Shown here piece after piece: positions 1-64,000 of a stretch of 64,000 nt of DNA. Positions within the stretch are counted from its first letter, which is position 1, and the number at the start of each line of letters is the position of its first letter. Both the position numbers and the translations under genes were made by a program. This DNA is from an uncultured Spirochaetales bacterium (lineage in GTDB: Bacteria; Spirochaetota; Spirochaetia; SZUA-6): the NCBI GenBank assembly GCA_964596425.1, contig CAZQTC010000023.1, positions 581,367 through 645,366 of the forward strand, read 5' to 3'. The notes beneath the pieces were generated by a model. That model searched no databases, had not been told where the DNA came from, and was given only the letters and a program-made list of their open reading frames with translations.

Positions 1-333
1 TCTGTTTATCAAGCTATCAGGTTCATTGTAGATGTGGCGTCGTTCGGAATGTCCCAAAATCACCACCGAAACCCCTACATCTTTAAGCATTCGCACCGAA
101 ACTTCACCAGTATGGGCCCCTTCCTCCTCGGGGCCCATATTCTGTGCACCTAACAATATATTGCTACCCTTAACTATCTCACTAACGGATTTCAGTGCGG
201 TAAACGGGGGGGCTATCATAATTTTTTTTCCTCTCTCATTCGAGAGACTAGAAACAAGGCCTTTTGCCAGTTCTACAGCCTCCCCAATTGTTTTATGCAT
301 CTTCCAATTACCAGCAATAAAAATCTTTCTCAT
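1..333 (-). CDS. tpiA: Triosephosphate isomerase, N-terminal 111 aa; gene continues beyond the window start
   Basis: Reverse translation from ATG at 333-331 gives [15 protein letters not shown]...GHSERR, the TIM signature; ATG overlaps the pgk stop (ATGA); classic gap-pgk-tpi order. Confidence 0.85.
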
Positions 334-1514
334 ACTGACTCCAATACCTTTATTCCAGGAAGTTCTTTCCCCTCAAGATATTCAAGAGAGGCGCCACCTC
401 CCGTTGACACATGATCAATTTTATCCGCAAGACCGAACTTATTAACGGCAGCTACAGAGTCACCACCTCCTACCACCGTAGTTCCCTTACATTCAGCAAC
501 CATCTTTGCCACCTCAAGCGTTCCATTGGCAAAATTGTCAAATTCGAACACCCCTAACGGTCCGTTCCACACAACTGTTTTTGCGTTGGCTATGACATCT
601 CTGTATGTATCAAGTGTTTTTTTACCGATATCCATTCCGATTTTCCCCTCGGGAATATCAACAGAACCAACATATTCGGCCTCTGCATTCTCAGAGAACT
701 CACTAGCAACAAGATGATCCTGGGGAAGAAGCACCTTAACACCAAGCTCGGAGGCTTTGTCGAGAAGTTTCTTTGCCGTATCCAGGAACTCTTCTTCCAG
801 AAGAGATTTGCCTATGCTATGCCCCAAAACCTTCAAAAACGTATATGACATCCCTCCGCCAATTATTAAGGTATTAACATTCTTCAACAGAGACTCCAAA
901 ACTCCAATCTTGGTAGATACCTTAGCCCCACCGATTATAGCAACAAATGGTTTCTCCGGGTTCTCAACAACCCCACCCAAAAACTTTATCTCCTTCTCCA
1001 TCAAAAACCCAGCAACTGCCGGGAGGTAATGGGCCACCCCCTCGGTAGAGGCGTGTGCCCTATGAGCAGTACCAAATGCATCATTCACATATATCTCTCC
1101 AAGAGAGGCAAGTTTTTTTGCAAATTCCGAATCATTTTTCTCTTCTTCTGCGTGGAATCTAAGGTTTTCTAGCAATAACACCTCTCCTGCCCCAAGTTCC
1201 TTAGCCATCTTTTCGACCTCTTCACCTATACAATCAGGGGCCATTTTAACCTCCCGACCAAGGAGGTTACTTAAATGCTTTGCTACAGGTTTGAGACTAA
1301 GTTCTGGCTTCACACTCCCCTTGGGCCTTCCAAGATGGCTCATTAATACGAGCGAGACCCCCTCCTGATCAAGAATATACTTAATCGTAGGAAGAGCCGC
1401 TCTTATTCGCGTATCATCGGTTATTACGCCATCTTTAACAGGAACGTTGAAATCCGCTCTCATCAAAACCCGCTTATTCTTCAAATCTATATCTCTGACC
1501 GTTTTCTTGGCCAT
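330..1514 (-). CDS. pgk: Phosphoglycerate kinase
   Basis: 394-aa ORF with full-length PGK-like sequence (FNVP...GGGASLE...); lies between gap and tpiA. Confidence 0.95.
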
Positions 1515-1544
1515 AACTATCTCCTTATTTTTTTACAGACATAA

Positions 1545-2540
<996 letters not shown>

Positions 2541-2580
2541 TTAGTACCCCCTGTATCATTTTATTTTCTTACTTAGTGAG

Positions 2581-2609
2581 AATATATGAAAAAGAAAAAG
2601 CTCTGTCAA
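2581..2609 (-). promoter_or_regulatory. Sigma70-like promoter for gap-pgk-tpiA: TTGACA-17 nt-TATATT read on the minus strand
   Basis: Minus-strand TTGACA (2609-2604), 17-nt spacer, TATATT (2586-2581), about 40 nt upstream of the gap start. Confidence 0.45.
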
Positions 2610-2616
2610 TTAATAT

Positions 2617-4617
2617 TTAAAGTCCAAGTATCTTATTTAAAAAGCCTTTGCCCTTCTCCGTTTTCTCCGAGTTTTTTTTCTCTTCCTTGGGTGGATATAT
2701 CACATTGTCACCAGGATTAACCATATCAAAAAATGAATTATTGACTATGTTTCCCTCTGCAACTCTCTCGTCCACACCAGTAACCCTAAATTTCCCAAGA
2801 ACATCATCCTTTTTAAATTTCAACCCCATTCCGGAAGAAATAACACTTAAGGCATCTTTTTTAACAATCAACAGTTCATCATTCTTCTTAACACCATCCA
2901 TGGCTCCCAAATCAATTAACCCTCTATTAAATTCTTTTTTCACTATTCGCCCTCTGATAGGAAAAACAGCATCAAGTTTTTTGGTTATAGAAATAACGGC
3001 ATCTCGGACCCTATCATTGCCGGTTCTATATTCCTCGAAAGATTTAAGTTTTGAGCCTGTATTAGAATAATAAATATCACCATGCACAGAAAAACTTCGT
3101 TCCAGCTCTTCGTAACGTAGAATCAAAAAATAATCCACATCACTCTCTCTAGCAATCCTAAAAGCCTCGCTAAAATCTCTTACCAGGTTCTCTTTTACGA
3201 TATCGATATTATCAAAGGCACTTAAGAAATCTCCGAAATATTTTATAAAATCTTTCTCAAAAAACGGATGAAATTTCTCAGTTGAATTAGATTCAGATCT
3301 TAGCATGAAAAGCACAACCCTGTATTTCTGTCTCTCAAGAGAGTACTGATCCACTCCCCATTTCCTCGCTATACTTTCACTATCGAGGTTACTATAAATC
3401 TCTATTTCGTCACCTATATATGTATCGTTATACCCCAAATTTCTAAGCACCCTAAGCTCCGTTAAATATTTTATGGGATATCCTTGCATCTTAAAAATTT
3501 TTGCAAAACTAAGGCGAGCCTCTCTGGAATCTGGTTTCAGGATCAATGCCCTCCTATACTCCTCTTTTGCTGTCTCTATATAGTTCCTCGATTCAAGAAG
3601 TTTTCCCCTCTCATAGTGATAATTGCTCAGGCGTTGTCGTACCGCGCTTAATTTTTTGCTTTTAGAAACATCTTTCTCACCAGCTTCCTTCTTGTCAGGA
3701 ATAACAATATTTTCAAGTACGATACGAGCTACCTCATCCTCGGGATGTATACTTAAAAGTGACAGGAAAGTGTTGATAGCATCATTCAAATCTCCCATAT
3801 CCCTATATGCTAGACCTAAAAGATACCATCCAAGTTTGTGGGTTCTGCTTTCAGCGATAATCTTCTTGGCGTATCGAACCGCACTAGAATAATCCTTTTC
3901 AATTATATATAGCTCAGTAATTGTAATAAGTGCATCGAGAAACGATGGATTTAGAGACAGAGCAATTTTCAAATGCTTCATTGCCTCATCATACCTTCCC
4001 TCTTCTATCAAATGGCGGCCTGCTATCAGATGAACCCTCGGATTATCCGAATGATAACGAAGTGCCAATTCCAAATACTTATTGGAGGTTGCCCTATCAC
4101 CCAGCTCATCATATATTAACGCAAGAGAAAGAAGTGCCTTTTGGTTATCCGGGGCAATTTTCAAAGTTTCTATGTAACGCTTCGCTGCTGCACTCTTCTG
4201 TCCATTCGCAATATCCAGTTCTGCAAGTCCGAATTTGGCATTAATATTATTGGGTTCTCGTTTCAGAATGCTATTAAATATTTCTCGTGCCCTGTCGAGC
4301 TCCCCCAACCCTATTCGAATTTCTCCCTCAAGGGTAAGAAGTTCTATACTACCACTATTGTACTTCTCGGCTTTCTTCACGTAATTCAAAGCCTCTTCAT
4401 ACTGGCCCATGAGAAAAAAGCAACGCGCCAAACCCTCCATCGGCCTGTAATAGTGAGGATTCAATCTAAGAGAGGCCTTGAAATTTTCAATGGCGGTATC
4501 AAGTTTTCCCGTAGCAAGGGCCTTTTGTCCCTCTCTGTAAAATTCAATAGCACTTTCAGCAAATGACAGAGAGAGGAATACCAAAAAAATAGAGAGGAAG
4601 AGAAATATTCGTTTCAA
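2617..4617 (-). CDS. Secreted TPR-repeat protein; signal peptide, about 10 TPRs, C-terminal domain of unknown function
   Basis: 666 aa; N-terminal hydrophobic signal MKRIFLFLSIFLVFLSLSFA; repeated A/L/Y TPR-like motifs (NPHYY, EEALNYVKKA, etc.). Confidence 0.75.
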   Translation of the reverse strand: MKRIFLFLSIFLVFLSLSFAESAIEFYREGQKALATGKLDTAIENFKASLRLNPHYYRPMEGLARCFFLMGQYEEALNYVKKAEKYNSGSIELLTLEGEIRIGLGELDRAREIFNSILKREPNNINAKFGLAELDIANGQKSAAAKRYIETLKIAPDNQKALLSLALIYDELGDRATSNKYLELALRYHSDNPRVHLIAGRHLIEEGRYDEAMKHLKIALSLNPSFLDALITITELYIIEKDYSSAVRYAKKIIAESRTHKLGWYLLGLAYRDMGDLNDAINTFLSLLSIHPEDEVARIVLENIVIPDKKEAGEKDVSKSKKLSAVRQRLSNYHYERGKLLESRNYIETAKEEYRRALILKPDSREARLSFAKIFKMQGYPIKYLTELRVLRNLGYNDTYIGDEIEIYSNLDSESIARKWGVDQYSLERQKYRVVLFMLRSESNSTEKFHPFFEKDFIKYFGDFLSAFDNIDIVKENLVRDFSEAFRIARESDVDYFLILRYEELERSFSVHGDIYYSNTGSKLKSFEEYRTGNDRVRDAVISITKKLDAVFPIRGRIVKKEFNRGLIDLGAMDGVKKNDELLIVKKDALSVISSGMGLKFKKDDVLGKFRVTGVDERVAEGNIVNNSFFDMVNPGDNVIYPPKEEKKNSEKTEKGKGFLNKILGL

Positions 4618-4620
4618 AGG

Positions 4621-5418
4621 TTACCCCTCGGTGTTCACAATAATTTTGACAGTTCCAATCTTATGACCCTCCATGTTGTTAACTATAAAATCAATATTCT
4701 TATACCTGACCTTTTCGTATTTTACAGGAATCTTGCCTAAGAGATCAAAAACAAAACCACCCAAGGTATCGAAATTATCCTCTGGAAGATCTAAGTTCAG
4801 CTTAGCATTGAGATCCTCAATATTAACCCTGGCATCACAAACGTAGGTGTTGTCATTTATTTTTACAATCTCTTCTACCTCATTATCAAATTCATCCTGA
4901 ATATCTCCTACAATTTCTTCTATTATGTCTTCCAAACATACAATACCAGATGTCCCCCCATATTCATCGACAACGATAGCTATATGCACCTTCCGCCTCT
5001 TAAACTCCTTTAGTAGGGAATCGATACGCTTGCTCTCCGGAACGAAGTAAGGAGTACGCATAAGTTTTTCCAGATCAATCTCGTTATTGGTTGCTTCTCT
5101 ATTGTTTTCAATCAGGTATCTCAAGAGATCTTTGGCATAGAGGATCCCAACAATATCGTCAATTGTTTCTCTATAAATTGGTACTCTTGAATGTCCGCAT
5201 TCGGCCATTGTCTGAAGTAATTCATCAGTAGAAACATCGAGGGGTAAAAGTACAACATCAATTCTGGGGACCATAACTTCTTTAACTGTAGTCTCGGAGA
5301 GTTTTACAATCCCCTTAATCATATCCTTTTCTTCTAAATCTAGTTTTTTCAAATTCTCCTCTTCATCTTCTCCATTTTTACCGAGTATTTTCTCAAAAAA
5401 ACTCATTCGCCGTTTCAA
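4621..5418 (-). CDS. CorC/HlyC-family protein; CBS pair plus CorC_HlyC transporter-associated domain, no TM region
   Basis: 265 aa; CBS-pair pattern and C-terminal CorC-like region; 4-bp overlap with ybeY; ybeY-ybeX-like pairing is conserved. Confidence 0.8.
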   Translation of the reverse strand: MKRRMSFFEKILGKNGEDEEENLKKLDLEEKDMIKGIVKLSETTVKEVMVPRIDVVLLPLDVSTDELLQTMAECGHSRVPIYRETIDDIVGILYAKDLLRYLIENNREATNNEIDLEKLMRTPYFVPESKRIDSLLKEFKRRKVHIAIVVDEYGGTSGIVCLEDIIEEIVGDIQDEFDNEVEEIVKINDNTYVCDARVNIEDLNAKLNLDLPEDNFDTLGGFVFDLLGKIPVKYEKVRYKNIDFIVNNMEGHKIGTVKIIVNTEG

Positions 5419-5882
5419 AACAGTTTATCCTCCATAAGCTTTTTTAATATTCTTTCTTGAATTTCTATCATCTCACTTGTTTCAGAACTATCATTATGTT
5501 CCATACCAATCAAATGCAAAATTCCATGAGTTATCACCCTCCTTATTTCTTCTTCATAGGTTACATTAAACTCTTTTGCATTTTCCCTAACAACATCCAA
5601 AGAAATGGCAATATCACCCAAAAAACTTTCTTCACCATCAAATTCGCGAATACCATCAGCTATCGGTTCCTCCAATTGAGAGAAGGATAACACATCGGTA
5701 GGATAATCTTTGCCACGGTAACTCCTATTTAGCTCTTGAATTCTCTTTTTACTACAGAGAAGTATTGCGATTTCCACATTATTGAGATTCAATTCCCTCA
5801 GAACATCAAGGGCAAATTTTTCCAGATTTTTACTCCATTGTGGGGGATCACCATCCTCTGTAAGTATTTCGACCTGGTTCAT
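5415..5882 (-). CDS. ybeY: Endoribonuclease YbeY (rRNA maturation factor)
   Basis: 155 aa with the HGxLHLxGxxH zinc motif (HGILHLIGMEH). Confidence 0.9.
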   Translation of the reverse strand: MNQVEILTEDGDPPQWSKNLEKFALDVLRELNLNNVEIAILLCSKKRIQELNRSYRGKDYPTDVLSFSQLEEPIADGIREFDGEESFLGDIAISLDVVRENAKEFNVTYEEEIRRVITHGILHLIGMEHNDSSETSEMIEIQERILKKLMEDKLF

Positions 5883-8120
5883 CTACCTCTGATCCTTTAC
5901 ACTATTCTCTTTAATTTTCGGATACTCTATCCGAGTATGAAAATACCCGGCAAGTATCTGAACAAAACTTTTCTTTATCACTTCCAAATCTCTTAGAGTT
6001 AGCTCACTCTCGCTAAGTTCTCCAGCCGTAAATTTTTCCATTATTATATCCCACACCAATCGTTCAAGTTTCGCCACACTGGGGCGTTTGAGAGTCCTGG
6101 AGGCAGCTTCCACTTGATCGGCAAGCATCACAACCGCAGCTTCTTTCGATTTCGGTCTCTCACCCGGATACGAATAGTCCTCTGGAGAAATTTTACTATT
6201 CTTCTCCTCATCCTTTGCCCTCTGATAAAAGTATTTTATCAAAGTCTTCCCGTGATGTTGAGCTATAATATCAATTATCACCCTTGGCAGTTTTAATTCT
6301 TTGCCCTTCTCTATTCCTATTTTTACATGCGATTTTATAACAGCAACGGAGAGACTTGGTTTCAGCTCATCGTGTTTATTAAAGGAGCGTTGATTCTCCA
6401 CAAAATATTCAGCCTGATCTACCTTCCCTATATCGTGATAGTAGGCACCTACTCTTGCAATTAACGGATTAGCACCTATCTCCCTACAGGCAAGCTCTGC
6501 CAGATTAGCTACTATTATAGAGTGATTGTATGTGCCCGGAGCAAGCATCAACATTCTCTTTAAAGCCGGAGCATTTAGATCGGATAACTCCATTAACTTA
6601 AAGCGTGTAGGATTACTGATAAACTGCTCTAAAATGGGAAGAAATCCGAGGCTTAAAATACCGCAAAAGAATCCATTCCCAATTGCCCATATTGTTGCGA
6701 TGAAAAATCTATAGAAATCATAATTCTTAAAAAACCCAATTGTCACAACTATAAATACGTTTAAAAAGGATATATTGATCCCGGCAAGTACAAGATCTAT
6801 CCTTTTGTCGGCACGTTGCACAGAGGCAGTTCCAGCTACCCCAGACAAGAAGGCAAAGAGAAAAGCATAGATATCCATCCGCCTTACTGACAATACCAAA
6901 AGGCCCATGATCAACGAAAATATTATACCTACATTGGTAGAGATCAATATGGTAATCGTAATTGAAACAGCCGCTGTGGGTAAAACCACGGAAAATGGAA
7001 GCCATTCACTAATTCCATCTACTCTGTTGAAAATTACAGCTATAACAAGATAAACAAAGAGCAATCCGGTAATCAAATATAGTTCATCTCTCTCAAGAGA
7101 ATGATTTAGAACTTTACTGCTTAATAGAAAAAGCACGAGAATAAATACAAGGGCAAGAAAAAATAGAGAACCTACTATATTCATTATGTTTAGCTGTAAT
7201 GTGTATTCACCTATGGCATCTATCTCTGCTTTTATCGTTGGTGTAATTATATCGCCCTTTCTTACTATTACCTGCCCCTTAACAAGGCGAACCATTACCG
7301 GCTCGACCTCACTTAAAATTTTTTGTTTCCGTTTGGAAGTTTCGCTTTCACTGTAAAAACAATCAACCCTGGAAAAACCCGAAACTAAAGAAATAACCAA
7401 TAGTTTTTTATCCTTAGTCAATTTAGAAGCTTCTATTTGTTCTGCCAGCCAATTAGTGATATTATTTAAGGAAACAAGTTCCTTTTTGGGAAGTGTTTCC
7501 TTCTCTATTTTCCCATCTCTCCATCTCCAAATTTCTATAGAGTTACTTTTAATATTACCCTTAATCTTCTCAGGTATATCCACTATTCCAAACTGCATAA
7601 CTCTAACAAGCAATCTCCTGCTTATAGAGAGCAAAGCCTCAACGTCATCGTAGGACATTAGCTGTTTAACAGTGTTTTCCTCCACAAAACCCGGTAAAAT
7701 GGACTGTACTTTTAAAAAAGTATTTTCAGGGGCAATTTTGCTATTATAAGAATCGATGATTATTCTGGTAAATTTGTCAAAATCTTTTAAGGTCTTCTCT
7801 ACAATGGAGTTGTTTACCTGAAAAATCGGCACGACAAGCTTTGACTTCGCTTCTCGCTTTAGAGCTGTTGCCCGTTCGTCTTTAAAGGTTATATCGCGAT
7901 CAACTATTATATCTCTGTCGGCTACCATTCCCACCCTATAGTTGGTGTAACGGTCCCTCAGAAATATGTTGTTAAATTGGGAATTAAATATAATCACTGC
8001 AAAAAACAGAATAAAGGCCACTACAGCGAATAGGATATAACCATCGTGGCCAATCAGCTTTATGCGATTTATTATACTACTGAATGGATCGCTATTCTCT
8101 TTCCCGCTCTCTTTCTTCAT
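5883..8120 (-). CDS. 7TM receptor with intracellular HD/HDIG phosphohydrolase domain (YqfF/PgpH-like)
   Basis: 745 aa; N-terminal TM helix, long extracytoplasmic region, 7 TM helices, C-terminal HD domain (YYHDIGK...HHG); sits between phoH and ybeY as in B. subtilis yqfEFG. Confidence 0.85.
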   Translation of the reverse strand: MKKESGKENSDPFSSIINRIKLIGHDGYILFAVVAFILFFAVIIFNSQFNNIFLRDRYTNYRVGMVADRDIIVDRDITFKDERATALKREAKSKLVVPIFQVNNSIVEKTLKDFDKFTRIIIDSYNSKIAPENTFLKVQSILPGFVEENTVKQLMSYDDVEALLSISRRLLVRVMQFGIVDIPEKIKGNIKSNSIEIWRWRDGKIEKETLPKKELVSLNNITNWLAEQIEASKLTKDKKLLVISLVSGFSRVDCFYSESETSKRKQKILSEVEPVMVRLVKGQVIVRKGDIITPTIKAEIDAIGEYTLQLNIMNIVGSLFFLALVFILVLFLLSSKVLNHSLERDELYLITGLLFVYLVIAVIFNRVDGISEWLPFSVVLPTAAVSITITILISTNVGIIFSLIMGLLVLSVRRMDIYAFLFAFLSGVAGTASVQRADKRIDLVLAGINISFLNVFIVVTIGFFKNYDFYRFFIATIWAIGNGFFCGILSLGFLPILEQFISNPTRFKLMELSDLNAPALKRMLMLAPGTYNHSIIVANLAELACREIGANPLIARVGAYYHDIGKVDQAEYFVENQRSFNKHDELKPSLSVAVIKSHVKIGIEKGKELKLPRVIIDIIAQHHGKTLIKYFYQRAKDEEKNSKISPEDYSYPGERPKSKEAAVVMLADQVEAASRTLKRPSVAKLERLVWDIIMEKFTAGELSESELTLRDLEVIKKSFVQILAGYFHTRIEYPKIKENSVKDQR

Positions 8121-9090
8121 TGTCTAAGGTACCATCCGCCTTTTCATATGCGTGTATTATCTTCTTAACCAGTTCATTCCTTACCACATCTTTTTGATCA
8201 AAAAAAACAAAATCAACCTCATCAATACCTCTCAAAATATCAATAACATGAAGCAAACCGGATTGTTTCTGTTTGGGGAGATCAATTTGAGTAATATCAC
8301 CTGTGATCACCGTCTTACTGTTTTCTCCAATTCTTGTCAAAAACATCTTCATCTGTTCTCGTGTGGTATTTTGAGCCTCATCTAGTATAATAAATGAATC
8401 GGAGAGGGTCCTCCCTCTCATATACGCAAGAGGAACTATCTCTATCTTCTTCGTTTCTTCCATTCTTTTAAATACCTCATAGGGTATAAGAGCCTCCATA
8501 GCATCGTAAAGCGGTCGTAAATAAGGATTTATTTTACTTTCCAGATCCCCAGGCAGAAACCCCAGCTTTTCTCCCGCTTCCACAACAGGTCGTGTAAGTA
8601 CAAGTTTTCTAACAGAACGATTTAGTATGTACTTTAGGGCTTCCGCTACAGCCAGGTAAGTTTTCCCCGTCCCTGCAGGCCCTATACCAAAAACCAACTC
8701 ATAGCTCTCAATACTTTCAAGATATCTCTTCTGGTTTCGACTCCTTGGAAAAACTTTTTTTAACCCATTAGGAATGATAACAGACTTGTCAGCTACTCTT
8801 AAATGCTGTCGCTCTACAATTTCTTCGCTTCCAAGAGAATCATGAACCGTCTTAATAAGAGCAGGATCTGGATAGTGTCCGTTTCTTACATACTCGGTAA
8901 GTTCATTTACAAGCCGCTCAAAATCTCCCTTAATTTTCTTATTCTCTGTCTCAAGAAAAATTTCATTTCCCCTAATAAATATTTTAACTCCCAGTATCTC
9001 CTCAAAAACATCTATATTCTGATAATTGACACCCAACAGATCGTTAAGGAGAGTCTGGTTATTAAAGACAATCGTCGAATATCCTCTCAT
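8092..9090 (-). CDS. phoH: PhoH-like ATPase (PhoH/YbeZ)
   Basis: 332 aa; Walker A GPAGTGKTYLA; PhoH family conservation; adjacent to ybeY. Confidence 0.9.
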   Translation of the reverse strand: MRGYSTIVFNNQTLLNDLLGVNYQNIDVFEEILGVKIFIRGNEIFLETENKKIKGDFERLVNELTEYVRNGHYPDPALIKTVHDSLGSEEIVERQHLRVADKSVIIPNGLKKVFPRSRNQKRYLESIESYELVFGIGPAGTGKTYLAVAEALKYILNRSVRKLVLTRPVVEAGEKLGFLPGDLESKINPYLRPLYDAMEALIPYEVFKRMEETKKIEIVPLAYMRGRTLSDSFIILDEAQNTTREQMKMFLTRIGENSKTVITGDITQIDLPKQKQSGLLHVIDILRGIDEVDFVFFDQKDVVRNELVKKIIHAYEKADGTLDNEERERERE

Positions 9091-9230
9091 TTATCCTGTG
9101 TATCAATCTTATCTTCAACTTTCCAATAAAGTCAAGTCCGCAAATTCAAATCTACCAATCTTAAATTTAAACATTGGCAGAGAAATTAGCAACTCGGGAT
9201 AATACCGATTTAAAAGTTTTAAAGTTTTAA

Positions 9231-12200
9231 TCACCCTCCCCCAATATCAAAACCTGTAGAAGTCTCTTCTACTCTAGCTTTTATTTGAGGTATTGCATTC
9301 CATTTCACAAAAATAGAAAATGTGGGCTCCCAAACATATCTCCGCGTACCATCATTCTCAGTTTTAAGAGTAGGGCTTCCACTATACTGAACTGACACAT
9401 CCCAATCATGAAGGTGGTGTATCATTCTAAAGGAGAGGTTTTTTATTTTGAATGATGAGGCATACCTATCCTCTATATTGAAAAAATTGAAGGAACGTAA
9501 CAAATCGGATAGTGGATTTACCCACTTCATATCAACACCCTCTGCCATCGAGGGAATATAGAGATAAGTATGTCGGTTGTACGATTCTGAAGAAAAGGCT
9601 AACTCAAGAAATTTATAAATAGAGAGGTTAAATTTAAAGAGAAAATTAAAATTATTATCAGAATATTTCTGAATGTTAATATGCCAATTAGTGCTAAGTG
9701 CAAATGAAAGCTTAATCCTATTTTTCCAAAAGTAATAGCTAACCCCTGGTAAATTGTAGCGAAGGGCGACTACTGAGGGGAGGAGAATTCTTTCAGTCCC
9801 AACAGTCTCACCATAAGGATTTATAGGGTACATGTATTGGAGAAGAAGACTGGCAGATAGTCCATAGAGAATAAATTCGAAATTAATCTGCTCAAAATTT
9901 TCCTTGTTCAGATTGTACGTAAAACCAGAGTGAAGAGAAAAATCTTTGCAAAAATCAACCTGTTCGCTAAACACAAATGGGTCAAAAACCTCTTTACCCT
10001 CAACAAAAGAGAGGCCGGCCTGCGATGTGGTAGTGAATATCCAGTTTTTTAGATTGAGATTTGTGATAATCTTTTGATCCAATGGAGGAAGATTATACTG
10101 TAACGAGAGAGAGTAGGAATCATTTGATACACCGTATTTAAAAAGGGCCGAGATATTGTGTGTCAAAAAGAAATCTTTTGTAAAACTGACACCAACGCCA
10201 GAATACATTGGTACATTGCCCACCACTCCGTTATACCTAAGCGTGTAGAGAAGAAGTGAGAGATTATAGCTTATTCCCGTTTCCTTGAATCCCTCAGATA
10301 GTATAAAAGGCTTAAAAGACAGACCCAAAGAATCTTTAAGATTTAACTGTCGCTGCTTGTAATCATTGATTAAAAGGGTATTCCACTCAGAGATAGGTAA
10401 ATCCGCCGCTTTGTTAAATCTGGAATTGTATACCCCACTCAGAATGATACTGTTCCCAAGGCCTAGCAGGTTCCCAAACAAACTAAAATCATTTCGTAGC
10501 GACGAATTCCAATACGTTTGAAGGGTCGAATAAAGAATGGAATAATCTACATCGCTACTCGTTTGCCACGAGGCAGTATCAAACATAGTCTCATAGGTCA
10601 GTTGAGGAGTTATCTGATAGGTTGTACTAATTTTTGAGACTAGATTCGCTTCTCTAACATTAACATCCGGCATAATTTTAGGTACGACAATACCCTTCTC
10701 CACTGTAACAGTACTTTTAACGGTTTGCCCAGTTTGACTTTCTGTCTTGACATTTGTCTTTTTATTAAGAACGCTCTCAATTTCATCAAACTCCAACCCC
10801 TTACCAGGATAATTCCTGTTACCTACTACAATTTTTTCTGGCTTTTTAGCTTCAACGGTAGAGCTACTCCAATCCAATAGAGAACCATTAATTTTCATTG
10901 ATAGTTCTGGCAATTTGAAACTCACCGGGTAATAAAAGTATCGCATAGGATCCACATTCGGTAGAGTACTCTGAATACTCTCCTTACTTCGCAACTGATA
11001 CTTGATATTCAAATATGGAAGAGAGATGGACTTAACAAATTTTGTATGCATATACTTACTAAAGTATTTACTAAAGTCAATTTTAGCCCCTAAAAACCAA
11101 CTAAGAGTATTTCTTGGTGCCAATGTAGTATTATTAATAGATTGTCCGGGATTTAAAATAGAATCCAAAGAAAAACCCTCCGATCTATTGTAGAAATCCT
11201 CTGGGAAAGAAGGATCGGAATATGTTTCAAAATTGCCACTAAGAGAAAAATTCTCTTTGGTTATTCCTAACTTTCCCTCCAAACCAAACCGGAAGGGTAC
11301 TTCCCAGCCAAATAGATTTACGGTATTCCATTTTTCTGCTAATGCCCCGGTAGAATTTACATAATATGGAGTATAAAAAGAGGTTGTTTCATCGTAAAAA
11401 ATATCCCGACTAACCCCAATTCCTCCTTTAAAACTAATTAAATTTTTAAAACTTCCCGCAATTCCAGAAAAACAACCAAGTCGAGAATAAACATCCAGCA
11501 TTACCTTCAAAAAATCCTTATTTACCTGAGGGACACGTTTCCGGGTTTTCCTTAAAAACAAACCTCTAAGCTTTTGCTCGTAATATCCACCGGTTCCTCC
11601 CTCCAACTGTAAAAAGGAAAGAATATTTTGCTGTTGTTTCTTTCTCCCAATCAGATACGTTGTTGTTTGGATAAAATTACCCTCCCTCTGTCTATAACCT
11701 ATTACAGGGTGAAAAAATAATTGGTCTCCGGGATAAAAGAAAAATGGAACAAACATAACCGGTATCCGACCAATATAGAGCACTGCATTTTGAATGGCCC
11801 ACTCCCCCGGGGCTAAAAGCCATATCTTTGTGGCATGAATATGATAATGGGGAGCTTCAAGATTACTACATGAAGTTATATTTCCATTATTCATTATCAC
11901 TATATCGTTTTTGCTCCTTGTAATTTCATCACCGTAAAAATAGAATTTGTTTTTGCTCTCACCTACCTCTTTCTCCGTTAATCCCTTGTAAAAAACACCC
12001 TCCCATGTATTTACATTAAAGGTAAGAGATTCTCCCTTGAAAACTTCCTCTGCATTGTTGCTTATTATTTTATATACAAGGTTCCCCTCGGCAGTAATCA
12101 GATCCTTACTCTGGTTGAACAGAATTTTATCCGCCTTTATCAGATGTGTAATCCCCCTGTCTTTATCCTCCATTTTAAGGACAACATTTCCCCGGAGAGT

Positions 12201-12572
12201 TATATATTTCTCCTTAACAGATTCAATATCGAAATACTCCGTTTGACGAGCCGACTCGATTTTGATTACCCTTCCCTGTTTCTCTATTTCCTCCGGCGTT
12301 TTTATCCCATAGTAGCTTAACAAACGCTTTTCCAAAGTCCTTTTGTCCCCTGTTTCTTTTAGCCCTAACTTATTGCACCACGAAACAAGCTCGTAATAAC
12401 TAGCAGTTCTAATATCTTCAGAGAGAGTTTGCACAATCAGGCTTTTCTCCTCTGGAGGAGAAATTTTCTTATTCGGTTTCTCAAGCTCAAGTGGCACTGA
12501 AAATAAAGAGAGAGGCAAAAGTAATACCAGTATCTCTATAGCTACTGTAAACGGAAAATTTTTAGAAACCAC
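9231..12572 (-). CDS. Large outer-membrane protein, LptD/OstA-like (N-terminal OstA-like region plus long beta-barrel-like C-terminal region)
   Basis: 1113 aa; signal peptide; N-terminal region resembling LptD/OstA; SAP-like motif (YYELVSWCNKLGLKETGDKRTLEKRLLSY); C-terminal region rich in alternating aromatic/polar residues, ends in F; immediately downstream of uvrA. Confidence 0.5.
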   Translation of the reverse strand: MVSKNFPFTVAIEILVLLLPLSLFSVPLELEKPNKKISPPEEKSLIVQTLSEDIRTASYYELVSWCNKLGLKETGDKRTLEKRLLSYYGIKTPEEIEKQGRVIKIESARQTEYFDIESVKEKYITLRGNVVLKMEDKDRGITHLIKADKILFNQSKDLITAEGNLVYKIISNNAEEVFKGESLTFNVNTWEGVFYKGLTEKEVGESKNKFYFYGDEITRSKNDIVIMNNGNITSCSNLEAPHYHIHATKIWLLAPGEWAIQNAVLYIGRIPVMFVPFFFYPGDQLFFHPVIGYRQREGNFIQTTTYLIGRKKQQQNILSFLQLEGGTGGYYEQKLRGLFLRKTRKRVPQVNKDFLKVMLDVYSRLGCFSGIAGSFKNLISFKGGIGVSRDIFYDETTSFYTPYYVNSTGALAEKWNTVNLFGWEVPFRFGLEGKLGITKENFSLSGNFETYSDPSFPEDFYNRSEGFSLDSILNPGQSINNTTLAPRNTLSWFLGAKIDFSKYFSKYMHTKFVKSISLPYLNIKYQLRSKESIQSTLPNVDPMRYFYYPVSFKLPELSMKINGSLLDWSSSTVEAKKPEKIVVGNRNYPGKGLEFDEIESVLNKKTNVKTESQTGQTVKSTVTVEKGIVVPKIMPDVNVREANLVSKISTTYQITPQLTYETMFDTASWQTSSDVDYSILYSTLQTYWNSSLRNDFSLFGNLLGLGNSIILSGVYNSRFNKAADLPISEWNTLLINDYKQRQLNLKDSLGLSFKPFILSEGFKETGISYNLSLLLYTLRYNGVVGNVPMYSGVGVSFTKDFFLTHNISALFKYGVSNDSYSLSLQYNLPPLDQKIITNLNLKNWIFTTTSQAGLSFVEGKEVFDPFVFSEQVDFCKDFSLHSGFTYNLNKENFEQINFEFILYGLSASLLLQYMYPINPYGETVGTERILLPSVVALRYNLPGVSYYFWKNRIKLSFALSTNWHINIQKYSDNNFNFLFKFNLSIYKFLELAFSSESYNRHTYLYIPSMAEGVDMKWVNPLSDLLRSFNFFNIEDRYASSFKIKNLSFRMIHHLHDWDVSVQYSGSPTLKTENDGTRRYVWEPTFSIFVKWNAIPQIKARVEETSTGFDIGGG

Positions 12573-12576
12573 ACTA

Positions 12577-15417
12577 CTATCCTGTCTGACTGGCCGAGCG
12601 TTCTAAAACCCTCTTTAGGTATTTTCCTGTATACGATCTTTCACATATTACAATCTCTTCCGGCGTACCTGTTACTACCACTTCTCCACCATTATCGCCT
12701 CCCTCGGGTCCAAGATCAATAATATAATCGGCCTGCTTTATAACATCGAGGTTATGTTCTATTAATACTACCGTATTTCCACCATCTACAAGCATCTGCA
12801 GTACCTCTAACAGTTTTTTAACATCTGCAAAGTGAAGTCCCGTAGTAGGTTCATCCAATATATAAAAAGTTTTTCCTGTACTCCGTTTAGAAAGTTCCAA
12901 CGATAATTTTACCCTTTGAGCCTCCCCGCCGGAGAGAGTAAGGGCAGATTGTCCCAATTTTATGTAACCCAACCCCACCTCTTTTAAAGTTCTTAATCTC
13001 TTAACTACAGCGGGTATATTCTTAAAGAAATCAAAGGCCTCGTCTACTGTCATTTCCAATACTTCATAAATATTTTTTCCCTTAAACCGAATATCGAGTG
13101 TTTCTCTATTGTATCGCTTTCCCTTGCATACCTCACAGGTTATATACACATCAGGTAAAAAGTGCATTTCAATCTTCTTCGTACCTGCTCCCTGGCAGTT
13201 TTCACATCGCCCCCCTCTTACGTTAAAGGAAAATCTCCCCGGCTTGTAACCCCTTGCCCGCGATTCTGGAAGCGAGGCAAACAACTCACGTATCGGGGTA
13301 AACAATCCAACATAGGTTGCAGGATTTGACCTAGGGGTTCTCCCTATAGGACTCTGATCAATATTGATAACCTTGTCTATATTTTCAACTCCTTCAATTT
13401 TATCATATTTACCCTCCGGAAGGTTACTACCGTTGATTCTATTGGCTAATATCGGGTAGAGGAGATCTGTTAGAAGTGTAGATTTCCCCGAACCGGAAAC
13501 ACCTGTTATGACAATAAATCTCCCAAGGGGGAATTCCACATTTATGTTTTTAAGATTGTGTTCCCTCGCTCCATATAGCACTATACTCTTACCGTTACCT
13601 TTACGCCTCCGAGAGGGAACATCAATTCTCTCCTTTCCGGAGAGATATCTGCCCGTTAGGGAGTTAGGGTTGTTCATTATTTCCTCAACACTCCCCGCAG
13701 CTGTCACCCTGCCCCCATTCACTCCCGCCCCGGGACCCAAATCTATTATGTAATCCGCACTGAGAAGTGTCTGTTCGTCGTGCTCTACGACAATAAGGGT
13801 ATTTCCTATATCCCTCAAGTGTTTAAGTGTATCTAGCAATCGGGTATTATCACGTTGATGGAGACCGATAGTCGGTTCATCAAGTATATATAGTACTCCT
13901 ACAAGAGAGGATCCTATCTGAGTTGCAAGTCTTATCCTCTGAGCCTCTCCCCCGGAGAGGGTAGAGGCCTTTCTTTCGAGAGTTAGATAATCCAAGCCTA
14001 CGCTTACCATAAAGTTCAATCGTGATCTTATCTCTTTCAAAATTTGCCTGGCAATAATAGACTCTGTCTCGCTGAGGGGGAGATTGTTGAAAAAATCCAG
14101 AGCCTCTTTCACTGAAAGAAGGGTAATATCGTAGATACTCTTACCCCCAACAGTAACAGCAAGAGCTTCTGGCCTAAGCCGTTTCCCGTGACAGGCCGGA
14201 CATTCTCTATTTCGCATAAATTGCTCAAGCCATTCCTTTATGCCTACAGAGTTGGTTTCCAAATACCTGCGCCGCAAGTCCTTAAGTATACCGATCCATC
14301 TTCCCCTATACTGATACCTACCTGTTCTGTCTCTACTTATGTGTTCAAAACTTATCTCATCATCACTTCCCCTTAGAAGAATTTCCATTATATCTGGGGG
14401 AAGGTCCTTAAGTGGTGTATCCAGAGAAAAGCCAAAATGTTTTGAAAGAGAGATAAACAGATTCTTATGCCAATTTGACCTTGGATTATACGGAAGGATT
14501 CCCCCCTCGTTAAAGGATAAATTCTTATTGGGCATTATTAAATCTGGATCAAACTCCATAGTTTCCCCCAAACCAGAACATACGGGACATGCACCATAAG
14601 GACTGTTAAAAGAAAAAAGTCTTGGCTGTAAATCCGGAATACTTATTCCACACACAGGACAGGCGTGTCTTTGAGAAAAGAATTTCTCTTCTTCCCCCTC
14701 TGATGTTTTCATATATACCAGAAGTTTTCCACCTGCCACATCAAGGGCGGTTTCCACAGATTCTGCAAGTCTGCTCCTTACCTCAGGTTTTACCACCAAC
14801 CTATCAACGACTATTTCAATGGAGTGTTTTCTGTTCTTATCAAGTTTAATCTCTTCATCAAGGTAAACGATCTTTCCGTCGACTCTTACTCTAACAAATC
14901 CGGCCCTCTTCGCATCCTCGAAAATTTTCTTATGCTCTCCCTTTCTCTCACGTATTACGGGGGCGAGAAGTATTACCCTACTCCCTGTTTTTAGACTCAA
15001 AATTGAATCCACAATCTGGTCAACCGATTGTTCGTTTATTTCTCTACCACACTTGGGACAGTGAGGTTTTCCTATACGGGCAAAGAGCAAACGGAGATAA
15101 TCATAGATTTCAGTTACAGTTCCAACTGTCGACCTAGGATTTCTATGGGTTGTCTTTTGTTCAATAGAAATAGCAGGAGACAACCCTTCTATATAATCGA
15201 CATCCGGTTTTTCTAATCTACCCAAGAACTGACGAGCATAGGAAGATAGAGACTCTACATAGCGCCTCTGACCCTCGGCAAATATTGTATCAAATGCCAG
15301 AGAAGATTTACCAGAACCACTTATTCCAGAAATTACAGTTAATTTATCTCTTGGTATCTCTATATCAATATTTTTAAGATTGTGTTCCCTTGCTCCCTTG
15401 ATTATTATCTTTCTCAT
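12577..15417 (-). CDS. uvrA: Excinuclease ABC subunit A
   Basis: Two ABC ATPase modules ([10 protein letters not shown] and [10 protein letters not shown]), zinc-finger Cys clusters, LSGGEAQR signatures. The ORF extends in-frame to 15519 with a 34-aa K/R-rich leader; [17 protein letters not shown] at 15417 fits canonical UvrA N-termini. Confidence 0.9.
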
Positions 15418-15643
15418 TAGTTTTCTCGGCCTCTTTATCCGAAGTTTGCGTACTCTCAGCTTCAGAACCTTCTTTAGACTCTGCCACCTCTGAGTTAATC
15501 TTTGTATTTTGTACTTCACTATTAATTCTATTCTTATCTATTGAAGCAATATAGAACACAACAGGTAATAAAATCATTACGAGGAGAGAGACAACCACTA
15601 TCTTCCATTGTCCTAAAATTTCGACAAATATTTGAAGATCCAT
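15374..15643 (-). CDS. Small membrane protein with Ser/Glu/Lys-rich low-complexity tail (hypothetical)
   Basis: Internal Met of the 161-aa ORF ([34 protein letters not shown]...) gives about 89 aa with one TM helix and an acidic tail. The ORF's N-terminal extension overlaps the ispH start and was discarded. Confidence 0.3.
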
Positions 15644-15727
15644 AGCTATGCCACCTATAGTATAATGTATTATATTATCTTGCAAGTAAAGATTGACATA
15701 ACTACTATCTATAAGAAGAGGTTCATA

Positions 15728-16618
15728 ATGGCATTGGTAATATACGATAGAGATGCGGGAATGTGTACGGGAGTAAAACGTTCTATTGACGGAGCACTTA
15801 AAACAGCTATAAATGTGGGGGGGAGTAAGGAAATTGTCACCTATGGAGAACTGATCCACAATCCTGTTATTATAACAAAATTAAAAAAACGCGGTATAAA
15901 AATTGTAAATACTTTAAACAGAATCACACTCAACAATTTTGTAATAATACGTGCACATGGTATCCCACCAGAGGACGAAAACTATTTCAAAGAGAATGGG
16001 ATTGAATATCTCGACTTGACATGCCCCATTGTAAAATCGATTCACAAAAAAATAACCGACTACAAAGATCGGGGATACAAAATAATGATAGTTGGACACC
16101 CCAAACATCCCGAGACAATAGGCCATATGGGCTACGCTGGCAACGCAGGATTTGTAGTAAGCAACCCTGAAGACCTTAAAATTAATAGTAAAGATCAAGA
16201 CACTCAGTACAGAGGGATAGATTCGAAAACTCTTATCATAGCTCAAACTACAATATCAGAAAAACTATATCAGGAAGTAATAATTGAATCAAAAGCAAAG
16301 GAAAAAGGTGCAACCGTACTGTATACCATTTGCCCTTTCGTTCTTGGGCGTCAAAGATGGATCGATAAAATGTCCCGTGAAAGTGATGCTGCTATTATTA
16401 TCGGAGGCAAAAACAGCAGTAATACGAGAAGATTGTACGAGCTTGCCAAAAGCAACTGTGAAACCTACTGGATAGTCCGACCCGAAGAACTACCCATAAA
16501 CGATCTAAAGAATTACACACAAATAGCCCTAACCGCCGGTGCATCAACGGCCGATGAAACCATCCAAGAGGTATTACACAACTTAAAACAGAGAGGTTTC
16601 CAAATTACCGAGGGATAG
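15728..16618 (+). CDS. ispH: 4-hydroxy-3-methylbut-2-enyl diphosphate reductase
   Basis: IspH/LytB family with conserved Cys ligands (CTGVKRS, CPIV, CPFV); start placed at MALVIYDRD rather than the ORF's upstream Met. Confidence 0.88.
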   Translation: MALVIYDRDAGMCTGVKRSIDGALKTAINVGGSKEIVTYGELIHNPVIITKLKKRGIKIVNTLNRITLNNFVIIRAHGIPPEDENYFKENGIEYLDLTCPIVKSIHKKITDYKDRGYKIMIVGHPKHPETIGHMGYAGNAGFVVSNPEDLKINSKDQDTQYRGIDSKTLIIAQTTISEKLYQEVIIESKAKEKGATVLYTICPFVLGRQRWIDKMSRESDAAIIIGGKNSSNTRRLYELAKSNCETYWIVRPEELPINDLKNYTQIALTAGASTADETIQEVLHNLKQRGFQITEG

Positions 16619-16630
16619 GCTAAAAAATTT

Positions 16631-17098
16631 CTACTGTCCCCTTTCAACTTCTAAAATTTCCACCAAATCAGAGGGCTCCAATCTAAACACAGAGCCTCTG
16701 CCCTCATAAAACCCATGGGCCATAATCATATGAATATTTAAATCGGTATAGGTGATCTCTTTATTTATTCTCAAATTTCTGACTGTTGTATTAGTCTTTG
16801 GAAAAATCCCCGGGTCCCCAAAGGGACAGGGAAGTTTTCCTCTAACGGTATCAACTCTGACTTCAAAGTGGGGCTCAACATTTATAAACTCTCCAAGTCC
16901 TCTAATACCATCATCCCTCAACCTGATCATTTTCTCGGCAATTACCCTATGGCTAACCCCTAATCGCTGGACCTCCGCCTCATCCTCTATAAGTATATCA
17001 ATAAGGTTTCTCTCATCACTACCCAAAAAACCGTCTCGCGTGATTATCCCCGGTTTCATATTACTCTGTGCCCTCTGTAATTGCGGCGACTGCTTCAT
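16631..17098 (-). CDS. Hypothetical protein, last gene of the nqr cluster
   Basis: 155-aa ORF directly downstream of nqrF on the same strand; no recognisable family; alternative start MKPGIIT at Met14. Confidence 0.45.
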   Translation of the reverse strand: MKQSPQLQRAQSNMKPGIITRDGFLGSDERNLIDILIEDEAEVQRLGVSHRVIAEKMIRLRDDGIRGLGEFINVEPHFEVRVDTVRGKLPCPFGDPGIFPKTNTTVRNLRINKEITYTDLNIHMIMAHGFYEGRGSVFRLEPSDLVEILEVERGQ

Positions 17099-17109
17099 TT
17101 TTCTTACTC

Positions 17110-18219
17110 CTAACCAAACTTATCGTAATATATGAGTTCCTCCGGTACACCATTTTCAGTAAGCACTTTAACACACGCCTCAATCATTCCAGGACTTCCA
17201 CAGAGATAGGCCTCCACATTATCACCCGATTCGAGGTATCTATCAACTATATCAGTTATAAGCCCGCTCTCCCCCTTCCAATTATCCTCTGGAAGGGGAG
17301 CAGACAACGAAGGGATAAATTGGAAATTTGGCAATTTGGTTTCCAGCTCTCGCATCTCATCAATATGAAAAAGATCTCTCTTAGTACGAGCCCCAAAGAA
17401 AAACCTTGCCCTCCGATTCACTCTTCGCTCTGCCATATCCCTGAGAATTGATTCTATCGGAGCCATCCCGGAACCTCCGGCTATAAATACTATCTCTCTA
17501 TCCGTATCACGCAGATAAAATTCTCCATAGGGACCATTAAAAAACACCTCGTCTCCCACTTTCAGATACCGGTGGACATAGGTTGTACTTATCCCATTGG
17601 GAACATAACGGATCATCAATTCTATAGCACGGGTATTACTTGGAGATGAAGACATGGAGTATGCCCTGTAAACCGGTTCTCCCGTCAGCTCATAGGACGG
17701 AATCTTTAATTGAATAAATTGACCCGCTTTGTAGTGTATCTCGCGGGGCTCTACAAGCCCAAGGGTTATCCCTTTTATATCATGTGTAAGATCGGCAATC
17801 TTTGTTACCCTGGCCCTAAACTCTTTGACACTAAAGAGCTCTTCCGGTATCTGGATTTCGAGATCGGTCTTTACTTTGATCTGGCAGGAGAGACGAATTC
17901 CATCTGCCTTTTCTTCCTCCGATATCCATGGAAGTTCGGTCGGTAAATATTGACCACCCCCCTTCAGCACTTTAACCTTACACAAACCACACGCCCCTCT
18001 CCCTCCACATGCGGAGGGGATAAAAATTCCCTCCTCCATCAACGTGGAGAGAAGTGGTTTGCCCCCCGTGACTGTTAGTTCTTTATCATTGTTAATCTTT
18101 ATCGTAACTTCCCCGTAATTCGCAATGGTAGCATCGGCAATAACCATAAGAATTGCCAAAACAGTTGAAATCGCTGTTATTGCACCTACGCTAATAAGTA
18201 ATGCGCCTACAGGAAACAT
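17110..18219 (-). CDS. nqrF: Na+-translocating NADH:quinone reductase subunit F (2Fe-2S ferredoxin plus FAD/NAD-binding domains)
   Basis: 369 aa; N-terminal TM helix; 2Fe-2S Cys motif (CGGRGACGLCKV...C); RAYSMSS FAD-binding motif; GGSGMAP NAD(P) motif. Confidence 0.9.
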   Translation of the reverse strand: MFPVGALLISVGAITAISTVLAILMVIADATIANYGEVTIKINNDKELTVTGGKPLLSTLMEEGIFIPSACGGRGACGLCKVKVLKGGGQYLPTELPWISEEEKADGIRLSCQIKVKTDLEIQIPEELFSVKEFRARVTKIADLTHDIKGITLGLVEPREIHYKAGQFIQLKIPSYELTGEPVYRAYSMSSSPSNTRAIELMIRYVPNGISTTYVHRYLKVGDEVFFNGPYGEFYLRDTDREIVFIAGGSGMAPIESILRDMAERRVNRRARFFFGARTKRDLFHIDEMRELETKLPNFQFIPSLSAPLPEDNWKGESGLITDIVDRYLESGDNVEAYLCGSPGMIEACVKVLTENGVPEELIYYDKFG

Positions 18220-18238
18220 ATCTAAAACCCCTAAGAGA

Positions 18239-18832
18239 TCAGCTTATTTTTATCATACCGGTAAATCCAATAAACGCCAGTGCCATCATCCCGGTAACTA
18301 TTAGAGTTATACCGGCACCCTCGAGCCCCCGCGGTATCTTTGCCTTTTTTAACTTCTGACGTATACCCGCCATAGCAAGTATTGCCAAAGCCCATCCGAT
18401 TCCGCTCCCAAATCCGTACATAAAGGAAGCAATAAAATTGTATTGTCTTATCACCATAAAGAGACTAGCTCCAAGGATCGCACAGTTTACAGTAATAAGT
18501 GGTAAAAATATCCCCAGAGCTGCGTACAACCCTTCGGAGACACGTTCTATAATCATCTCCACAATCTGAACAAAGGCAGCGATTACGATAATAAAAACTA
18601 TATAGCGAAGATAGGTCAAATCCAATGGAACAAGTATGTAATAATAAACAAGCCAGTTCAAGGCACTAGTCACAGCCATTACAAATATCACCGCAGCCCC
18701 TAAACCGATTGATGTTTTCATTTCTCTTGAAACAGAGAGGAATGAACACATTCCAAGATAATTCGTAAGAAGAATGTTGTTGGTAAATATTGCCGCAAAA
18801 AAAATGGCAACTGGATAGAAAGAACCACTCAT
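18239..18832 (-). CDS. nqrE: Na+-translocating NADH:quinone reductase subunit E
   Basis: NqrE/RnfA-like polytopic membrane protein; start set at MSGSFYPVAIFF (ATG 18832-18830), sharing one base with the nqrD stop; the ORF's longer N-terminus overlaps nqrD. Confidence 0.85.
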   Translation of the reverse strand: MSGSFYPVAIFFAAIFTNNILLTNYLGMCSFLSVSREMKTSIGLGAAVIFVMAVTSALNWLVYYYILVPLDLTYLRYIVFIIVIAAFVQIVEMIIERVSEGLYAALGIFLPLITVNCAILGASLFMVIRQYNFIASFMYGFGSGIGWALAILAMAGIRQKLKKAKIPRGLEGAGITLIVTGMMALAFIGFTGMIKIS

Positions 18833-19449
18833 TACCTCTTCTCCTCTTTTTTCTCGATAAACACACCACGGACAAACCATATAAATAGGGCAAGCATAAA
18901 AAAGGCCCCTGGTGGCATTATCATGATTGACCAATTTGTCCACCAATTGCCCAAAACTTTCATCCCCCAAATTGTACCGGATCCAAGGAGTTCTCTAAAA
19001 AAGGCCACTATAATTAAAACGTAAGCGTAACCCAATCCAGAAGACAAACCATCAACAATCGATATACCAGGTGGATTGGAGAGAGCAAATGCTTCGGCTC
19101 TTCCCATTATTATACAGTTGGTAATTATCAAACCTACATACGGCCCTAATTGACGGGAAATGTCCGGTACGTAGGCTTTTAAAACTATGTCCACAATAAT
19201 TACATAGGCTGCAATGATTAGGGTCTCTACCATCATTCTAACCCGTGAGGGGATAACATTTCTTATAAGGGACACAGTAAAACTGGAAAGAGCCGTTACA
19301 AATATTAACCCCATAACCATCACAACGGTATTTTTGAGTACATTCGTCACCGCAAGTGTAGAACATATACCAAGAACCTGTACGAAAATCGGGTTATTTG
19401 TCCCAATACCATCAAGGAAAACCCTTCTTACCTTACCCTTTGTAGCCAA
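18832..19449 (-). CDS. nqrD: Na+-translocating NADH:quinone reductase subunit D
   Basis: 205 aa NqrD/RnfE-like (NPIFVQVLGICSTLAVT...). Confidence 0.88.
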   Translation of the reverse strand: MATKGKVRRVFLDGIGTNNPIFVQVLGICSTLAVTNVLKNTVVMVMGLIFVTALSSFTVSLIRNVIPSRVRMMVETLIIAAYVIIVDIVLKAYVPDISRQLGPYVGLIITNCIIMGRAEAFALSNPPGISIVDGLSSGLGYAYVLIIVAFFRELLGSGTIWGMKVLGNWWTNWSIMIMPPGAFFMLALFIWFVRGVFIEKKEEKR

Positions 19450-19485
19450 ATGTTCCTCCCAATTTTAAAGACACTTACTCGCTTC

Positions 19486-20100
19486 CTACTTAACTAAGGT
19501 ACCAATCTTCTGGAATGCTTCATTAACCATATCAAGAACAGCATTAGATGTTATTGATGCCCCTGTAATAGCATCTATTTCATTTTTTCCCTTTGCCGTA
19601 CCCTCAGGAACTAATTTAAAGGGGCCCTCCCTACCTCTAAACTGCTCTTTAAACCAATTCTCAGATATTCGTGCTCCCAGACCCGGTGTTTCGTTTTGCT
19701 TTATAAAATTAATGCCCGTTATCCTCTTCAAATCCTTCGTGAATCCTATAACTGCTTCAATTTCTCCCCACAATCCCGGGCCTTTTACTATAAGGGCATA
19801 TCCCGCAAGCTTATTATCTGTATCAAATACCTTCATATACTTCAATTTCCCGCTGCTATTTACAATCTCTCTTATTCGTTCAGAGTAAAGTTTTTCGACT
19901 TCGGCACCGCTACCATTCTTCGATATTTGGATATCACAGGCGTTCAAAACTGCCCTTTTGATGAAGAGAGTTCTGTTAACAATTATTTTTTCGCGAGTGA
20001 AGAGGTAAATACCAGAGGTAACAGTTATGAAAATAAGAGTCACGACCATCATAAAAACTACCGTATATATTCTTTCCAATCCCTTACTCTTAAATTTCAT
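19486..20100 (-). CDS. nqrC: Na+-translocating NADH:quinone reductase subunit C (FMN-binding)
   Basis: 204 aa; N-terminal TM helix; FMN-attachment region ITGASITS. Confidence 0.85.
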   Translation of the reverse strand: MKFKSKGLERIYTVVFMMVVTLIFITVTSGIYLFTREKIIVNRTLFIKRAVLNACDIQISKNGSGAEVEKLYSERIREIVNSSGKLKYMKVFDTDNKLAGYALIVKGPGLWGEIEAVIGFTKDLKRITGINFIKQNETPGLGARISENWFKEQFRGREGPFKLVPEGTAKGKNEIDAITGASITSNAVLDMVNEAFQKIGTLVK

Positions 20101-21009
20101 TAAATCCTTACCCTCTTCCTCGCACTCTTTACTGTATAATCAATTAAGGGAGCAAACATATTCCCTATCAAAATTGAAAATGTTATCCCCTCAGGCCATA
20201 CAGCAAACAACCTAATCAATACTGTAAGTATACCGATTAGTCCTCCGTAGAGCCATTTCCCCAAATTAGTTGCCTGAGATGCAGAAATCGGATCCGTAGC
20301 CATGAAAACCATTCCGAAGAGAAAACTTCCGGCAAATAGTGCATGAACGGGTTCCGAAGCCCCCTTGACACCAAAAAGCCAAAAGATTGTTTGAAGGGCC
20401 AAAAAACCAATCAAACCGGAGGGGATTATCCTATAACTGGCAGTTTTTCCATACAAGGTAGATACCGGAAATTATAATGAGTAGTGCGCATGTTTCTCCC
20501 ACAGAACCGGCGACGTTTCCCAAAAACAGATTTATAAGTGGCACATCAACTCCTCTAAATAGCAAACGTAGCGGAGTAGCCTGAGTAACAGCATCAGGTG
20601 CAAACCGAAAAAATCCATCTACGGGTTTCATCCATGTTGAAGTCATAGGAACTACAAAACTTACATATATAAAAGCCCTACCCGTTAATGCGGGGTTAAA
20701 AATGTTTCTTCCAAATCCCCCGAAAACCATCTTGCCAAACACTACCCCAAATATTATTCCTACTATCGCTATCCAAATAGGGATCATAGGGGGAAGCGAA
20801 AGGGCAAAGAGTGTATTCGTCACAAAAACAGCGGTAGAAACCTTCTGATTGTACATCCGAACAAATAAATACTCGGCAAGGAAACCAACAACATTCACAA
20901 TAGCCAGAATGAGGAGGGTTCTCCACCCGAAGAAATAGATTGACACTACCACGAGAGGACTGAGGGCATAGAGCATCCGATACATCACGGGCTGCTTCAT
21001 TAAACGCAT
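20100..21009 (-). CDS. nqrB: Na+-translocating NADH:quinone reductase subunit B, interrupted by a 1-nt frameshift
   Basis: Two overlapping ORFs (20431-21009, 20100-20456) together make a full NqrB (…GRNIFNPALTGRAF… / …MATDPISAS…). The junction is the A5 run (plus-strand T5, 20444-20448); removing one base restores IYLVWKTASYRII. Confidence 0.8.
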
Positions 21010-21125
21010 AAAAATATTTTAGCAAAAAGATAATGAAAGTCAACGAATTTTAAACTTAAAGTGAAGTAATCACAAAATAGTATTCATTATAAAACTATAG
21101 CTAACTACGTGGCGTGGAAGAATTT

Positions 21126-21521
21126 TCACTCATTATCTTCCTCTTCAATTTTTTTACCCTCCGAGGCTTCTATGTCTTTGATAATTCTAAGATACTCCTC
21201 TCTGGAAATCTCCCCGTTCGCATACCTCATCTGAGCAATATCTTTTGCCGAATACCTACTTGACCTTCGGCCGAAGGGGTGTTTGCCTGAAAAGAAGTAT
21301 ATACCACCACCTATCAGTAAAAGAATAATAACAAGATCGAAAAAGGGAGACAAAAAACGGAGCGTATCCCATAGGGGGTTAGGACCGAAGAGGGGTGGAG
21401 CCGGTGGACCCCCACCTACCGTACAACTCACAAATGACAATCCTAAAAAAACTACCGATAAACCCTTTACAATTCTAATTATCATCTCAACCATTTCAAA
21501 ACCTACCTTAACGAGCTTCAT
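21126..21521 (-). CDS. Membrane protein with C-terminal SHOCT domain
   Basis: Start at MKLVKV (ATG 21521) with a GGAGG RBS 7 nt upstream; two TM helices, Gly/Pro-rich linker, SHOCT-like C-terminus (AKDIAQMRYANGEISREEYLRIIKDIEA). Confidence 0.55.
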   Translation of the reverse strand: MKLVKVGFEMVEMIIRIVKGLSVVFLGLSFVSCTVGGGPPAPPLFGPNPLWDTLRFLSPFFDLVIILLLIGGGIYFFSGKHPFGRRSSRYSAKDIAQMRYANGEISREEYLRIIKDIEASEGKKIEEEDNE

Positions 21522-21627
21522 AACTACCCCTCCTTCAGGCTCGGATTCTAAAAACTTCGAATCTGACAACTTATCTCATTCTAGGGAGAACTTATTAAGA
21601 AAAATTAAAGGAAACATTAATTCTTTA

Positions 21628-23253
21628 TTAAGATTGCTCCCTGAGAGCTATAGTCTCTTCTCGTATAATATCCCTTATCCGTTTCAAATCAACTACACCA
21701 AGGAGTCGTCGCGGATTATTTTTATCTACCACCGGAAGAAATGAGGTATTACTTGAGAGCAATATCTGATATGCCTCTCGTAAATTTTTATCCGGATATG
21801 TCTTGTGCAATACCGGAAGCATTAGATCCTCGGCAATGACTAAATTGGAGGGAATATTTCTACTCAGAATAGGTTTTATCTTGGAGAGACCTATCACACC
21901 GCAAAGCTCACCATTCTCATTGACAACAGGTATATCATCCAAATCACTGGCAGAAAAAATTTCAAGAATTTCAGGGAGTACAGCGTTCCTATTTATCACA
22001 GGAGAATTTCCTTGCATAACATCTTTAACTCTATACTTTGTAAGCATTTCCTCTTCAGTTACATTCTTATATATCTCCTGCGCTTTCGTAATCGCCAGCT
22101 TAACAAATGGCGGACCTATAATCTGCACAACAAAGGTAGTAAGGGTTACAATACTAATTATAGAGAGCCCAAGGGAAGGAAAAGAATGAAAGGCAGAGAT
22201 TGCTAATCCGATGGTGACACCTGCCTGAGAGAAGAGACCCAAACCAAGATACTTACTCACCTTTTTCGGCGCCTTAGAAATTCGTGCGCCAACAGCTGCT
22301 CCCAAAATCTTTCCCGAAGTTCTTCCAAACAGATACAAAAATGCGGTAGCAATGGTAAACAGAGTAAGAGCTTTTAGCTCGAGTCTAGCTCCTGCCAGAA
22401 CAAAAAAGAGTATATAGATGGGCGGAGAAAAACTTTTCATGGAATCAAAGACTCTCTCAGAGTAAAACGGTGCAATATTAACAAAGGTAACCCCAAAAAA
22501 CATCTCCGCGAGTATCATATCAAACCCAAATTTTAACGACACAGCTATTATCAAAATGATAGAACCAAAGGTAAAACTCAGCATTAAATCCTGCTCATGT
22601 TTGTACTTTTTAGTTAGATCTAATAACAGACGAAAAATAAAAGCTATCACCGAACCAAGCAAAGCCGCTCCCCCAATAGAATAGAGAGGCTTTAACACAG
22701 CCTCATATATAGAAAAAGCACGCTGATCCTCAAGAATTTTAGCAATAGAGTTTGCAAAACCGTACAATAAAAGTGCAAGGCCATCATCCAGAGCAACAAT
22801 GGCAAATATCATTGTAGTTAATACACCGGCGGATTTGTACTCCCACAGAACATCCACCGTTGCTGCGGGCGCCGTCGCAGAGGCTAGTGCTCCTAGTATT
22901 ATCGCCAAGCTCCAATTTCGAGTAAAAAGCCCGGTAAATAAACTTACAAGGATAAAAGCGGAAATTCCTTCAAACAGGAGAATTATTACCATGCTCTTCC
23001 CAAATTTTTTAAAGACGGATTTTTTTAATTCACCCCCCACAAGAAACCCAATTATTCCAAGAGCTATATAATTTAGCGGTCTGAATTCTACGATTAGATT
23101 TTCAGTTAATATGTTAGTTACCGATACACCAAGTATTAAACCTATAACAATGTAGCCAACAACCTGCGGTATCTTTATTAACTTGAACAGTCTGGCGCCT
23201 ATTACACCAAAGATAAGAGCAAGGGCTATTACAAGAATCGTTCCTGCACTCAT
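21628..23253 (-). CDS. Cation/proton antiporter (CPA1/CPA2-type Na+/H+ exchanger) fused to a C-terminal CBS-domain pair
   Basis: 541 aa; about 11-12 TM helices with the Na_H_exchanger pattern, then two CBS-like repeats in the last ~140 aa. Confidence 0.8.
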   Translation of the reverse strand: MSAGTILVIALALIFGVIGARLFKLIKIPQVVGYIVIGLILGVSVTNILTENLIVEFRPLNYIALGIIGFLVGGELKKSVFKKFGKSMVIILLFEGISAFILVSLFTGLFTRNWSLAIILGALASATAPAATVDVLWEYKSAGVLTTMIFAIVALDDGLALLLYGFANSIAKILEDQRAFSIYEAVLKPLYSIGGAALLGSVIAFIFRLLLDLTKKYKHEQDLMLSFTFGSIILIIAVSLKFGFDMILAEMFFGVTFVNIAPFYSERVFDSMKSFSPPIYILFFVLAGARLELKALTLFTIATAFLYLFGRTSGKILGAAVGARISKAPKKVSKYLGLGLFSQAGVTIGLAISAFHSFPSLGLSIISIVTLTTFVVQIIGPPFVKLAITKAQEIYKNVTEEEMLTKYRVKDVMQGNSPVINRNAVLPEILEIFSASDLDDIPVVNENGELCGVIGLSKIKPILSRNIPSNLVIAEDLMLPVLHKTYPDKNLREAYQILLSSNTSFLPVVDKNNPRRLLGVVDLKRIRDIIREETIALREQS

Positions 23254-23294
23254 TTTTCACTTCTTAAAAATTATTGTGCAAATGAATCTATTAG

Positions 23295-24347
23295 TCAATC
23301 ATTGCGCTCTTTTACAGAGCCTCTAACGACAAGCTCTGTGTCAAATTCAATGCAGGTATCTGTTTTTTTATTCTTTAAAAGTTTAATAAGTATCTCACCA
23401 GCAGCTTTACCCTTTTCAAATGCCGGCTGAAAGACAGTGGTTAACCCCGGTGATATTAACGAAGCTTCCGGAATATCATCAAAACCCGCAAGAGAGACAT
23501 CTTCTGGAATTCTTATTCCCTCCCTCTTACAGTACAGAAACACACCGATTGCCATTATGTCACTCATAGCAACGATAGCCGTTGGTGGTTTCTTAAGACT
23601 TAACAACCTTCTAGCCGCAGCTTCTCCCCCTTCAATGGAACATTCCGCTTCAATAACACGTATATTGGAATCATTAATACCAAGGCCAAATCTTTCCAGC
23701 GCCCTCTCATAACCCTTTAAGCGGAGGTCCCTAACACGGGAGAACATCTCTCGTTCAGTATCCTCCTCACCGGGGCTGGTAGCAGGTTTTAAGGAGAGAA
23801 TGGCAATGTGCCTGTGACCCGCCTTAAGCACATACTCCATAATCTCCATAGCCCCTTGCATATCATTGGTGTTTACACTGGGTATACGTTCCGAGGGTTT
23901 CCCGTCCACCACAACAAGGGGAATATTCCTCTGAAGTATCAATTCTACTATTTTAAGATGAGCCTCCAAGCCAAATGTAACAAACCCATCCACCGCAGCA
24001 CTTCTAATTCCCTGAAAAATACATCCCTTAAGCGGGGGAACTACGGTTAGTGAGTACCCTTCTTTGTGGCATACACTTCCTACCCCTTGAAGCATTAGTG
24101 AAAGGAAGGGGTTTTTAAAAGCCACAGGTATCGAATGAGGTATTAAAAATCCAATAGAACCTATTCTCTTCGTTGTCAAAGTCCTCGCAACAGGGTCAGG
24201 TACATATCCAAGCTCATCGGCAATTTCCATTATCCTTTCATAGGTTTCTTTTGATATCCTCTCTGGATTGTTAAAGGCAAAAGAAACCGCGGTTTTTGAA
24301 ACTCCTGCTCTCCTTGCTATCTCGTTTATTGTCACTCGTCTACTCAT
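23295..24347 (-). CDS. LacI-family transcriptional regulator, likely repressor of the alpha-glucan operon
   Basis: HTH VTINEIARRAGVSKTAVSFAFN plus a periplasmic-binding-protein-like sugar-binding core; the ORF could extend to 24368; overlaps the GH13 gene's 3' end. Confidence 0.85.
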   Translation of the reverse strand: MSRRVTINEIARRAGVSKTAVSFAFNNPERISKETYERIMEIADELGYVPDPVARTLTTKRIGSIGFLIPHSIPVAFKNPFLSLMLQGVGSVCHKEGYSLTVVPPLKGCIFQGIRSAAVDGFVTFGLEAHLKIVELILQRNIPLVVVDGKPSERIPSVNTNDMQGAMEIMEYVLKAGHRHIAILSLKPATSPGEEDTEREMFSRVRDLRLKGYERALERFGLGINDSNIRVIEAECSIEGGEAAARRLLSLKKPPTAIVAMSDIMAIGVFLYCKREGIRIPEDVSLAGFDDIPEASLISPGLTTVFQPAFEKGKAAGEILIKLLKNKKTDTCIEFDTELVVRGSVKERND

Positions 24348-24357
24348 AAAACTTATC

Positions 24358-26598
24358 CTACCTATCAAAATTCGCCACTTCTCTAAAGACTAAGAAGTAG
24401 GGCTTGTAGGGTAAAGGAGAGAGTTCTATCCTCCCACACTCATCCCCACGCCAGATACTCTTACCGTACTCCACCCAATACTCACTGTCCAATAAATCAT
24501 ACAAGCGATAATTTTTCTCATGTCGTATTGAGAATTTGGAAACCGGCAAATCAAAAATAAAACTCTGTTTTTCAGGATTCAAACTGATAAGCCCCCAAAC
24601 TGTTTCCCCTTTCCCCACCCTGATAATACTGAGAACTCGTGAATTTGAACATTTTACCGCATTAAAGAAAATTCCTCCCCCAATAAGTGCCTGACAATTT
24701 GCCCTAACACTAAACAACTTTCTATAGAAACTCTCACTCCCCACTTCCTGTCCTGCCCATACCATGGGAATAAAACCAGCCAACACAAGGGCTGCAAATC
24801 CCGCCTTTTCAAAGGCTGAACCCCGCAACCCATAAGACGGCGGAGAGAGTGTACGAGTATCGTGAGTTTCCATAAACGAAACACGGTTTGCCCCGGGAGG
24901 AAGACTAAGCCAATAATCTCTCATCCACGCCCCCCATTCCATAGAGGTTATATCACCAAAAACAAGCCTCACTGTCCAACTTAACGGTAGATAATCACAT
25001 AACATATCATGAGAACGCATAAATATTGGCCCCGGGACCTCACATAGAAGAATTGCTTCTCTATCTACTTCTCTTAGCCTTACACGCAGCTTTTCCAGGA
25101 GAGAAACGACTCCCAGATTTGTTTTACTTGCCCTGTAAGCAAGACCTGCATCCCAGTTCGGTTCTTTACCAACCGGCGCATCTACTCTATATCCGTCAAA
25201 TCTAAAACGTTTAAATAACTCGAGACTCCATTTAAGCATATAACTATGAAACTCCTCATTAGCCCAATCAAAAGAATAGGTATCATTCCATCCGTGTGAG
25301 GACACACATCTGCCATTTTCATCTCTAACAAACCAATTCGGCTTCTCCGCTACATAACGGGCACTTTTAGAACACCCCTGAGAAACGAAATCCAGCAATA
25401 CTTTCATTCCCAGTCTATGGGCCTCTGAGATTAAATCTGCAAAATCTTCCTCTGTTCCAAGGGATCGATCAAAAAGTTCAAAATCTCGAATTGCATAGGG
25501 ACTTCCGCTCTTTGTCCAATTTTCATCCCATGGCAACCCGGTAAGATTATCATAGGCCCATATGGGTAGAAGATAGAGTGTATTAAAACCTAAACCTCTT
25601 ATACGATTTAACTCATTTCGTAACCCTTTAAATCCCCCAAACATTCCGGGATGTACCTCGTAGATGACCGCACTCTTAACCCACTCCGGAGAATCTCCGT
25701 ACACGGGGGGGCTAATACCGGTTAGCCGATACATAGAACGATACACCTCAAGGGCATTCTCCCAGCCACCGCCTGTTACAAGTATGTATTGGGTACCTAC
25801 CTCAAAGCTTTCACCTGGTTCCAACCACCCTGCCAAATTTACGGTATGGACGAGTGATATACTATCACCAAAAGATCCGGAACCAAAAAATCCGGGAATA
25901 GCATTTTCTATCCTGCTAACGTACCAGCTCAGTAACGTCCAACCAGATCCTGTATTTGTAACAGCGAGAATGCCCTGCGATGCATCCGGTGAGGGTTCTA
26001 TAACAAACCCAAATCTCTCACTTGAGACCGGAAAATCATCACTTATCACCCGTGTTGCAACCCCGTTTTCGAGAAGATTTTCTCCCTCATCCACCTGAAT
26101 AGATTTTTTAATAGCTCTAAGTAACGGATAATTGGGTTTTACCGCACTGCCAGGCGAAAGCAAAAAAGTCTCGTAGGGATTTCCAATACGGATACATGGG
26201 AGAACAAATTTCAATCCCGTTATCTTTATTCTTCCCTTTCCTTTTCCCCCAACACGGGTAACCGCTACACTCCTAGATATTGTATCCCTTTCTATCAGAT
26301 AATTTTCAAAAAAAATAATATCACCCAGTTCAATTTCAAGTGTTACTCTCCTACCCTCTCTGCTTCCATCTATAAAAGGATCATCAGATATCTTTTTCAG
26401 AACAGGCTTAAAACTCTTTGTAAGCCAGATCTCCTCAACCCTGAGATCCAAAGAACACACATACGAATTATCTCCACACTCTGTTGATATTAAATTCTTA
26501 TAAGGGGAATCCGTTCTCGTTAAGAGAACCAATGCCCCTGTTCCAGAAGAAAATCCAACTCTAAAATTGCCGTATTCAACTAAAATCATAGCTCCCAC
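24358..26598 (-). CDS. GH13 alpha-amylase-family enzyme, cytoplasmic, with ~300-aa N-terminal domain of unknown function
   Basis: 746 aa, no signal peptide; GH13 catalytic regions (GMKVLLDFV, FDGYRVDAP, METHD). Confidence 0.8.
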   Translation of the reverse strand: MGAMILVEYGNFRVGFSSGTGALVLLTRTDSPYKNLISTECGDNSYVCSLDLRVEEIWLTKSFKPVLKKISDDPFIDGSREGRRVTLEIELGDIIFFENYLIERDTISRSVAVTRVGGKGKGRIKITGLKFVLPCIRIGNPYETFLLSPGSAVKPNYPLLRAIKKSIQVDEGENLLENGVATRVISDDFPVSSERFGFVIEPSPDASQGILAVTNTGSGWTLLSWYVSRIENAIPGFFGSGSFGDSISLVHTVNLAGWLEPGESFEVGTQYILVTGGGWENALEVYRSMYRLTGISPPVYGDSPEWVKSAVIYEVHPGMFGGFKGLRNELNRIRGLGFNTLYLLPIWAYDNLTGLPWDENWTKSGSPYAIRDFELFDRSLGTEEDFADLISEAHRLGMKVLLDFVSQGCSKSARYVAEKPNWFVRDENGRCVSSHGWNDTYSFDWANEEFHSYMLKWSLELFKRFRFDGYRVDAPVGKEPNWDAGLAYRASKTNLGVVSLLEKLRVRLREVDREAILLCEVPGPIFMRSHDMLCDYLPLSWTVRLVFGDITSMEWGAWMRDYWLSLPPGANRVSFMETHDTRTLSPPSYGLRGSAFEKAGFAALVLAGFIPMVWAGQEVGSESFYRKLFSVRANCQALIGGGIFFNAVKCSNSRVLSIIRVGKGETVWGLISLNPEKQSFIFDLPVSKFSIRHEKNYRLYDLLDSEYWVEYGKSIWRGDECGRIELSPLPYKPYFLVFREVANFDR

Positions 26599-28813
26599 TG
26601 TCTGATAATACTATCTCTAAGCCCAAATTTCTTACATCGCCGGGGGAAAGTTTTATCCTCCACACAGGTATAAGAGATATCCCTTGATATATCCTCTCAA
26701 ACCCACCCTCGGAGTTTGAAATCGTTTCGATAGGATAGAAGTGCAATGAATTGGGAAAATCCGGATTTGTATCTACCAGTACCATATCAATCTTCATTGC
26801 CAAAAGTTTCAAATAGAGTAATACCTCGATAACATGCTCAACCTTTCCAATCTCATCAAGATAAAATTTCTTCTTAAAGTGTCTTGTAGCTGCAGAATCT
26901 AATATAAAGCTTAAAAAAGATTCGTGATCGTTTCCACCCATCATAGCCCAACTGGTCTCCACTCCGAAACCACAATCAATACTCCTTCTCCCTTCATTTG
27001 TTATACTGTAAGAGAGCTCCAATCTTCCCTCCTCGCCATAGAGAATGTACGATTTTACTATTTTTACCGGAACAGGGGCACGAGAAATCATATCCACAAC
27101 AGTTCCCTCTCTTACAAGCACAATCTTTGCACCTGAACCAGAGGTTACGGTTTCTACAATCTCATAACTGGAATCTACAAAATCTCCCAATTCATTATAA
27201 TTGCCGGAATAGAAGCCATTACTATCCAATTCCCATGGTACAAAGTGATCCACAAAAGAGAGACGCCTATGGGGATCATAAAACAGACGCCTTTCCAATC
27301 CTAGCTCTTTAACCCGAACAGCCTGGGTATGAATATTTTCTACTTCCTCTTCACTGCCAGCAAATATAACATTATCCTCCCTTACAGCCTTCAAAAAACC
27401 AGAATGATACGCTTCTTTTCGCCTGGTAAGCGTGTTTAAGAGGTTAAAATTTTTATCTCTCCAATCCCACTCAAAACATCCCCCACCGATAGACGGTCCT
27501 ACATAGAAGTTATACCTGCTCCCCTCAAAAAGGATTTCGTCCTCACCGTCACAATCAAAATCTGTAACTTCCAGCTTAACTGTTTTATTCCCAGAAATCT
27601 CATCAATGTATTTTTCAGCTTTTATCAAATTCTCATAGACAGCCGAGCGAATATGAAAGAGATAGATCCCCCCGAATACACCGTGCCAATAGGGACAATT
27701 ACATTGACCGGCCCACAGGTAATCCTGCACCCGTTTCACATCTGTTTTCCCTCCCCGAGGCAAAGTATCTCTCACATAGCGAGCAATCTTACCACTTACA
27801 TAGAGCATTTTTTTATGCATGGTGTTTATCTCCGGATACTTGACCATAAAATTGCGCCAGAAACCTCCCCTTAAAAACCTAAGTACATCTTTCCTCTTAC
27901 TACTCTCAAACTCCTGTTTTATCCAGGCAAACTCTTCACCGAGCTCCACAGGCAGCACCCATTCTGTCATCTCATCGTAGGAAGCCGTGGGAAGATATAT
28001 CCTTCCCAATGGTGGAAAACGCTTCAGATATTCGGCAGGAGTCAAGGTTTTTATAATCTCTCTCTTCTCTTCGAGCTTACTAAAGAACATTTCCATCCAA
28101 GAAAAACCCTCTTTCGTTCCCCAGCAATGCTCGTATGTCCCGGGCCACATACCAAATTTTTCTCCGTCATCACCCATAAGAGCAAGTTTTTTTCCAGATT
28201 CATCAGCCCTTTCTATCAACCATCCAATGACCGAATCAACATCGGACCATGGTATCGAATAACGAAGAGCCTTAAGTGTGCTAAAAATGGCGAGAGATTT
28301 CCCCTGTTCCTCAGTTATATAATACCCGAAAAGATCCTCTTCTTTTACACCAGCATATCGAAAGTGAGTATCATCTACAATGGTATAGCGAACACCCGCC
28401 TCGTGGAAATTCTTAGCAAGGTGTTGTTCCCACACTCTCTCTGCCAACCATGCCCCAACCGGTTCGTAACCAAACTCCCTTCTTACCGTTTCACTGAGCT
28501 TTTTTATCTGACCATACTTATCCCTATCCGGTATGGCAACCAGAATGGGTTCATAGTAACCACCCGTTAAAATCTCAACCTGCCCCCTACCTACCAGGGC
28601 TCTAATTCTTTCTATTAGTTCTCCATCATGTTCAAACATCCAGTCCAGGAGACATCCACTGTAATGAAGCCCCACCTTGACCCCCGGATGTTTCTCCAGG
28701 AGACGAATCATCGGTTCATACGCCTCTCTCATTGCTCTTTCGAATACAAAACCGAAATTTCCAACAGGTTGATGATTATGAAAAACCAGTGACAGATGAA
28801 TACTCTTACTCAC
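26576..28813 (-). CDS. GH57-family alpha-glucan enzyme (4-alpha-glucanotransferase/alpha-amylase type), cytoplasmic
   Basis: 745 aa; N-terminal GH57 signature LVFHNHQPVGNF; GH57 catalytic-region motifs; no signal peptide. Confidence 0.85.
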   Translation of the reverse strand: MSKSIHLSLVFHNHQPVGNFGFVFERAMREAYEPMIRLLEKHPGVKVGLHYSGCLLDWMFEHDGELIERIRALVGRGQVEILTGGYYEPILVAIPDRDKYGQIKKLSETVRREFGYEPVGAWLAERVWEQHLAKNFHEAGVRYTIVDDTHFRYAGVKEEDLFGYYITEEQGKSLAIFSTLKALRYSIPWSDVDSVIGWLIERADESGKKLALMGDDGEKFGMWPGTYEHCWGTKEGFSWMEMFFSKLEEKREIIKTLTPAEYLKRFPPLGRIYLPTASYDEMTEWVLPVELGEEFAWIKQEFESSKRKDVLRFLRGGFWRNFMVKYPEINTMHKKMLYVSGKIARYVRDTLPRGGKTDVKRVQDYLWAGQCNCPYWHGVFGGIYLFHIRSAVYENLIKAEKYIDEISGNKTVKLEVTDFDCDGEDEILFEGSRYNFYVGPSIGGGCFEWDWRDKNFNLLNTLTRRKEAYHSGFLKAVREDNVIFAGSEEEVENIHTQAVRVKELGLERRLFYDPHRRLSFVDHFVPWELDSNGFYSGNYNELGDFVDSSYEIVETVTSGSGAKIVLVREGTVVDMISRAPVPVKIVKSYILYGEEGRLELSYSITNEGRRSIDCGFGVETSWAMMGGNDHESFLSFILDSAATRHFKKKFYLDEIGKVEHVIEVLLYLKLLAMKIDMVLVDTNPDFPNSLHFYPIETISNSEGGFERIYQGISLIPVWRIKLSPGDVRNLGLEIVLSDSGSYDFS

Positions 28814-28827
28814 ACTCTCCCCCGTGA

Positions 28828-31800
28828 TTATTTCGCTTTCAATCTTGCTACTGTAAGGAGCGGTATATTTGCAAAATCCTTAGGCCCAAGGCTATCTATA
28901 CTCTTCTTCGAGTGGGGATAACTGCTCAATATTTGCTCTTGTGTCGGAGTAAAATCCGCCGGCCAAATCAGATCAATAATTCGGGTGTGATTTGTATCAT
29001 CCGGGGCTCCCCCAAAACGCCACTGAGCTGGTTTTTTATCTATATCACGAACACGAAGCACCCCCGGAGATGGAAATCCGTCCTGACTTAAGACTGCACA
29101 TACATAGCCCCACCTCGCCGGATCGATTTTATTACCAAATACCTCCTTTTTAACCTTAATGGTAACGGTTCGCTTTCCGGGATTAACAATTACACGCACC
29201 GAAGAGCCCGAGAGAGAGGTTACCCTCCCCGTTTTATCCGCTCTGAATATCTTTTGCTCCCATCCCTCGACCCATATGGCATATTCCCACCCATCGCTGT
29301 CCCTAAGGGCAGCATTCCTTCCCTGTAGAAGCATCCTGGAACCCGTTCTCTTACCCGGGTCTCTATCTATATAAACATCAAAGGTCTGAAGTGAGAGGTT
29401 TATTCCCGATCCCCATACATTCTTCAGCTTTCCCCGTATTTTAAACCTGAAAATCAGATTCCTACTATCCTCTGCTATTACCAGGGAAGTAGCATCGAAA
29501 ACCCCCTTTTTAAAAACCCCGTCGGTAGGATAAATATAGCTACCGGGACCGTGATCATCGTAAAGAGGATCCCTAACACTAAGAATCACCTCCGAGTTCC
29601 CCAATTCCGGTACCATAACCCTCCCGGGTCCATCACAGGGAAAGAGGGAAATACCCAGTGAACCATTACTGTATTTCCTATTTACAACTGCGACCTGCAA
29701 ATTAACAGAATCACCAGCCTCAAGTTCCTCTCCACCCAAAGCAGTAATAGGCACAGCGATTTCAAGCACATTTTTCCCATACACTGGAGCGGAATTAGAA
29801 CCCCCCGATTTAATCGAAACCCCGCCAGTTTTAACAAAACCCACATTTTTCACAATTCCTTGTCTCTTCCAATTTCCATACCTTCCGACTCCCCAGAGTT
29901 CAACCCCGGCAGGTAAATTATTTGCTACCTTTGACAGATACATTCTTACCACAAAACCGGCTCTAAAACCCAATACTCCCCTCTTTGCTTTCTCTTCTTG
30001 TCCCCCTGTTGGCAGAGTAAAAGGAGAGGAAAATCTTTCATGCGGAAGGGAAAAATAGATGTCAAATTCTTTTGACCCTAGAGAATTATTTGAGGAATCA
30101 ATCCGAAAATAGATGTTACCCTCATCGAAACCACAGAAAAGTGCATTTAATTTTTTATCATTAAATCTGTACAGAGCAGCATTTTCCCACTCACCTGGCG
30201 TAACCGTACCATTAACCACTGGCTTGAGAATGCCATTAACCGGACGCGTGGCAGCAATTGGTTTTTCTGGTATGATCGGTACATTTAGAAAATCAGGAAT
30301 CGGATCTCCGAGTGCCCTATATACCTGTTTTAGCAAAAATCTGAAATTTCTGTCAAAATACTCATCATCCCCCGAGTTTTGATCACTTCCAAACCACCAA
30401 AACCAATCAGATCCCTCGGCCAGATACATATAATCGAAGGCCTTCTTGAGCCTCTGCGGAGTAGTAGTGCGTCGCTTATACATATCAAATTGAGCAAGGT
30501 GTCTCCTTACCTTCCCAAGGTAATCCCATGCCTCGTTTTCCTCCGGCTCCCCTATCCATGTGGCATAATTGGGGCTAAACCAAGCCCCGGGCCACAGGTT
30601 TTTTATTACCCTCTGTTTCGGGAACATAGAGAGGTAATCGCTAACAGTAACCGTTTTGATATCCTTTGACCGAGAGAGCATCTCGTAGAGACTGTTAAGA
30701 AACTCTTTGCCATCGTTCGGATAGTACTCCCATGCATTCTCTCCATCAAGAATCACACTTACAAGATGAGGTCCCTTAAATCTACCCTCTCTTTCTCCCT
30801 CTAAAAGTGCCTTTCTAATCCTCTCCAATCTCTCAACGAAATCCGCTGCCGCTACCCTCCCAGGCTTACCTGAATACTCAAATCCTATAAGATCCGACAA
30901 CCTGTTATCCCTAAAAACAATGCCAACACGCTTGCCATCCTTAGACTCAACGTAGTAGGGTCTGTATAGAGCATCAGGATTATTAACAAGACCAGCGCTG
31001 TTTCTGGAAAAACTACTCAATCCTATCGACCTGGCCAAAACTTGCTCACCGGAAGCCATCCACTTATACCCGGCATTTGCAACGAGTCTCACTATCGGTT
31101 GAGCAACCGCTCCCTCGGCAGGCCACAAGCCTGCAGGGCTTCTTCCAAAGTGTTGTCTATACATCTCGACACTAAGTTTGAGTTGTGCTATTGCATCCTG
31201 AGGGTAAGAGAACCTCTTCGGCAATTTTACTCCTGGATCCCCTATCTTTGCCAGATCGCTGTTGTAGATCAACGGAAGAATCGGATGTGCATAGGGTGTT
31301 GTTATAACCTCTATGATCCCCTCATCCTGCAATTTTTTATACTCCGGTAAAACCCTTCGAATTAGCCTTTGGATCTCTCTAAATAGTAATCTTTTATCAG
31401 CTTCACTAAAATTTCTCCCCTTTTCGACAAGGGATCTCAACGGTTTTTTCTCCAGGAAACCAGGATCTATCCATGCGAGATTAAACCAAACCTGTAGATC
31501 TCTAAAATCGCTCTCGCTAAAACGTTTAAGTGCCCTATCTATCGCCTCTGGAGAACTCCCACCGCGTTTTTTTAACAGTTCCTCATACCTGGGATATCGA
31601 CCTATAATATTTTTGTAATTTGCATCAAAAAACCGCCTAAGAATAAATCTCTTATCCTCACGAGTTAACGATGCGGTAGGTTTTTCACCAAGAACCCAGT
31701 ATTTGTCCTTAGCACCCTTTACAAAATCATCCAGTTGCCTAATAAGAACAGGTGTAAGATTAAAGGTAATCCGAAGATTCCTATACTTTTCTAACATTGC

Positions 31801-32058
31801 GGGCATATCAAGATAATCTTTCGTTGCATGAACCCTTACCCATGGTCTGGAATAAACGCCGGTTTTAGGATCCTTTCCATAGAGGGGTTGATGATTATGC
31901 CAGATAATGTTCAGATACAGTACCTTATCCCCCACCCCCCTTAGTTCATCCTCACCTTTGGAAACCGAGGCAATCACTTTGCAACCCCAGAAGAGGACGA
32001 TAATAAACAAGAGAGAAATTCCGACTAGCGTACAATTCCTTAATTTTCTCAGTTTCAT
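28828..32058 (-). CDS. Secreted GH57-family enzyme (amylopullulanase/pullulanase-like) with ~500-aa C-terminal extension
   Basis: 1076 aa; signal peptide MKLRKLRNCTLVGISLLFIIVLFWGC; GH57 motif NIIWHNHQPLY; C-terminal half beta-rich with no recognisable family (possible binding modules). Confidence 0.8.
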   Translation of the reverse strand: MKLRKLRNCTLVGISLLFIIVLFWGCKVIASVSKGEDELRGVGDKVLYLNIIWHNHQPLYGKDPKTGVYSRPWVRVHATKDYLDMPAMLEKYRNLRITFNLTPVLIRQLDDFVKGAKDKYWVLGEKPTASLTREDKRFILRRFFDANYKNIIGRYPRYEELLKKRGGSSPEAIDRALKRFSESDFRDLQVWFNLAWIDPGFLEKKPLRSLVEKGRNFSEADKRLLFREIQRLIRRVLPEYKKLQDEGIIEVITTPYAHPILPLIYNSDLAKIGDPGVKLPKRFSYPQDAIAQLKLSVEMYRQHFGRSPAGLWPAEGAVAQPIVRLVANAGYKWMASGEQVLARSIGLSSFSRNSAGLVNNPDALYRPYYVESKDGKRVGIVFRDNRLSDLIGFEYSGKPGRVAAADFVERLERIRKALLEGEREGRFKGPHLVSVILDGENAWEYYPNDGKEFLNSLYEMLSRSKDIKTVTVSDYLSMFPKQRVIKNLWPGAWFSPNYATWIGEPEENEAWDYLGKVRRHLAQFDMYKRRTTTPQRLKKAFDYMYLAEGSDWFWWFGSDQNSGDDEYFDRNFRFLLKQVYRALGDPIPDFLNVPIIPEKPIAATRPVNGILKPVVNGTVTPGEWENAALYRFNDKKLNALFCGFDEGNIYFRIDSSNNSLGSKEFDIYFSLPHERFSSPFTLPTGGQEEKAKRGVLGFRAGFVVRMYLSKVANNLPAGVELWGVGRYGNWKRQGIVKNVGFVKTGGVSIKSGGSNSAPVYGKNVLEIAVPITALGGEELEAGDSVNLQVAVVNRKYSNGSLGISLFPCDGPGRVMVPELGNSEVILSVRDPLYDDHGPGSYIYPTDGVFKKGVFDATSLVIAEDSRNLIFRFKIRGKLKNVWGSGINLSLQTFDVYIDRDPGKRTGSRMLLQGRNAALRDSDGWEYAIWVEGWEQKIFRADKTGRVTSLSGSSVRVIVNPGKRTVTIKVKKEVFGNKIDPARWGYVCAVLSQDGFPSPGVLRVRDIDKKPAQWRFGGAPDDTNHTRIIDLIWPADFTPTQEQILSSYPHSKKSIDSLGPKDFANIPLLTVARLKAK

Positions 32059-32081
32059 AGCTTTCTCCTAATTTAAACTAC

Positions 32082-32954
32082 TCATCCCTTCACAGAGCCA
32101 AGGGTAAGTCCCGATATAAGCCACTTTGAAGAAAATAAAAACAGAGCCATAACAGGCACAGCTACAAGAATGGAAGCGGCGGAATATGCCCCCCACTCTG
32201 TCTGAAATTGCCCCTGAAGGCTCTGAAGTCCTAGAGGCCAAGTTAACATACTCTCACGTTGAAGCATTATTCTTGCCAGAAGAAAGTCATTCCATGCGCT
32301 CATAAAATTAAAGAGAAAAACAATGGCAAGGGCAGGTGTGGAGAGGGGAAGGATTATTCTGTAAAAAGCAGAGAGTTTCGAAACCCCATCTATCATTGCA
32401 GCCTCCTCCAACTCTTCGGGTACCGTATCGTAATATCCCTTCAATATCCATATACTGAATGGGATGGAGCTCACGGAGTAGGCAAATATCAAACCCTTGT
32501 AGGTATTTATGAGATGCAGCTTGGCCGCTAAAATGTATATAGGTATCATTAACATTGCCGCCGGTATCATTTGAGTCGTCAACAGGAAAACCAATCCCGG
32601 CTTCCTACCGGGGAAACGCCACCTTGAAAAAGCGTACGCAGAGGTCGAGGCAAGTATTACACCGATTACCGAGGTTGTAATAGTTATTACAAGACTATTC
32701 CACAGCCATAGAAAAAAACTTCGCTCAAATATTACCTCTTTATAATTGGCCAGCGTAGCGTCCCTGGGAATAATGGCAAGGGATGTTGAAAGAAGTCTGT
32801 CTCCTGGTCTTAGCGAGACAGAGACAATTCTTAGTGCCGGATATATAGCAATGACACACGCAATAATCAGAATCAAATGTATAATAATCCGTTTAAATGG
32901 ACTATCACCCCTAGACCTGTAAAAAAATCTATACAATTTCCAGGATTTATTCAT
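32082..32954 (-). CDS. Sugar ABC transporter permease, MalG-like
   Basis: 290 aa, 6 TM helices; EAA-like motif (EAAMIDGVSKLSAFYRIILPL). Confidence 0.85.
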   Translation of the reverse strand: MNKSWKLYRFFYRSRGDSPFKRIIIHLILIIACVIAIYPALRIVSVSLRPGDRLLSTSLAIIPRDATLANYKEVIFERSFFLWLWNSLVITITTSVIGVILASTSAYAFSRWRFPGRKPGLVFLLTTQMIPAAMLMIPIYILAAKLHLINTYKGLIFAYSVSSIPFSIWILKGYYDTVPEELEEAAMIDGVSKLSAFYRIILPLSTPALAIVFLFNFMSAWNDFLLARIMLQRESMLTWPLGLQSLQGQFQTEWGAYSAASILVAVPVMALFLFSSKWLISGLTLGSVKG

Positions 32955-33973
32955 TTCTCATAAACCCCCTTTAATCCCCCCGTTGTTTTCATATAAATCA
33001 CTGTAAAGAAAAATAGAATAACAAATATAACCAATGCAAAAGCAGCAGCGAATCCATACCTATTGTACTGGAAAGCCGCTCTGAAGAGGGCAGTTACAAG
33101 AATATCCGAGGTTTCAAGCTCGTTCTCATTTATAAAGAAGGGCACATTAAAATTGTTGAACGTCCAAATCGTACCAAGGATAACCGCGGGAGTGAGTACC
33201 GGTTTTAAAAGAGGGAGAGTTATTCGGGTAAATCTTATCCAACCAGGTGCCCCATCTATATCCGCAGCCTCATAGTACTCTCTGGATATACTCTGAAGCC
33301 CTCCCAATAAAATAACCATCATAAAGGGGACCCCCAACCATATATTCGTGATGTTCATCGCAACAAAGTTCCAGAAGGGGTCGGATTTCCACTGAATAGC
33401 AGGTAATCCTATATCACGCAGCATAATATTTAAAAACCCATACTGATAGTGAAACTCTCCCCTCCATGTTAAACATGCTATTACCTGGGGAATGGCCCAT
33501 GGAATTACAAGAATCGTTCTATACAGGGCACGTAATTTCATGGGTCTGTTTAAAAGTATTGCAAGCCCCAACCCCAAAGACACATGAAAACTCACCTGAA
33601 TCACGGTCCAGAGAATCGTTCTAAAAAAGAGGGGAAAAAACATTACCTGCTTTAAAACAGGTTGGGTGAATATCAACACAAAATTGTCTAATCCCTGCTT
33701 GAGACTAAAGGTAGGATGTCTGAAGTGTCTCAAACTCATGTTGCTAAAGGCAAGACGCACCTCGAATCCTATCGGATAAACAACAAGTAAGAGTAATCCA
33801 ACCGCTGCAGGAGCCAGAAGCATTATGGGAAGGGCATACTTGCTCTTTAGAACTCTCTTTAACAAAACATAGAGAATTCCTTCTATTATTAAGGCGCTTC
33901 CTACTATGATAAGTATGGTAAATCCTACCTGACTTAAACTGTCAGATATAACCTCGCTGTTTAAGGTTTCCAT
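32951..33973 (-). CDS. Sugar ABC transporter permease, MalF-like
   Basis: 340 aa; EAA-like motif (EAADIDGAPGWIRFTRITLPL); 4-bp overlap with the downstream permease. Confidence 0.85.
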   Translation of the reverse strand: METLNSEVISDSLSQVGFTILIIVGSALIIEGILYVLLKRVLKSKYALPIMLLAPAAVGLLLLVVYPIGFEVRLAFSNMSLRHFRHPTFSLKQGLDNFVLIFTQPVLKQVMFFPLFFRTILWTVIQVSFHVSLGLGLAILLNRPMKLRALYRTILVIPWAIPQVIACLTWRGEFHYQYGFLNIMLRDIGLPAIQWKSDPFWNFVAMNITNIWLGVPFMMVILLGGLQSISREYYEAADIDGAPGWIRFTRITLPLLKPVLTPAVILGTIWTFNNFNVPFFINENELETSDILVTALFRAAFQYNRYGFAAAFALVIFVILFFFTVIYMKTTGGLKGVYEK

Positions 33974-34105
33974 TTTAATTTCCTAAATAACTAATTTTAC
34001 CTTCCTAATTTAAGGGACAGCGGTTTAGTTTGCACTCCAACATTCACCACTGCCCCTTTTTTTAATTCTCTTCTTAACCCACTACCATAATACCAACAGA
34101 CGATT

Positions 34106-35362
34106 CTATTTCTGAGCCTTTATACAGGCTACTGCAGCAGCTTGCATTGCCTTCGCAGCGGCGGCAGGAGATTTTTTATTAGCGAGTACAGCCTGCATCT
34201 CCGGTTTCATAGCATCCCAATTACAACGCATCTCAAGTACAGTTGGCATCGGAGTACCTACCACCATCTGATCGGCAGAACCCTTCAGTATCGGATCTTC
34301 CTTGATAAGAGGATCGTCAAGAGCAGCCTTTAAAGCGGGGAGGCGCATTAATTTTTTAACCATATCCAACTGGTTCTTCTTATCCGTTGCAAAGTTTATA
34401 AAGGCCACTACAGCCTTAAGTTTGGCACCAGAGAGATCCTTCGGTATCATAAAGAAAACACCACTGGTATATGGTCTGGGCCACAATCCGGTTGAGGAAA
34501 CCTTAGGAATTCTTGCAACCCCAAGTTTATCCCCCAAAGCCTTTTTATAAGCCCCAAGCGACCAGTCACCATTAATTATCATCGCAGCTTTACCCTCCTT
34601 AAAAAGGGTATCTGCACCATTATAATCGCTCTCCGGTGGAATAATTTTGTATTTATACTTCAAATCGTGGAGAAATTGAAGCGTCGCTACCATTTGCGGA
34701 GTATCTAATGTAGGAGTAACCCCATCGGCAGCAAAAACCTTCCCGCCAAAACCACCAAGCCACGGAACAAGCCAGAAGGGCTCTGTTTGGTTCCATACGA
34801 GGCCATAGTGATCGCCATGGGTAAGCTTTTGAGCTATTTTGATCATCTCATCGGTATTCTTTGGCGGATTGGGAACCAAATCTTTATTATAAATTAACAT
34901 CAGGTGATTACCATTAGAGATAGGTACTCCCCAGGTTTTACCGTTTAGCTTTACCGCGGCCACTGCGGAATCGACGTACTTTGAGAGATCGAAAAGTTTA
35001 TCGACAGGCTGAATCAAATCTGCTGCGGTAAATGGCCCTGCATGATCGTTTACCGTCCACAAGAGATCGGGGGGTGAACCGGCAAGACTTGCAGTCTGAA
35101 AATCTTCCCTCAGAGCCTCAACATTCTTATTCACCACCTCAAATGTTACATTTGGATGCTCTGCCGTAAAGGAAGCTGCTAGCGACTTAACGTATTGAAG
35201 GGCATTATCCGCCTCTCCCTCTTTCGTCCAGAGAGTAATTTTTACGGGCGCGGCCTGAGCCTTCTTGCCTGAAGGCGCCCCGGCTTTTTCCTTTGTTCCT
35301 CCGGCCATAACCAAAGCCGAGACAAAGAAAAGCATAACCAGGATGGCAAAAATTTTTTTCAT
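34106..35362 (-). CDS. Sugar ABC transporter substrate-binding lipoprotein (maltose/maltodextrin-binding family)
   Basis: 418 aa; signal peptide with lipobox-like LVMAGG; family-1 solute-binding protein features. Confidence 0.85.
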   Translation of the reverse strand: MKKIFAILVMLFFVSALVMAGGTKEKAGAPSGKKAQAAPVKITLWTKEGEADNALQYVKSLAASFTAEHPNVTFEVVNKNVEALREDFQTASLAGSPPDLLWTVNDHAGPFTAADLIQPVDKLFDLSKYVDSAVAAVKLNGKTWGVPISNGNHLMLIYNKDLVPNPPKNTDEMIKIAQKLTHGDHYGLVWNQTEPFWLVPWLGGFGGKVFAADGVTPTLDTPQMVATLQFLHDLKYKYKIIPPESDYNGADTLFKEGKAAMIINGDWSLGAYKKALGDKLGVARIPKVSSTGLWPRPYTSGVFFMIPKDLSGAKLKAVVAFINFATDKKNQLDMVKKLMRLPALKAALDDPLIKEDPILKGSADQMVVGTPMPTVLEMRCNWDAMKPEMQAVLANKKSPAAAAKAMQAAAVACIKAQK

Positions 35363-35392
35363 CTTTCTCCTCCTTATGTTTTTATACCTGAT

Positions 35393-35464
35393 AAACCGAT
35401 CTTTATCAAAACCGATTCGCTTAACCCATCCGGAGCTAGTTAAATCGGTTTAGTAAATCGGTTT
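35393..35464. promoter_or_regulatory. Nested inverted repeats upstream of the sugar-binding-protein gene; candidate LacI-family operators
   Basis: AAACCGAT at 35393-35400 and 35409-35416; reverse complement ATCGGTTT at 35444-35451 and 35457-35464; 30-100 nt upstream of the malE-like start. Confidence 0.4.
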
Positions 35465-35558
35465 ACATAAAATATCTTAACATAGAAAAGCATCTTGTCA
35501 AGGAAAACTCAAGAAAAACTTAAAAAAATTTCCCCTTAACTAAATTTTGCACAAGTTT

Positions 35559-37616
35559 TTAACTCTGATTAATTACAGGAAGGTAAAATTTTTCCACGTA
35601 CTCCCCAAGCATTCTCCCGATATTAAAGTCTTTGTAAACCGAATAGATCGATTCTTTCATCATACTAATCCATCCTCCGGGCAATCCACTGTTATCCCTC
35701 GTATAGAAAAGCTTGGTGATTGTATTCTCCAACAGCTCGTATATCTGTTTTGCTTCTGCCTTACCCCTCAAGCTGGAATCCATTATTCCTTCACCGCTAG
35801 TTATTGCCCAACCATTTTTTCCGTTATAGCACTCCGGCCACCATCCGTCCAAAACACTCAAATTTAAAACGCCATTTATACCCGCCTTCATTCCGGATGT
35901 TCCCGAAGCCTCCATAGGCTTGAGAGGATTGTTAAGCCAAACATCAACTCCCTTAACCAGATACTGCGCAACAGTCATATCGTAATCTTCAACGAAAAAT
36001 ATCCTATCCTCAAGGCCATACTCACGAGCGTATTCAATAATCACTTTTATTAGGTTTTTCCCTTCTTCATCAGCAGGATGCGCTTTACCTGCAAATATAA
36101 CCTGAACAGGTCTCTCTTGATTACGTAGTATCTCCTTTAAGCGTACTCTATCCTCCAATAGAAGTGTTGCACGTTTGTACGTAGCGAACCGTCTGGCATA
36201 ACCGATAGTCAAGATTTCCGGGTTTAACTTTTGCCCCATCCTTATCTCTAAAAAGTGCAATAGTTTTTCTTTCTCAATTTGATGCGCCCTCCAAATTTTT
36301 TCGTCCGGAATATCAAAAACAGAAGAAAGATCACTGGCATTCGCACCAAAGATAAACCCAGAACCAAGATACTTAACAAATAATTTATAAAGTTCCTCAG
36401 ACATCCAGGAGTGATGAACCCCATTTGTTATTCCCAAAATTGGAATTTTATCCTCTCCTTTCTCGAAAAACAGATTTTTCCACATTTTCTTTGATACCTC
36501 GGCATGAAGTTTCGAAACCCCATTTACCTTAGAAGAAAAACGAATAGCAAGAGCGGGAAGCCAAAAGGGCTCTCTTTTTCTATTTGCCCCCAATTTTACA
36601 AAATCCTCAAAGGGAATCCCAATCGCTTTAATCTTATCCCCCAGATACTTCTTTATCATCTCGAGAGAAAAATTCTCATTTCCTGCCTCAACCGGCGTAT
36701 GTGTTGTAAAAACGGTACTCTCCCTAATCAATCTGGTTGCCTCTTCAAAGGTTATATTAGCATCCCCGAGATAATCCTTTAAGCGCTCAACAATAATGAA
36801 TGCGGAATGACCCTCGTTTAGATGGTAGAGACTCGGCTTAAATCCCATTGCCCGAAGCACCCGATATCCACCAAACCCCAAAACTATCTCCTGTTGAATT
36901 CGTTTATCCCGATCTGCCACGTAAAGATAATCCGTTATGTCCCTATACTCAGGTGGATTCTCATCGGTATCGGTACTTAAAAGCAAGAGTTTAACCCTCC
37001 CTATATTGGCCTCTAACACTTTTATCTTCACGGGAGTACCGAGTATCTTCACCTTTACACTCAGGGGTTTATTATCAACGCCAACAACTTCTCTCAACGG
37101 TAGATCCTCTATCCTATTTTCCTTATAAAACTCCTCTTGTACCCCTTCCGCAGTTATACGTTGAGCAAAATAACCGTAACGATAGAACAATCCAACCCCA
37201 ACGATAGGAATCCCCAAATCCGAGGCTCCTTTAAGATGATCCCCCGATAAGATCCCCAACCCTCCTGAGTAAATCGGAATAGAGCCGTGAAGACCGTACT
37301 CCATAGAAAAGTACGCAATCATTTCATCCTTAAGTAAATCTGAAAAAAGACTCGAACTTTTCACATACTCTCTATATCGAGCGAAAATCCACTCTAACCC
37401 AGAGCTAAACTTCTTATCAGTTACCAGTTCATCCAGACGATCTTTGGCAAGCCTGTTCAAAAACTTAACAGGATTTTCTTTTACCTCGCAGAACAACTCT
37501 CCATCAATCTCGCGAAACAGATTTAATACCTCATAATCCCAAAACGCCCAAAGGTTATAGGCAAGCTGATAAAGCTGTTCTTTTAACTGTTCACCTGTCA
37601 CTATTTCTCTCCTCAT
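35559..37616 (-). CDS. Alpha-glucan (maltodextrin) phosphorylase, GT35 short form
   Basis: 685 aa; GT35 phosphorylase signatures including the PLP-site region (EASGTSGMK). Confidence 0.9.
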   Translation of the reverse strand: MRREIVTGEQLKEQLYQLAYNLWAFWDYEVLNLFREIDGELFCEVKENPVKFLNRLAKDRLDELVTDKKFSSGLEWIFARYREYVKSSSLFSDLLKDEMIAYFSMEYGLHGSIPIYSGGLGILSGDHLKGASDLGIPIVGVGLFYRYGYFAQRITAEGVQEEFYKENRIEDLPLREVVGVDNKPLSVKVKILGTPVKIKVLEANIGRVKLLLLSTDTDENPPEYRDITDYLYVADRDKRIQQEIVLGFGGYRVLRAMGFKPSLYHLNEGHSAFIIVERLKDYLGDANITFEEATRLIRESTVFTTHTPVEAGNENFSLEMIKKYLGDKIKAIGIPFEDFVKLGANRKREPFWLPALAIRFSSKVNGVSKLHAEVSKKMWKNLFFEKGEDKIPILGITNGVHHSWMSEELYKLFVKYLGSGFIFGANASDLSSVFDIPDEKIWRAHQIEKEKLLHFLEIRMGQKLNPEILTIGYARRFATYKRATLLLEDRVRLKEILRNQERPVQVIFAGKAHPADEEGKNLIKVIIEYAREYGLEDRIFFVEDYDMTVAQYLVKGVDVWLNNPLKPMEASGTSGMKAGINGVLNLSVLDGWWPECYNGKNGWAITSGEGIMDSSLRGKAEAKQIYELLENTITKLFYTRDNSGLPGGWISMMKESIYSVYKDFNIGRMLGEYVEKFYLPVINQS

Positions 37617-37734
37617 ACAATCCTCCTCAGAATCAAGTAATTCACTTCTAAACCCGTTTTAACGGCGCATTTTTTGATGCATCCGGCACATGAAACTTAA
37701 TTTCAACTCTGCAGCACAAATTATCATCATAAGA

Positions 37735-37744
37735 AAACCGGTTT
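37735..37744. promoter_or_regulatory. Perfect 10-bp palindrome AAACCGGTTT upstream of the phosphorylase gene; candidate operator related to the malE-upstream motifs
   Basis: Palindrome about 120 nt upstream of the phosphorylase start; same AAACCG/CGGTTT half-sites as the 35393-35464 repeats. Confidence 0.3.
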
Positions 37745-37837
37745 AGCAAGGGGCATTATAGTACCTTTCGCTCAAATTAACAAATATTTTTTTGAATTAT
37801 CCGTGAATTACCTGGAAAAATTCAAAAAACCCAAAAC

Positions 37838-38326
37838 CTACAACCTGCTATCATCATAAGGTTTCGCAAGAAGTTTAACACCCTTAAGGTATTCAACGGC
37901 TTTTTCCCGATCTCTATAAATTCTTTCCACACACCGGGGTTCGTCCCGTGAGATAATGTCATAAACACAGTAATAGCCGTACTTTTTCATTATGGGCTCA
38001 ATCCAACCGGCACAATGATCACAGTAATACTCGAAAACCCCTGCATCGTTATCCATAGCTTTTGTAAGAGAGGGACACTTGTTCATCTTAAACTCAAAGT
38101 AATCTTCCGTTAAAGTAAGTTCGGCATCACAATTTTCCTCTATCCGAATTCTATCCCAGTACTCGTACATTCCCCTCAAACCAGCTCTTTCAATATACGG
38201 ACCAATTATCGTTTCTTGAAGACGCGAAATTTCCATCCAGTATTTCTGTAATTCTACATGGTCAATCTCTTCTAGCATCTTGAATAACTCATTGTAAAAA
38301 CGAACATAGTGATCGCTGGGAAGCAT
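37838..38326 (-). CDS. Hypothetical Cys-rich small protein (paralog of 38328-38765)
   Basis: 162 aa; shares (F/Y)FE(F/V)K..KCP and downstream Cys-containing segments with the adjacent ORF. Confidence 0.5.
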   Translation of the reverse strand: MLPSDHYVRFYNELFKMLEEIDHVELQKYWMEISRLQETIIGPYIERAGLRGMYEYWDRIRIEENCDAELTLTEDYFEFKMNKCPSLTKAMDNDAGVFEYYCDHCAGWIEPIMKKYGYYCVYDIISRDEPRCVERIYRDREKAVEYLKGVKLLAKPYDDSRL

Positions 38327-38327
38327 A

Positions 38328-38765
38328 CTATTCCCTCCTCCTTATAATCTGATAACACCTACCTACACCTGTAAGTACCGTACATATATCAAAGGGAGAG
38401 TCCTTGGCCCATGCCTCGTTTAACAGGGAAGTTTGCAAACAAAAATCAACCGAGTAAGGTACACCACGTTGAATGAGATGTTTTACGGCAGGGCACTCTT
38501 TAACCTCGAAAACAATAGAATCCTTACGTTGATGCACCTCAAAAATTCCACCCTCGCGTTCAAAAAAATAGCTCATATGCTCAAGCCACGGTTGAGGATC
38601 ACCTGACTTAAGTGCCTCATATATTACCCTGTATACCCTTTGGGCTGTTCTTCTAAAAACCTCCCGGAGAAAGCTCATTCCATACTCTGTCAGGATGTAT
38701 TTTATTGTTGTGTTAGTAGCAAGGTGAAAATCCTTATGCACATTTCCCGTCTCTCTGTATCGCAT
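38328..38765 (-). CDS. Hypothetical Cys-rich small protein (paralog of 37838-38326)
   Basis: 145 aa; 1-nt spacing to the paralog; no confident family assignment. Confidence 0.5.
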   Translation of the reverse strand: MRYRETGNVHKDFHLATNTTIKYILTEYGMSFLREVFRRTAQRVYRVIYEALKSGDPQPWLEHMSYFFEREGGIFEVHQRKDSIVFEVKECPAVKHLIQRGVPYSVDFCLQTSLLNEAWAKDSPFDICTVLTGVGRCYQIIRRRE

Positions 38766-38842
38766 GTTTTAACCCCTTATCAATTCTTTTCTCAATAAAA
38801 ACTTTCAAGTGTAAGTAATATCTTATGTAGCCCTCGAATTGT

Positions 38843-39793
38843 TCATAGCAAAATATCGTTCAAAATTACCTCTCTTCCTCCATTCTCCCTACTCTTTATC
38901 CCGGCAATTATAATCTTCATCATCTCTACCGTTTCTTCAAATGGAAACGGAGGCTTACCGGTTCTTAAGTAACGGATAAAACTCTCCAGTTGAGCTTTAA
39001 ATGCATAAAAAGTATCCTCAAAATCTTTGTAAACCCTCCCCTCCGTTCCCCCAATAAACAAATTACCAAATGCTCCATGCATTTCATTTATGGCGGCTAT
39101 TACTATATCTGCCCCGGAGTGATGCTTTATATGAACAATATTTCGTTCGTAACTCCCCGAGTTTCTAACTGAATAGAAACCCGGTTTTACAATCGGATAA
39201 ACAGCCTCCAGAGCATGAATACCATAACGCTCCCAGCTTTTGGGAGTGGTTATAGTAACGTAATCAACCCTACCTACAAGCTGCCGTAATTTTTCACTAT
39301 TTCTATACTCTTCGAATTCCTTTGCATACCGCATGCAGCTAGAGGAAAGAACCATCTTTCCCTCATCAACCCAACGAACAAACTGTTTAAGATCTCGTTC
39401 ATTATCAGCAAGAGGTTTATCTATAAATACGGGAAGCCCGGCTTCCACAAATATTTTGGCCCTTTCAACATGCTCGTTTCCCCTATCAGTGGGGATAATC
39501 ACCGCATCTACCTCTCCAAGAACATCCTCCGGTCTAGATACAATATTGGGAATAAATGCAGCCTTAGCTACTCTAACCGCGTCTTCTGGATTATCGCACC
39601 ATATGTGAGTTACCATAGCACCTGAGATACCAAGATTCTCTCTGGGCTCTTTTGAAAGATACTCATAAATAACAGGGTAAGGACACTTTTTCATTTCCTC
39701 AGAATTAAAACCCCCATTAATAATTGCACTCCAAGAATACGGGTGTCCATTACCATCAACCATTCCTAACATAGCCAGTTTTATTTCACTCAT
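38843..39793 (-). CDS. Gfo/Idh/MocA-family NAD(P)-dependent oxidoreductase
   Basis: 316 aa; N-terminal Rossmann-like region and Gfo/Idh/MocA C-terminal dimerisation-like region. Confidence 0.7.
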   Translation of the reverse strand: MSEIKLAMLGMVDGNGHPYSWSAIINGGFNSEEMKKCPYPVIYEYLSKEPRENLGISGAMVTHIWCDNPEDAVRVAKAAFIPNIVSRPEDVLGEVDAVIIPTDRGNEHVERAKIFVEAGLPVFIDKPLADNERDLKQFVRWVDEGKMVLSSSCMRYAKEFEEYRNSEKLRQLVGRVDYVTITTPKSWERYGIHALEAVYPIVKPGFYSVRNSGSYERNIVHIKHHSGADIVIAAINEMHGAFGNLFIGGTEGRVYKDFEDTFYAFKAQLESFIRYLRTGKPPFPFEETVEMMKIIIAGIKSRENGGREVILNDILL

Positions 39794-40575
39794 TTTTGTA
39801 CATATCCCCCATCGACCATTATATTTTCACCCGTTATATACTTAGAAGCATCTGAAGCCAGAAAAACTATTGTTCCCTTAATATCGTCATCATCTGCCAT
39901 CCGACCGAGAAATGTCCTATCATTATAGCGTTTTACAAACTGAGGATCCTGATTTGCAAATTTTCCTCCAGGAGACACGGCATTCACACGTACACCCCAT
40001 TTCCCATAGTACGATGCAAGAAAGCGAGTAAGATTGATCCACCCCCCCTTGTGAAAAAAATAGTCCGGCGCACCAGTACCATCCATATCCGTACCCTCAT
40101 AAAGAGTGGGATCTACTCCCACCACCCCCTGAATGGAGACTATATTTATTATGGATCCTTTTCTCCTTTTAGCCATTCTATTCGCCACTTCACGTGTAAG
40201 ATAAAAAGTACCCGTTGCATTAACTTCCATAGAATCTCTCCACTTTCCTATATCATCGTTAAAATTATGCATAGGTCGAAGTACCGAGTTATTCACCAGA
40301 ACATCAACATACGTAAAGTCCCTATAAACAGAGTCAACAAAGCTATCTATCGAATCCGTGCTGGAAAGATCCAACCTGTAACACCATAGTTTCTCATAAC
40401 CAGCTCTTTTAAACTCTTTTCTTGTTTCCTCAAGTTTAGAAAGATTCCTAGAGGCAATAACCACCCGGCATCCCGCCTCTAGTAATGCCTCTGTTATATT
40501 ACGGCCATATAGACCAGCTCCACCTGTAACAATTGCCACACGGTTTTCTATATTGAAAAGTTCAGTTACCTTCAT
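39790..40575 (-). CDS. Short-chain dehydrogenase/reductase (SDR)
   Basis: 261 aa; TGGAGLYG cofactor-binding motif; SDR catalytic tetrad context. Confidence 0.85.
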   Translation of the reverse strand: MKVTELFNIENRVAIVTGGAGLYGRNITEALLEAGCRVVIASRNLSKLEETRKEFKRAGYEKLWCYRLDLSSTDSIDSFVDSVYRDFTYVDVLVNNSVLRPMHNFNDDIGKWRDSMEVNATGTFYLTREVANRMAKRRKGSIINIVSIQGVVGVDPTLYEGTDMDGTGAPDYFFHKGGWINLTRFLASYYGKWGVRVNAVSPGGKFANQDPQFVKRYNDRTFLGRMADDDDIKGTIVFLASDASKYITGENIMVDGGYVQK

Positions 40576-41575
40576 TATCCTTCACCTCCCTGCTAACTTT
40601 TCTTTCATAACGTTCCCTCTCTCCCTTCCAGAAAACAGGATTGACTATACTTGTGGGAACATCTGCAAAGGCAGATTCGATTCGCCCCACTACATCTTCG
40701 CTTAGTTTGCCCTGACTATAGATTGAAAGATTTTCTTTAAATTGTTCCAAAGAATCTACTCCAACAATGGTAGAAGTTATACTATCAACTGTAAACACAT
40801 AGCGTAGAGCAAGTTCTTTAACATCTATTCCCAGATCAGACGCTATCTCGCCTAGTAAACGCTTGTATCCCTTGGCAGCACTCAATTCTGAGGGAACTCT
40901 TTCCTCCTCCATAACAAGAAGTCCCTGTAGGTAAGAACTTCGGGAAAATACTACAATGTCTCTATCCATACCAGTCAATTCATCGAAAAAACCAGAACGT
41001 TTCCATCTCTGATCGAAAATGTTAAACGGTATCTGAAGCACCTCTACTACTGGATCTTGTATCGCATCCAATGCCTCTTTCGGACCATACACTACAGATA
41101 TTCCGAGATGTTTCACCAGTCCGGCTTTCTGTTTTTCCTGCAAAAAATTCCATATCAGTCCATTCCTAAACCCTCGCTGTTCAGGAACATGCAAAAGGTA
41201 TATTGGTATACTATCAATTCCTAACGACTTTAAACTCTGAGTCAGAGCTTTCTCAACCTCGCTTAAAATTTCCCTATCAGATTTCTCCTTATAATTCTTC
41301 GAAATATCCAGCTTCGTACAAATAATGAATCTATCGGCAATACCAAGTTCCCTTAGAGCCATTCCAATACTTTCCTCACTTTTTCCATAGAGCCTGGAGG
41401 TGTCTAAGAGATTCACCCCACTCTCTACTGCCATCTCAAATATTCTTAAAATTTCATTGTACGGTACCCTACCTCTCGGATTATTAATGCCATAATCTAG
41501 TCCAAATTGAACAGTTCCAATTCCCAACCGGGACAATCTAATACCCCAATGTTCGGTACAATTCATAAATTTCAT
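40562..41575 (-). CDS. Aldo/keto reductase family oxidoreductase
   Basis: 337 aa; AKR (alpha/beta)8 signatures (GIGTVQFG...LLDTSRLYG). Confidence 0.85.
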   Translation of the reverse strand: MKFMNCTEHWGIRLSRLGIGTVQFGLDYGINNPRGRVPYNEILRIFEMAVESGVNLLDTSRLYGKSEESIGMALRELGIADRFIICTKLDISKNYKEKSDREILSEVEKALTQSLKSLGIDSIPIYLLHVPEQRGFRNGLIWNFLQEKQKAGLVKHLGISVVYGPKEALDAIQDPVVEVLQIPFNIFDQRWKRSGFFDELTGMDRDIVVFSRSSYLQGLLVMEEERVPSELSAAKGYKRLLGEIASDLGIDVKELALRYVFTVDSITSTIVGVDSLEQFKENLSIYSQGKLSEDVVGRIESAFADVPTSIVNPVFWKGERERYERKVSREVKDNEGN

Positions 41576-41654
41576 ACACTCAAACCTCTGCCTAAAACCT
41601 CACAAATTTAATACATCGCCTACTCAAAATTCTTAAACATCACACCCTTTAACA

Positions 41655-42470
41655 TCACCATATTGTCCATCCACCATCAACAACCAGACACTGCCCTGTA
41701 ATATAGGAGGCCTCATCAGAGGCTAAAAAGACAACAGCACCAGCGATTTCTTGAGGGCTCCCTATTCGTCCGAGAGGGATTTTAGTCTCAAGAGCCTCAA
41801 TAAACCCTCTATCTCTCTGAACATCCCGATTGGGGAAGGCCCCTGGGGCAATTGCATTTACCCTGATTCCATACTTCGCCCACTTCACAGCCAAATACCT
41901 CGTCATTTGAATAACCCCAGCTTTCCCCACTCCATACTCAATAGGGTTAACGACTGTTTCACTACGATAAATCCGAGGATCCGGACTTACTATCCCATAC
42001 ATAGAACTAAAATGAATAATACTTCCCCCATGACCTGTATGGGCATCCCCCTGAACATTCCCCGAAAGATTTTTCCCACTCTGTCCGTCAGAAGCAACCA
42101 TCAACGAGTAACATAATCTGGAAAACAAAAATGCACCTGTTAAATTTACATCTATTCCCCGTCGCCAATCCTCAGCTGTCAGTGCAGAGAAACTCTTTCC
42201 AGCATTACTGAATGTCATATTAACACCAATGTGAATAGAAGAATATTTTTCAAGGATATACCTGCGAAGAGTTTCAATTTCAGATTCCTCGACTATATTA
42301 CACTGAAAGAAATCAAATCTCTTCCCGACACCGCGCAATTTCCAACCCGGCTCGTGCAGATCGACAACTACAACAGTAGCCCCCTGTTCTTCCAGAGCAA
42401 TACAAACGGCTTCGCCTAAATAGCCGGCACCACCAAACACGAGGGCAACTTTTTCGTTCAAATCAAACAT
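41655..42470 (-). CDS. Short-chain dehydrogenase/reductase (SDR)
   Basis: 271 aa; GGAGYLG cofactor motif; SDR fold. Confidence 0.85.
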   Translation of the reverse strand: MFDLNEKVALVFGGAGYLGEAVCIALEEQGATVVVVDLHEPGWKLRGVGKRFDFFQCNIVEESEIETLRRYILEKYSSIHIGVNMTFSNAGKSFSALTAEDWRRGIDVNLTGAFLFSRLCYSLMVASDGQSGKNLSGNVQGDAHTGHGGSIIHFSSMYGIVSPDPRIYRSETVVNPIEYGVGKAGVIQMTRYLAVKWAKYGIRVNAIAPGAFPNRDVQRDRGFIEALETKIPLGRIGSPQEIAGAVVFLASDEASYITGQCLVVDGGWTIW

Positions 42471-42751
42471 TAAACATGCCTCATATCTCTCGAATCACAA
42501 TCTGGATCACCAGTTAAGGCTCTCAATATCAACACTATTAATAGCAAACTGTCAAATTATTTCTGATATTATTTCTTATTTTCATTATTGTCAAGTATCG
42601 AAGCAAATTTCTACTAAATGCCCATATTAAGGGATAACCAGAGCAAATCTTTTCATAACTACTCTTTTTAAATACCTCTACCTACATCAGCAATATTTTG
42701 ATAAAATATGTGTTTCTAAACTATACTCCTATTTTAGAAAGGATCTCCGAT

Positions 42752-44392
42752 ATGAGAGAGACGTACAAAGCCTATACAAAAGACTATATCGAACGAAAAA
42801 CGGGTAAAGGACCCTTTTGGGCACACAAGAAACAGAAAAAAACAAACATTTTCCTCATTACAGTCGACATGCTTCCCCCCCAATTTTACCTAGGTGCTCA
42901 TACAGGGATCAACACCCCCACATTAGACTCACTTCGGAGAGACGGTATATTTTTTTCCAATGCCTTTGCAAGCGCTCCACTATGTGGACCATCACGGGCC
43001 TCCTATCTTACGGGACGATATACCTACATAACCGGAAATAGCGAACGCGCCCACGATGGGCACATGACAGAACTTAGACCTAACGATATTATTTGGCCAG
43101 CATATTTAAAAGCCATAGGATACCACACACGGCATGCAGGGAAATCGCACGTTGGCACCGAAATATTTACTGAGGTATTCAGTGAAAATGATGCTCCATG
43201 GCACAGGTGGTCACCACCATGGTACGATGACGAGGAGTATCTACTCTTCCTCAAACGTAAAAAGTTAAAGAAATTCACGTTTAAAAAGGAAATCAAAGGA
43301 GTGAGCTGGAGTGGCAAAGGGTATGGAAATAGTTATGGGGGATGGTTAGCTGATCAAAATGGGAAACCATTCCCTGAGGAGTCAACATATCCAGCCTTTC
43401 TTGTTGAAAAGGCAATTAACAGCATAGAAAACCGACCCAACCCAGAAAATCCTCTCTATATACAACTCGATTTCTTCGGACCTCATCAGCCCTTTGCAAT
43501 TCCCGGAGGATGGGAGAATAGAGAAACAATTATTCGTGAAAATATGAAACTTCCCCAAAGTTGGGAAGAATGGGCAGCAAACGGATTCAACAGCATTCCC
43601 AATCAACCTCGTGTATACGATATGTACAGAAAAAACTGGGGACTGAAAGAAAGAAAAACATTGATAGACTATCGAGTTGCCAATCAGCTACAATTCGAAC
43701 TAATAGACAAACTCATTGGTAAATACATAGAGTATCTAAAGCAACGTAACTTATACGACGACAGTCTTATTATCTTCATAGCAGATCACGGAGAGATGAA
43801 TGGTGAATGGGGGTGTATTGATAAAGGAGCCTATCTAAATCCTCAGGTTCTACGGGTCCCCATTATACTCAAATTACCCAGAAACTACAAACCAACTGTC
43901 AATAATCTTTCAAAAATAACAGATTCAAGTGGAGTAACATGTGAAACACCCTGTTCACTTCTAGATATTGCCCCGACCGTCCTAGAAATAGCGGGAATCG
44001 AGATACCGGAAAGGTTAGACGGTTTTAGTTTACTCAACACCTTAACCGGCGAAGCGAGACCAAAGAACAAGCCAATACTATTCGATGTGTGGAACCATGT
44101 TGTGCCCAATCCTTCGATTGGTATGATATTCAAATCACAAAATGGAAAACATTACATGTACACGTATAACACAACCCACAATATAGACGAACTCTACGAC
44201 ATTGCCCCCCATTCCGAATTAAAAAACTTGTTTGGAATTCCAGAGTATGAAACCCTATATAGAGAGGCTTTAATTGCTATGAATGAGTGTTTATCTCTCG
44301 ATGAGAGATGGGAAGTGTATAAAGGGTACTTCCAATTAGAAAACGCCGAAAAATTAAACCTACCACCTCAAGATACTCAAAAATTTCTGTAA
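42752..44392 (+). CDS. Sulfatase, formylglycine-dependent Cys-type
   Basis: Active-site motif PLCGPSRASYLTGRY (C-x-P-x-R); start chosen at MRETYKA with an AAAGGA RBS (ORF extends upstream to 42698); ~547 aa. Confidence 0.85.
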   Translation: MRETYKAYTKDYIERKTGKGPFWAHKKQKKTNIFLITVDMLPPQFYLGAHTGINTPTLDSLRRDGIFFSNAFASAPLCGPSRASYLTGRYTYITGNSERAHDGHMTELRPNDIIWPAYLKAIGYHTRHAGKSHVGTEIFTEVFSENDAPWHRWSPPWYDDEEYLLFLKRKKLKKFTFKKEIKGVSWSGKGYGNSYGGWLADQNGKPFPEESTYPAFLVEKAINSIENRPNPENPLYIQLDFFGPHQPFAIPGGWENRETIIRENMKLPQSWEEWAANGFNSIPNQPRVYDMYRKNWGLKERKTLIDYRVANQLQFELIDKLIGKYIEYLKQRNLYDDSLIIFIADHGEMNGEWGCIDKGAYLNPQVLRVPIILKLPRNYKPTVNNLSKITDSSGVTCETPCSLLDIAPTVLEIAGIEIPERLDGFSLLNTLTGEARPKNKPILFDVWNHVVPNPSIGMIFKSQNGKHYMYTYNTTHNIDELYDIAPHSELKNLFGIPEYETLYREALIAMNECLSLDERWEVYKGYFQLENAEKLNLPPQDTQKFL

Positions 44393-44413
44393 AAGAAGAG
44401 GAGGTTATTAATA

Positions 44414-45558
44414 ATGGACAAAGCAAACATTATTTTCATCCTAACAGACCAACAGAGGTGGGACTCTACAGGAGTACATGGTAATCCCTTGAATTTAACT
44501 CCCAATTTCGATTACATAGCTAAAAAGGGAACTCATTTTAAAAATACTTTTACATGCCAGCCACTCTGTGGGCCAGCCCGATCTAGTCTCCAAACAGGAC
44601 TGTACCCCACTAATACGGGAGTATGGAAAAACTCCCTCCCTCTAAAAATGGAAGCAGTAACCCTGGCCCACCTCTTTAACAAAGCAGGTTATAAGACTGG
44701 CTACATAGGTAAAAAGATATTCCATTCATGCTCTTCCTTTCAATTTTTGAACCACATCATCAAAATAACCTTGACGCATTTGTTGCGCCGAGGGGATATG
44801 CTGAGAGATATCATGGAAAATGGATTCCCCCAGATCTCCAATCCCCTTATAGCACTGCTTACTACCAGCTCGGCGGTTACTGGGGAGCTATCAAGAGGAT
44901 AGACGAAGCTCTCGGAAGATTGCTAGATGCATTAACAAGTTTGAATCTATTGGATAAAACAATTCTTTTCTTTACCTCTGATCATGGCAACCACTTTAAA
45001 ACAAGGAACTCCGAATATAAGAGAAGCTGTCATGAGGCTTCTATTCGCATTCCTTTTGCAGCAATAGGACCAGGTTTTAACGGGGGAGGAGAAATAGATA
45101 AACTTGTTAGCCTGATTGATATTCCTCCTACTCTCTTGGAAGCGGCTGGAATAGAAGTACCGAAGTACATGGAAGGGCATTCACTACTACCTCTTATTAG
45201 AAGAGAAAACATAGAATGGCAGGATGATGTGTACATCCAAATTAGTGAAGACAAAGTCTCAAGAGCCATTAGAACTAAGAGATGGAAATATTCCGTCACT
45301 GCCACGGGTGTAGATGGATATAGCCAAGCTGATTCGGATGTATATACAGAGGAATTTCTCTATGATTTGACGGCAGATCCGTACGAACAGATAAACCTTA
45401 TAGATCACCCTGCATATATTAAAGCAAAAGAAATCATGAGAGAACGGCTATTAAAGCGAATGGAAACAATAGAGAAAAAAAGAGCAAAGATACTGCCTTG
45501 TAAACCAAAAGATATTACTGACCAGCGTGTGGTTTTTGAAAGCGAACTCTATGAGTAA
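44414..45558 (+). CDS. Second Cys-type sulfatase, interrupted by a frameshift in an A5 run
   Basis: N-terminal ORF (44414-44902) carries ILTDQQRWDS...PLCGPARSSLQTGLY; the C-terminal sulfatase part continues in another frame (44728-45558). Adding one A to the run at 44709-44713 joins them (…GYIGKKDIPFMLF…). Confidence 0.75.
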
Positions 45559-45568
45559 AACTTGACTT

Positions 45569-46558
45569 CTATACTCCTAAAATATCAGCCACAAGTCTAC
45601 GGGCGTTTAAATAAAAAATTTTTTCCGTTGCCTCTCTTAACTTTTTATCAGACCCACAATTTCTCCTGAGCGATCGTGTTAGTGCTCGTAGTTCCTCGTA
45701 AACAACCGGGAGAGTAACAGGATTACAATGAGAAAGATTTAAATTACACTGCTCCGATGACAAAAACATCCACGCGTGTCCATAGCTTACATATTTTCCT
45801 CCCTGTATATGAGCAGGAAGATTATCAGAGCCAAACAAAATTCTAGAGACACTAATCTCCGATAGAAGAATATCAAACACATCACTCTCACACACAGCCG
45901 AGGTATCAAAATACACATTTTCCAGTTTAGAGAGATATCCAATAGCCCTTTCAAGAAAATATGGGTTAAACGAACGAGCACAGTGAGCCAACTGCCACTT
46001 TACATTGGGATACTTTTCGGCAAGATATAATAAATCGCGTTTATTCTCCTCATCCAAAGCTCCCTTCTTCTTTGAGAGATGGAGTACTATCAACAGTCCA
46101 TAATAATTTGCAATTCTAACGATACCCTCCGGCAGAAAATCCATAATCCTACATTCATCGATATCCCCAGTTATAGAATAGTACCTATACGGCTTGAAAC
46201 CTACAACTTCATTTTTTTCTACATATTCCGCAAGTTCTCTCTCCTCCATCCCAGGTTTTACAACAATTACCGGGTAGGCATTTTTATATTTTCTCGACTC
46301 TTCAACGGTGTAATTTGCCATTTTGAAGATATCGATTCTTCTAAGTGGCATACCGATCAAAAAGTACGACATTTCTCTACCATGGTAAAGAGTTCTATCC
46401 CATTCTAAAAGTGTTTTAATTCCAAAAGTTTCTCCCCTTTTAACTCCTCCACCACCTGGGGTTTCACTGTCACCATACGAGACATGGGTGTGGGCATCGA
46501 AAATCTTATTGGGTAGAAAATTTTTAAGTTCTTTCCATATCTCTTCTTTTATACTCAT
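45569..46558 (-). CDS. Amidohydrolase-2 family metal-dependent hydrolase (TIM barrel)
   Basis: 329 aa; N-terminal FDAHTHV metal-ligand motif typical of PF04909-type hydrolases/decarboxylases. Confidence 0.7.
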   Translation of the reverse strand: MSIKEEIWKELKNFLPNKIFDAHTHVSYGDSETPGGGGVKRGETFGIKTLLEWDRTLYHGREMSYFLIGMPLRRIDIFKMANYTVEESRKYKNAYPVIVVKPGMEERELAEYVEKNEVVGFKPYRYYSITGDIDECRIMDFLPEGIVRIANYYGLLIVLHLSKKKGALDEENKRDLLYLAEKYPNVKWQLAHCARSFNPYFLERAIGYLSKLENVYFDTSAVCESDVFDILLSEISVSRILFGSDNLPAHIQGGKYVSYGHAWMFLSSEQCNLNLSHCNPVTLPVVYEELRALTRSLRRNCGSDKKLREATEKIFYLNARRLVADILGV

Positions 46559-46695
46559 TTTGATCCGTTTAATTCCACCACACTTTACCTCAAATTACTG
46601 CTCGCTTATAGTAGTAATTTTTCTACCAAACCAGTATATTAAATGCAAACATGGGTTAAATCAAGCTAAAAGAAAGAAACCCGCAAAAAAAGGCA

Positions 46696-48051
46696 ATGAA
46701 TTCTAAAACCACATTCAACGACGAAATGATCAACAGGAATTCCAATCTTATAGCAAAGGACTTCAAGTGGAATAGAAACGTTCTTCTATCATTTGAATTC
46801 ATGTGGGGAGTAGGACTTCCCTTCTCAACCTATTGGGTCATTGTGCCGGCATACATGGCAGTTATAGGGGCCCCTAAAACCTTGATTGGGGTTGTGACCT
46901 CACTTTATACTATGCTATCACCCCTCCAGTTTATCGTAGCTCATCATCTAGGAGGTAAACCCAAAAAAAAGTGGTTAACACTGGGCTATTCATCCGCTTA
47001 TATACCCTGGTTTATATATAGCTTGCTTATGCTTCTCTTTCCATCAATGCTTACCGGTACACCCAGAATAATTATCTTTTCCTTTATCATGCTAATACTT
47101 GCAGCCTTACTTACAACAACCGATTCACTGTACGGGTCGCTCATCATAGAGAACACCCCACTAACGCGTCGCGGCTCCTTTTACGGATATCGCCTACTGG
47201 CAGTATCACTGGGGATGGGAATATCTGCATTTCTCGAGGATCTCATTATGAAAAGAATCCCATCTCCCACCAATTATCACCTTTCCTTTCTAATAGGTAC
47301 CATTTTAATCTGCATCTCAAGCTTATTCCCCCTACTAACAAAAGAACACGTACTTCACAAGCCAACTGTAGACACAAAAATACGCCCCATAAGGGATAGA
47401 TTTATCGTAAGGATACGCCTATTACTTCGTCGAGTACTAAAAGAACCTAACTACAAAATAACAATCTTCTTCATTCTGTTGATTTTTGCCTCAAAGGAAC
47501 TGAATCCCTTTGTTGTCACTTTCACTCATGATTCCCTCCACATTACAGGCACACAGGTTTTGGTGTTTTCGCTTTTAAGACTCTACGCTGCAGCCTTCTT
47601 TGGAATTCTTATAGGGAAGATCGGAGACAAAACAGGATATCGGGTTGTGGGAATACTTCTAGGATTGTGTCTAAGCATAGCTTTTGCAATGGTAGCGGTT
47701 GCTACCCAGCTTTCTCCTCCGTCAATTGGTCTGATATACCTAGGTTACAGTTTAAACTCTGGGGTCTCCATACTTACATATATGGTTCTTATCAACCTAT
47801 CAGTTGAGATCCTTCATAACATCGAAACCTCTAACCTCATAGCTATTAGTAACATTATAATACTTCCTGCCATAGCAGTAACTCAACCACTAAGTGGTCT
47901 AATTGTCGATCTTACAGGAAGTTATTTCACTGTGTTTGTAATAGGAGTTCTCCTTTCAGGCATCGGAGCCTTTGGTTTCATATTTCTAGTTAGAGAACCA
48001 AGAAAACGAAAAATGTACAGTATAAGAACTACATATAGAAGACTATCCTAA
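46696..48051 (+). CDS. MFS transporter
   Basis: 451 aa, about 12 TM helices. Confidence 0.8.
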   Translation: MNSKTTFNDEMINRNSNLIAKDFKWNRNVLLSFEFMWGVGLPFSTYWVIVPAYMAVIGAPKTLIGVVTSLYTMLSPLQFIVAHHLGGKPKKKWLTLGYSSAYIPWFIYSLLMLLFPSMLTGTPRIIIFSFIMLILAALLTTTDSLYGSLIIENTPLTRRGSFYGYRLLAVSLGMGISAFLEDLIMKRIPSPTNYHLSFLIGTILICISSLFPLLTKEHVLHKPTVDTKIRPIRDRFIVRIRLLLRRVLKEPNYKITIFFILLIFASKELNPFVVTFTHDSLHITGTQVLVFSLLRLYAAAFFGILIGKIGDKTGYRVVGILLGLCLSIAFAMVAVATQLSPPSIGLIYLGYSLNSGVSILTYMVLINLSVEILHNIETSNLIAISNIIILPAIAVTQPLSGLIVDLTGSYFTVFVIGVLLSGIGAFGFIFLVREPRKRKMYSIRTTYRRLS

Positions 48052-48077
48052 AACTTCTTATCTACCTAGCGCTTACT

Positions 48078-49817
48078 TTAATTCTCTTTCTCATCTATAT
48101 ATTCTACCCCCAATTTTTCAGTAGTGGAAAAGACCTTTATTTTCCTGGAAAATATAGAATCCATATTCGGAAAATCTTCTCTATAGAAAGAACCCCTAGA
48201 CTCTTTTCTCTCCAAGGAGGCCAAAGTTATTACAGAAGCCAATGTGACCAAATTCAAGAGTTCGTATTTCTTTCTAATATCAAAAGCATCTTTCACGGCC
48301 AGAAATGTAATATTCTCTCGAATTTTCTCAAGCTCTTCCTTAAGCCGTAGAAGACCAGCACCATCTCTTACCACATGTCCATATAACCACATCTTTTCCT
48401 TAAGTTTCTCTCGTAATTCCAAATAATTCCTCTCCCCCTTCCCACTCACAGGAAAAGGAAATAAATCTTGAACCTTAAATATGCTTCCACCATTTCTATT
48501 TAAAACGCCTTCTCTAAAGCTTCTAACTTCCAGGGCAGCATAGTATCCAGCTCTAGTTCCAAAAACTTGTGTAGAGGTCATCATATTTCCTCCAAGCCTA
48601 TCTGCTCCGTGAGGACCTGCTAGAGCCTCTCCGCAGACAAACAAATTCGGAATTTTACTTCTCGTGGTCTCATCTGCTTCAATTCCACCATTAAATGCAT
48701 GTGCGGCATGATCTATTTCCAGTAATTCTTTCGAAATATCTATATGATGTTCATCTTTTAACCAATTTATCCAAACATCGGTTACATCCGTCCACCTATT
48801 CAGTAGCACATCTCTCTCTTTGATATCCCAATAGTTACGCAAATCAACCATTACTCCCCTATGTTCAGAACCATCCCCATTTCTAATCTCTTTAAAAATT
48901 GCTATATCGAAATACCTAGATACTGTCCTGGCAGAGAACGGTCCATGAACAATTCTTTCACCCAATACCAAATCATAATTCACCCCTGGGGGGAGATACC
49001 TCTCAATGAAACGCTCACCTTTTCCATTGAGTATATCTGGACTGTAGTAAAGTGACCGTTCACTAAAAATTAAACGTTTGGGGAAAACTATCCCAAAGAT
49101 GAACTGAATAAATTCCATATTGTAAAGGCCAAGTCCAGCACGCAAAGCCAAACCATAGGTATCTCCGCTAGACTCACCAGAGTTCAAAGAATGTTTATAA
49201 ACGTTAGCCCCTCCACCAGTGGCAAGAATACATGCCTTAGCATTTATTCGAATAAATCGGCCATCAGAGGTAATTCCCACGAGACCTAGAAAGATTTTAT
49301 CTCGAATAATAAAATCCAACACCATAAAGTTCTCAAAGATTTTCGCTTTAGAACTCAAAAGCATCCTGTGGAAAGTGTCTCTTATATTTTTCATATCCAC
49401 GGCCGAGAGTGCACGCTTTTCCCTGCTGAAACATCCAATGATCTGTTCCAATTGCCCATTCCTCTCCTTAAACTGTAATCCCAACTCCTGTAGATCCTTA
49501 ACCCGTGAATATGCCTCTTCAACCAGCACCTTCACCAGGTTGGTATCTGTCATTCCCAATCCCCGATCAATAATTTCGTTGTAATACTTCTCTTTTGAAT
49601 CATCATTGTTTAAACCAGGAACAACAGCCTGCATCCCCCATCCGTGAACAAGGGAGAAAAACGAGGAACCTGAGTTTAAAATTTTTCCTTTCGAAACAAT
49701 AACTATATCGTTGACACCATTTTTTGCAGCTTCATAACAGGATCTAATACCTGCCGCCCCAGCTCCAACTACCACCAAATCGGTATTGATAGTGCTGTCC
49801 ACCTCAAAAGAATACAT
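48078..49817 (-). CDS. FAD-binding oxidoreductase (fumarate reductase/succinate dehydrogenase flavoprotein-like)
   Basis: 579 aa; N-terminal dinucleotide-binding motif VVVGAGAAGIRSCYEAA; flavoprotein-subunit-like regions (ATGGGANVY, GLYNMEFIQF). Confidence 0.75.
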   Translation of the reverse strand: MYSFEVDSTINTDLVVVGAGAAGIRSCYEAAKNGVNDIVIVSKGKILNSGSSFFSLVHGWGMQAVVPGLNNDDSKEKYYNEIIDRGLGMTDTNLVKVLVEEAYSRVKDLQELGLQFKERNGQLEQIIGCFSREKRALSAVDMKNIRDTFHRMLLSSKAKIFENFMVLDFIIRDKIFLGLVGITSDGRFIRINAKACILATGGGANVYKHSLNSGESSGDTYGLALRAGLGLYNMEFIQFIFGIVFPKRLIFSERSLYYSPDILNGKGERFIERYLPPGVNYDLVLGERIVHGPFSARTVSRYFDIAIFKEIRNGDGSEHRGVMVDLRNYWDIKERDVLLNRWTDVTDVWINWLKDEHHIDISKELLEIDHAAHAFNGGIEADETTRSKIPNLFVCGEALAGPHGADRLGGNMMTSTQVFGTRAGYYAALEVRSFREGVLNRNGGSIFKVQDLFPFPVSGKGERNYLELREKLKEKMWLYGHVVRDGAGLLRLKEELEKIRENITFLAVKDAFDIRKKYELLNLVTLASVITLASLERKESRGSFYREDFPNMDSIFSRKIKVFSTTEKLGVEYIDEKEN

Positions 49818-49919
49818 TATTACATTCCAATGTTAACTTAGATTTATCGATATCAATACAGAAAAGATAATAATTTTTTAACATACAGAGCTTCTATCAA
49901 CTGAGAATATTTCCAGAGG

Positions 49920-50780
49920 CTATCCCTTTAAAGCACCCATTGTTATTCCACTTATAAAGTATTTTTGGAAAAAGAGGAAAATCGCTATCATTGGAACCGC
50001 ACCAAAAGCTGCCCCAGACATCAACCGTCCGTAATCCACAATGAACTCGTTTCTTGCTACTTTAGCAATACCTACCGGCAAGGTTGACATAATTATATCC
50101 TTTGTAATAACAAGTTGCCACATATAATCGTTCCATGTATTTATAAAGTAAAGTATTCCAACTGTTCCAAAGGCAGGGATACTTAGAGGAAGAACAATGC
50201 TAATAAAAATCTTCCACTCTCCGGCGCCATCTATCTTTGCAGAAAGCAACAGATCCTCCGGTATACTCTGCATAAACTGTTTCATAAGAAACAAACCAAA
50301 TGGCCACGCAACCATCGGCAAAAACATTCCTGGGTAGGTATTATACAAGTGGTATTTATTCATAAGGATATACAGAGGTATCATCATAACCTGCTTAGGT
50401 ACCATCATTGCAGTTATTAATACCCAAAAAATTAACTCACGACCTGGAAATTTTTTCTTCCCAAATGCATAACCGGCCATTGAAGCAAAGATCAAAGTCA
50501 AAACCGTAGAAGAACCCGCGACAATAATACTGTTAATAAACCATCGAAGGGCCTTAGTACTGGTAAAAAGTTTCTCGAAGTTATGAAGAGTTAAATGAAC
50601 GGGTAGAAAATTGGGCGGCATCTTAATCGCGAGACTGGAGGGCTCAAAAGCCCCTAAGAACATCCAGTAGAGAGGGAATAGAAAAATAAATGCCAACACA
50701 AAAAGTAATCCAAGAGAGAAATAGAACCATACTTTTTCCACAAGAGTATATTGACGCAGCTCGTTTGTTTGAGTTAACAA
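49920..50780 (-). CDS. Sugar ABC transporter permease
   Basis: 286 aa; 6 TM helices; EAA-like loop (LLSAKIDGAGEWKIFISIVLPL). Confidence 0.85.
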   Translation of the reverse strand: MLTQTNELRQYTLVEKVWFYFSLGLLFVLAFIFLFPLYWMFLGAFEPSSLAIKMPPNFLPVHLTLHNFEKLFTSTKALRWFINSIIVAGSSTVLTLIFASMAGYAFGKKKFPGRELIFWVLITAMMVPKQVMMIPLYILMNKYHLYNTYPGMFLPMVAWPFGLFLMKQFMQSIPEDLLLSAKIDGAGEWKIFISIVLPLSIPAFGTVGILYFINTWNDYMWQLVITKDIIMSTLPVGIAKVARNEFIVDYGRLMSGAAFGAVPMIAIFLFFQKYFISGITMGALKG

Positions 50781-50797
50781 TATTCTCCTCCCTAATC

Positions 50798-51700
50798 TTA
50801 GTAATTTATTTCTTCACCGGCATACAATCTCTGCAGAACAGTCACAACCACAATCAATACAACCAATACCATTCCCATTGCCGAAGCTCTGCCGAATTGA
50901 TTAAACCAAAACGCTGTTTTATATATCTGAAAAACAATTGTCTCAGTTCTATGCGCCGGTCCACCATTAGTAAGAAGTTGCACCACAACCCATACCTGGA
51001 ATACAGCTATCGTTTGTGTCACAAAGAGGAAAAAAGTAGTCGGTTTTAACAGAGGGAAAGTTATCTTCCACTTAATCTCCCTCCTTGAAGCACCATCTAT
51101 CCTTGCAGCTTCATACAATTCTGATGGTATATTCATTATTGAAGCGAGATAAATAATCACAGGAACACCAAAATTAAAGGTAAAAACTACAAACATCAAA
51201 TAATAAATTGTACCCTTAGAAGCCAACCAAATAACAGGCTTAAAACCCAGTAGTTTCACTATATAATTCAGCAATCCAAAAGCCGGATTAAAAATCCACA
51301 ACCAAATGAGGCTCAAGATCACTCCACTTAACACCGTAGGGAGATAAAAAGCTCCTCTGAAAAAAGTTTTAAGAGAGTTATTAAGCGTGGAAATTTTAAG
51401 AGCAGCAAAGAAAGCAAGAAATACTATCGTAGGAACTAAAACAACCACGAAAAGAAAAGTATTTTTCAACGCCAATATAAACACGTTATCCCTGAAAATG
51501 CTCACAAAATTTGCCAGTCCCACCCATTTTGAACTTACCAAATTGGCATGTTTAAAACTTAGGAAAAAAGAAAGAATCAGAGGATAAAGGGTAAACAACA
51601 GAAACATCAATACACTAGGTAAGATAAAAAAATATGCCGCTTTTTCTTTTTTCATCGCTTTATATAATCTTACGATTCTACTCATTAAAACCATCCTCAT
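50798..51700 (-). CDS. Sugar ABC transporter permease
   Basis: 300 aa; EAA-like loop (EAARIDGASRREIKWKITFPL). Confidence 0.85.
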   Translation of the reverse strand: MRMVLMSRIVRLYKAMKKEKAAYFFILPSVLMFLLFTLYPLILSFFLSFKHANLVSSKWVGLANFVSIFRDNVFILALKNTFLFVVVLVPTIVFLAFFAALKISTLNNSLKTFFRGAFYLPTVLSGVILSLIWLWIFNPAFGLLNYIVKLLGFKPVIWLASKGTIYYLMFVVFTFNFGVPVIIYLASIMNIPSELYEAARIDGASRREIKWKITFPLLKPTTFFLFVTQTIAVFQVWVVVQLLTNGGPAHRTETIVFQIYKTAFWFNQFGRASAMGMVLVVLIVVVTVLQRLYAGEEINY

Positions 51701-51787
51701 ATAAGTAAATTATTCCATACCCCGATCATTCACTCTTTCAAATCCACACCTAATTAGTATAATAATGCAGAATAATATACAAAGATT

Positions 51788-51824
51788 CCCCCACCGTCAT
51801 AGCGGCGGGGGAGCACACTTTTTT
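51788..51824 (+). terminator. GC-rich stem-loop followed by a T6 run between the binding-protein and permease genes (intercistronic hairpin or plus-oriented terminator)
   Basis: CCCCCACCG (51788-51796) / loop TCATAG / CGGCGGGGG (51803-51811), then TTTTTT at 51819-51824. The genes are on the minus strand, where the hairpin is followed by only a moderately U-rich tract. Confidence 0.3.
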
Positions 51825-51825
51825 G

Positions 51826-53181
51826 CTATTTCTTAATCAAAGCCCGCACCTTATTGGCAAATGATTTCATAGCCTCCTCGGGTGTTTTTATCCCACTAAA
51901 CATAGCCTGTTCAGCTGCAGCAAGTTCTACTCTAATCTTACCATAATTAGGATTACTCAGACCAAAATCACCTGCTGGGTATTTGCTAAGCATATTCGTC
52001 ATAGCCATCATTAAAGGATCATCCTTGTACATATTCAAATCAGCAACACTCTTCGTTGCCGGAAACTGACCTGCATTTTTAACAGCCGGGGCATTGTACT
52101 TTGGCTGCATGGCAAACACGATAAAAGAGGCAGCAGCCTTCTGTTTTGCTGAGTCTTTCGTCATTATAACATACCCTGTAGGTCCAATCGCAGATTTCTG
52201 TTTAAAACCCGGTTTCGTAGGCATGTTAACAACAATTACTTTAGGTGGTTTTTTAACAAGCCCATCTTTATAAGCCTTCTGCATCAATGTCCTATAGTAA
52301 GCATTTCCACCCTGCATAAACTCTTTTTCTTGGGTCCACAGCTTCATTATATCGGAACCTGTCATAGACGCTACCCCGGGAACCATAAGCCCCTGTTTAT
52401 TAAGCGAGAGCAAATACTTATAAGCTGCTATTGTATTTGGAGAATCCGCAATTACATTCCCCTTACTATCAAACAAACCACCTCCAAATCCCCAAGTAAA
52501 TTTCCACCAAGTATAGTCACCCTGCTCACTTCCGCAAGCCATACCTAATGGGTATACACCATCGTTACTCCCTGCAGCTTTCATCTTTTTAAGTACAGTC
52601 ACGAATTGATCTGTTGTCCAATCTCCTCCCATCTTGGGAAGCATACTTGTCAAACCATACTTGTCAGTAAGATTACCATTTACAACGAGAGCTATTGACC
52701 ATGCCATGATCGGCATAGCATGCAATTTACCATGTATATAGTACAACCCTCTATAGGTGGGCAAAATATCATTCTTAAGAGAAGCAGGCAACAAATTATC
52801 CAAAGGAACAGCAGCACCCTGGATAAACCAACCGCCAGTTCTACCAAGATAGTCCGCCACCAGCTCCGGTGGATTACCACCAGCTATTGCAACGTTTATC
52901 TTGTCAACTCCACCCTCCCAAGGTACCAACTGGGTTTTAACTTCAATGTTGGGGTGACTCTTCATAAACTCCTTGGCCAAAAATTTTTCCCAATCACCGT
53001 ACTCTTTACTTACACCTTTAAATCCGGGAACATTGATGAAAATAGGGAAATGCCAAAAAGAAATTGTGACCTTCTGTTGTGGTGCTGCTCCCTTTGCTTT
53101 CTCACCTTGCCCACCAGCAAAAGCCATCGATGTTGCAACGATTAATATCATTACAACACCTAAAACTTTAAAAACTCTCAT
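51826..53181 (-). CDS. Sugar ABC transporter substrate-binding protein
   Basis: 451 aa; signal peptide; family-1 extracellular solute-binding protein. Confidence 0.85.
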   Translation of the reverse strand: MRVFKVLGVVMILIVATSMAFAGGQGEKAKGAAPQQKVTISFWHFPIFINVPGFKGVSKEYGDWEKFLAKEFMKSHPNIEVKTQLVPWEGGVDKINVAIAGGNPPELVADYLGRTGGWFIQGAAVPLDNLLPASLKNDILPTYRGLYYIHGKLHAMPIMAWSIALVVNGNLTDKYGLTSMLPKMGGDWTTDQFVTVLKKMKAAGSNDGVYPLGMACGSEQGDYTWWKFTWGFGGGLFDSKGNVIADSPNTIAAYKYLLSLNKQGLMVPGVASMTGSDIMKLWTQEKEFMQGGNAYYRTLMQKAYKDGLVKKPPKVIVVNMPTKPGFKQKSAIGPTGYVIMTKDSAKQKAAASFIVFAMQPKYNAPAVKNAGQFPATKSVADLNMYKDDPLMMAMTNMLSKYPAGDFGLSNPNYGKIRVELAAAEQAMFSGIKTPEEAMKSFANKVRALIKK

Positions 53182-53221
53182 TTTCTCTGCCTCCTAAAAG
53201 TATCATTAAAATATTTTTACT

Positions 53222-53242
53222 GTCGTTCAACGAACGACTTTT
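53222..53242. repeat. Perfect 7-bp-arm palindrome GTCGTTC-aac-GAACGAC followed by TTTT; weak or bidirectional terminator, or a protein-binding site
   Basis: Sits between the aminotransferase stop (53280) and the binding-protein start (53181). Confidence 0.3.
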
Positions 53243-53279
53243 AAACCCAATCCTTAGTAATTCCCTAATTCATCAATTC

Positions 53280-54653
53280 TCACGTTAATCTTCCAAAACT
53301 ACTTACAGCCACTGGACCTGTTAAAAAATCCCACACTCTACCTTTAGCCACAGCACTACTTAAGATAGAAAAAGTACTTTCCAGAGCATTTTCATATCTT
53401 TCCAATATCATGTCTCTATTCACATAGTGGGCATAACTTGCATAGAAAGAGGTTCCTGCCAGAAAGCCTTGTCTTAACATCTCCTGGGAAAAGAGTGTAT
53501 TCAGTGCACGTCGTTCTTCCTCTACAGCAGAACCTTCATCGGATGAATTTGAAGAAAGTTCAAAACGAAAATGCATAAGTGCAAAACGACCCTCTATATT
53601 CACCTTAAGCCCATACTTAGAAGAAACAAATTCCCATATATGCTTCACCTCTTTCCCTACTTCCTCCAACTTCCTGGGAAGATCAATCCTCTCCATCTTT
53701 TCAACCGTTGCAAGAGCAGCAGCAGGTCCAACAGCCTCCGTCCAATAGGTACTACTTATAAAACTCTCCTGAGCCTTATCCATAACATTTGCTTTTCCAA
53801 TCACTGCAGCTATAGGGAAACCGTTTCCTAACGCTTTGGCAAAAACAGCTATATCAGGTTCTATCCCCAGTTCAAGATGAACACCACCAATGCTGTGTCG
53901 CCACCCGGATGTTATCTCATCAAAAATCAAAACACACCCACACTTCGTGGCTAGTCTCCGCACCTCTTCTAAAAAATTATCTCTGGGTTCCTGATATCTG
54001 AGGGGCTCCATTACAATAGTTCCAATTTTCTCTCCCTGAGATTCTAAAATATTTCTTAATTCATCTACCCGATTGTAGCCAAAAGGGAAAATTGTGCCTT
54101 TTAAGCTTTTTGGAACCCCATTGGGCAAAAGCCCAGACAACAAATGCCCATCAAGCTTAGAGTTATCAACAAGATTTGCTGCCAGATACCAATCATGCCA
54201 CCCGTGATAGCCACAAAAGGCTATTCCATCTCTACCCGAATAGGCTCGTGCAATTCTAATCGCAACTGTCATGATTTCTCCACCTGTGCGAGCAAATCTA
54301 ACCATCTCGGCCCATGGATGAAACTTGAGTAGGATCTCCGCAAGCTTAACCTCTAAATATGTATTTAGAGAAGACATACTTCCATTTCTCACAATATCTA
54401 TTACAGCCCTATTCACCTCTGGATCAGCGTAACCCAACACACATGTTCCTATTCCCATAGTACTCATATCCATGTATTGATTTCCGTCCAAGTCCCATAT
54501 AGAACACCCAGAGGCCCTTGAATAATATGCAGGCCATTGTTCAGGGACAAATAACTCAGGCCTTTTGCTAAAGAGTTGAGTTCCACCAGGAATTATCTGT
54601 TTAGCCCTTTTATAAAGCGCTTGCGTCTTTACTCTCTCAAAATCTCTTATCAT
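53280..54653 (-). CDS. Class-III (fold type I) PLP-dependent aminotransferase (glutamate-1-semialdehyde aminomutase-like)
   Basis: 457 aa; class-III aminotransferase architecture; lysine region (FAKALGNGFPIAAVIG) consistent with the PLP-Lys site. Confidence 0.85.
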   Translation of the reverse strand: MIRDFERVKTQALYKRAKQIIPGGTQLFSKRPELFVPEQWPAYYSRASGCSIWDLDGNQYMDMSTMGIGTCVLGYADPEVNRAVIDIVRNGSMSSLNTYLEVKLAEILLKFHPWAEMVRFARTGGEIMTVAIRIARAYSGRDGIAFCGYHGWHDWYLAANLVDNSKLDGHLLSGLLPNGVPKSLKGTIFPFGYNRVDELRNILESQGEKIGTIVMEPLRYQEPRDNFLEEVRRLATKCGCVLIFDEITSGWRHSIGGVHLELGIEPDIAVFAKALGNGFPIAAVIGKANVMDKAQESFISSTYWTEAVGPAAALATVEKMERIDLPRKLEEVGKEVKHIWEFVSSKYGLKVNIEGRFALMHFRFELSSNSSDEGSAVEEERRALNTLFSQEMLRQGFLAGTSFYASYAHYVNRDMILERYENALESTFSILSSAVAKGRVWDFLTGPVAVSSFGRLT

Positions 54654-54680
54654 TAGCCCCTATCCAAACAATTCCTTATA

Positions 54681-54806
54681 TTGCCAATTTTAACCATGCA
54701 TTTCCATATTGTCAATTGATTATACCAAATTTACTAATAATTTTCTATTTAGAACCTTATCATATATTATTAGCAATTTTAATTGACAAAAACATATTAT
54801 ATATGT
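54681..54806. promoter_or_regulatory. Divergent control region with inverted and direct repeats
   Basis: TTGTCAATT (54709-54717) and its inverse AATTGACAA (54781-54789); direct repeat CAATTTTAA at 54685-54693 and 54774-54782; palindrome ACATAT-TAT-ATATGT (54792-54806) 14 nt upstream of a GTG start. Confidence 0.35.
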
Positions 54807-54819
54807 TAATAGTTTTGAT

Positions 54820-55899
54820 GTGGATTCTTATTCAAGGGTCAAAAACACAATCCGAAAACAAGAACCAGACAGGCCCCCCACAGATTTTTCTGCAACCCCA
54901 GAAACTATCAAAAAGCTATTAACTAATCTTAAACTTGAAAATTTAAATCAACTTTTGGATTATTTTGAAATCGATATACGATGGGTTTACCCCAAATTTA
55001 TAGGCCCTAAGGAGCTTTCAGGTGCAGCGGGAGTAACTGCCAAAGGGAAAGATTTCCTCGGTATAGTCTGGAAACCTGTAAAAAATCGATACGCCACCTA
55101 CAATGAAATAGTCTATAGTCCTCTATCCGAAGCCAAAACAGTCAAGGAAATAGAAAACTATAATTGGCCCTCTGTCGATTGGTTCGATTTTTCCCATTTG
55201 AAAGAAATAATAAAACGAATAAACGAGAAAGAACAACACGCAATTGCATATTTCGCCGGAGGAGCCTTTGAAACCCCATGGTATATGCGTGGAATGGAAC
55301 AATTTTTAATCGATCTTGCAACACAACCAGAAATTGCAGAAGCAATAAGCAAAAAATGTGTGGAATTTTATAAGGCAAGAGCCTTAAAAGCATTGGAGCA
55401 AACCAATGGGCAAATAAATATCATCGGCAGTGGAGGAGATATTGGAACACAAAGGGGAATGATGATCTCCCCTGAAATATGGCGAAAACATATAAAGCCC
55501 TATACACGGGTATTAATAGAAACCTTTAAGAAAATGGGCTATATAACCTTCTATCATTCGTGTGGTTCAATTGTTCCTGTTATTGAGGATTTCATTGAAA
55601 TAGGATTAGATATTCTAGATCCTATCCAAACAAGTGCTACGGGGATGTCTCCTACCTTTCTAAAAGAAAAATTCGGAGAGAAACTAACCTTTCACGGTGG
55701 TATAGACGAACAGCAAATACTTCCTTTTTACACCCCAAAAGAGTTAGAAAAAGAAATTGTCCATTTAATAGATACCCTCGGCAAAGGCGGAGGATATATT
55801 CCTTGTGCGGCACATGCCATTCAACCCGATACACCAGTAGAAAATATAATCACAATGTACAAAACAATACTAAATTACAGATATAATTCCAAACAGTAA
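54820..55899 (+). CDS. Uroporphyrinogen-decarboxylase (URO-D)/MtaA-CmuA-family protein
   Basis: 359 aa with URO-D-fold-like sequence throughout; apparent GTG start (stop at 54811 excludes upstream ATG); no corrinoid protein gene nearby. Confidence 0.75.
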   Translation: MDSYSRVKNTIRKQEPDRPPTDFSATPETIKKLLTNLKLENLNQLLDYFEIDIRWVYPKFIGPKELSGAAGVTAKGKDFLGIVWKPVKNRYATYNEIVYSPLSEAKTVKEIENYNWPSVDWFDFSHLKEIIKRINEKEQHAIAYFAGGAFETPWYMRGMEQFLIDLATQPEIAEAISKKCVEFYKARALKALEQTNGQINIIGSGGDIGTQRGMMISPEIWRKHIKPYTRVLIETFKKMGYITFYHSCGSIVPVIEDFIEIGLDILDPIQTSATGMSPTFLKEKFGEKLTFHGGIDEQQILPFYTPKELEKEIVHLIDTLGKGGGYIPCAAHAIQPDTPVENIITMYKTILNYRYNSKQ

Positions 55900-55907
55900 A
55901 ACGGCTA

Positions 55908-56930
55908 CTACCAATCTAATGACGGTTGTGAGGTGATATCGACCCGTTCCTCTTTGCCACTCCGATAGCTCTTCTCTACCGCAGCAGTTATAGCTGTAAT
56001 CATCGCATTATCCATATAATTCAGAGGCCAATTACTCTTTCCCTTCACCGCATTAATAAACAGAGCAATCTCTTCAAAGTATGCATCCTCCAACACCTCC
56101 CTCTGCGTACCACACCGATAAACCTCGCCATGGGTATCATCATCAGTAACTTCCAACAGCCCCTTTAAGATGTCAAACTCAGCGATACCTTTTATTCCGG
56201 CTATCCAGCCCTTACGCATCACCCTTCTACTCCCGATAAGCAGACTAAAACTCCCGGCGAGTCTATCACCACCCTTAACAATGATATTCCAACAGTCCTC
56301 AAAGTTACCGGTAGTCTCCCCTCGCCTTCCTATGTGAGCATACACAGAGGAAAAATCTCTACCGAGAATATCCCATAGATAGGTAAGCTCGAAAGCAAGC
56401 ATATCCCTACCAGCAGAGGTTTCACGTTTACGAGCATAGTATTCTCTCCCTTCGTCAGAATGCCATGCCGGTTCATAAGTGGAGAGAAACATATGCCATG
56501 ATTGTACCTTACCAAGTATCCCAGAGTTAATTATCTCTTTTAATTTCTTTACAATTGGTAAAAAGATCATTGTATTGGAAGGAGCTGCAACCAATTTCTT
56601 TTCAGCAGCATTTTTCATAACAAAATCATAGTTGTAAGTCCAGATACTAGCCTCACAAAAGTGATGTAATCCATTTTCGACCGCAAATCGAACATAGTAA
56701 TCATGTTGATCCGGTGGAGTCGATATAACTAACACTTCAGGCGAAAATTCTTTTATCGCTCTGTCGAAAGTATCAAAAACAGGAATAGAAAACTGTTCCC
56801 TTGCCCTTTTACGCCTGTCCTCTCTCTTATCAAATAGGGCAACATCCAGTTTACCAATTTTTATCAAATCCCTCATCCGCCTAGTTCCCATAGATCCCCC
56901 TCCGATTTGAAGAACCTTCACTCTTTCCAT
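55908..56930 (-). CDS. Gfo/Idh/MocA-family oxidoreductase
   Basis: 340 aa; N-terminal Rossmann region (VLQIGGGSMGTRRMRDL). Confidence 0.75.
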   Translation of the reverse strand: MERVKVLQIGGGSMGTRRMRDLIKIGKLDVALFDKREDRRKRAREQFSIPVFDTFDRAIKEFSPEVLVISTPPDQHDYYVRFAVENGLHHFCEASIWTYNYDFVMKNAAEKKLVAAPSNTMIFLPIVKKLKEIINSGILGKVQSWHMFLSTYEPAWHSDEGREYYARKRETSAGRDMLAFELTYLWDILGRDFSSVYAHIGRRGETTGNFEDCWNIIVKGGDRLAGSFSLLIGSRRVMRKGWIAGIKGIAEFDILKGLLEVTDDDTHGEVYRCGTQREVLEDAYFEEIALFINAVKGKSNWPLNYMDNAMITAITAAVEKSYRSGKEERVDITSQPSLDW

Positions 56931-57069
56931 ACCCCCTTACTTATCAAAATTATCTAAATCAAACATGAAAACCTATCACCACCCAATCCTTAAAATACCA
57001 CAAAAAAGCGCTATTGTCACTAAATTAGATGTTTAATGGGTATTTAGAATAAATACTTACACTTAAACC

Positions 57070-57098
57070 TTGACTAAAAGGTAAAAATGCTTTAATAT
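57070..57098 (+). promoter_or_regulatory. Sigma70-like promoter TTGACT-17 nt-TAATAT for the plus-strand amino-sugar operon
   Basis: TTGACT at 57070-57075, 17-nt spacer, TAATAT at 57093-57098; about 100 nt upstream of the degT-like start. Confidence 0.4.
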
Positions 57099-57131
57099 AC
57101 TAATTTGTGGACGGTTTCCATATTTATCCGT

Positions 57132-57157
57132 TACTTTATACTTTAATTTATACTTTA
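57132..57157 (+). promoter_or_regulatory. Three TACTTTA repeats between the promoter and RBS; possible operator
   Basis: TACTTTA at 57132-57138, 57139-57145 and 57151-57157, between the predicted -10 and the GGAGG RBS (57184-57188). Confidence 0.3.
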
Positions 57158-57194
57158 AATGGTGAGTATCATAAAATAATTTGGAGGTATCTAG

Positions 57195-58523
57195 ATGAGT
57201 TCAAAATTAGCAATTGATGGAGGAGAACCGGTAATTGATCCCTCAACAATAAAACCATGGCCAATAATAGGTGAAAAAGAAAAACAGGCCGTAATGAGGG
57301 TCTTAGAGGGAGATTACCTCTGCGGTGGAGAAGCACCAGAAGTAAAGGCCCTGGAAGATGAATGGAGTAAATACATCGGCAGAAAACATTGTCTTACAAC
57401 GGCAAGCGGTACGGCTGCTTTACACATGGCATTAGCAGCTCTCAATATAGGTCCTGGAGACGAAGTTATAGTTCCAGCTTATACCTTTCTTGCCTCGGCC
57501 TCATGCGTCTTACACGCCAATGCAATTCCTATCTTTGTCGATATCGATAGGAAAACCTACACAATTGATCCTGATAAAATTGAAGAAAAAATAACAGAAA
57601 GAACAAAAGCCATAATTCCTGTGCATCTACATGGATTACCAGCTGATATGGACAAAATTCTCGAAATCGCAAAAAAACACAACCTATACGTAGTAGAAGA
57701 TGCCTGTCAGGCTCACGGCGCCGAGTACAAGGGTAAGAAAGTCGGTAACTTTGGGGAGCTAGCCGCTTTTAGTCTCAACAGCTCAAAAAATCTTTGTGCA
57801 GGAGAAGGTGGCCTTTTAGTAATGGATGACGATACATACTATATGCGAGCAAATATGCTAAGGATGTTTGGTGATGAGATAGATGACGAAACCAAACTAA
57901 GAGTCTACAACGCATCAATCCTGGGATACATGTACAGAAACCAAGAGCTACCGGCAGCTTTTACCAGAGCACAATTGGAACGCCTCGACGAGAACAATGA
58001 GATACGAATAAGGAATTGTAATTATCTAACAGAACATCTAAAGGATATTCCCGGGGTTCACACTCCCTATGTTCCAGATGGATACAAACATGTTTATTGG
58101 ATGTATATCGTAGAGTTTTATCCTGAAGAGGTTGGTATAGATATGAGCCCGCGTGAGTTTAGAATAGGCGTAGAAAAAGCTCTATTCGCAGAGGGTGTCC
58201 AGATTGGTCAATGGCAGACAATGCCAGTTCCGGCTCAGGATCTCTTCCAGACAAAAATGGGATATGCAGGGAGCGGATACCCATGGAATTATACCGAGCA
58301 TGGGAAACAAATAGTATATAGGGGAGAAGATTATCCCAATGCCATGGACCTATGTGACAGGTACACTGCCGTAGTAGGTTTTCAACCACCTAACGGATTG
58401 GATTTGATGGAAAAGTATGTAGAGGCATTTAAGAAAGTATTCTCCAACCTTGATGTAGTAAAAAAGCATTGGCAAGATAATATAGTAGCACACTATAGGG
58501 GTTATCTATTCCGGGCAAAGTAA
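57195..58523 (+). CDS. DegT/DnrJ/EryC1/StrS-family PLP-dependent sugar aminotransferase
   Basis: 442 aa; DegT-family architecture; lysine region (FSLNSSKNLCAGEGG) consistent with the PLP-Lys; GGAGG RBS. Confidence 0.85.
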   Translation: MSSKLAIDGGEPVIDPSTIKPWPIIGEKEKQAVMRVLEGDYLCGGEAPEVKALEDEWSKYIGRKHCLTTASGTAALHMALAALNIGPGDEVIVPAYTFLASASCVLHANAIPIFVDIDRKTYTIDPDKIEEKITERTKAIIPVHLHGLPADMDKILEIAKKHNLYVVEDACQAHGAEYKGKKVGNFGELAAFSLNSSKNLCAGEGGLLVMDDDTYYMRANMLRMFGDEIDDETKLRVYNASILGYMYRNQELPAAFTRAQLERLDENNEIRIRNCNYLTEHLKDIPGVHTPYVPDGYKHVYWMYIVEFYPEEVGIDMSPREFRIGVEKALFAEGVQIGQWQTMPVPAQDLFQTKMGYAGSGYPWNYTEHGKQIVYRGEDYPNAMDLCDRYTAVVGFQPPNGLDLMEKYVEAFKKVFSNLDVVKKHWQDNIVAHYRGYLFRAK

Positions 58524-58542
58524 AAATAAGGAGACTTGAATT

Positions 58543-59568
58543 ATGAAAAGACTATATGCGAGAAAACCATTTGACTTTAAAATAGAGGAGTTTGAACCAA
58601 AAAAACCGGGATTAAATGAGGTACTTGTAAAAGTCCATGCATGTGGAGTTTGCGGAACGGATCTCCACTTTGCAAGGGACTGGGGACCGGACTATGCGCC
58701 GCTGGGGCATGAAATCTCTGCAGAGGTAGTAGAAGTTGGAGAGGGTGACATTCCTTACTCACCTGGAGATAAAGTAATAGTAGAGGACGTAGCCCAGTGT
58801 GGTATATGCGAGGATTGTAAATCCGGTAAACCCTATCTCTGTAGAAACATGTACGATCTTCAGGGACAACCCGGCATGGCAGAGATGATGACAGTGAATT
58901 ACCATCTCCTTGACAAATTTGATGGGATTCCATGGGTAGATGCTACCCTAACAGAACCCATGGCTGTGGCCTACAACACTGTGTTGAATGCCAATATTCC
59001 ATTGGGAGGAAACGTTGTTATCATGGGTCCCGGACCAATAGGTCTTATGTGTGTGAGTCTTGCCAAAATGCGTGGGGCAGGAAAAATTGCACTAATAGGA
59101 ACTACAAAGAAAAAACCAAGAGGGAAGAAGAGGCTTGAGGCTGGAGAAGAACTGGGAGCGGATTATATAATACAATCCCAGGAGGAGGATCCTGTAAAGA
59201 GTGTCAAGGCAATTTTCCCAAAGGGAGCCGATAGTGTAATTGTTACATCACCTCCTAAAACTCTTCCACAGGCAACACAACTGGCCCGTTACGGAGGAAC
59301 TATAACCTATATAGGAATAAACCTTGGGGGACAACAGAGGATAGAACTCGATGTAAACGAACTTATATTTAACAAACATTCTCTAATACCTACATTTGCA
59401 GAACCGGCACAAAATTTTCCTGATACGATAAATATCTTAAGAAACAAGCTCTTCGACGCCTCAAAGATAATAACCACTACCTTTTCGTTCGAAGAGGCAG
59501 AGGAAATATTTAGAAAAGCTGATTCCGGAGAGGAGCCAATAATCAAAGCGGTACTGGTGACTTCATAA
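58543..59568 (+). CDS. Zinc-dependent alcohol dehydrogenase (MDR family, sorbitol/threonine-DH-like)
   Basis: 341 aa; catalytic Zn ligands (C...H...E), structural Zn Cys cluster (CGICEDCKSGKPYLC), GPGPIG NAD motif. Confidence 0.85.
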   Translation: MKRLYARKPFDFKIEEFEPKKPGLNEVLVKVHACGVCGTDLHFARDWGPDYAPLGHEISAEVVEVGEGDIPYSPGDKVIVEDVAQCGICEDCKSGKPYLCRNMYDLQGQPGMAEMMTVNYHLLDKFDGIPWVDATLTEPMAVAYNTVLNANIPLGGNVVIMGPGPIGLMCVSLAKMRGAGKIALIGTTKKKPRGKKRLEAGEELGADYIIQSQEEDPVKSVKAIFPKGADSVIVTSPPKTLPQATQLARYGGTITYIGINLGGQQRIELDVNELIFNKHSLIPTFAEPAQNFPDTINILRNKLFDASKIITTTFSFEEAEEIFRKADSGEEPIIKAVLVTS

Positions 59569-59584
59569 ACTTAAGAAGGGAGTT

Positions 59585-60817
59585 ATGGAAATACTTCTGC
59601 AAAATGGAAGAATCTTTCTCGAGAGTGGGGTTATCGAGAGGGGTTATTTACTCTTAAGGGATGGGATAATAATTTCTGTGGGTCCAATGGATATCACCCC
59701 AAGCTTAAATCCTTCAAGTTTAAATTCATCCCCCAGGGAAACCATCGACCTAAACGGTCTTATTGTTCTCCCCGGGCTAATTGACATTCACACACACGGC
59801 ATACTCAACATAAATATACTCAACTGTAACGAAGCCGATATAGCAAGAATGCTAGGCGAACTTATAAAATACGGAGTTACAGGATTTCTTCCAACAACAA
59901 TGGCATTTCCCCTGGATAGGATAATTAATCAGGTAAAAAATATTAAGAGGGTGAAAGACACACATCCACTTGGATCCATGATACTGGGAGTTCACCTAGA
60001 GGGACCATGGTTATCCATAAAAAAGAGGGGTGCGCATGCCGAAAAACATCTCTTAATTCCCCAAAAGAAAGACATCGAAAGGGTAGTAGAAGAAATAGGT
60101 GATATAGTAAAAACAGTCACCTTCTCTCCAGAGATAGAAAATGCCCCTCTTCTTACAGAGATGCTAGCTCAGAATGGAATAATTCCTGTGATTGGGCATA
60201 CGGCGGCTACCTACAAAGAGACCATGGCAGTAATTGAAAGAGGAGCAAGACATGTCACACATACCTTTGATGCTATGCATGGGTTTGGTGAAAAAGGTAA
60301 TGAACCAGGGGTTATGGAACCGGGAGTAGAAACTGCGGTTCTTATAAATGACTCTGTAAGTATAGAGTTAATAGGGTGTCCCATCCATGTCCCCTTACCA
60401 TTTTTTAAACTTGTAGATAAGATAAAACCTGAAGACAAAAAGATACTTATAACCGATGCAGGAATAGGTACAGGAATGCCCAATGGTACCATCGTAGAGA
60501 TAGAACCGGGAAGAAAGGCTTATGTAGACGGGGGAGTTTTACGCCTCACTGGAGAGAGGGACCCCAAATTAAACGGCGGACTTGCAGGAAGTGCCGTAAC
60601 AATGAATGTTGCCCTGAAACGACTGGTAACACTTGCAAATATTCCCCTTTACAAGGCCATAAGATGGGCATCCAGCAACCCTGCCATTCTATTGGGAATC
60701 AATAACATAATGGGAAGCATACGTCCCGGAAAGAAAGCTAATATAACAATAATCAATGATAATTTTAAAGTAAAGTTTACAATATTAGAGGGCAAAATAG
60801 TTTACAGAGGAGATTAA
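59585..60817 (+). CDS. nagA: N-acetylglucosamine-6-phosphate deacetylase-like amidohydrolase
   Basis: 410 aa; amidohydrolase-1 metal ligands (IDIHTHG...); NagA-like length and organisation. Confidence 0.75.
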   Translation: MEILLQNGRIFLESGVIERGYLLLRDGIIISVGPMDITPSLNPSSLNSSPRETIDLNGLIVLPGLIDIHTHGILNINILNCNEADIARMLGELIKYGVTGFLPTTMAFPLDRIINQVKNIKRVKDTHPLGSMILGVHLEGPWLSIKKRGAHAEKHLLIPQKKDIERVVEEIGDIVKTVTFSPEIENAPLLTEMLAQNGIIPVIGHTAATYKETMAVIERGARHVTHTFDAMHGFGEKGNEPGVMEPGVETAVLINDSVSIELIGCPIHVPLPFFKLVDKIKPEDKKILITDAGIGTGMPNGTIVEIEPGRKAYVDGGVLRLTGERDPKLNGGLAGSAVTMNVALKRLVTLANIPLYKAIRWASSNPAILLGINNIMGSIRPGKKANITIINDNFKVKFTILEGKIVYRGD

Positions 60818-60820
60818 CCT

Positions 60821-62116
60821 ATGAAGGCAGGTGCATCAAAAGTAGAAATAACACCTAAAATCGGAGTGTGGTTGGATGGTATTCCAAGAGATAAACCCTC
60901 AGACAGTATTCTGTCTCCACTCTACGCACGTACTCTCTACATTACGAACGGAATAACAGAAGTTGTAATTGTGGTATGCGATGTAATAGGTTTAGACGAA
61001 AGGGACGTGACAGAGATAAAAAGATCAATAGAAAAACAAATCGGTATCTCTGAGGAAAATATAGTAATAGCATCTACTCACACTCATTCAGGACCCTCCA
61101 CCCTGGGGATTTTGGCTCCCAAAGAAATGGATTATCTTAAGGAACTACCTCCCAAAATCATCCACGCTGTGATAGAGGCAAAAAAATCCGCTGCTGATTG
61201 CAAAATAAAGGTCACCTATGGCTACGAACCCATGATAAGCGAATACAGGAGACTCAAAGACAAAAATGGGAAAATATGGATGAATTGGGAAGAGTACGAC
61301 AAAAATAACATCGTAGGACCGGCAGGACCCTACGATCCAGAAGTGGGAATTATCAGCATAGTGGATAACAGCGATAACACCATAGCACTTCTCTTCAATC
61401 ATACCGGACATCCCAATACACTAACCGGATTTGACTATGCAATTACATCAGATTACCCGGGAGAAGCCTGCAGATTACTGGAAGACAAATTTGGGGGTAC
61501 TGCAATTTTCTTTAACGGTGCCCAAGGAAGTTCCGATATACCAGGATTCAATGATCGAAATCCAGAAGGTATAAAGAAACGGGGTAAAATCCTCTACCAG
61601 GCGGTAGTTGATACTCTGGACGAAAATAAGGAAGAATACATTTTTACAAACAAATTGGGAATACTTAAGGTTAAAGTAAAAATACCGCGACGCGAGATTC
61701 CAAACAGTGAGATAGAGAATGCAAAAGAGATAATTCAAAGAGCCAACCACGGTGAAAAGAGCTTAAGGGATGGAGTTGATGAGGACATATATGCAAAGTG
61801 GCTATTAGATTTACTGGCTGAAAATAAAGAAAGTTATCTACTTCCATTTAGTGGTATCAGAATAGGAGATGCATACATTTTTGCAGAACCAGGAGAACTA
61901 TTCACAGAAATAGGATTACGTATCAAGAAATATTCTCCATTTACCTACACATTCATAATGGGACTTGCAGACGGTTATTTTGGTTACATTCCCACAGCAA
62001 GAGCCATACGGGAGGGTGGGTATGCCACAAGAACAGGCATACATAGCAAACTTGACAAGCATGCGGAAAATTACATTATAGCCACTGCTATCAGACTTGG
62101 GGAGGAACTCATATGA
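60821..62116 (+). CDS. Neutral/alkaline ceramidase-like N-terminal-domain hydrolase (putative N-acyl amidase)
   Basis: 431 aa; ASTHTHSGP motif typical of the neutral-ceramidase domain family; no signal peptide; 4 nt after the nagA-like gene; ATGA overlap with the next gene. Confidence 0.55.
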   Translation: MKAGASKVEITPKIGVWLDGIPRDKPSDSILSPLYARTLYITNGITEVVIVVCDVIGLDERDVTEIKRSIEKQIGISEENIVIASTHTHSGPSTLGILAPKEMDYLKELPPKIIHAVIEAKKSAADCKIKVTYGYEPMISEYRRLKDKNGKIWMNWEEYDKNNIVGPAGPYDPEVGIISIVDNSDNTIALLFNHTGHPNTLTGFDYAITSDYPGEACRLLEDKFGGTAIFFNGAQGSSDIPGFNDRNPEGIKKRGKILYQAVVDTLDENKEEYIFTNKLGILKVKVKIPRREIPNSEIENAKEIIQRANHGEKSLRDGVDEDIYAKWLLDLLAENKESYLLPFSGIRIGDAYIFAEPGELFTEIGLRIKKYSPFTYTFIMGLADGYFGYIPTARAIREGGYATRTGIHSKLDKHAENYIIATAIRLGEELI

Positions 62117-63006
62117 AATTGATTTACTCTGCGACGATAACACCCCTCAAAGATGAAACACATGTGGACCAAGTTTCTCTGGAACGACTGTTAAAATTCA
62201 ACCTAGAAATGGGAATCAAAGGCTTTTTTTTCTTCGGAAGCATGGGTGAATGGGCACTTCTAAATAACAAAATGCGGGAGGAAATCTTGGAGGTCGGAGC
62301 TTCGCTGCTAAAGGGAAAAGCCGAGATAATAGCGGGTATCTCCTCCACAGGTCTAAATGGAATACTGGAAAATATGGAAAAAGCTTCCAAATATGGGGTA
62401 GACTCCTACGCAGTAATGTTTCCCAGTGGTTGGGCAGGACCACAAGAACCGGTAGACTACCTACATCACATAGCAGATGTATCAGACAGGCCCCTATATT
62501 TATATTATCTCCCTTCCTATAACGGAATTTCACTCACCAAGGAAGAGCTACAAAATATCCTAAAACATACCAATATTAAAGGAATAAAAAACTCCTCAGA
62601 CAGCTTAAAAAAGCGAAAAGAACTTCTTAATCTCCGAAAGCAAATTGATTTTCTCCTATTTGAGGGACAGGAGTGGGTGGTAGATGAGTCACTCTTTCTA
62701 GGTTGTGACGGAGCCCTTGTGGGAATGGGATCTTTAGCCGGCAAACTGTTCTCTCAGATTGCCAGAGCTGTAGATGAAGGACAATTCAAAGAAGCTTCCA
62801 GACTCCAAAATATACTTATTGAGATATTTGACGGTATATACGGGAAAAATCTTACAACTGTTTGGATAGGTCAAAAATATGCACTGGAACTACTTGGGTT
62901 ATTTTCCACTCATATAACCCTCGTCCCGTCACAAAAAGAATTGGGAAGAGAAGAAAAAAAACGAATTGAAAATTGTGTAGAGAAGTATAGAGAGTATCTC
63001 ACTTGA
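62113..63006 (+). CDS. DapA/NanA-family class-I aldolase (N-acetylneuraminate lyase/DHDPS-like)
   Basis: 297 aa; DHDPS/NAL-family TIM-barrel-like sequence (GFFFFGSMGEWALL...). Confidence 0.8.
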   Translation: MKLIYSATITPLKDETHVDQVSLERLLKFNLEMGIKGFFFFGSMGEWALLNNKMREEILEVGASLLKGKAEIIAGISSTGLNGILENMEKASKYGVDSYAVMFPSGWAGPQEPVDYLHHIADVSDRPLYLYYLPSYNGISLTKEELQNILKHTNIKGIKNSSDSLKKRKELLNLRKQIDFLLFEGQEWVVDESLFLGCDGALVGMGSLAGKLFSQIARAVDEGQFKEASRLQNILIEIFDGIYGKNLTTVWIGQKYALELLGLFSTHITLVPSQKELGREEKKRIENCVEKYREYLT

Positions 63007-63040
63007 AAGCTTCTATCAATTTCTCTATACTGCCAATATC

Positions 63041-64000
63041 ATGAAGAGTAATATGACAAAAGTAAGGAATCAACAATCACTCAGAGCTCACAATCGAATA
63101 AATATCCTAAATCTCATTCGTGAAAAGGGAAAAATTTCCAGAGTAGATATCTCTAATCAATTCTCAATCGATAAAAAAACCGTATCTAATATCGTTGACT
63201 CGCTCATAAGAGAGTCACTCGTGACATCTGCGGGGTTCAAAGAGTCGGTAGCTGGTCGGCGTCAGGAGCTTCTACAGATAAACGGTTCCCATACCAACTA
63301 CATTGGCATAGATCTTGGGGCGACCCACATTATTGGCATTCTAACAGACCTAAACGCCAAAACTTTAGATAGAGTTTACTACGAAATACGGCCAGGCCTC
63401 TCCGTAGAACTTATTATCAATCAGATGAAAACAATACTCGACAAATTACTACACTCAAAAAATGCAACGGCCCCTATTGAATCCGTCGGTATATGCGTCC
63501 CTGGATTTATCAACCCTAAAGCCGGTATATCAATAATCTCCGAAAACATACCAGGCTGGCAGGATGTGAACCTAAAGGAAATTTTTAAACGCGAAATTAA
63601 CAAACCGATTTATTTGGAAGATTCCTCACGCACCCTTGGATTGGCGGAGAAATGGTTAGGACACGGAAGAAATCAAAAAAATTTCATAGTACTGGATCTT
63701 GGATATGGGATCGGAATGGCCATCTTTATCGATGGCAAACTCTATACCGGATATTCTTACAAATCTGGAGAAATAGGTCATACTATAGTAAAAGTAGATG
63801 GTGAAAAATGTGTATGTGGGAACAGAGGATGTCTAGAAACAGTTGCCTCTGGAAAAGCCATAGCCAAAGAGGCTCTAAGAGCGATCAAAGAAAAAAAATC
63901 AGAGATTCTCTATGGTTTAACACATGGAAAGGCAGAATCGGTAACAGCACAGGACGTTTCCATAGCAGCAAGTATGGGGGATAAATTTTCAATTAATCTA
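63041..64000 (+). CDS. ROK-family transcriptional regulator (NagC/Mlc-like), C-terminus beyond the window
   Basis: Not in the supplied ORF track because it runs off the end. Reads MKSNMTKVRNQQSLRAHNRINILNLIREKGKISRVDI... (wHTH) followed by ROK motifs (GIDLGATH; CVCGNRGCLE). Confidence 0.8.
   Translation, partial: MKSNMTKVRNQQSLRAHNRINILNLIREKGKISRVDISNQFSIDKKTVSNIVDSLIRESLVTSAGFKESVAGRRQELLQINGSHTNYIGIDLGATHIIGILTDLNAKTLDRVYYEIRPGLSVELIINQMKTILDKLLHSKNATAPIESVGICVPGFINPKAGISIISENIPGWQDVNLKEIFKREINKPIYLEDSSRTLGLAEKWLGHGRNQKNFIVLDLGYGIGMAIFIDGKLYTGYSYKSGEIGHTIVKVDGEKCVCGNRGCLETVASGKAIAKEALRAIKEKKSEILYGLTHGKAESVTAQDVSIAASMGDKFSINL

Follow-up and report, generated by a model that had tools for sequence, protein, structure and literature searches.

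The oxidoreductase and sulfatase genes in this region are probably (we put the chance at roughly 60%) two unrelated pieces of DNA that were joined recently in one small uncultured Spirochaetota clade. The first-pass annotation of the 64-kb stretch analysed here (the window) had seen in them a putative module in which sulfatases and oxidoreductases act on one sulfated sugar. Since one sulfatase only was intact, and since outside this clade the oxidoreductase cassette was found without any sulfatase, the supposed sulfated-sugar module is better read as a recent local juxtaposition. The first piece would be the tail of a spirochaete import-and-desulfate operon, and the second the oxidoreductase quartet, the core of a cassette whose aldolase gene is absent from the window.

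Domain matches supported the four minus-strand oxidoreductase genes described earlier (Gfo/Idh/MocA, SDR, AKR, and SDR; Table 1). All four had been called overlapping, but overlaps linked three genes only (4 nt for Gfo1/SDR1 and 14 nt for SDR1/AKR), and a 79-nt gap (41576 to 41654) separated AKR from SDR2. Two small genes complete the operon. The last, h162, has counterparts in L090 (89% identity) and, beside a Gfo1 homologue, in L156 (56%), while homologues of h145 (28 to 33% identity) adjoin the Gfo cassette in L130, L157, and L158, each paired with an ORF of about 155 to 164 aa. The divergence from two tandem Cys-type sulfatases (CGPSR and CGPAR motifs, PF00884) was also confirmed, over a gap of 281 bp, except that the second of them is a broken gene. 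Within the gap, two outward-facing σ70-like matches, each 10/12 (minus strand, 42594 to 42566, TTGACA-17-TAATAT; plus strand, 42698 to 42727, TTGATA-18-TATACT), are only suggestive, because the number of such matches in the region (27) was no higher than expected by chance (24.4 ± 5.3). Sulfatase 1 most likely starts at the ATG at 42752, as it is called in other assemblies, and not at the TTG at 42698.

Table 1. Annotated features of the window, in order of position
Feature	Position	Strand	Remarks
h162	37838..38326	-	Small Cys-containing protein, no Pfam match; last gene of the oxidoreductase operon
h145	38328..38765	-	Small protein, no significant Pfam match (ATC_hydrolase, E 0.17)
Gfo1	38843..39793	-	Short Gfo/Idh/MocA oxidoreductase; PF01408, 38.5 bits
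SDR1	39790..40575	-	Classical short-chain dehydrogenase; PF13561/PF00106
AKR	40562..41575	-	Aldo/keto reductase; PF00248, 128 bits
SDR2	41655..42470	-	Second short-chain dehydrogenase; PF13561, 161.7 bits; first gene of the operon
Divergent intergenic region	42471..42751	.	281 bp; two outward-facing σ70-like matches
Sulfatase 1	42752..44392	+	Intact, leaderless, predicted Cys-type S1 formylglycine sulfatase, 546 aa; PF00884, PF16347
Sulfatase 2 pseudogene, N-terminal fragment	44414..44713	+	Residues 1-100, CGPAR; Pfam profile positions 2-100; stops directly after GYIGK
Sulfatase 2 pseudogene, C-terminal fragment	44714..45558 (from 44716/44728)	+	Other frame; Pfam positions 178-301; residues ~181-456 of intact homologues
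Amidohydro_2 protein	45569..46558	-	PF04909
MFS transporter	46696..48051	+	PF07690
FrdA/SdhA/TfrA-like FAD flavoprotein	48078..49817	-	PF00890, PF02910; NCBIfam TfrA 277 bits, below the 718 cut-off
ABC sugar-type importer	49920..53181	-	Permeases 49920-50780 and 50798-51700 (BPD_transp_1 twice); solute-binding protein 51826-53181 (SBP_bac_1/8)
Class-III (HemL-like) aminotransferase	53280..54653	-	PF00202
URO-D/MtaA-like protein	54820-55899	+	
Second Gfo/Idh/MocA protein	55908-56930	-	
DegT/PseC-type sugar aminotransferase, Zn-ADH, NagA-like deacetylase, ceramidase-like protein, DapA/NanA-like aldolase	57195..63006	+	

Sequence comparisons placed the quartet at the core of a putatively catabolic cassette (Gfo, HpcH aldolase, SDR, AKR, and SDR) that is uncharacterised, widespread, and spans phyla. 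Gfo1 had 4853 homologues, with 60 to 68% identity across Paenibacillus, Armatimonadota, Chloroflexota, Planctomycetota, and Sumerlaeia, and the order Gfo-HpcH-SDR-SDR-AKR was found both in Paenibacillus CP176395 and in L092. Among 42 metagenomic cassette loci of at least 8 kb, HpcH was present in 30, SDR in 39 (SDR1 homologues, 47 to 54% identity), AKR in 27, and Amidohydro_2 and the class-III aminotransferase (~50% identity) in 15 each; like all neighbourhood counts given here, these are lower bounds, since the loci came from pattern-seeded retrieval (the best 80 in each scan) and their genes from simple ORF calling with tblastn cut-offs. SDR2 clustered with the cassette SDRs. The top NCBIfam match of SDR1 was gluconate 5-dehydrogenase/KduD-like, below cut-offs, and the AKR matched IolS and L-galactose dehydrogenase distantly in the PDB. 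When the window was searched by tblastn with the HpcH protein of L090, nothing was found anywhere; as 12 of the 42 loci likewise lack HpcH, its absence could be ancestral variation and not a loss.

Pfam also recovered, at 45569 to 53181, the amidohydrolase-2, MFS transporter, FAD flavoprotein, and ABC importer that had been listed downstream of the sulfatases. For the Amidohydro_2 protein no PDB or NCBIfam relative was found, but an Amidohydro_2::Aminotran_3 fusion protein (L136:3886-6213) matched it in its N-terminal half at 31% identity (E 2e-40). The C-terminal half of the fusion matched the class-III aminotransferase at 51% identity (E 2e-158), and in 11 loci the two form a single fused protein. 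By this Rosetta-stone relationship, the Amidohydro_2 protein would belong with the aminotransferase and the cassette, not with the sulfatases. The genes at 57 to 63 kb reappeared beside Gfo1 in L107, L126, L148, L157, and L158, with the DegT/PseC-type aminotransferase 55 to 58% and the Zn-ADH 48 to 50% identical in the first four; ceramidase-like, NagA-like, and DHDPS-like genes recurred with the cassette too, as did URO-D-like genes (10 loci; the L146 copy was 60% identical). The true partners of the quartet would then be the Amidohydro_2, both aminotransferase, Zn-ADH, NagA-like, ceramidase-like, DapA/NanA-like, and URO-D-like genes, scattered from 45.6 to 63.0 kb, and the cassette may deacylate its substrate, convert an amine to a ketone by transamination, interconvert ketones and alcohols, and perform aldol cleavage, in a direction that we infer. 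This gene content suggests an amino or N-acyl sugar-like substrate, a reading that uses family-level annotations below equivalog cut-offs, apart from the NagA-like protein, its only member above the cut-off (255 bits versus 225.65). The MFS transporter is rare and clade-specific (only 9 homologues at E<=1e-10), and the FAD flavoprotein, near which no partner subunits were found, had homologous MFS and ABC genes as neighbours in L090, L174, and L175 only.

The sulfatase-1 family (922 homologues) has a different setting. In Spirochaetota it normally closes an ABC sugar-import operon; in about 25 loci the order was a divergent LacI gene, SBP, two permease genes, and S1, optionally followed by u327 and S2, and no recurrent glycoside hydrolase was found among these loci. 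Neither the quartet nor the Amidohydro_2, MFS, or FAD gene occurred in any of 77 sulfatase-1 loci, and no sulfatase was present in the best 80 metagenomic cassette loci outside L090, at the Paenibacillus cassette locus, or in L092. Sulfatase 1 and the cassette were seen together only in the window and one close relative, L090, and in both the sulfatase lies exactly between two cassette operons. The two are colinear apart from about 800 bp extra in the AKR-SDR2 gap of L090, a gene for an HpcH/HpaI aldolase of 256 aa; L090 lacks sulfatase 2, and its sulfatase 1 is 75% identical to that of the window. L088 and L089 have kept sulfatase 1 with only an MFS stub (in L088, a remnant of the MFS 3' end after sulfatase 1) and have lost the quartet and the other genes. 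L174 and L175 carry the MFS, Gfo3, FAD, and ABC genes on contigs that end before the sulfatase position. HpcH, sulfatase 2, and Gfo3 are each present in some relatives and absent from others, and sulfatase 2 bears two different deletions.

Selection for expressing the genes together when a sulfated form of the cassette substrate is available could explain why sulfatase 1 lies between two cassette operons, and we tentatively entertain the idea that the enzyme may feed the cassette in this clade. That sulfatase 1 is instead functionally independent, for example scavenging S or C from some small sulfate ester that a different transporter imports, with its position an accident of rearrangement, seems rather unlikely. 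The retention of sulfatase 1 alone in L088 and L089, the repeated indels of a locus in flux, and the absence here of the family's own ABC operon, its canonical partner, would fit such independence; against it, the window, L090, and probably L174 and L175 share the arrangement despite substantial divergence, and transport genes of two types (ABC, MFS) are no more than 5 kb away. A module dedicated to sulfated glycans, with the sulfatases removing sulfate from an imported sulfated sugar and the quartet and Amidohydro_2 protein oxidising or reducing the same product, is improbable. It would account for the control region shared by the divergent genes, for the persistence of the juxtaposition in L090 at 66 to 89% protein identity, and for a cytoplasmic sulfatase with transporters close by, but not for a dead second sulfatase, the mutual absence of sulfatase and cassette from each other's loci, the survival of sulfatase 1 without the quartet, or an Amidohydro_2 protein tied by fusion to an aminotransferase.

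Under the preferred reading of two joined pieces, sulfatase 1 would be the working part of the first. Its sequence and structure model indicate a genuine Cys-type S1 sulfatase located in the cytoplasm: it carries the full CxPxRxxxxTG signature (CGPSRASYLTG), K131/H133, H245, D345/H346, and K358 were invariant in an alignment of 26 homologues, the model (pLDDT 86) adopts the S1 fold, and there is no signal peptide. The prospect that it is an alkaline-phosphatase-like non-sulfatase was thus not borne out. The nearest solved structures were the exo-2S-iota-carrageenan sulfatase PsS1_NC (6pt4) and Ensifer meliloti choline sulfatase (6fny, 6g5z), which share the fold (TM 0.64 to 0.78), the CxPxR signature, the Lys/His/Asp catalytic columns, and a C-terminal SGSH_C subdomain; sulfatase 1 differs from them in its low identity (~20%, profile E ~1e-37), GKSH in place of GKWH, the family-specific inserts SPPWYDD, YGGW, and FFGPHQPFAIPGG, and the missing signal peptide. 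A phosphonate-monoester hydrolase or phosphodiesterase of the alkaline-phosphatase superfamily is very improbable: such hydrolases (2w8s, 4upk, 2vqr) are among the structural neighbours (TM ~0.6 to 0.68), and there are the weak PF01663 match and the GKSH motif, but these hydrolases are themselves S1-family formylglycine enzymes, the top fold and profile matches are carbohydrate and choline sulfatases, the signature is complete, and in three loci the gene of a dedicated anSME adjoins that of a homologue. Because sulfatase 1 is leaderless and its family adjoins ABC sugar importers, uptake followed by cytoplasmic desulfation is a reasonable reading; the substrate, delivered by an ABC or MFS transporter, would most likely be a small sulfated sugar or similar small ester, a class that we infer.

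Two active sulfatases had been proposed, and this was rejected: sulfatase 2 is a deletion pseudogene, present as two out-of-frame pieces, whereas intact homologues have 456 to 486 aa. Relative to L011, about 227 bp are missing (L011 positions 2363 to 2594), removing residues ~101 to 180, including the W-H of GKWH and with it the catalytic His, and shifting the frame. The usual companion of sulfatase 1 would thus have been inactivated by this deletion; L011 itself bears a different one. The junction is also present in Logan SRR8542060 (99.96% identity over 6716 bp, 3 SNPs) and GCA_054028995.1 (99.85%, 10 SNPs), is matched exactly by L001 and L004, and has the same breakpoint in L002 (99.2%, 2 mismatches). 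A sequencing or assembly artefact, or recoding that restores a second enzyme, is hardly credible even though both fragments still score well on the sulfatase profile, since assemblies that differ by SNPs over 6.7 kb share the junction and no frameshifting could rescue some 80 residues that are physically absent.

The lack of a maturase had been singled out as a puzzle. Its absence from the window was upheld, as no ORF of at least 100 aa with a CxxxCxxC motif was found in the 64 kb and the Pfam listings of the window's genes held no Radical_SAM or FGE-sulfatase domain. In three Sediminispirochaeta loci the gene immediately after the sulfatase-1 homologue encodes a TIGR03942 anSME, namely in L036 and L038 (407 and 422 bits; cut-off 349) and in L031 (a similar ORF). 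Because this holds for only 3 of 74 sulfatase-1 loci, the anSME for this family appears normally to be encoded elsewhere in the genome, and there is little to puzzle over; sulfatase 1 would be matured to formylglycine by such an unlinked enzyme. Bacteroides thetaiotaomicron ChuR, an anSME of the TIGR03942 type, likewise serves many unlinked sulfatases. The likeness to such systems lies in a Cys-type sulfatase in a probable anaerobe and in the adjacent anSMEs of Sediminispirochaeta, the difference in a 64-kb window without a maturase.

As in Bacteroidota PULs for sulfated glycans, sulfatase, transport, and downstream sugar-processing genes are co-located here, but the window lacks a SusC/SusD pair, its sulfatases are neither secreted nor periplasmic, no glycoside hydrolase gene adjoins them, and ABC or MFS uptake with cytoplasmic desulfation is predicted. 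The earlier remark that the gene set is unlike described PULs is therefore true, yet uninformative for a spirochaete that has ABC importers and lacks SusC/D. In non-phosphorylative pathways for the deoxy sugars L-fucose and L-rhamnose (Xanthomonas, Burkholderia, Azotobacter), a sugar 1-dehydrogenase of the AKR or SDR type is accompanied by a lactonase of the Amidohydro_2 family, a dehydratase for the acid sugar, and either an HpcH-type aldolase for the keto-deoxy acid or an SDR together with a hydrolase. The AKR, SDRs, and Amidohydro_2 protein, and the HpcH/HpaI aldolase of relatives, resemble these; however, no enolase-superfamily, IlvD/Edd, or UxaA dehydratase was found in the window or the conserved cassette, the window has no aldolase gene of the HpcH/HpaI type, and a lactonase role does not explain the aminotransferase fusion. 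The third comparison is with the Gfo/Idh/MocA and DegT-family pairs of aminoglycoside and kanosamine pathways (GenD2/GenS2, KanD2/KanS2, NtdC/NtdA). Identity to these is only ~16%, nucleotide-sugar and glycosyltransferase genes are absent, and the cassette has a predicted catabolic context (importers, aldolases, glycosidase-like BNR_2 and GH36 genes). On the side of likeness, the folds nearest to the Gfo1 model (pLDDT 93; TM 0.70 to 0.77) are inositol dehydrogenases together with GenD2 and KanD2, and the cassette repeatedly has DegT/PseC-type and class-III aminotransferases, a Zn-ADH, and a NagA-like deacetylase as companions.

The first of the two predicted sulfatases (sulfatase 1) appears, from its sequence and modelled fold, to be a genuine S1 sulfatase of a family without a characterized member. 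Gene callers in other assemblies place its start at ATG 42752, giving a protein of 546 aa that covers the whole PF00884 core (E 9.8e-29, profile positions 2 to 301 of 301) and has PF16347 as its C-terminal subdomain. The formylglycine signature reads C78-G-P-S-R82-A-S-Y-L-T-G, and in an alignment of 26 homologues C78, P80, S81, and R82 were invariant, as were the catalytic and metal columns D39, K131, H133, H245, D345, H346, and K358, these being assigned by motif position and not by superposition. The residue following D39 is Met, rather than Asp or Gln. The AlphaFold model (pLDDT 86) has the S1 fold, with PsS1_NC and choline sulfatase as best matches (TM 0.64 to 0.78, about 20% identity). 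The model had 374 PDB matches at E<=0.001, and the 50 matches listed were S1 sulfatases or related phosphonate monoester hydrolases. Separate profile searches of the PDB found no match closer than E ~1e-37. At about 20% identity, no specificity seems transferable from the solved enzymes, and an assignment as BetC was rejected (116 bits with the choline-sulfatase model versus a cut-off of 433). Homologues numbered 922 at E<=1e-10, with 50 to 78% identity in Spirochaetota MAGs and 35 to 45% in Acidobacteriota, Lentisphaerota, KSB3, and others. Because both sulfatase N termini lack a hydrophobic leader, the proteins are predicted to be, or to have been, cytoplasmic.

The first-pass annotation had pointed to the absence of a sulfatase maturase (anSME or FGE) from the window. 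The absence itself was correct, as no ORF of 100 aa or more carries a CxxxCxxC motif and no Radical_SAM or FGE domain occurs in any Pfam listing of the window genes. It is not remarkable, however, since a maturase adjoins sulfatase 1 in only three of the 74 sulfatase-1 loci with flanks, and a window without one looks normal for this family. In these three Sediminispirochaeta loci (L031, L036, and L038), the radical-SAM/SPASM gene directly 3' of the sulfatase-1 homologue scored above the curated cut-off for anaerobic sulfatase maturases; the one in L038 spans 11745-13025. Together with the signature, the invariant columns, and the S1 fold, this anSME adjacency agrees with the original assignment of sulfatase 1 as a Cys-type enzyme and places it outside the non-sulfatase branch. 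An anSME gene outside the window would supply the maturase of sulfatase 1, whose predicted reaction is hydrolysis of a sulfate ester carried by a small sugar, or a molecule resembling one, after import.

The description of two tandem sulfatases held for sulfatase 1, which is intact, but not for sulfatase 2, which is a deletion pseudogene read in two frames. Its first fragment ends ...GYIGK, and Pfam profile positions 101 to 177 are absent, whereas intact homologues (456 to 486 aa) that neighbour sulfatase-1 homologues elsewhere in Spirochaetota, such as L013:11570-12949, continue as ...GYIGKWHLGG..., with about 80 residues before ...PFFLFLSFLEPHHQN. Compared with the DNA of L011, the nearest relative having the region, sulfatase 2 lacks about 227 bp (~80 residues), and because this is not a multiple of three, the deletion accounts for the lost residues as well as the change of frame. 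It also takes out the catalytic His of the Lys-x-His motif, and there is no uninterrupted frame with this motif and the central beta-sheet. Programmed frameshifting was rejected, as it could not restore residues that the DNA no longer encodes. The junction is identical in the Logan assembly of SRR8542060 (3 mismatches in 6716 bp) and the breakpoint is the same in GCA_054028995.1 (10 mismatches in 6716 bp); since it recurs in two assemblies that carry mismatches to the window, the break is a real, shared lesion. The copy in L011 carries a different internal deletion and L090, a close relative with the same layout, has no copy at all, which points to repeated loss of sulfatase 2 in the clade.

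Coordinates of the features discussed
Feature	Position	Strand	Basis or remark
1113-aa ORF	9231-12572	-	no Pfam match
Nqr/Rnf-type cluster	17110-21009		contains the RnfD/NqrB-like gene
RnfD/NqrB-like fragment, 118 aa	20100-20456	-	
RnfD/NqrB-like fragment, 192 aa	20431-21009	-	PF03116 positions 16-189 of 296
Alpha-glucan utilization locus	23295-37616	-	LacI, GH13 alpha-amylase, two GH57, ABC sugar importer, glucan phosphorylase
h162 (162 aa)	37838-38326	-	small ORF without Pfam match; continues quartet operon
h145 (145 aa)	38328-38765	-	small ORF without Pfam match; continues quartet operon
Gfo1, short Gfo/Idh/MocA protein	38843-39793	-	ORF listing and Pfam
SDR1	39790-40575	-	ORF listing and Pfam
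AKR	40562-41575	-	ORF listing and Pfam
SDR2	41655-42470	-	ORF listing and Pfam
Sulfatase 1	42752-44392	+	CGPSR
Sulfatase 2, first fragment	44414-44713	+	Pfam positions 2-100
Sulfatase 2, second fragment	44716/44728-45558	+	Pfam positions 178-301
Amidohydro_2	45569-46558	-	downstream of sulfatases
MFS transporter	46696-48051	+	downstream of sulfatases
FrdA/SdhA-like flavoprotein (FAD protein)	48078-49817	-	downstream of sulfatases
ABC importer	49920-53181	-	downstream of sulfatases
Class-III aminotransferase	53280-54653	-	window gene, cassette partner
URO-D-like gene	54820-55899		
DapA/NanA-like aldolase	62113-63006	+	candidate aldolase substitute

Four oxidoreductase genes with the expected domains were confirmed in the divergent quartet, but only the first three overlap (Gfo1/SDR1 by 4 nt, SDR1/AKR by 14 nt), the fourth lying 79 nt apart. 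The gap between quartet and plus-strand sulfatase sequence is 281 bp. A promoter and terminator scan of 37.6 to 46.8 kb gave counts at chance level; the sole noteworthy matches were two outward-facing promoter-like ones in this gap, of which the plus-strand match, the better of two on its strand, lies just 5' of the sulfatase 1 ATG. No compositional sign of horizontal transfer was seen for the sulfatases (GC 0.40 to 0.41, equal to the flanks), and the GC skew around them merely tracks the coding strand. A sign flip in skew at ~57000 to 58000 (about -0.14 to +0.12), where the coding strand turns from mostly minus to plus, may be a simple effect of gene orientation. Directly upstream lies a complete alpha-glucan utilization locus, unrelated to the sulfatase and quartet region, in which one of the two GH57 enzymes carries a Glucodextran_C domain. 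The RnfD/NqrB-like gene is a second broken gene of the lineage; its two fragments share 26 nt and lie in different frames, evidence of a frameshift, and the identical 192-aa product was called in the ENA assembly L007. The 1113-aa ORF is conserved next to uvrA both in GCA_054028995.1 and in a Logan assembly (L006, L008, and L009).

The usual neighbourhood of sulfatase 1 was analyzed in 78 loci from one-genome-per-species contigs, with retrieval seeded by short peptide patterns (best 80 loci per scan). Neighbouring ORFs, crudely called on GC-rich contigs, were clustered, and tblastn was run with the window proteins (E<=1e-15, at least 50% query coverage; counts are lower bounds). The recurrent Spirochaetota arrangement was LacI< SBP> permease> permease> S1> (about 25 loci), often with u327, a conserved 327-aa protein, and a sulfatase-2 homologue after S1, while another subgroup had a ROK protein upstream. 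The solute-binding protein of this operon is encoded, for example, at L013:6922-8199, and that of the window's importer at 51826-53181. No recurrent glycoside hydrolase was found among the neighbours. Since this context holds ABC import genes, it supports a predicted route of ABC uptake and then cytoplasmic desulfation of a small sulfated compound. It gives no support for a link to the oxidoreductases: homologues of Gfo1, AKR, Amidohydro_2, the MFS transporter, and the FAD protein were found by tblastn in 0 of 77 loci, and an SDR in only 4 of the 77 (25 to 32% identity). As a regular sulfatase partner, the MFS transporter (9 homologues) was too rare to judge. Anecdotally, its only distant homologue on a long contig (L173:10001-15330, 34% identity) lies beside a lactonase, a Zn-ADH, and a sulfotransferase.

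The u327 proteins (~240 to 330 aa, without a Pfam match) lie between S1 and S2 in the canonical operon (L037, L040, L041, L043, L051, L053, L082, and others), and u327 is absent from the window. Had u327 been of the same family as the BNR_2 protein found on the cassette side, the sulfatase and cassette systems would have been linked, but this was rejected (BLASTP E 0.42, u327 having no Pfam match).

The oxidoreductases belong with a set of their own, the Gfo-HpcH-SDR-AKR cassette. Gfo1 had 4853 homologues, with 60 to 68% identity across Paenibacillus, Armatimonadota, Chloroflexota, Planctomycetota, Sumerlaeia, and others, an unusually high conservation by sequence comparison, and orthologues (at least 60% identity) occur with adjacent SDR(s) and AKR. 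The order is Gfo-HpcH/HpaI aldolase-SDR-SDR-AKR, with Gfo first, in Paenibacillus sp. MBLB4367, where the genes occupy 1,868,158-1,872,604 of CP176395, and BNR_2-AKR-Gfo-HpcH-SDR on another contig. A metagenome scan gave the best 80 cassette loci; with L090 and the two loci just named, 42 are 8 kb or longer. Among these 42, tblastn (E<=1e-12, at least 50% query coverage; counts are lower bounds) detected HpcH in 30, SDRs in 39, and AKR in 27, as well as homologues of the window Amidohydro_2 in 15 and of the window class-III aminotransferase in 15 (about 50% identity). Several loci also carry counterparts of the window's DegT-type aminotransferase (55 to 58%), Zn-ADH (48 to 50%), and NagA-like, ceramidase-like, DHDPS-like, and URO-D-like genes. 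Apart from L090, none of the 42 showed a homologue of the sulfatase, MFS, or FAD genes. HpcH, present in L090, L091, and L092, was not found anywhere in the window by tblastn, where the DapA/NanA-like aldolase might substitute for it.

In 11 loci (L136:3886-6213 and 10 others, by clustering), a single Amidohydro_2::class-III-aminotransferase fusion of 770 to 860 aa lies beside the Gfo cassette. Its N-terminal half aligns with the window Amidohydro_2 over the full length of the latter (31% identity, E 2e-40) and its C-terminal half with the window aminotransferase (51% identity, E 2e-158), so these two proteins, encoded ~6.7 kb apart on either side of the MFS-FAD-ABC block, appear to be a Rosetta-stone-linked pair. 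Genes of the window's 57 to 63 kb part and h145 homologues also lie beside Gfo1 in L157 and L158. Because these partners recur beside Gfo1 in other loci, window ~37.8 to 63.0 kb reads as one version of a super-cluster, to which the sulfatases, MFS transporter, and FAD protein would be clade-specific additions.

The h162 and h145 products are small Cys-containing proteins of no Pfam family and are probably part of the cassette pathway; h145 homologues, each beside a ~155 to 164 aa neighbour, adjoin the cassette in L130, L157, and L158. Genes for a non-Pyl MttB-family methyltransferase and URO-D/MtaA-like proteins also recur with the cassette (L113, L107, L123, L127, L146, L138, and L140), a hint that demethylation may be one of the steps; the window has kept the URO-D-like gene alone, and no corrinoid protein was detected. 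None of ten core proteins reached an NCBIfam equivalog cut-off. PDB sequence searches gave no specific function for Amidohydro_2 (no match at E<=0.01), Gfo1 (one match at E 0.01), AKR (IolS and L-galactose dehydrogenase at 1e-11 to 1e-14), or the FAD protein (SdhA/FrdA/NadB). Searches of the open literature found nothing relevant on the cassette or on spirochaete sulfatases, and the cassette appears undescribed there.

L090 (GCA_054040095.1) is colinear with window 33.5 to 49.8 kb, but has an HpcH between AKR and SDR2, lacks sulfatase 2, and carries one more Gfo/Idh/MocA gene ahead of the FAD gene; L174 and L175 have the same MFS-Gfo-FAD-ABC stretch. In a further relative (L088/L089), ispH and mutS2 flank a sulfatase-1 orthologue with 78% identity; after it, 150 bp are left of the 3' end of the MFS gene, and nothing remains of the quartet and Amidohydro_2. 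Retention of sulfatase 1 where the cassette is lost argues against its functional dependence on the cassette, and the juxtaposition of the two looks lineage-specific. The proposed module of desulfation followed by oxidoreduction thus found no backing, with the cassette absent from 77 sulfatase-1 loci and a sulfatase in only one of 42 cassette loci. That sulfatase 1 feeds the cassette route in this clade is possible, though on balance doubtful.

The fold of Gfo1, taken with the enzymes that accompany the cassette (a NagA-type deacetylase, which at 255 bits exceeds the TIGR00221 cut-off, other amidases, two aminotransferases, reductases, and aldolases), leads us to propose that an amino or N-acyl sugar-like substrate would be deacylated, transaminated from amine to ketone, reduced or oxidized, and split by aldol cleavage. 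A non-phosphorylative fucose/rhamnose-type route was set aside as not fitting: neither the window nor the recurrent cassette neighbours include an acid-sugar dehydratase (enolase superfamily, IlvD/Edd, or UxaA), and a lactonase role would leave the fusion unexplained. A bolder reading, to which we give a probability of about one in four, is that 37.8 to 63.0 kb holds one version of an undescribed multi-phylum catabolic super-cluster, extended by a cytoplasmic sulfatase in this clade. Its parts would be Gfo/Idh/MocA, HpcH, two SDRs, AKR, and the Amidohydro_2::class-III-aminotransferase fusion, together with a DegT-type aminotransferase with Zn-ADH, NagA-like and ceramidase-like amidases, and a NanA-like aldolase, and with BNR_2, GH36, MttB, and URO-D as accessories. 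The substrate would be an amino, N-acylated, or possibly N-methylated deoxy-sugar-like compound, for example, a bacterial di-amino sugar or nonulosonic-acid-type glycan unit, whose sulfated form the clade's cytoplasmic sulfatase would handle.

The flagged region itself matters little, being one ordinary cytoplasmic S1 sulfatase and one dead copy beside generic oxidoreductases. Of wider interest is the canonical operon of a large Spirochaetota sulfatase family (ABC importer, S1, u327, S2, and occasionally anSME), which suggests that, in anoxic sediments, small sulfate esters are imported and desulfated in the cytoplasm. More interesting still is the cassette, which, with its fusion link, is widely conserved without a described function in the literature searched, and whose presence in cultured Paenibacillus makes it experimentally testable.

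Bacteroidota-type PULs have a SusC-like TonB-dependent transporter and an adjacent SusD-like lipoprotein, neither of which occurs in any Pfam listing of the window; to that extent the gene set is, as first described, unlike known PULs. Sulfatase 1 would be of a known S1 kind in a non-PUL, ABC-importer setting, its subfamily not previously characterized. Gfo1 shares its fold with ring secondary-alcohol dehydrogenases; among these are GenD2 and KanD2, whose working partners are DegT aminotransferases.

Follow-up and report, generated by a model that had tools for sequence, protein, structure and literature searches.

A widely conserved gene cluster in an uncultured spirochaete with a predicted role in non-phosphorylative breakdown of an N-acylated amino sugar

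The stretch of DNA analysed here (64,000 nucleotides, the window) contains a gene cluster that is real and widely conserved, and we lean towards reading the window from 37.8 to 64 kb as one ROK-controlled catabolic locus that would import an N-acylated amino sugar or amino-sugar acid and degrade it with no phosphorylation step. No published description of such a route was found in the literature. Pfam and NCBIfam profiles placed every gene listed in the initial annotation where it had been reported, and the functional locus is larger than first noted, covering ~37.8-64 kb (Table 1). The Pfam scan took in almost every window ORF of 150 aa or more, the exceptions being four short ones at 15374-15859, 16631-17098, 18832-19449 and 21283-21744.

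Table 1. Features of the locus, with positions in the window.
Feature	Position	Strand	Basis
Small protein B, 162 aa, no known family, paired with small protein A	37838..38326	-	ORF
Small protein A, 145 aa, no known family	38328..38765	-	ORF
Second Gfo/Idh/MocA-like oxidoreductase (Gfo2)	38843..39793	-	Pfam PF01408, 38.5 bits
SDR1, sugar-acid-type short-chain dehydrogenase	39790..40575	-	Pfam adh_short_C2
Aldo/keto reductase (AKR)	40562..41575	-	Pfam PF00248
SDR2, short-chain dehydrogenase	41655..42470	-	Pfam
Sulfatase with SGSH_C domain, CxPxR motif present	42698..44392	+	Pfam; NCBIfam arylsulfatase-like
Second sulfatase, split in two overlapping ORFs	44414..45558	+	Sulfatase profile
Amidohydro_2 protein (candidate sugar lactonase)	45569..46558	-	Pfam PF04909
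MFS transporter	46696..48051	+	Pfam PF07690
Orphan SdhA/FrdA/NadB-like flavoprotein, accessory	48078..49817	-	Pfam, NCBIfam, all under cut-off
Two CUT1 ABC permeases	49920..51700	-	Pfam BPD_transp_1
CUT1 solute-binding protein (SBP)	51826..53181	-	Pfam SBP_bac_1
Class-III (GSA-aminomutase-like) aminotransferase (AT3)	53280..54653	-	Pfam, NCBIfam
URO-D/MtaA-family protein	54820..55899	+	Pfam PF01208; NCBIfam MtaA/CmuA subfamily far under cut-off
Gfo/Idh/MocA oxidoreductase (Gfo1), divergent from main operon	55908..56930	-	Pfam
Conserved promoter/operator block 5' of DegT	57060..57125	+	Sequence conservation
DegT-family PLP aminotransferase, long Fic25-like subfamily	57195..58523	+	Pfam, 319 bits
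Zn-dependent medium-chain dehydrogenase (Zn-ADH)	58543..59568	+	Pfam
NagA-like amidohydrolase without phosphate-clamp Arg	59585..60817	+	TIGR00221, 255 bits (cut-off 225.65)
Short cytoplasmic neutral-ceramidase-like Zn amidase (predicted)	60821..62116	+	PF04734, 37.9 bits (cut-off 32.1)
DHDPS/NanA-family class I (Schiff-base) lyase, DapA-like (predicted)	62113..63006	+	Pfam
ROK-family regulator with N-terminal winged helix	63041..64000 (or 63053 start), cut by window end	+	Pfam ROK and HTH_24

On the plus strand, the genes for DegT, Zn-ADH, the NagA-like, ceramidase-like and DapA-like proteins and ROK make up a single compact operon from 57195 to 64000, with spacings of 19, 16, 3, -4 and 46 nt in that order. 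Conservation as a unit, which the initial annotation had set as a check, is supported: the six genes are found whole in three related genomes, and in the relatives L067 and L069 (compared loci carry L numbers) the cluster stops after ROK. Across phyla the conserved core is ceramidase-like, DegT and Zn-ADH, with or without NagA-like, and not the full listed set. DegT lies at most 5 kb from the ceramidase-like gene in 39 of 64 loci, on the same strand every time, as does Zn-ADH (39/64), which adjoins DegT in 39/64 loci, and the NagA-like gene lies within this distance in 21/64. Core loci come from at least seven phyla (Planctomycetota, Chloroflexota, Verrucomicrobiota, Kiritimatiellota, Latescibacterota, Armatimonadota and Spirochaetota), with the same gene order on metagenome contigs, and their DegT proteins are at least 57% identical to that of the window in seven phyla and 95% identical in close relatives. 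Since it is seen again in related and distant genomes, the arrangement is far beyond chance; the loci were drawn from MAG contigs by peptide-pattern searches, which biases the sample. Upstream of DegT, a near-invariant block of ~75 bp is common to the window, L067 and L069, the rest of the spacer having diverged, and it contains TTGACT-17-TAATAT followed by TTTCCATATT, a 10-mer with only three exact copies in the window, two of them within the locus, in its two intergenic regions between divergent genes.

L153 and L154 carry, around their DapA-like genes, orthologues of the genes at 37838-42470 and of the SBP, permeases and AT3, and genes of this group also lie beside the core in other phyla, for example in L022 and in L046 (GntR>Cer>DegT>ZnADH>SDR1>AKR>DapA-like>smA); on both grounds we take the upstream genes and the operon as one system. 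Gfo2 is 53-56% identical to genes adjoining DapA-like in L153 and L154 and 58-60% identical to core-adjoining genes in L002, L004, L006 and L038. SDR1, whose top NCBIfam matches (gluconate 5-dehydrogenase and KduD) are both under cut-off, has orthologues of 50-54% identity adjoining the core or DapA-like in nine loci and in L153 and L154. The AKR shares 46% identity with that of L153 and 38-40% with those of L033, L041 and L046, and SDR2 shares 41-42% with SDRs flanking DapA-like in L153 and L154. Small protein B, for which Pfam and NCBIfam gave no match and a single-sequence AF2 model (pLDDT 63) no fold match, shares 66-69% identity with small ORFs that adjoin the DapA-like genes of L153 and L154 and 47% with the one in L155, with homologues in 9/65 ceramidase-like loci. 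The sole Pfam match of small protein A is non-significant (ATC_hydrolase, E=0.17); ORFs of its type (cluster 15) adjoin B-type ORFs (cluster 18) in ~9/65 loci.

Amidohydro_2 is among the commonest core-neighbour families (5/123 ORFs) and is fused to a class-III aminotransferase in L002, L004, L006, L036 and L153. AT3 is 58% identical to its counterpart in L154 and ~50% identical to the fused copies in Brocadiaceae, and its PDB neighbours include GSA aminomutases, D-phenylglycine aminotransferase and an aminoglycoside C-6' aminotransferase. The permeases are 69-70% identical to those of L154, and the SBP is 84-85% identical in L067 and L069, 59% in L154 and unrelated (at most 23%) to the SBPs of L070 and L071; this variation of SBPs from context to context counts against the route proposed below. 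Gfo1 is present in L067 and L069 at 61-70% identity and its family often neighbours the core. The MFS transporter is also present in L067, from which the flavoprotein and the URO-D gene are missing; URO-D genes are met again in core loci (cluster 20, nine loci; L038, L066 and L070), and a sequence search found no PDB relative of the window's protein. Membership of the first sulfatase in the system is uncertain, with matches near the core in only three of the other loci, and the ORFs 44414-44902 and 44728-45558 match the N-terminal and C-terminal portions, respectively, of a single sulfatase profile, the split being either a frameshift or pseudogene, or an assembly error. That the proposed route gives no role to the URO-D protein, the flavoprotein, the sulfatases and the small-protein pair also weighs against it.

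The NagA-like protein is closest in sequence to HexNAc deacetylases and keeps the catalytic E/H/H/H/D. Unlike true NagA, it and 27 other linked copies examined (28/28) lack the phosphate-clamp arginine, a role ascribed to Arg227 in E. coli NagA; the Arg of 'GREPG' is replaced and 5-7 residues are inserted. This loss and the lack of a kinase in the locus point to a route without phosphorylation, but a phosphorylated substrate is possible for the NagA-like protein because it scores above the NagA equivalog cut-off. The ceramidase-like protein carries ASTHTHSGPS, and its H87, H89, H197, R143 and R144 are invariant; the family has 623 representatives at E<=1e-30. Neutral ceramidases were the only fold matches in the PDB to its AlphaFold (AF2) model (pLDDT 94.8; TM 0.75-0.78), which bears out the earlier view of a second amidase unrelated to the first, and on its sequence and model the protein is predicted to retain a Zn-amidase site and the ceramidase fold.

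Fic25 (8GYH) is the best PDB match of DegT (1e-93, full length), followed by glutamine--scyllo-inositol transaminase and then by 2-deoxy-scyllo-inosose aminotransferases. Zn-ADH has both Zn motifs, and family-wide beta-2 of its Rossmann fold ends in Gly, not Asp. The inositol-related matches, together with scyllo-inosose 3-dehydrogenase IolM (158 bits) as top NCBIfam match of Zn-ADH and IolG as that of Gfo1, would suit a locus that degrades an N-acylated aminocyclitol or amino-polyol such as a derivative of inosamine, with DegT as inosose/inosamine transaminase and Zn-ADH and Gfo as inosose/inositol dehydrogenases; the set of DegT, Zn-ADH, class-III aminotransferase and flavoprotein also mirrors 2-deoxystreptamine-type enzymology. 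We consider this improbable, however, as all these profile matches, IolM included, are far under family cut-offs, IolE/IolD/IolB-type genes are missing from the locus, the NagA-like protein and the GntR-UTRA/ROK regulators suggest ligands of hexosamine type, and known cyclitol routes have no place for the DapA-like lyase and the sugar-acid SDRs.

The DapA-like protein keeps the Schiff-base Lys and Tyr and finds its best PDB matches in E. coli NanA, and it scores under both the dapA and nanA cut-offs of NCBIfam. With Tyr at the Arg138 position of DHDPS and a score under the dapA cut-off it is not a true DHDPS, in line with the initial annotation, and the sialic-acid-binding residues D191/E192/S208 of NanA are not kept. 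Orthologues (45-58% identity) occur in L153, L154 and L155; a DapA-like gene is linked to the ceramidase-like gene in 7/64 loci, most copies being 26-30% identical to that of the window, and it is an accessory gene, not core. Linkage this sparse, to mostly distant copies, counts against the route proposed below. The ROK regulator, 406 aa long in relatives, has NagC and Mlc as top NCBIfam matches, under cut-off, and is 89-92% identical in L067 and L069; L034 and L070 have ROK genes 56-57% identical to it and divergent from DegT. As a cluster member ROK is limited to the Spirochaetota lineage.

These likenesses to NanA and NagC/Mlc, and a NagA-like protein that clears the TIGR00221 cut-off, could mean an ordinary locus of nag/nan type, or unrelated genes lying side by side, where NagA, NanA and ROK do canonical GlcNAc/sialic-acid catabolism and the rest are bystanders. 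This is very improbable. Of the canonical pathway as set out in PMC10017367, the window has no NanK, NanE or NagB, as the initial annotation had observed: NanE, NagB and an HTH-free ROK kinase were not found among the window ORFs scanned with Pfam (all but the four short ones). In addition, the phosphate clamp and the NanA sugar-binding residues are lost, and the genes cast as bystanders show translational coupling and joint conservation in different phyla.

A variant pathway for a mono-N-acetyl hexosamine or Neu5Ac is unlikely. The lyase would release ManNAc (or GlcNAc would be imported), an amidase would free the amine, Zn-ADH would convert the aldehyde to a 2-amino-alditol, and the Fic25-like DegT would transaminate the open-chain C2 amine to a ketose, e.g. 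fructose, leaving the second amidase redundant or broadening specificity. Fic25, the nearest solved relative of DegT, acts on an open-chain ketone with CH2OH on one side and CHOH on the other; Zn-ADH resembles polyol and ketose reductases and misses the NAD-type Asp; the NagA-like protein is nearest HexNAc deacetylases; and in L071 the DegT-ZnADH pair lies alongside SIS/PfkB/GatZ-like ketose-phosphate genes. The context in L155, where a 45%-identical DapA-like gene and the small-protein pair sit with BNR_2, SSF and GDSL-esterase genes, appears sialidase-like and would fit this variant; it also speaks for a lyase role of the DapA-like protein and lends some support to a nonulosonic-acid or di-N-acyl sugar substrate. 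On the other hand, the two different amidases are co-conserved, the residues with which NanA binds Neu5Ac are missing, fructokinase is absent from the locus, and the variant would leave the many additional oxidoreductases and the second aminotransferase unexplained.

The commonest core neighbours, among 123 neighbouring ORFs, are GntR-UTRA regulators, cupins, Gfo, Amidohydro_2, URO-D and SBP_bac_1, the regulators being ROK, GntR-UTRA or LacI. None of the 25 commonest families of these ORFs is a glycosyltransferase, nucleotidyltransferase or NDP-sugar dehydratase. Together with the CUT1 ABC importer and the MFS transporter, this agrees with the catabolic role first assigned, and with the closeness to Fic25 it places DegT outside a biosynthetic nucleotide-sugar setting; Fic25 acts on a non-nucleotide substrate and not on a nucleotide sugar (PMC11726168). 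We give very little weight to a biosynthetic reading, in which the cluster would make an amino sugar, an aminocyclitol or a DADH-like building block: the nearest characterised DegT relatives (Fic25, perosamine synthase and BtrS) are all biosynthetic and AT3 resembles an aminoglycoside C-6' aminotransferase, but the glycosyltransferase, nucleotidyltransferase, 4,6-dehydratase, cyclase, carrier protein and exporter are all absent from the window locus and the 25 commonest neighbour families, whereas an SBP-dependent importer, sugar-catabolism-type repressors and two deacylases are present. The initial annotation had made its proposal depend on the identity of the DapA-like protein, the context of DegT and the conservation of the cluster, and on none of the three did our findings contradict it.

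Returning to the non-phosphorylative catabolic route, each step is proposed from family membership and gene context. The substrate would enter through the CUT1 ABC system and the MFS transporter, and its N-acyl groups would be removed by two unrelated cytoplasmic metallo-amidases, the NagA paralogue that has lost its phosphate clamp and the short ceramidase-like Zn amidase. The tightly coupled DegT transaminase and Zn-dehydrogenase, the latter probably using NADPH, would then replace a carbon-bound amino group by a hydroxyl (amine to ketone to alcohol). In the oxidative, non-phosphorylative breakdown that would follow, Gfo/Idh/MocA or SDR enzymes may oxidise the sugar, the Amidohydro_2 protein may serve as lactonase and the class-III aminotransferase would next act on the resulting 2-amino-aldonate. 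Finally, the DapA-like Schiff-base lyase would release pyruvate by aldol cleavage, with AKR and SDR enzymes handling the aldehyde or keto products; alternatively, the DapA-like enzyme may act first, as a nonulosonic acid lyase. Plausible best-fitting substrates are di-N-acylated 6-deoxy amino sugars of the bacillosamine type or 5,7-diacylamido nonulosonic acids of the legionaminic/pseudaminic type. The DegT-ZnADH(-ROK) pair occurs without any amidase in L070 and L071, and the amidases and DapA-like occur without DegT-ZnADH in L153 and L154, so the modules are separable and may serve several substrates, which counts against the route as proposed. If the proposed route is true, uncultured bacteria would strip the acyl and amino groups from an N-acylated amino sugar or sugar acid and so feed on it, the sugar never being phosphorylated.

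The window carries a probable sugar-catabolic operon in which known superfamilies are brought together in an undescribed combination, including two families without a characterised member. Open reading frames (ORFs) were called crudely, stop-to-stop and greedily, and searched with Pfam, which covered nearly all window ORFs of at least 150 aa, and NCBIfam; all the genes listed in the initial annotation were found. The forward-strand genes from DegT to the ROK regulator are separated by only 19, 16, 3, −4 and 46 nt, and a Gfo/Idh/MocA gene diverges from them. A minus-strand unit comprises a class-III aminotransferase (AT3), a CUT1 solute-binding protein (SBP), two permeases and an orphan SdhA/NadB-like flavoprotein, and further upstream of it lie an MFS transporter gene and an Amidohydro_2 gene. 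Sialic-acid and GlcNAc pathways require NanK and NanE (or NanE-II and RokA), NagA and NagB, the Bacteroides variant of sialic-acid catabolism being NanL-NanE-II-RokA (PMC10017367). No domain of NanK with NanE, of NanE-II with RokA, or of NagB was found among the scanned window ORFs, nor any HTH-less ROK kinase, so that the proposed lack of NanE, NanK and NagB was borne out.

Features of the window, with coordinates and strand.
Feature	Position	Strand
1113-aa ORF adjoining uvrA	9231-12572	-
Alpha-glucan utilisation locus	23295-37616	-
Upstream block (small protein B, small protein A, Gfo2, SDR1, AKR, SDR2)	37838-42470	-
Adjacent small-protein pair, 162 and 145 aa	37838-38765	-
Intact sulfatase	42698-44392	
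Split sulfatase (overlapping ORFs 44414-44902 and 44728-45558)	44414-45558	+
Amidohydro_2	45569-46558	
GC-rich hairpin	51787-51812	-
Class-III aminotransferase (AT3)	53280-54653	-
URO-D/MtaA-like	54820-55899	+
Gfo/Idh/MocA, divergent from DegT operon	55908-56930	-
DegT	57195-58523	+
Zn-dependent MDR dehydrogenase (Zn-ADH)	58543-59568	+
NagA-like amidohydrolase	59585-60817	+
Neutral-ceramidase-N-like, 431 aa, motif ASTHTHSGPS	60821-62116	+
DHDPS/NanA-family protein (DapA-like)	62113-63006	+
ROK regulator with N-terminal winged helix	63041/63053 to window end	+

The remainder of the window holds housekeeping genes (PGK, GAPDH, PhoH-YbeY-CorC, UvrA, Rnf/Nqr, LytB) and an alpha-glucan locus with a LacI regulator, a GH13-like protein, two GH57 genes, a CUT1 ABC system and a DUF3417-type glucan phosphorylase; one GH57 protein has 1076 aa and a glucodextranase-like C-terminal module. 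The 1113-aa ORF beside uvrA had no Pfam match at E<=0.001, and Rfam returned zero RNA elements over the entire window at gathering threshold.

The NagA-like protein passes the NagA equivalog model TIGR00221 (255.4 bits, cut-off 225.65) and falls below the E. coli-type model PRK11170 (186 bits, cut-off 483). It keeps identical residues at the positions of E. coli E131, H143, H195, H216, H251 and D273, which we take, from published NagA structures, to serve in metal binding and catalysis. The Arg of the G-R-E-P-G motif (E. coli R227), presumably the 6-phosphate clamp judging from the E. coli and B. subtilis structures, is replaced by Asn in G-N-E-P-G, and an insertion of 5-7 residues adjoins the motif. 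The same Arg loss and insertion were seen in the 27 other linked NagA-like sequences examined, 23 of them linked to ceramidase-like genes in other genomes, two from close relatives (L067 and L069) and two from the homologous loci L153 and L154; the Arg is present in four solved NagAs.

The second putative amidase, the ceramidase-like protein, passes PF04734, the N-terminal catalytic domain model (37.9 bits, cut-off 32.1), and its predicted structure (pLDDT 94.8) matched only neutral ceramidases by Foldseek (2ZWS, 2ZXC and 4WGK; TM 0.75-0.78, E ~1e-28), spanning about half of the 630-690-aa targets (TMt 0.51-0.52). Across 30 homologues H87, H89, H197, R143 and R144 are invariant and E359, E363, Y389 and Y401 at least 90% conserved; these residues presumably correspond to the Zn-site ligands of ceramidases. 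The catalytic-domain fold and the His/His/His/Arg/Tyr/Glu set expected of a Zn amidase site are common to this protein and the neutral ceramidases of P. aeruginosa (2ZWS) and human (4WGK), whereas the latter have about 650-690 aa, the identity is 15-16%, and the C-terminal domain is missing from the window protein, as is any signal peptide when its N-terminus, MKAGASKVEITPK, is read directly. The family is large, with 623 clusters of 50% identity at E<=1e-30. Degradation of membrane ceramide was rejected, the protein being cytoplasmic, set in a sugar operon and devoid of the C-terminal domain; the location of these genes in sugar operons makes a soluble N-acyl compound, not ceramide, the probable substrate.

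The DapA-like protein scored below the cut-offs of the NanA models PRK04147 (112 bits against 281) and TIGR00683 (103 against 382) as well as of the DapA equivalog TIGR00674 (132 against 206). Its G-I-K-N-S-S and Y-L-Y-Y-L-P segments align with the Schiff-base K165 and Y137 of 1HL2. NanA D191, E192, S208 and T48 (of GSTGE), which we take from E. coli NanA studies to be sialic-acid-binding residues, are Glu, Trp, Gly and Met here, and the position of DHDPS Arg138 (Y-N-x-P-x-R) is Tyr (Y-Y-L-P-S-Y). That the protein is a genuine DHDPS was rejected because residues and curated scores do not fit, and on the same grounds it is not a canonical Neu5Ac lyase either. Orthologues with 58%, 50% and 45% identity occur in L153, L154 and L155. 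In L155 the DapA-like gene and the small-protein pair adjoin a BNR_2 gene (35 bits, cut-off 31.4), an SSF transporter and a GDSL esterase, a context that favours a nonulosonic-acid lyase role for the DapA-like clade.

DegT scored 319 bits against PF01041, with an invariant PLP-lysine motif (S-L-N-S-S-K-N-L...G-E-G-G, K198), and 204-229 bits against the nucleotide-sugar aminotransferase equivalogs PseC, LegC, WecE and ArnB, whose cut-offs are 375-631. Its homologues are annotated as perosamine synthetase or dTDP-4-amino-4,6-dideoxygalactose transaminase, one example of a mis-annotation that currently affects all genes of the system. By far the closest solved relative, over the full length including the C-terminal extension (E=1e-93), is the homodimeric fold-type I enzyme Fic25 (8GYH; PDB 8GYH-J), a sugar-aminotransferase-like enzyme of DADH biosynthesis with a non-nucleotide substrate (PMC11726168). 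Fic25 belongs to an amino-group-carrier-protein natural-product pathway, whereas the window has no such carrier or cluster. The Zn-ADH contains ADH_N and ADH_zinc_N (Pfam), and its C-G-V-C-G-T-D, G-H-E and C-x2-C-x2-C-x7-C motifs cover both the catalytic and the structural Zn. It resembles polyol/ketose reductases, and throughout the family beta-2 ends in Gly where NAD-type enzymes have Asp, which hints at use of NADP(H). Against IolM (scyllo-inosose 3-dehydrogenase) it scored 158 bits (cut-off 450) and against Tdh (L-threonine dehydrogenase) 134 (cut-off 458).

An aminocyclitol route, for which the similarities to IolM, IolG and inosose transaminase speak, we regard as quite improbable. The family combination is that of 2-deoxystreptamine enzymology (BtrS/NeoB and NeoA, a class-III 6'-aminotransferase with a flavoprotein dehydrogenase, and an N-deacetylase), where a single DegT and a single Zn-ADH take turns at amino and keto positions, accompanied by the class-III enzyme and the flavoprotein. 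The window, however, lacks a 2-deoxy-scyllo-inosose synthase, a glycosyltransferase and a resistance gene, has NagA-like and ceramidase-like proteins, of other folds, where that system has an LmbE deacetylase, and places its genes in a sugar-import and repressor context instead.

In order to compare gene neighbourhoods, homologous loci were obtained via peptide patterns, all of them on MAG or metagenome contigs. In three related genomes (L067, L068 and L069) the ceramidase-like proteins are 82-84% identical to that of the window; L067 and L069 share the operon DegT-ZnADH-NagA-Cer-DapA-ROK, and L068, whose contig begins inside DegT, has the rest of it, so the cluster is indeed conserved as a unit among relatives. 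Its slowest-evolving members are DegT, Zn-ADH and ROK (89-96% identity), and as the neighbourhood changes directly after ROK, the cluster ends there. The window's genes have their nearest named homologues in Spirochaetota MAGs, which points to that phylum as its source. A wider scan with one genome per species gave 65 ceramidase-like loci from Planctomycetota (including Brocadiaceae), Chloroflexota, Verrucomicrobiota, Kiritimatiellota, Latescibacterota, Armatimonadota and Spirochaetota. Of these, 42 have a DegT orthologue (median identity 59%), 41 the Zn-ADH and 24 a NagA-like gene within 10 kb; within 5 kb the counts were 39, 39 and 21 of 64, on the same strand in all but one. A DegT-profile scan of metagenome contigs, whose patterns proved overly generic, gave about 10 orthologous loci of 80, and these match the core order.

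The commonest Pfam families among the 123 nearest ORFs were GntR with UTRA (14), Cupin_2 (7), Gfo/Idh/MocA (5), Amidohydro_2 (5), URO-D (4) and SBP_bac_1 (4); glycosyltransferases, nucleotidyltransferases and NDP-sugar dehydratases are all missing from the 25 top families, which argues for catabolism and against nucleotide-sugar biosynthesis. Since the neighbour context does not fit, NDP-sugar biosynthesis was rejected, and the biosynthetic setting that would have spoken against the catabolic proposal was not observed for DegT. The bacillosamine (PglDEF), pseudaminic (PseBC) and legionaminic acid (LegBC) routes, as well as WbpB/WbpE and GnnA/GnnB, also use a DegT aminotransferase and a dehydrogenase of the same families on a keto/amino position, and the chemistry of the window would be their formal reverse. 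It differs from them in its long Fic25-like DegT, its Zn-MDR dehydrogenase and its presumed degradative direction, and lacks nucleotide activation, acetyltransferase and glycosyltransferase genes.

Several accessory families were observed in these neighbourhoods. A 337-aa family without a Pfam match (L037:14005-15015; also L012, L017, L020, L044, L045 and L048) is encoded in Anaerolineales and other loci, immediately behind the Zn-ADH gene or ahead of the ceramidase-like one. In three Anaerolineae loci (L005, L010 and L013; cluster 44, L010:15754-16923) an ABC transporter is followed by a fold-type III PLP enzyme resembling D-serine dehydratase (Ala_racemase_N and D-ser_dehydrat), with no class-III aminotransferase detected within 10 kb; it may provide an alternative deamination of a 2-amino-3-hydroxy acid. 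URO-D-like proteins of the window and of L005 (4915-6024) carry H-x-C (HSCG/HVCG) and a later Cys, which we take to resemble the Zn motif of MtaA-type methyltransferases; there is no corrinoid protein gene near the system-linked URO-D-like genes, and the protein had no match in a PDB sequence search. The SBP matched only uncharacterised or maltose-type binders at low similarity in the PDB, which is uninformative on its ligand.

Part of the gene set also occurs away from DegT and Zn-ADH. L153 and L154 lack both genes and encode GntR-UTRA, NagA-like, ceramidase-like and DapA-like proteins, two small ORFs, an FGGY kinase, two SDRs, a short Gfo-like protein, an AKR, a class-III aminotransferase and a transporter, with an additional HpcH aldolase in L154. 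The upstream block of the window is orthologous to genes of these loci (41-69% identity), and the SBP, permeases and AT3 are 58-70% identical to those of L154. Beside the core in other phyla we found orthologues of SDR1 (51-54%) in 9 loci, of the small pair in 9-10, of Gfo2 in 4, of HpcH in 7 and of DapA-like in 7. L046 joins such genes in one single-strand operon, GntR>Cer>DegT>ZnADH>SDR1>AKR>DapA-like>small A, and L022 is another single-strand operon that combines core and upstream-block genes. Conversely, L070 and L071 have a DegT-ZnADH pair 81-82% identical to that of the window and no amidase, and the pair may process a common intermediate derived from differently N-substituted compounds. 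It lies beside ROK, URO-D, an ABC system and a five-gene opine/sarcosine-oxidase-like FAD/Fe-S set in L070 (8611-20034), and beside SIS, PfkB and GatZ/KbaZ-like genes in L071 (10001-21137). The contents of L153 and L154 compared with L070 and L071 therefore suggest three separable modules, which we read as the two amidases (M1), DegT and Zn-ADH with ROK (M2), and the DapA-like protein, small pair, oxidoreductases, AT3 and ABC system (M3); the lineage of the window would have brought M1-M3 together at about 37.8-64 kb. Amidohydro_2 and the class-III aminotransferase, separate in the window, are fused in Brocadiaceae, a Chloroflexi MAG and a Spirochaetes MAG, which argues for consecutive catalytic steps; the fusion protein has about 800 aa (L002:15848-18373, also L004, L006 and L036; L153 from 18003 to its end).

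The two small proteins are Cys-rich and fall in no Pfam or NCBIfam family, and small protein B, modelled with AF2 from its single sequence (pLDDT 63), had no fold match at E<0.001. They are conserved together, usually directly after the DapA-like gene with a different order in L154, in Spirochaetota, Kiritimatiellota, Latescibacterota, Chloroflexota, Armatimonadota, Brocadiaceae and L155. Near the upstream block, an intact sulfatase with a CxPxR motif and SGSH_C domain neighbours a second one split into two overlapping ORFs with part of the profile missing between them, which is a frameshift, pseudogene or assembly error.

The ROK protein has HTH_24/MarR and ROK domains (Pfam) and scores below the NagC and Mlc equivalog cut-offs. 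Upstream of DegT the spacer has diverged among the window, L067 and L069 except for a near-invariant block of about 75 bp, which holds TTGACT-17-TAATAT followed by TTTCCATATT. This 10-mer recurs in a conserved block of the AT3/URO-D spacer and has only three exact copies in the window; at up to one mismatch there are 21 matches against 12.6 expected, a count reached in 5 of 100 shuffles. As a shared intergenic motif it is suggestive but weak, and the conserved block and the copies lend weak support to a single ROK regulon. Other k-mers common to the intergenic regions were only short AT-rich matches. A scan of 45-64 kb for consensus promoters and terminators gave counts not above shuffles; the block upstream of DegT, with its phylogenetic conservation, is the sole element retained. 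Between the SBP and first permease genes, the usual site of a partial terminator in ABC operons, lies a strong GC-rich hairpin of 10 pairs (8 G-C) followed by a T-rich tract.

As in canonical nan/nag systems, the locus has a DHDPS/NanA-family Schiff-base lyase, a NagA-family deacetylase, a ROK/GntR-type repressor and a dedicated importer, and in L155 the orthologous lyase gene lies with sialidase-like, SSF and GDSL-esterase genes. Unlike these systems it lacks kinase, epimerase and deaminase, its NagA-like protein is without the clamp Arg and its lyase without NanA D191/E192/S208, and the amine, removed there by NagB, would apparently leave by transamination and ketoreduction. With the non-phosphorylative pathways for L-fucose, L-rhamnose and D-xylose (Dahms/Weimberg) it shares a sugar 1-dehydrogenase (Gfo or SDR), an Amidohydro_2-type lactonase, a 2-keto-3-deoxy-acid aldolase of the DHDPS or HpcH family, an AKR and the absence of a kinase. 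Where those pathways have an enolase-superfamily or IlvD-type dehydratase, however, the locus has none but instead an aminotransferase, fused or linked to the lactonase, and this points to a 2-amino-aldonate as intermediate.

The most economical reading is import, deacylation, exchange of NH2 for OH, oxidation and aldol cleavage, all steps of which we infer. An N-acylated amino sugar or sugar acid would be imported and deacylated, non-phosphorylated, by the two amidases; the DegT/Zn-ADH pair would swap an amino group for a hydroxyl via a keto intermediate, Gfo or SDR enzymes would oxidise C1, Amidohydro_2 would open the lactone, AT3 would act on the 2-amino-aldonate, and aldol cleavage would finally release pyruvate. 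As a worked example in which each enzyme is used once, 2,4-diacetamido-2,4,6-trideoxyhexose would undergo N4-deacetylation, C4-transamination and C4-reduction to a 6-deoxy-HexNAc, which would then be N2-deacetylated; the loss of the clamp Arg from the NagA-like protein fits such a substrate, since a 6-deoxy sugar has no position for a 6-phosphate. Once C1 is oxidised, the lactone opened and the 2-amino group lost, a 2-keto-3,6-dideoxy-hexonate would result, to be cleaved to pyruvate and lactaldehyde, the latter passing to AKR. An initial lyase step would extend the scheme to legionaminic- or pseudaminic-type acids.

The di-N-acyl sugar or nonulosonic acid proposed in the initial annotation thus appears to be the best specific guess for the substrate. 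We propose, tentatively and as a rather unlikely but possible case, that this is the first catabolic route for cell-surface 5,7-diacylamido nonulosonic acids and/or the derived 2,4-diacetamido-2,4,6-trideoxyhexoses, bacterial di-N-acyl sugars; it would proceed without sugar phosphorylation by a lyase, two N-deacylases, transamination and ketoreduction, oxidation to a 2-amino-aldonate and a second C-C cleavage to pyruvate and lactaldehyde. Degradation of a mono-N-acetyl hexosamine with open-chain C2 transamination seems improbable. Bacterial and archaeal surface glycans, as well as biofilm matrices, are rich in non-sialic nonulosonic acids and in di-N-acetylated deoxy amino sugars. The literature searched contained no paper on this gene set, none on how legionaminic acid, pseudaminic acid or bacillosamine is catabolised, and no published breakdown pathway for di-N-acetylated deoxy amino sugars or non-sialic nonulosonic acids.

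The locus is a concrete, testable gene set that is widespread in polymer-degrading uncultured phyla, its carriers being the seven phyla named above, with the anammox Brocadiaceae among the Planctomycetota. If the di-N-acyl sugar or nonulosonic acid reading is true, it would provide the first functions for a large family of short cytoplasmic ceramidase-like amidases, for the clamp-less NagA clade and for the small-protein pair. Even with another substrate, three elements would be new: a NagA clade that acts independently of phosphate, a family of cytoplasmic ceramidase-like amidases encoded in sugar operons, and a Fic25-like DegT/Zn-ADH pair exchanging NH2 for OH on a free sugar.

Follow-up and report, generated by a model that had tools for sequence, protein, structure and literature searches.

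Characterised members of the UroD superfamily are either haem decarboxylases or zinc-dependent alkyl transferases, and the latter are mostly tied to corrinoids. HemE aside, each of these enzymes moves an alkyl group at a heteroatom held by zinc (PMC10418091). The S-methyltransferases of the superfamily bind zinc through a His-Cys-Cys triad, while in the O-methyltransferases Cys ligands are swapped for carboxylates or for residues that are not ligands, which favours binding of an oxygen atom (PMC10418091). The genes of known corrinoid methyltransferase systems are 'frequently colocalized' (PMC10418091), and there is precedent, in MtgC/MtgD, for a shared housekeeping corrinoid module that serves a substrate-specific methyltransferase (PMC12478193).

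Here we describe a superfamily gene in a 64,000-nucleotide stretch of DNA from an uncultured Spirochaetales bacterium (hereafter the window). Its product is, in all likelihood, an uncharacterised member of the UroD superfamily that belongs to a sugar pathway and is neither HemE nor MtaA.

Gene call and upstream region

The open reading frame at 54820–55899 (forward strand) is confirmed as a genuine gene. It encodes 359 amino acids from a GTG start, and a public protein collection holds an identical 359-residue match to the product. The GTG start had already been suggested in a preliminary description of the window, and it held up: the start residue agrees with the starts of homologues in the alignment, and a syntenic ortholog with 79 per cent identity (locus L064) has an ATG aligned to the GTG. 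No Shine-Dalgarno sequence was found before the GTG.

The region between this gene and its upstream neighbour (54654–54819) is a divergent promoter region, common to the URO-D gene and to an operon of aminotransferase and ABC transporter genes. It contains a perfect 9-nt inverted repeat (TTGTCAATT at 54709–54717 and AATTGACAA at 54781–54789) with two −35-like boxes inside it, and the TATATTGTCAAT box is kept in L064. A palindrome had also been reported just before the GTG. It is present (AACATAT-TAT-ATATGTT, 54791–54807), with 12 nt from its end to the GTG, but it carries little weight because its arms are only 7 nt long, the spacer around it is AT-rich and it is not conserved in L064. We therefore ruled it out as a significant operator.

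Family and fold

Pfam matched the protein to URO-D (PF01208) with an E-value of 2.6e-21 and 76.5 bits (threshold 23.9), over residues 106–350 only. The alignment begins at profile position 100 and leaves the N-terminal 100 profile positions unmatched. In HemE, this part of the profile holds the RQAGR-type motif and the catalytic Asp. The HemE substrate-binding motif is not present in the N-terminal sequence MDSYSRVKNTIRKQEPDRPPTDFSATPE of the window protein. The AlphaFold model (pLDDT 91.4) has the (beta/alpha)8 URO-D fold, and Foldseek matched it equally to HemE and MtaA (TM 0.6–0.7, 12–16 per cent identity, E-values of 3e-13 and 2e-12, respectively). MetE is a more distant and weaker fold match (TM ~0.5), and the Pfam search gave no match to Meth_synt_2, the family of MetE and core-MetE. 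Profile and fold thus bear out the earlier assignment to the UroD/MtaA superfamily.

The preliminary description had called for a comparison with profiles of the URO-D subfamilies, and in this comparison the hemE and MtaA models all stayed far below their cut-offs. The NCBIfam hemE model (TIGR01464) scored 25.6 bits against 302.95, over residues 215–350 only (E = 5.6e-6), and mtaA_cmuA (TIGR01463) scored 48.6 bits against 235 (E = 6.5e-13). Scores were 44.1 bits against 244 for NF004889 and 33 bits against 400 for the MtaA model NF040654. The closest relatives at the profile level are therefore the MtaA/CmuA family, ahead of hemE. MtaA is also the best PDB sequence match, and CdmB (PDB 9RUI) gave a marginal profile match (E = 0.25).

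MtaA, MtbA, MtsA and CmuA (TIGR01463; PDB 4AY7) share the (beta/alpha)8 UroD fold with the window protein (TM ~0.7), carry an H-x-C metal motif at the same strand end and are its best sequence-profile relatives. They differ from it in their low identity (14–16 per cent), in having a Cys as third zinc ligand where the window protein has His332, and in lacking an extra N-terminal beta-hairpin region that the AlphaFold model places at residues ~53–99. Moreover, none of the loci examined has a corrinoid protein or activase, and their context is one of sugar catabolism rather than C1 metabolism. HemE (TIGR01464; PDB 1URO and 2EJA) has the same fold, is an equally good structural match and needs no organic cofactor, and the conserved His of its 'NLGHG' segment aligns with His332. 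In contrast to HemE, the substrate-binding N-terminal third of the profile is unmatched, the score falls far short and the gene context is not one of haem synthesis. The window protein also carries the H-x-C metal motif, which HemE, as exemplified by human UROD, is not known to contain.

Clear orthology to HemE was thus not found, and HemE identity is excluded by the score (25.6 against 303 bits), the missing N-terminal substrate motif and the non-haem gene context. An MtaA/CmuA-type methyltransferase is likewise excluded, by its score (48.6 against 235 bits), by the absence of a His-Cys-Cys triad and by the absence of a co-encoded corrinoid protein or activase. The protein is a cytoplasmic (beta/alpha)8-barrel of the UroD/MtaA/MetE superfamily, in a large unnamed clade of ~1,800 clusters (50 per cent identity) at E ≤ 1e-30. 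A full-text search of the published literature returned nothing on this clade.

Putative metal site

The putative metal site consists of His246, Cys248, Asp264 and His332, positioned by alignment only. In the alignments, H246-x-C248 falls on the H-x-C zinc motif of MtaA, and H332 on both the third zinc Cys of MtaA and the His of HemE 'NLGHG'. We counted residue conservation over 141 cluster representatives of the clade. H246 is present in all of them (141/141). Position 248 is Cys in 119/141 and Asp in the other 22/141 (16 per cent of clusters), position 264 is Asp in 117/141 and Glu in 11/141, and position 332 is His in 117/141, Gln in 15/141 and Asn in 8/141. Cys329 was considered as a zinc ligand and rejected: it is 90 per cent kept in close orthologs, but in the clade at large the position is mostly Ala, Ser or Gly. 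UroD-like paralogs within the same loci have Cys-to-Asp and His-to-Asp changes at the metal positions. In addition, D207, Q211, Q270 and Q298 are invariant beside the metal positions, joined by Trp residues in close orthologs. We infer from secondary structure that these Asp, Gln and Trp residues line the mouth of the barrel.

The His-Cys-Cys zinc triad is not found, the third position being His332. At the level of aligned residues the clade retains the metal positions of the superfamily, with predicted ligands that are harder than the His-Cys-Cys of the S-methyltransferases. The change of the third Cys to His and of Cys248 to Asp in 16 per cent of clusters would be compatible with the zinc-site feature of O-demethylases, though this pattern is non-specific.

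Gene neighbourhood in the window

Pfam agrees with the earlier placement of the URO-D gene between a class-III aminotransferase and a Gfo/Idh/MocA oxidoreductase, near ABC transporter genes. The aminotransferase (53280–54653, reverse strand; Aminotran_3, GSAM-like) is divergent from the URO-D gene. Related loci carry an Amidohydro_2-Aminotran_3 fusion whose C-terminal half shares 53 per cent identity with this aminotransferase and whose N-terminal half shares 31 per cent with an Amidohydro_2 protein of the lactonase/decarboxylase family in the window (45569–46558, reverse). The best NCBIfam match of the aminotransferase is 'glutamate-1-semialdehyde aminomutase' (265 bits against 486), with 203–265 bits against cut-offs of 486–527 across the models, and PDB searches place it among class-III transaminases, including sugar C-6' aminotransferases. 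Because this gene is HemL-like by family, an annotation pipeline could call the pair hemL and hemE. The neighbours are sugar-catabolic, no genuine hem genes were seen, and the claim that no haem-pathway genes lie nearby stands.

The same reverse-strand operon continues with the solute-binding protein (51826–53181) and two permeases (50798–51700 and 49920–50780) of an ABC sugar transporter, all syntenic in L064, and ends with a FAD_binding_2 (fumarate-reductase-like) flavoprotein (48078–49817). On the other side, the 340-aa Gfo/Idh/MocA oxidoreductase (55908–56930, reverse) is convergent with the URO-D gene across a gap of 8 nt. It is followed by a forward-strand operon of five genes (57195–63006), in the same order in L064, which encodes a DegT-family aminotransferase (57195–58523), a Zn-alcohol dehydrogenase (58543–59568), a NagA-like deacetylase (59585–60817), a ceramidase-like amidase (60821–62116) and a DHDPS/NanA-like lyase (62113–63006). 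A gene for a ROK-family regulator or kinase (63041–64000, forward) runs past the end of the window; L064 has a ROK protein with an HTH at the matching position.

Another block with genes of the conserved set lies at 37838–42470 on the reverse strand. It comprises two SDR genes (41655–42470 and 39790–40575), an aldo-keto reductase (40562–41575), a Gfo-like protein of 316 aa (38843–39793) and two Cys-rich proteins of 145–162 aa (38328–38765 and 37838–38326), neither of which had a match in PDB sequence searches. Between this block and the Amidohydro_2 gene is a forward-strand segment (42698–45558) with a sulfatase (42698–44392) and a second sulfatase split over two overlapping ORFs (44414–44902 and 44728–45558). 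For the first 20 kb of the window, coverage is limited to the corrinoid motif scan and the B12-domain tblastn; the Pfam search applies to the sequence after that.

The region had been described as a sugar-catabolic island. Carbohydrate catabolism is right, but the island looks like one for amino-sugar or sialic-acid-like compounds rather than for plain sugars: it encodes sulfatases and a ROK protein as well as two aminotransferases, amidases of the NagA-like and ceramidase-like kinds and a NanA-like lyase.

Related loci across phyla

Gene context was compared over 63 related loci, which come from more than ten phyla of bacteria. Carriers of the recurring gene set include Spirochaetes, Planctomycetes, Verrucomicrobia, Kiritimatiellae, Lentisphaerae, Armatimonadetes, Chloroflexi and Clostridia, among others, and carbohydrate catabolism is the context in every locus examined. 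The commonest neighbour families, by number of loci, were HpcH (13), BNR (12), SDR (11), AKR (11), Gfo-like (10) and Aminotran_3 (8). Among the 150 genes at most two positions from the URO-D gene, Pfam identified fifteen BNR_2, ten Gfo, seven MFS, six DHDPS, six AKR and five SDR genes. The HpcH proteins are pyruvate aldolases, as are NanA-like proteins, which also recur, along with transporters, Amidohydro_2, NagA/NagB-like genes and ceramidase-like amidases. The dehydratase families MR_MLE, ILVD_EDD, UxuA and GD_AH were found neither in the Pfam-annotated loci nor among the 25 commonest families listed.

The window and L064 are fully syntenic. Elsewhere the gene set is arranged differently, for example as a compact SDR-Gfo-URO-D-AKR-HpcH operon (L068) or a 15-gene operon on a single strand (L070), and in L065 several UroD-like paralogs adjoin glycoside hydrolases and sulfatases. 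The preliminary description had suggested asking whether orthologs keep the same aminotransferase and oxidoreductase. Pairing with the aminotransferase is kept in other phyla (8 loci), but the adjacent 340-aa Gfo/Idh/MocA protein occurs in only 3 loci.

The tightest partner in other loci is a cytoplasmic BNR beta-propeller, often encoded a few bases upstream of the URO-D-like gene; a BNR gene is absent from both the window and L064. This partner is ruled out as a canonical sialidase, since a signal peptide is absent and its version of the sialidase 'RIP' motif is without the Arg. Orphan MttB-like genes are present in 7 related loci, and many others, including the window, have none.

Search for a corrinoid partner

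A six-frame scan of the window for the DxHxxG...SxL...GG corrinoid motif gave no match. In support, tblastn with an approximate MetH B12-binding domain, run with no positive control, found none in the window or 69 related loci. Pfam identified no corrinoid protein among the ORFs flanking the MttB-like genes, and no corrinoid protein or activase in the annotated loci L064–L070. Taken together, the searches turned up neither a corrinoid protein nor an activase or pterin methyltransferase, either in the window or in 69 loci from more than ten phyla. These searches agree with the earlier statement that no corrinoid protein or methyltransferase partner lies nearby, and no adjacent MtaB-like partner was seen. 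Nevertheless, the recurrence of orphan MttB-like genes in related loci keeps a methyl-transfer reading alive.

Proposed function

We tentatively propose that the protein carries out a metal-dependent lyase step (dehydration, methanol loss or CO2 loss) in the catabolism of an acylated amino or deoxy sugar acid. We infer that the gene set degrades an imported compound of this kind, probably a sialic-acid-like ulosonic acid. Because the set has no classical sugar-acid dehydratase or decarboxylase, the UroD-like enzyme is proposed to supply that step. The neighbouring dehydrogenases would make its keto-sugar or sugar acid substrate. A divalent metal, by polarising an oxygen of this substrate and stabilising its enolate, would then drive a beta-elimination, in a mechanism that would need no corrinoid. 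The group lost would be water, or possibly an O-methyl group departing as methanol, or the CO2 of a beta-keto acid. UxuA mannonate dehydratase is a TIM-barrel with a Mn/Fe site of His, Cys, His and Asp; as an analogy of mechanism, it suggests that such ligands may support beta-elimination on a sugar acid. It is not a relative, as it belongs to another TIM-barrel clan (xylose-isomerase-like) with no detectable homology. Demethylation of an O-methyl sugar and decarboxylation of a sugar acid, both suggested beforehand, are compatible with the evidence.

Several points weigh against a lyase. A metal-dependent lyase is not known among UroD superfamily members. The argument from a missing dehydratase also presumes an oxidative sugar-acid route, whereas a substrate that is already a 3-deoxy-2-ulosonic acid could enter its first aldol cleavage without any dehydratase. 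Finally, the seven loci with MttB-like orphans point to methyl transfer somewhere in the pathway, and to our knowledge the MttB-like family is known only as corrinoid methyltransferases.

It is possible, but rather doubtful, that the protein is instead a sugar O-demethylase of the MT1 type, in which the metal binds the ether oxygen of an O-methyl sugar and a Co(I) corrinoid takes up the methyl group. The corrinoid would be free cobalamin, or a shared corrinoid protein with an activase encoded elsewhere in the genome. In favour of this reading, the closest profile relatives are the MtaA/CmuA family (E = 6.5e-13, against 5.6e-6 for hemE), the best PDB sequence match is MtaA, and the L065 paralogs beside glycoside hydrolases and sulfatases would suit the stripping of sugar decorations. 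The orphan MttB-like genes of 7 loci fit as well, yet many loci, including the window, lack one. Co(I) attacks aliphatic methyl ethers far less readily than aryl ones, which counts against the reading. The zinc-site scaffold is kept with harder ligands, much as in the ligand swaps of O-methyltransferases (PMC10418091), and MtgC/MtgD are a precedent for a shared corrinoid module (PMC12478193), but no corrinoid protein, activase or pterin methyltransferase turned up in the window or 69 loci, when known systems are 'frequently colocalized' (PMC10418091). The demethylases OdmB, VdmB, MtvB, MtoB and CdmB belong to the superfamily, and its O-directed members also swap zinc Cys ligands for harder or non-coordinating residues (PMC10418091). 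Unlike the window protein, these demethylases adjoin their own corrinoid protein, second methyltransferase and activase, and their substrates are aryl methyl ethers or methyl halides.

A broader version, which we consider unlikely, is that the clade is an oxygen-independent enzyme for de-decorating sugars, with no co-encoded corrinoid protein, that strips sugars or sugar acids of their methyl ethers (or of other O-alkyl groups). Such an enzyme might take a keto- or uronate intermediate supplied by the dehydrogenases encoded nearby and, with the help of its metal, release methanol from it by beta-elimination. Alternatively, it might work with the closely coupled BNR beta-propeller and orphan MttB-like proteins in an unconventional methyl transfer without a classical corrinoid protein.

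An enzyme that transfers alkyl groups or opens ethers without a corrinoid, in the manner of MetE or epoxyalkane:CoM transferase, is quite improbable. In this reading a metal-activated thiol, hydroxyl or water would attack an electrophilic sugar carbon directly. The ring of an anhydro-sugar, as made by intramolecular trans-sialidases, would be an example. The pairing of a sialidase-like BNR propeller with Gfo/Idh/MocA enzymes resembles anhydro-sialic-acid processing, and the coupling of the clade to both is tight, but the BNR partner lacks the RIP-motif Arg and is not in the window. MetE and epoxide:CoM transferase show that superfamily members can do without a corrinoid (PMC10418091). MetE, core-MetE and epoxyalkane:CoM transferase (Meth_synt_2) are in the same clan, with a zinc site based on H-x-C, and MetE is also a fold match, if a weaker one (TM ~0.5). 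Against this, there is no Meth_synt_2 match, their His-Cys-Glu-Cys zinc activates a thiol whereas the His-Cys-Cys site for thiol activation is missing here, and no candidate thiol cofactor is evident.

A non-catalytic barrel, whether it binds sugar, has a regulatory role or serves only as a scaffold subunit for the BNR propeller, is very improbable. It would account for the close gene coupling to BNR in several phyla, but the URO-D gene occurs without BNR in the window and L064, and D207, H246 and Q270, at the C-terminal strand ends of the predicted barrel, are invariant across ~140 divergent clusters. Invariant polar residues at strand ends are typical of an active enzyme. A classical role as HemE or an MtaA/MtbA-type methylcorrinoid:thiol methyltransferase, despite the URO-D fold and the adjoining HemL-like gene, has next to no chance of being correct given equivalog scores 8- to 20-fold under cut-offs, the missing HemE N-terminal motif, His in place of the third zinc Cys, a HemL-like neighbour that is itself far under cut-off and groups with sugar C-6' aminotransferases, and the carbohydrate-catabolic context at every locus.

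Significance

This clade of ~1,800 clusters at 50 per cent identity combines the superfamily fold and metal position with the lack of a corrinoid partner in the loci searched. The clade sits in a conserved and previously undescribed catabolic gene set of more than twelve families. It also sets a trap for annotation, with a HemE-like gene beside a HemL-like gene that are unrelated to haem. Once solved, the reaction would give a function to thousands of genes now called 'uroporphyrinogen decarboxylase family protein', would probably define a new pathway for amino or deoxy sugar acids and might clarify the fate of methylated or otherwise decorated sugars where oxygen is absent. If the clade does de-decorate sugars, this would explain how anaerobic polysaccharide degraders of many phyla cope with methylated sugars.

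Family membership and fold

The UroD-like gene (54820..55899, + strand) encodes 359 amino acids and matches the Pfam URO-D profile (E = 2.6e-21, 76.5 bits) over residues 106-350 only, corresponding to profile positions 100-343. The N-terminal third of the profile, which we take to be the site of the HemE substrate-binding motif, is left unmatched, and no such motif can be seen in the sequence itself. The protein falls far below every curated NCBIfam cut-off, namely mtaA_cmuA (48.6 bits, cut-off 235), methylcobalamin:CoM methyltransferase (44.1, cut-off 244), MtaA (33, cut-off 400), and hemE (25.6, cut-off 303), and we therefore rejected an identity as HemE or an MtaA/CmuA-type enzyme. A PDB sequence search gave marginal matches only (MtaA 4AY7, E = 0.12 with the single sequence and 2e-4 with a family profile). 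An AlphaFold model built from A1, our alignment of homologues, was confident (pLDDT 91.4, pTM 0.89), and Foldseek matched it equally to HemE structures and MtaA (E ~1e-12 to 1e-13, TM 0.6-0.7, 12-16% identity), with MetE a more distant match. The low family scores together with the HemE/MtaA-like fold thus indicate a UroD fold, but on a separate branch. The preliminary description of a URO-D-fold protein without an assigned role therefore stands, with the protein lying outside the hemE and MtaA models and showing no orthology to HemE.

The branch is large. A homologue search returned 1,933 matches, of which the best 120 are 55-100% identical to the UroD-like protein; names are rare among these 120 and are limited to 'uroporphyrinogen decarboxylase (family protein)' or 'hypothetical protein'. 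When 1.84 billion cluster representatives were searched with a profile, 1,801 matched at E<=1e-30, 7,177 at E<=1e-10, and 13,719 at E<=1e-3, and the best 150 are mostly full-length (~350 aa) with a few fragments. A literature search on this clade found no paper.

Start codon and upstream spacer

The first codon is GTG, as the preliminary description proposed, and this start is supported by an identical 359-aa protein in a public collection (P0001), by twenty-six homologues from many phyla whose starts match its first residue in A1, and by the aligned ATG in L064, the locus of a 79%-identical ortholog (P0003). The palindrome noticed just before the GTG is also present (AACATAT-TAT-ATATGTT, 54791-54807), though it is short, lies in AT-rich surroundings, and is not kept in L064. 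Within the 166-bp spacer, a perfect 9-nt inverted repeat, TTGTCAATT / AATTGACAA, stands out more, each of its arms containing a TTGACA -35 box. The minus-strand box is part of a predicted promoter for the aminotransferase operon (11/12 match). The plus-strand box (54783-54788) lies only ~30 nt upstream of the GTG. We found no Shine-Dalgarno sequence ahead of this codon, and the mRNA may be leaderless or carry a very short leader.

Putative metal site

In HMMER alignments, MtaA's zinc H-x-C (LHICG) falls opposite H246-S-C248, and its third zinc-binding Cys opposite H332, a position that in HemE holds the His of the NLGHG motif. Among 141 divergent cluster representatives, H246, D207, and Q270 are invariant, C248 is Cys in 119 and Asp in 22, D264 is Asp in 117 and Glu in 11, and H332 is His in 117, Gln in 15, and Asn in eight; C329 is not conserved. 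Paralogs that share these loci carry Cys-to-Asp and His-to-Asp substitutions at the putative ligand positions, a behavior typical of metal ligands. From their positions at C-terminal strand ends of the model (e.g. H246), the putative ligands are predicted to cluster in space.

Within the UroD superfamily, the zinc site of S-methyltransferases is His-Cys-Cys, while O-directed members have carboxylates or non-ligands in place of one or both Cys, which favors oxygen binding (PMC10418091). Since Cys ligands are partly replaced here as well, the putative site appears to be of this 'hard' kind, which would suit a substrate oxygen and not a thiol. The remaining invariant residues in A1 are mostly Asp, Gln, and Trp, a composition consistent with a polyhydroxylated substrate.

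Gene neighborhood in the window

Pfam and NCBIfam annotation confirmed that the gene sits between a class-III aminotransferase (53280-54653, -) and a Gfo/Idh/MocA oxidoreductase (55908-56930, -), beside sugar ABC transporter genes. After the aminotransferase, the minus strand encodes a solute-binding protein, two ABC permeases, and an FAD flavoprotein. A plus-strand operon encodes a DegT-family aminotransferase, a Zn-alcohol dehydrogenase, a NagA-like deacetylase, a ceramidase-like amidase, a DHDPS/NanA-like lyase, and a ROK protein; the deacetylase is the sole gene above its cut-off (255 bits against an equivalog cut-off of 226). Families that recur around the gene in related loci make up two stretches of the window, at 37.8-42.5 kb and at 45.5-64 kb. 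Sulfatases lie in between, and the second block is fully syntenic with L064. BNR, HpcH, and MttB-like genes, all found in related loci, are absent from the window.

The adjoining HemL-like (GSAM-family) aminotransferase and HemE-like (URO-D) genes (53280-55899) both score far under their equivalog cut-offs, and the pair is found together in sugar loci of several phyla. It is an annotation trap that could pass for haem biosynthesis genes.

One sulfatase (44414-45558) is split into two overlapping ORFs, with 44414-44902 matching Sulfatase profile positions 2-100 and 44728-45558 matching 178-301 plus SGSH_C; either the gene is a pseudogene with a frameshift, or the split stems from a sequencing error. 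Between the sugar island and Rnf-type genes further upstream lies an unrelated starch/maltodextrin locus (23295-37616) with a LacI regulator, an alpha-amylase-family protein, two GH57 enzymes (one with a C-terminal SLH-like glucodextranase domain), an ABC transporter, and a glucan phosphorylase.

Related loci

Taking one genome per species, we compared sixty-three loci, all from metagenome-assembled genomes. The closest are from Spirochaetes (68-71% identity), and the rest come from Bacteroidetes, Latescibacterota, Actinomycetota, several planctomycete lineages, Aerophobetes, Kiritimatiellaeota, Omnitrophota, Armatimonadota, Verrucomicrobia, Lentisphaerae, Chloroflexi, and Clostridia. ORFs around the UroD-like genes were clustered into families and then annotated. 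The recurring neighbors are an HpcH/HpaI aldolase (thirteen loci), a cytoplasmic BNR_2 beta-propeller (twelve), an SDR and an aldo-keto reductase (eleven each), a 316-aa Gfo-like protein (ten), and two Cys-rich proteins of ~160 aa (seven each). The window's own class-III aminotransferase recurs in eight of the sixty-three. Further neighbors include NagA-like, NagB-like (identified by a GHLAFIEP motif), ceramidase-like, NanA-like/DHDPS, and Amidohydro_2 proteins, MFS transporters, and GntR regulators. Among 150 genes at most two positions from a UroD-like gene, Pfam counts were BNR_2 15, Gfo/Idh/MocA 10, MFS 7, DHDPS 6, AKR 6, GntR 6, SDR 5, and Aminotran_3 4. L068 is a compact operon of SDR, Gfo-like, UroD-like, AKR, and HpcH genes, and L070 is a 15-gene single-strand operon with nearly the entire gene set. 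A 770-aa fusion protein in L007 and L011 joins counterparts of the window aminotransferase and Amidohydro_2, so these two steps are functionally linked.

BNR/Asp-box propellers of ~370 aa lie directly upstream of the UroD-like gene in L001-L003, L007, L011, L014, L015, L022, and L062. In about seven loci the distance between the genes ranges from a small overlap to ~45 nt, which suggests a two-protein unit. The BNR proteins have neither a signal peptide nor the sialidase RIP-motif Arg; in the PDB, they are closest to an uncharacterized protein and to sialidases (E ~1e-7).

Small proteins (145-190 aa) form a conserved pair at 37838-38765 (-) in the window and in L005, L010, L011, L015, L025, and L061, often adjoining a NanA-like lyase. 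One has a CPS...YCxHC...C cysteine pattern and the other weakly matches ATC_hydrolase (E = 9e-4); neither has a PDB relative. A family of 311-323 aa (L003 4366-5337, L007 15869-16804, L025, L035, L055) has no Pfam match. Its motif, 'GPGWTGHLAFIEPDAPEF', is NagB-like, and it is therefore probably a divergent sugar-amine deaminase/isomerase.

The clade also occurs in other contexts (L021, L024, L059, and L065). At L065 2752-11077, three UroD-family paralogs lie amid GHL10/GHL6-like and GH42-like proteins, AP_endonuc_2, and sulfatase genes. Armatimonadia loci conserve the order DUF4127-GHL10-UroD-like, and Clostridia have AP_endonuc_2-Gfo-DUF3604-like-UroD-like-GNAT, with Cys248 replaced by Asp.

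Corrinoid genes and proposed function

The preliminary description saw no corrinoid partner near the gene, and every search agreed. Scanning the window and sixty-three loci for the motif DxHxxG...SxL...GG found no corrinoid-binding protein, nor did Pfam in seven annotated loci (L064-L070) or on ORFs adjoining MttB-like genes. A tblastn search of ~1 Mb with a MetH B12-binding domain also found none, a result that is supportive only.

MttB-superfamily genes are present in seven related loci (L003, L007/L070, L010, L011, L037, L055, L062), usually adjoining Amidohydro_2 and class-III aminotransferase genes; the one in L037 immediately precedes the UroD-like gene. All seven are orphans with no corrinoid protein nearby. 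To our knowledge, all characterized MttB-family members are corrinoid-dependent methyltransferases, and these recurring genes are the strongest argument for methyl transfer somewhere in the pathway. One core corrinoid module has been shown to support methionine synthesis as well as a substrate-specific MttB-type enzyme (PMC12478193), so a carrier encoded elsewhere is possible.

The window encodes a UroD-fold enzyme with a putative metal site, together with a conserved catabolic gene set that we infer to break down an imported, acylated amino or deoxy sugar acid. An ABC or MFS transporter would import it. Two amidases would take part, along with several dehydrogenases and with either two aminotransferases or a NagB-like deaminase. 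Amidohydro_2 is possibly a lactonase. The NanA-like lyase and HpcH aldolase would make two cleavages releasing pyruvate, with the final aldehyde handled by the aldo-keto reductase. Classical sugar-acid dehydratase and decarboxylase families are missing from the annotated loci and from the twenty-five commonest families per set, and for this reason we tentatively favor a lyase role for the UroD-like enzyme. It would catalyze a metal-assisted enolate/beta-elimination step on a keto-sugar or sugar acid, with water, methanol, or CO2 as the leaving group and no requirement for a corrinoid.

The main rival is the O-demethylase of the preliminary description, with its corrinoid carrier encoded elsewhere. 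The family's closest relatives, the oxygen-favoring putative site, and the MttB-like neighbors speak for it, but corrinoid genes are completely absent from the loci searched across more than ten phyla, and we consider it rather unlikely. Direct alkyl transfer, MetE-like or epoxide-transferase-like, or anhydro-ring opening is improbable. A non-catalytic role is very improbable, and a classical HemE or MtaA role, with scores so far below the curated cut-offs, is next to negligible.

One of the two functions first suggested, demethylation of an O-methyl sugar or decarboxylation of a sugar acid, may well be right. The UroD-like gene truly belongs to a known superfamily, and its clade is large, with an altered putative metal site, a distinctive conserved gene neighborhood, and no known reaction. 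It is less a surprise in itself than a good lead for enzyme discovery.
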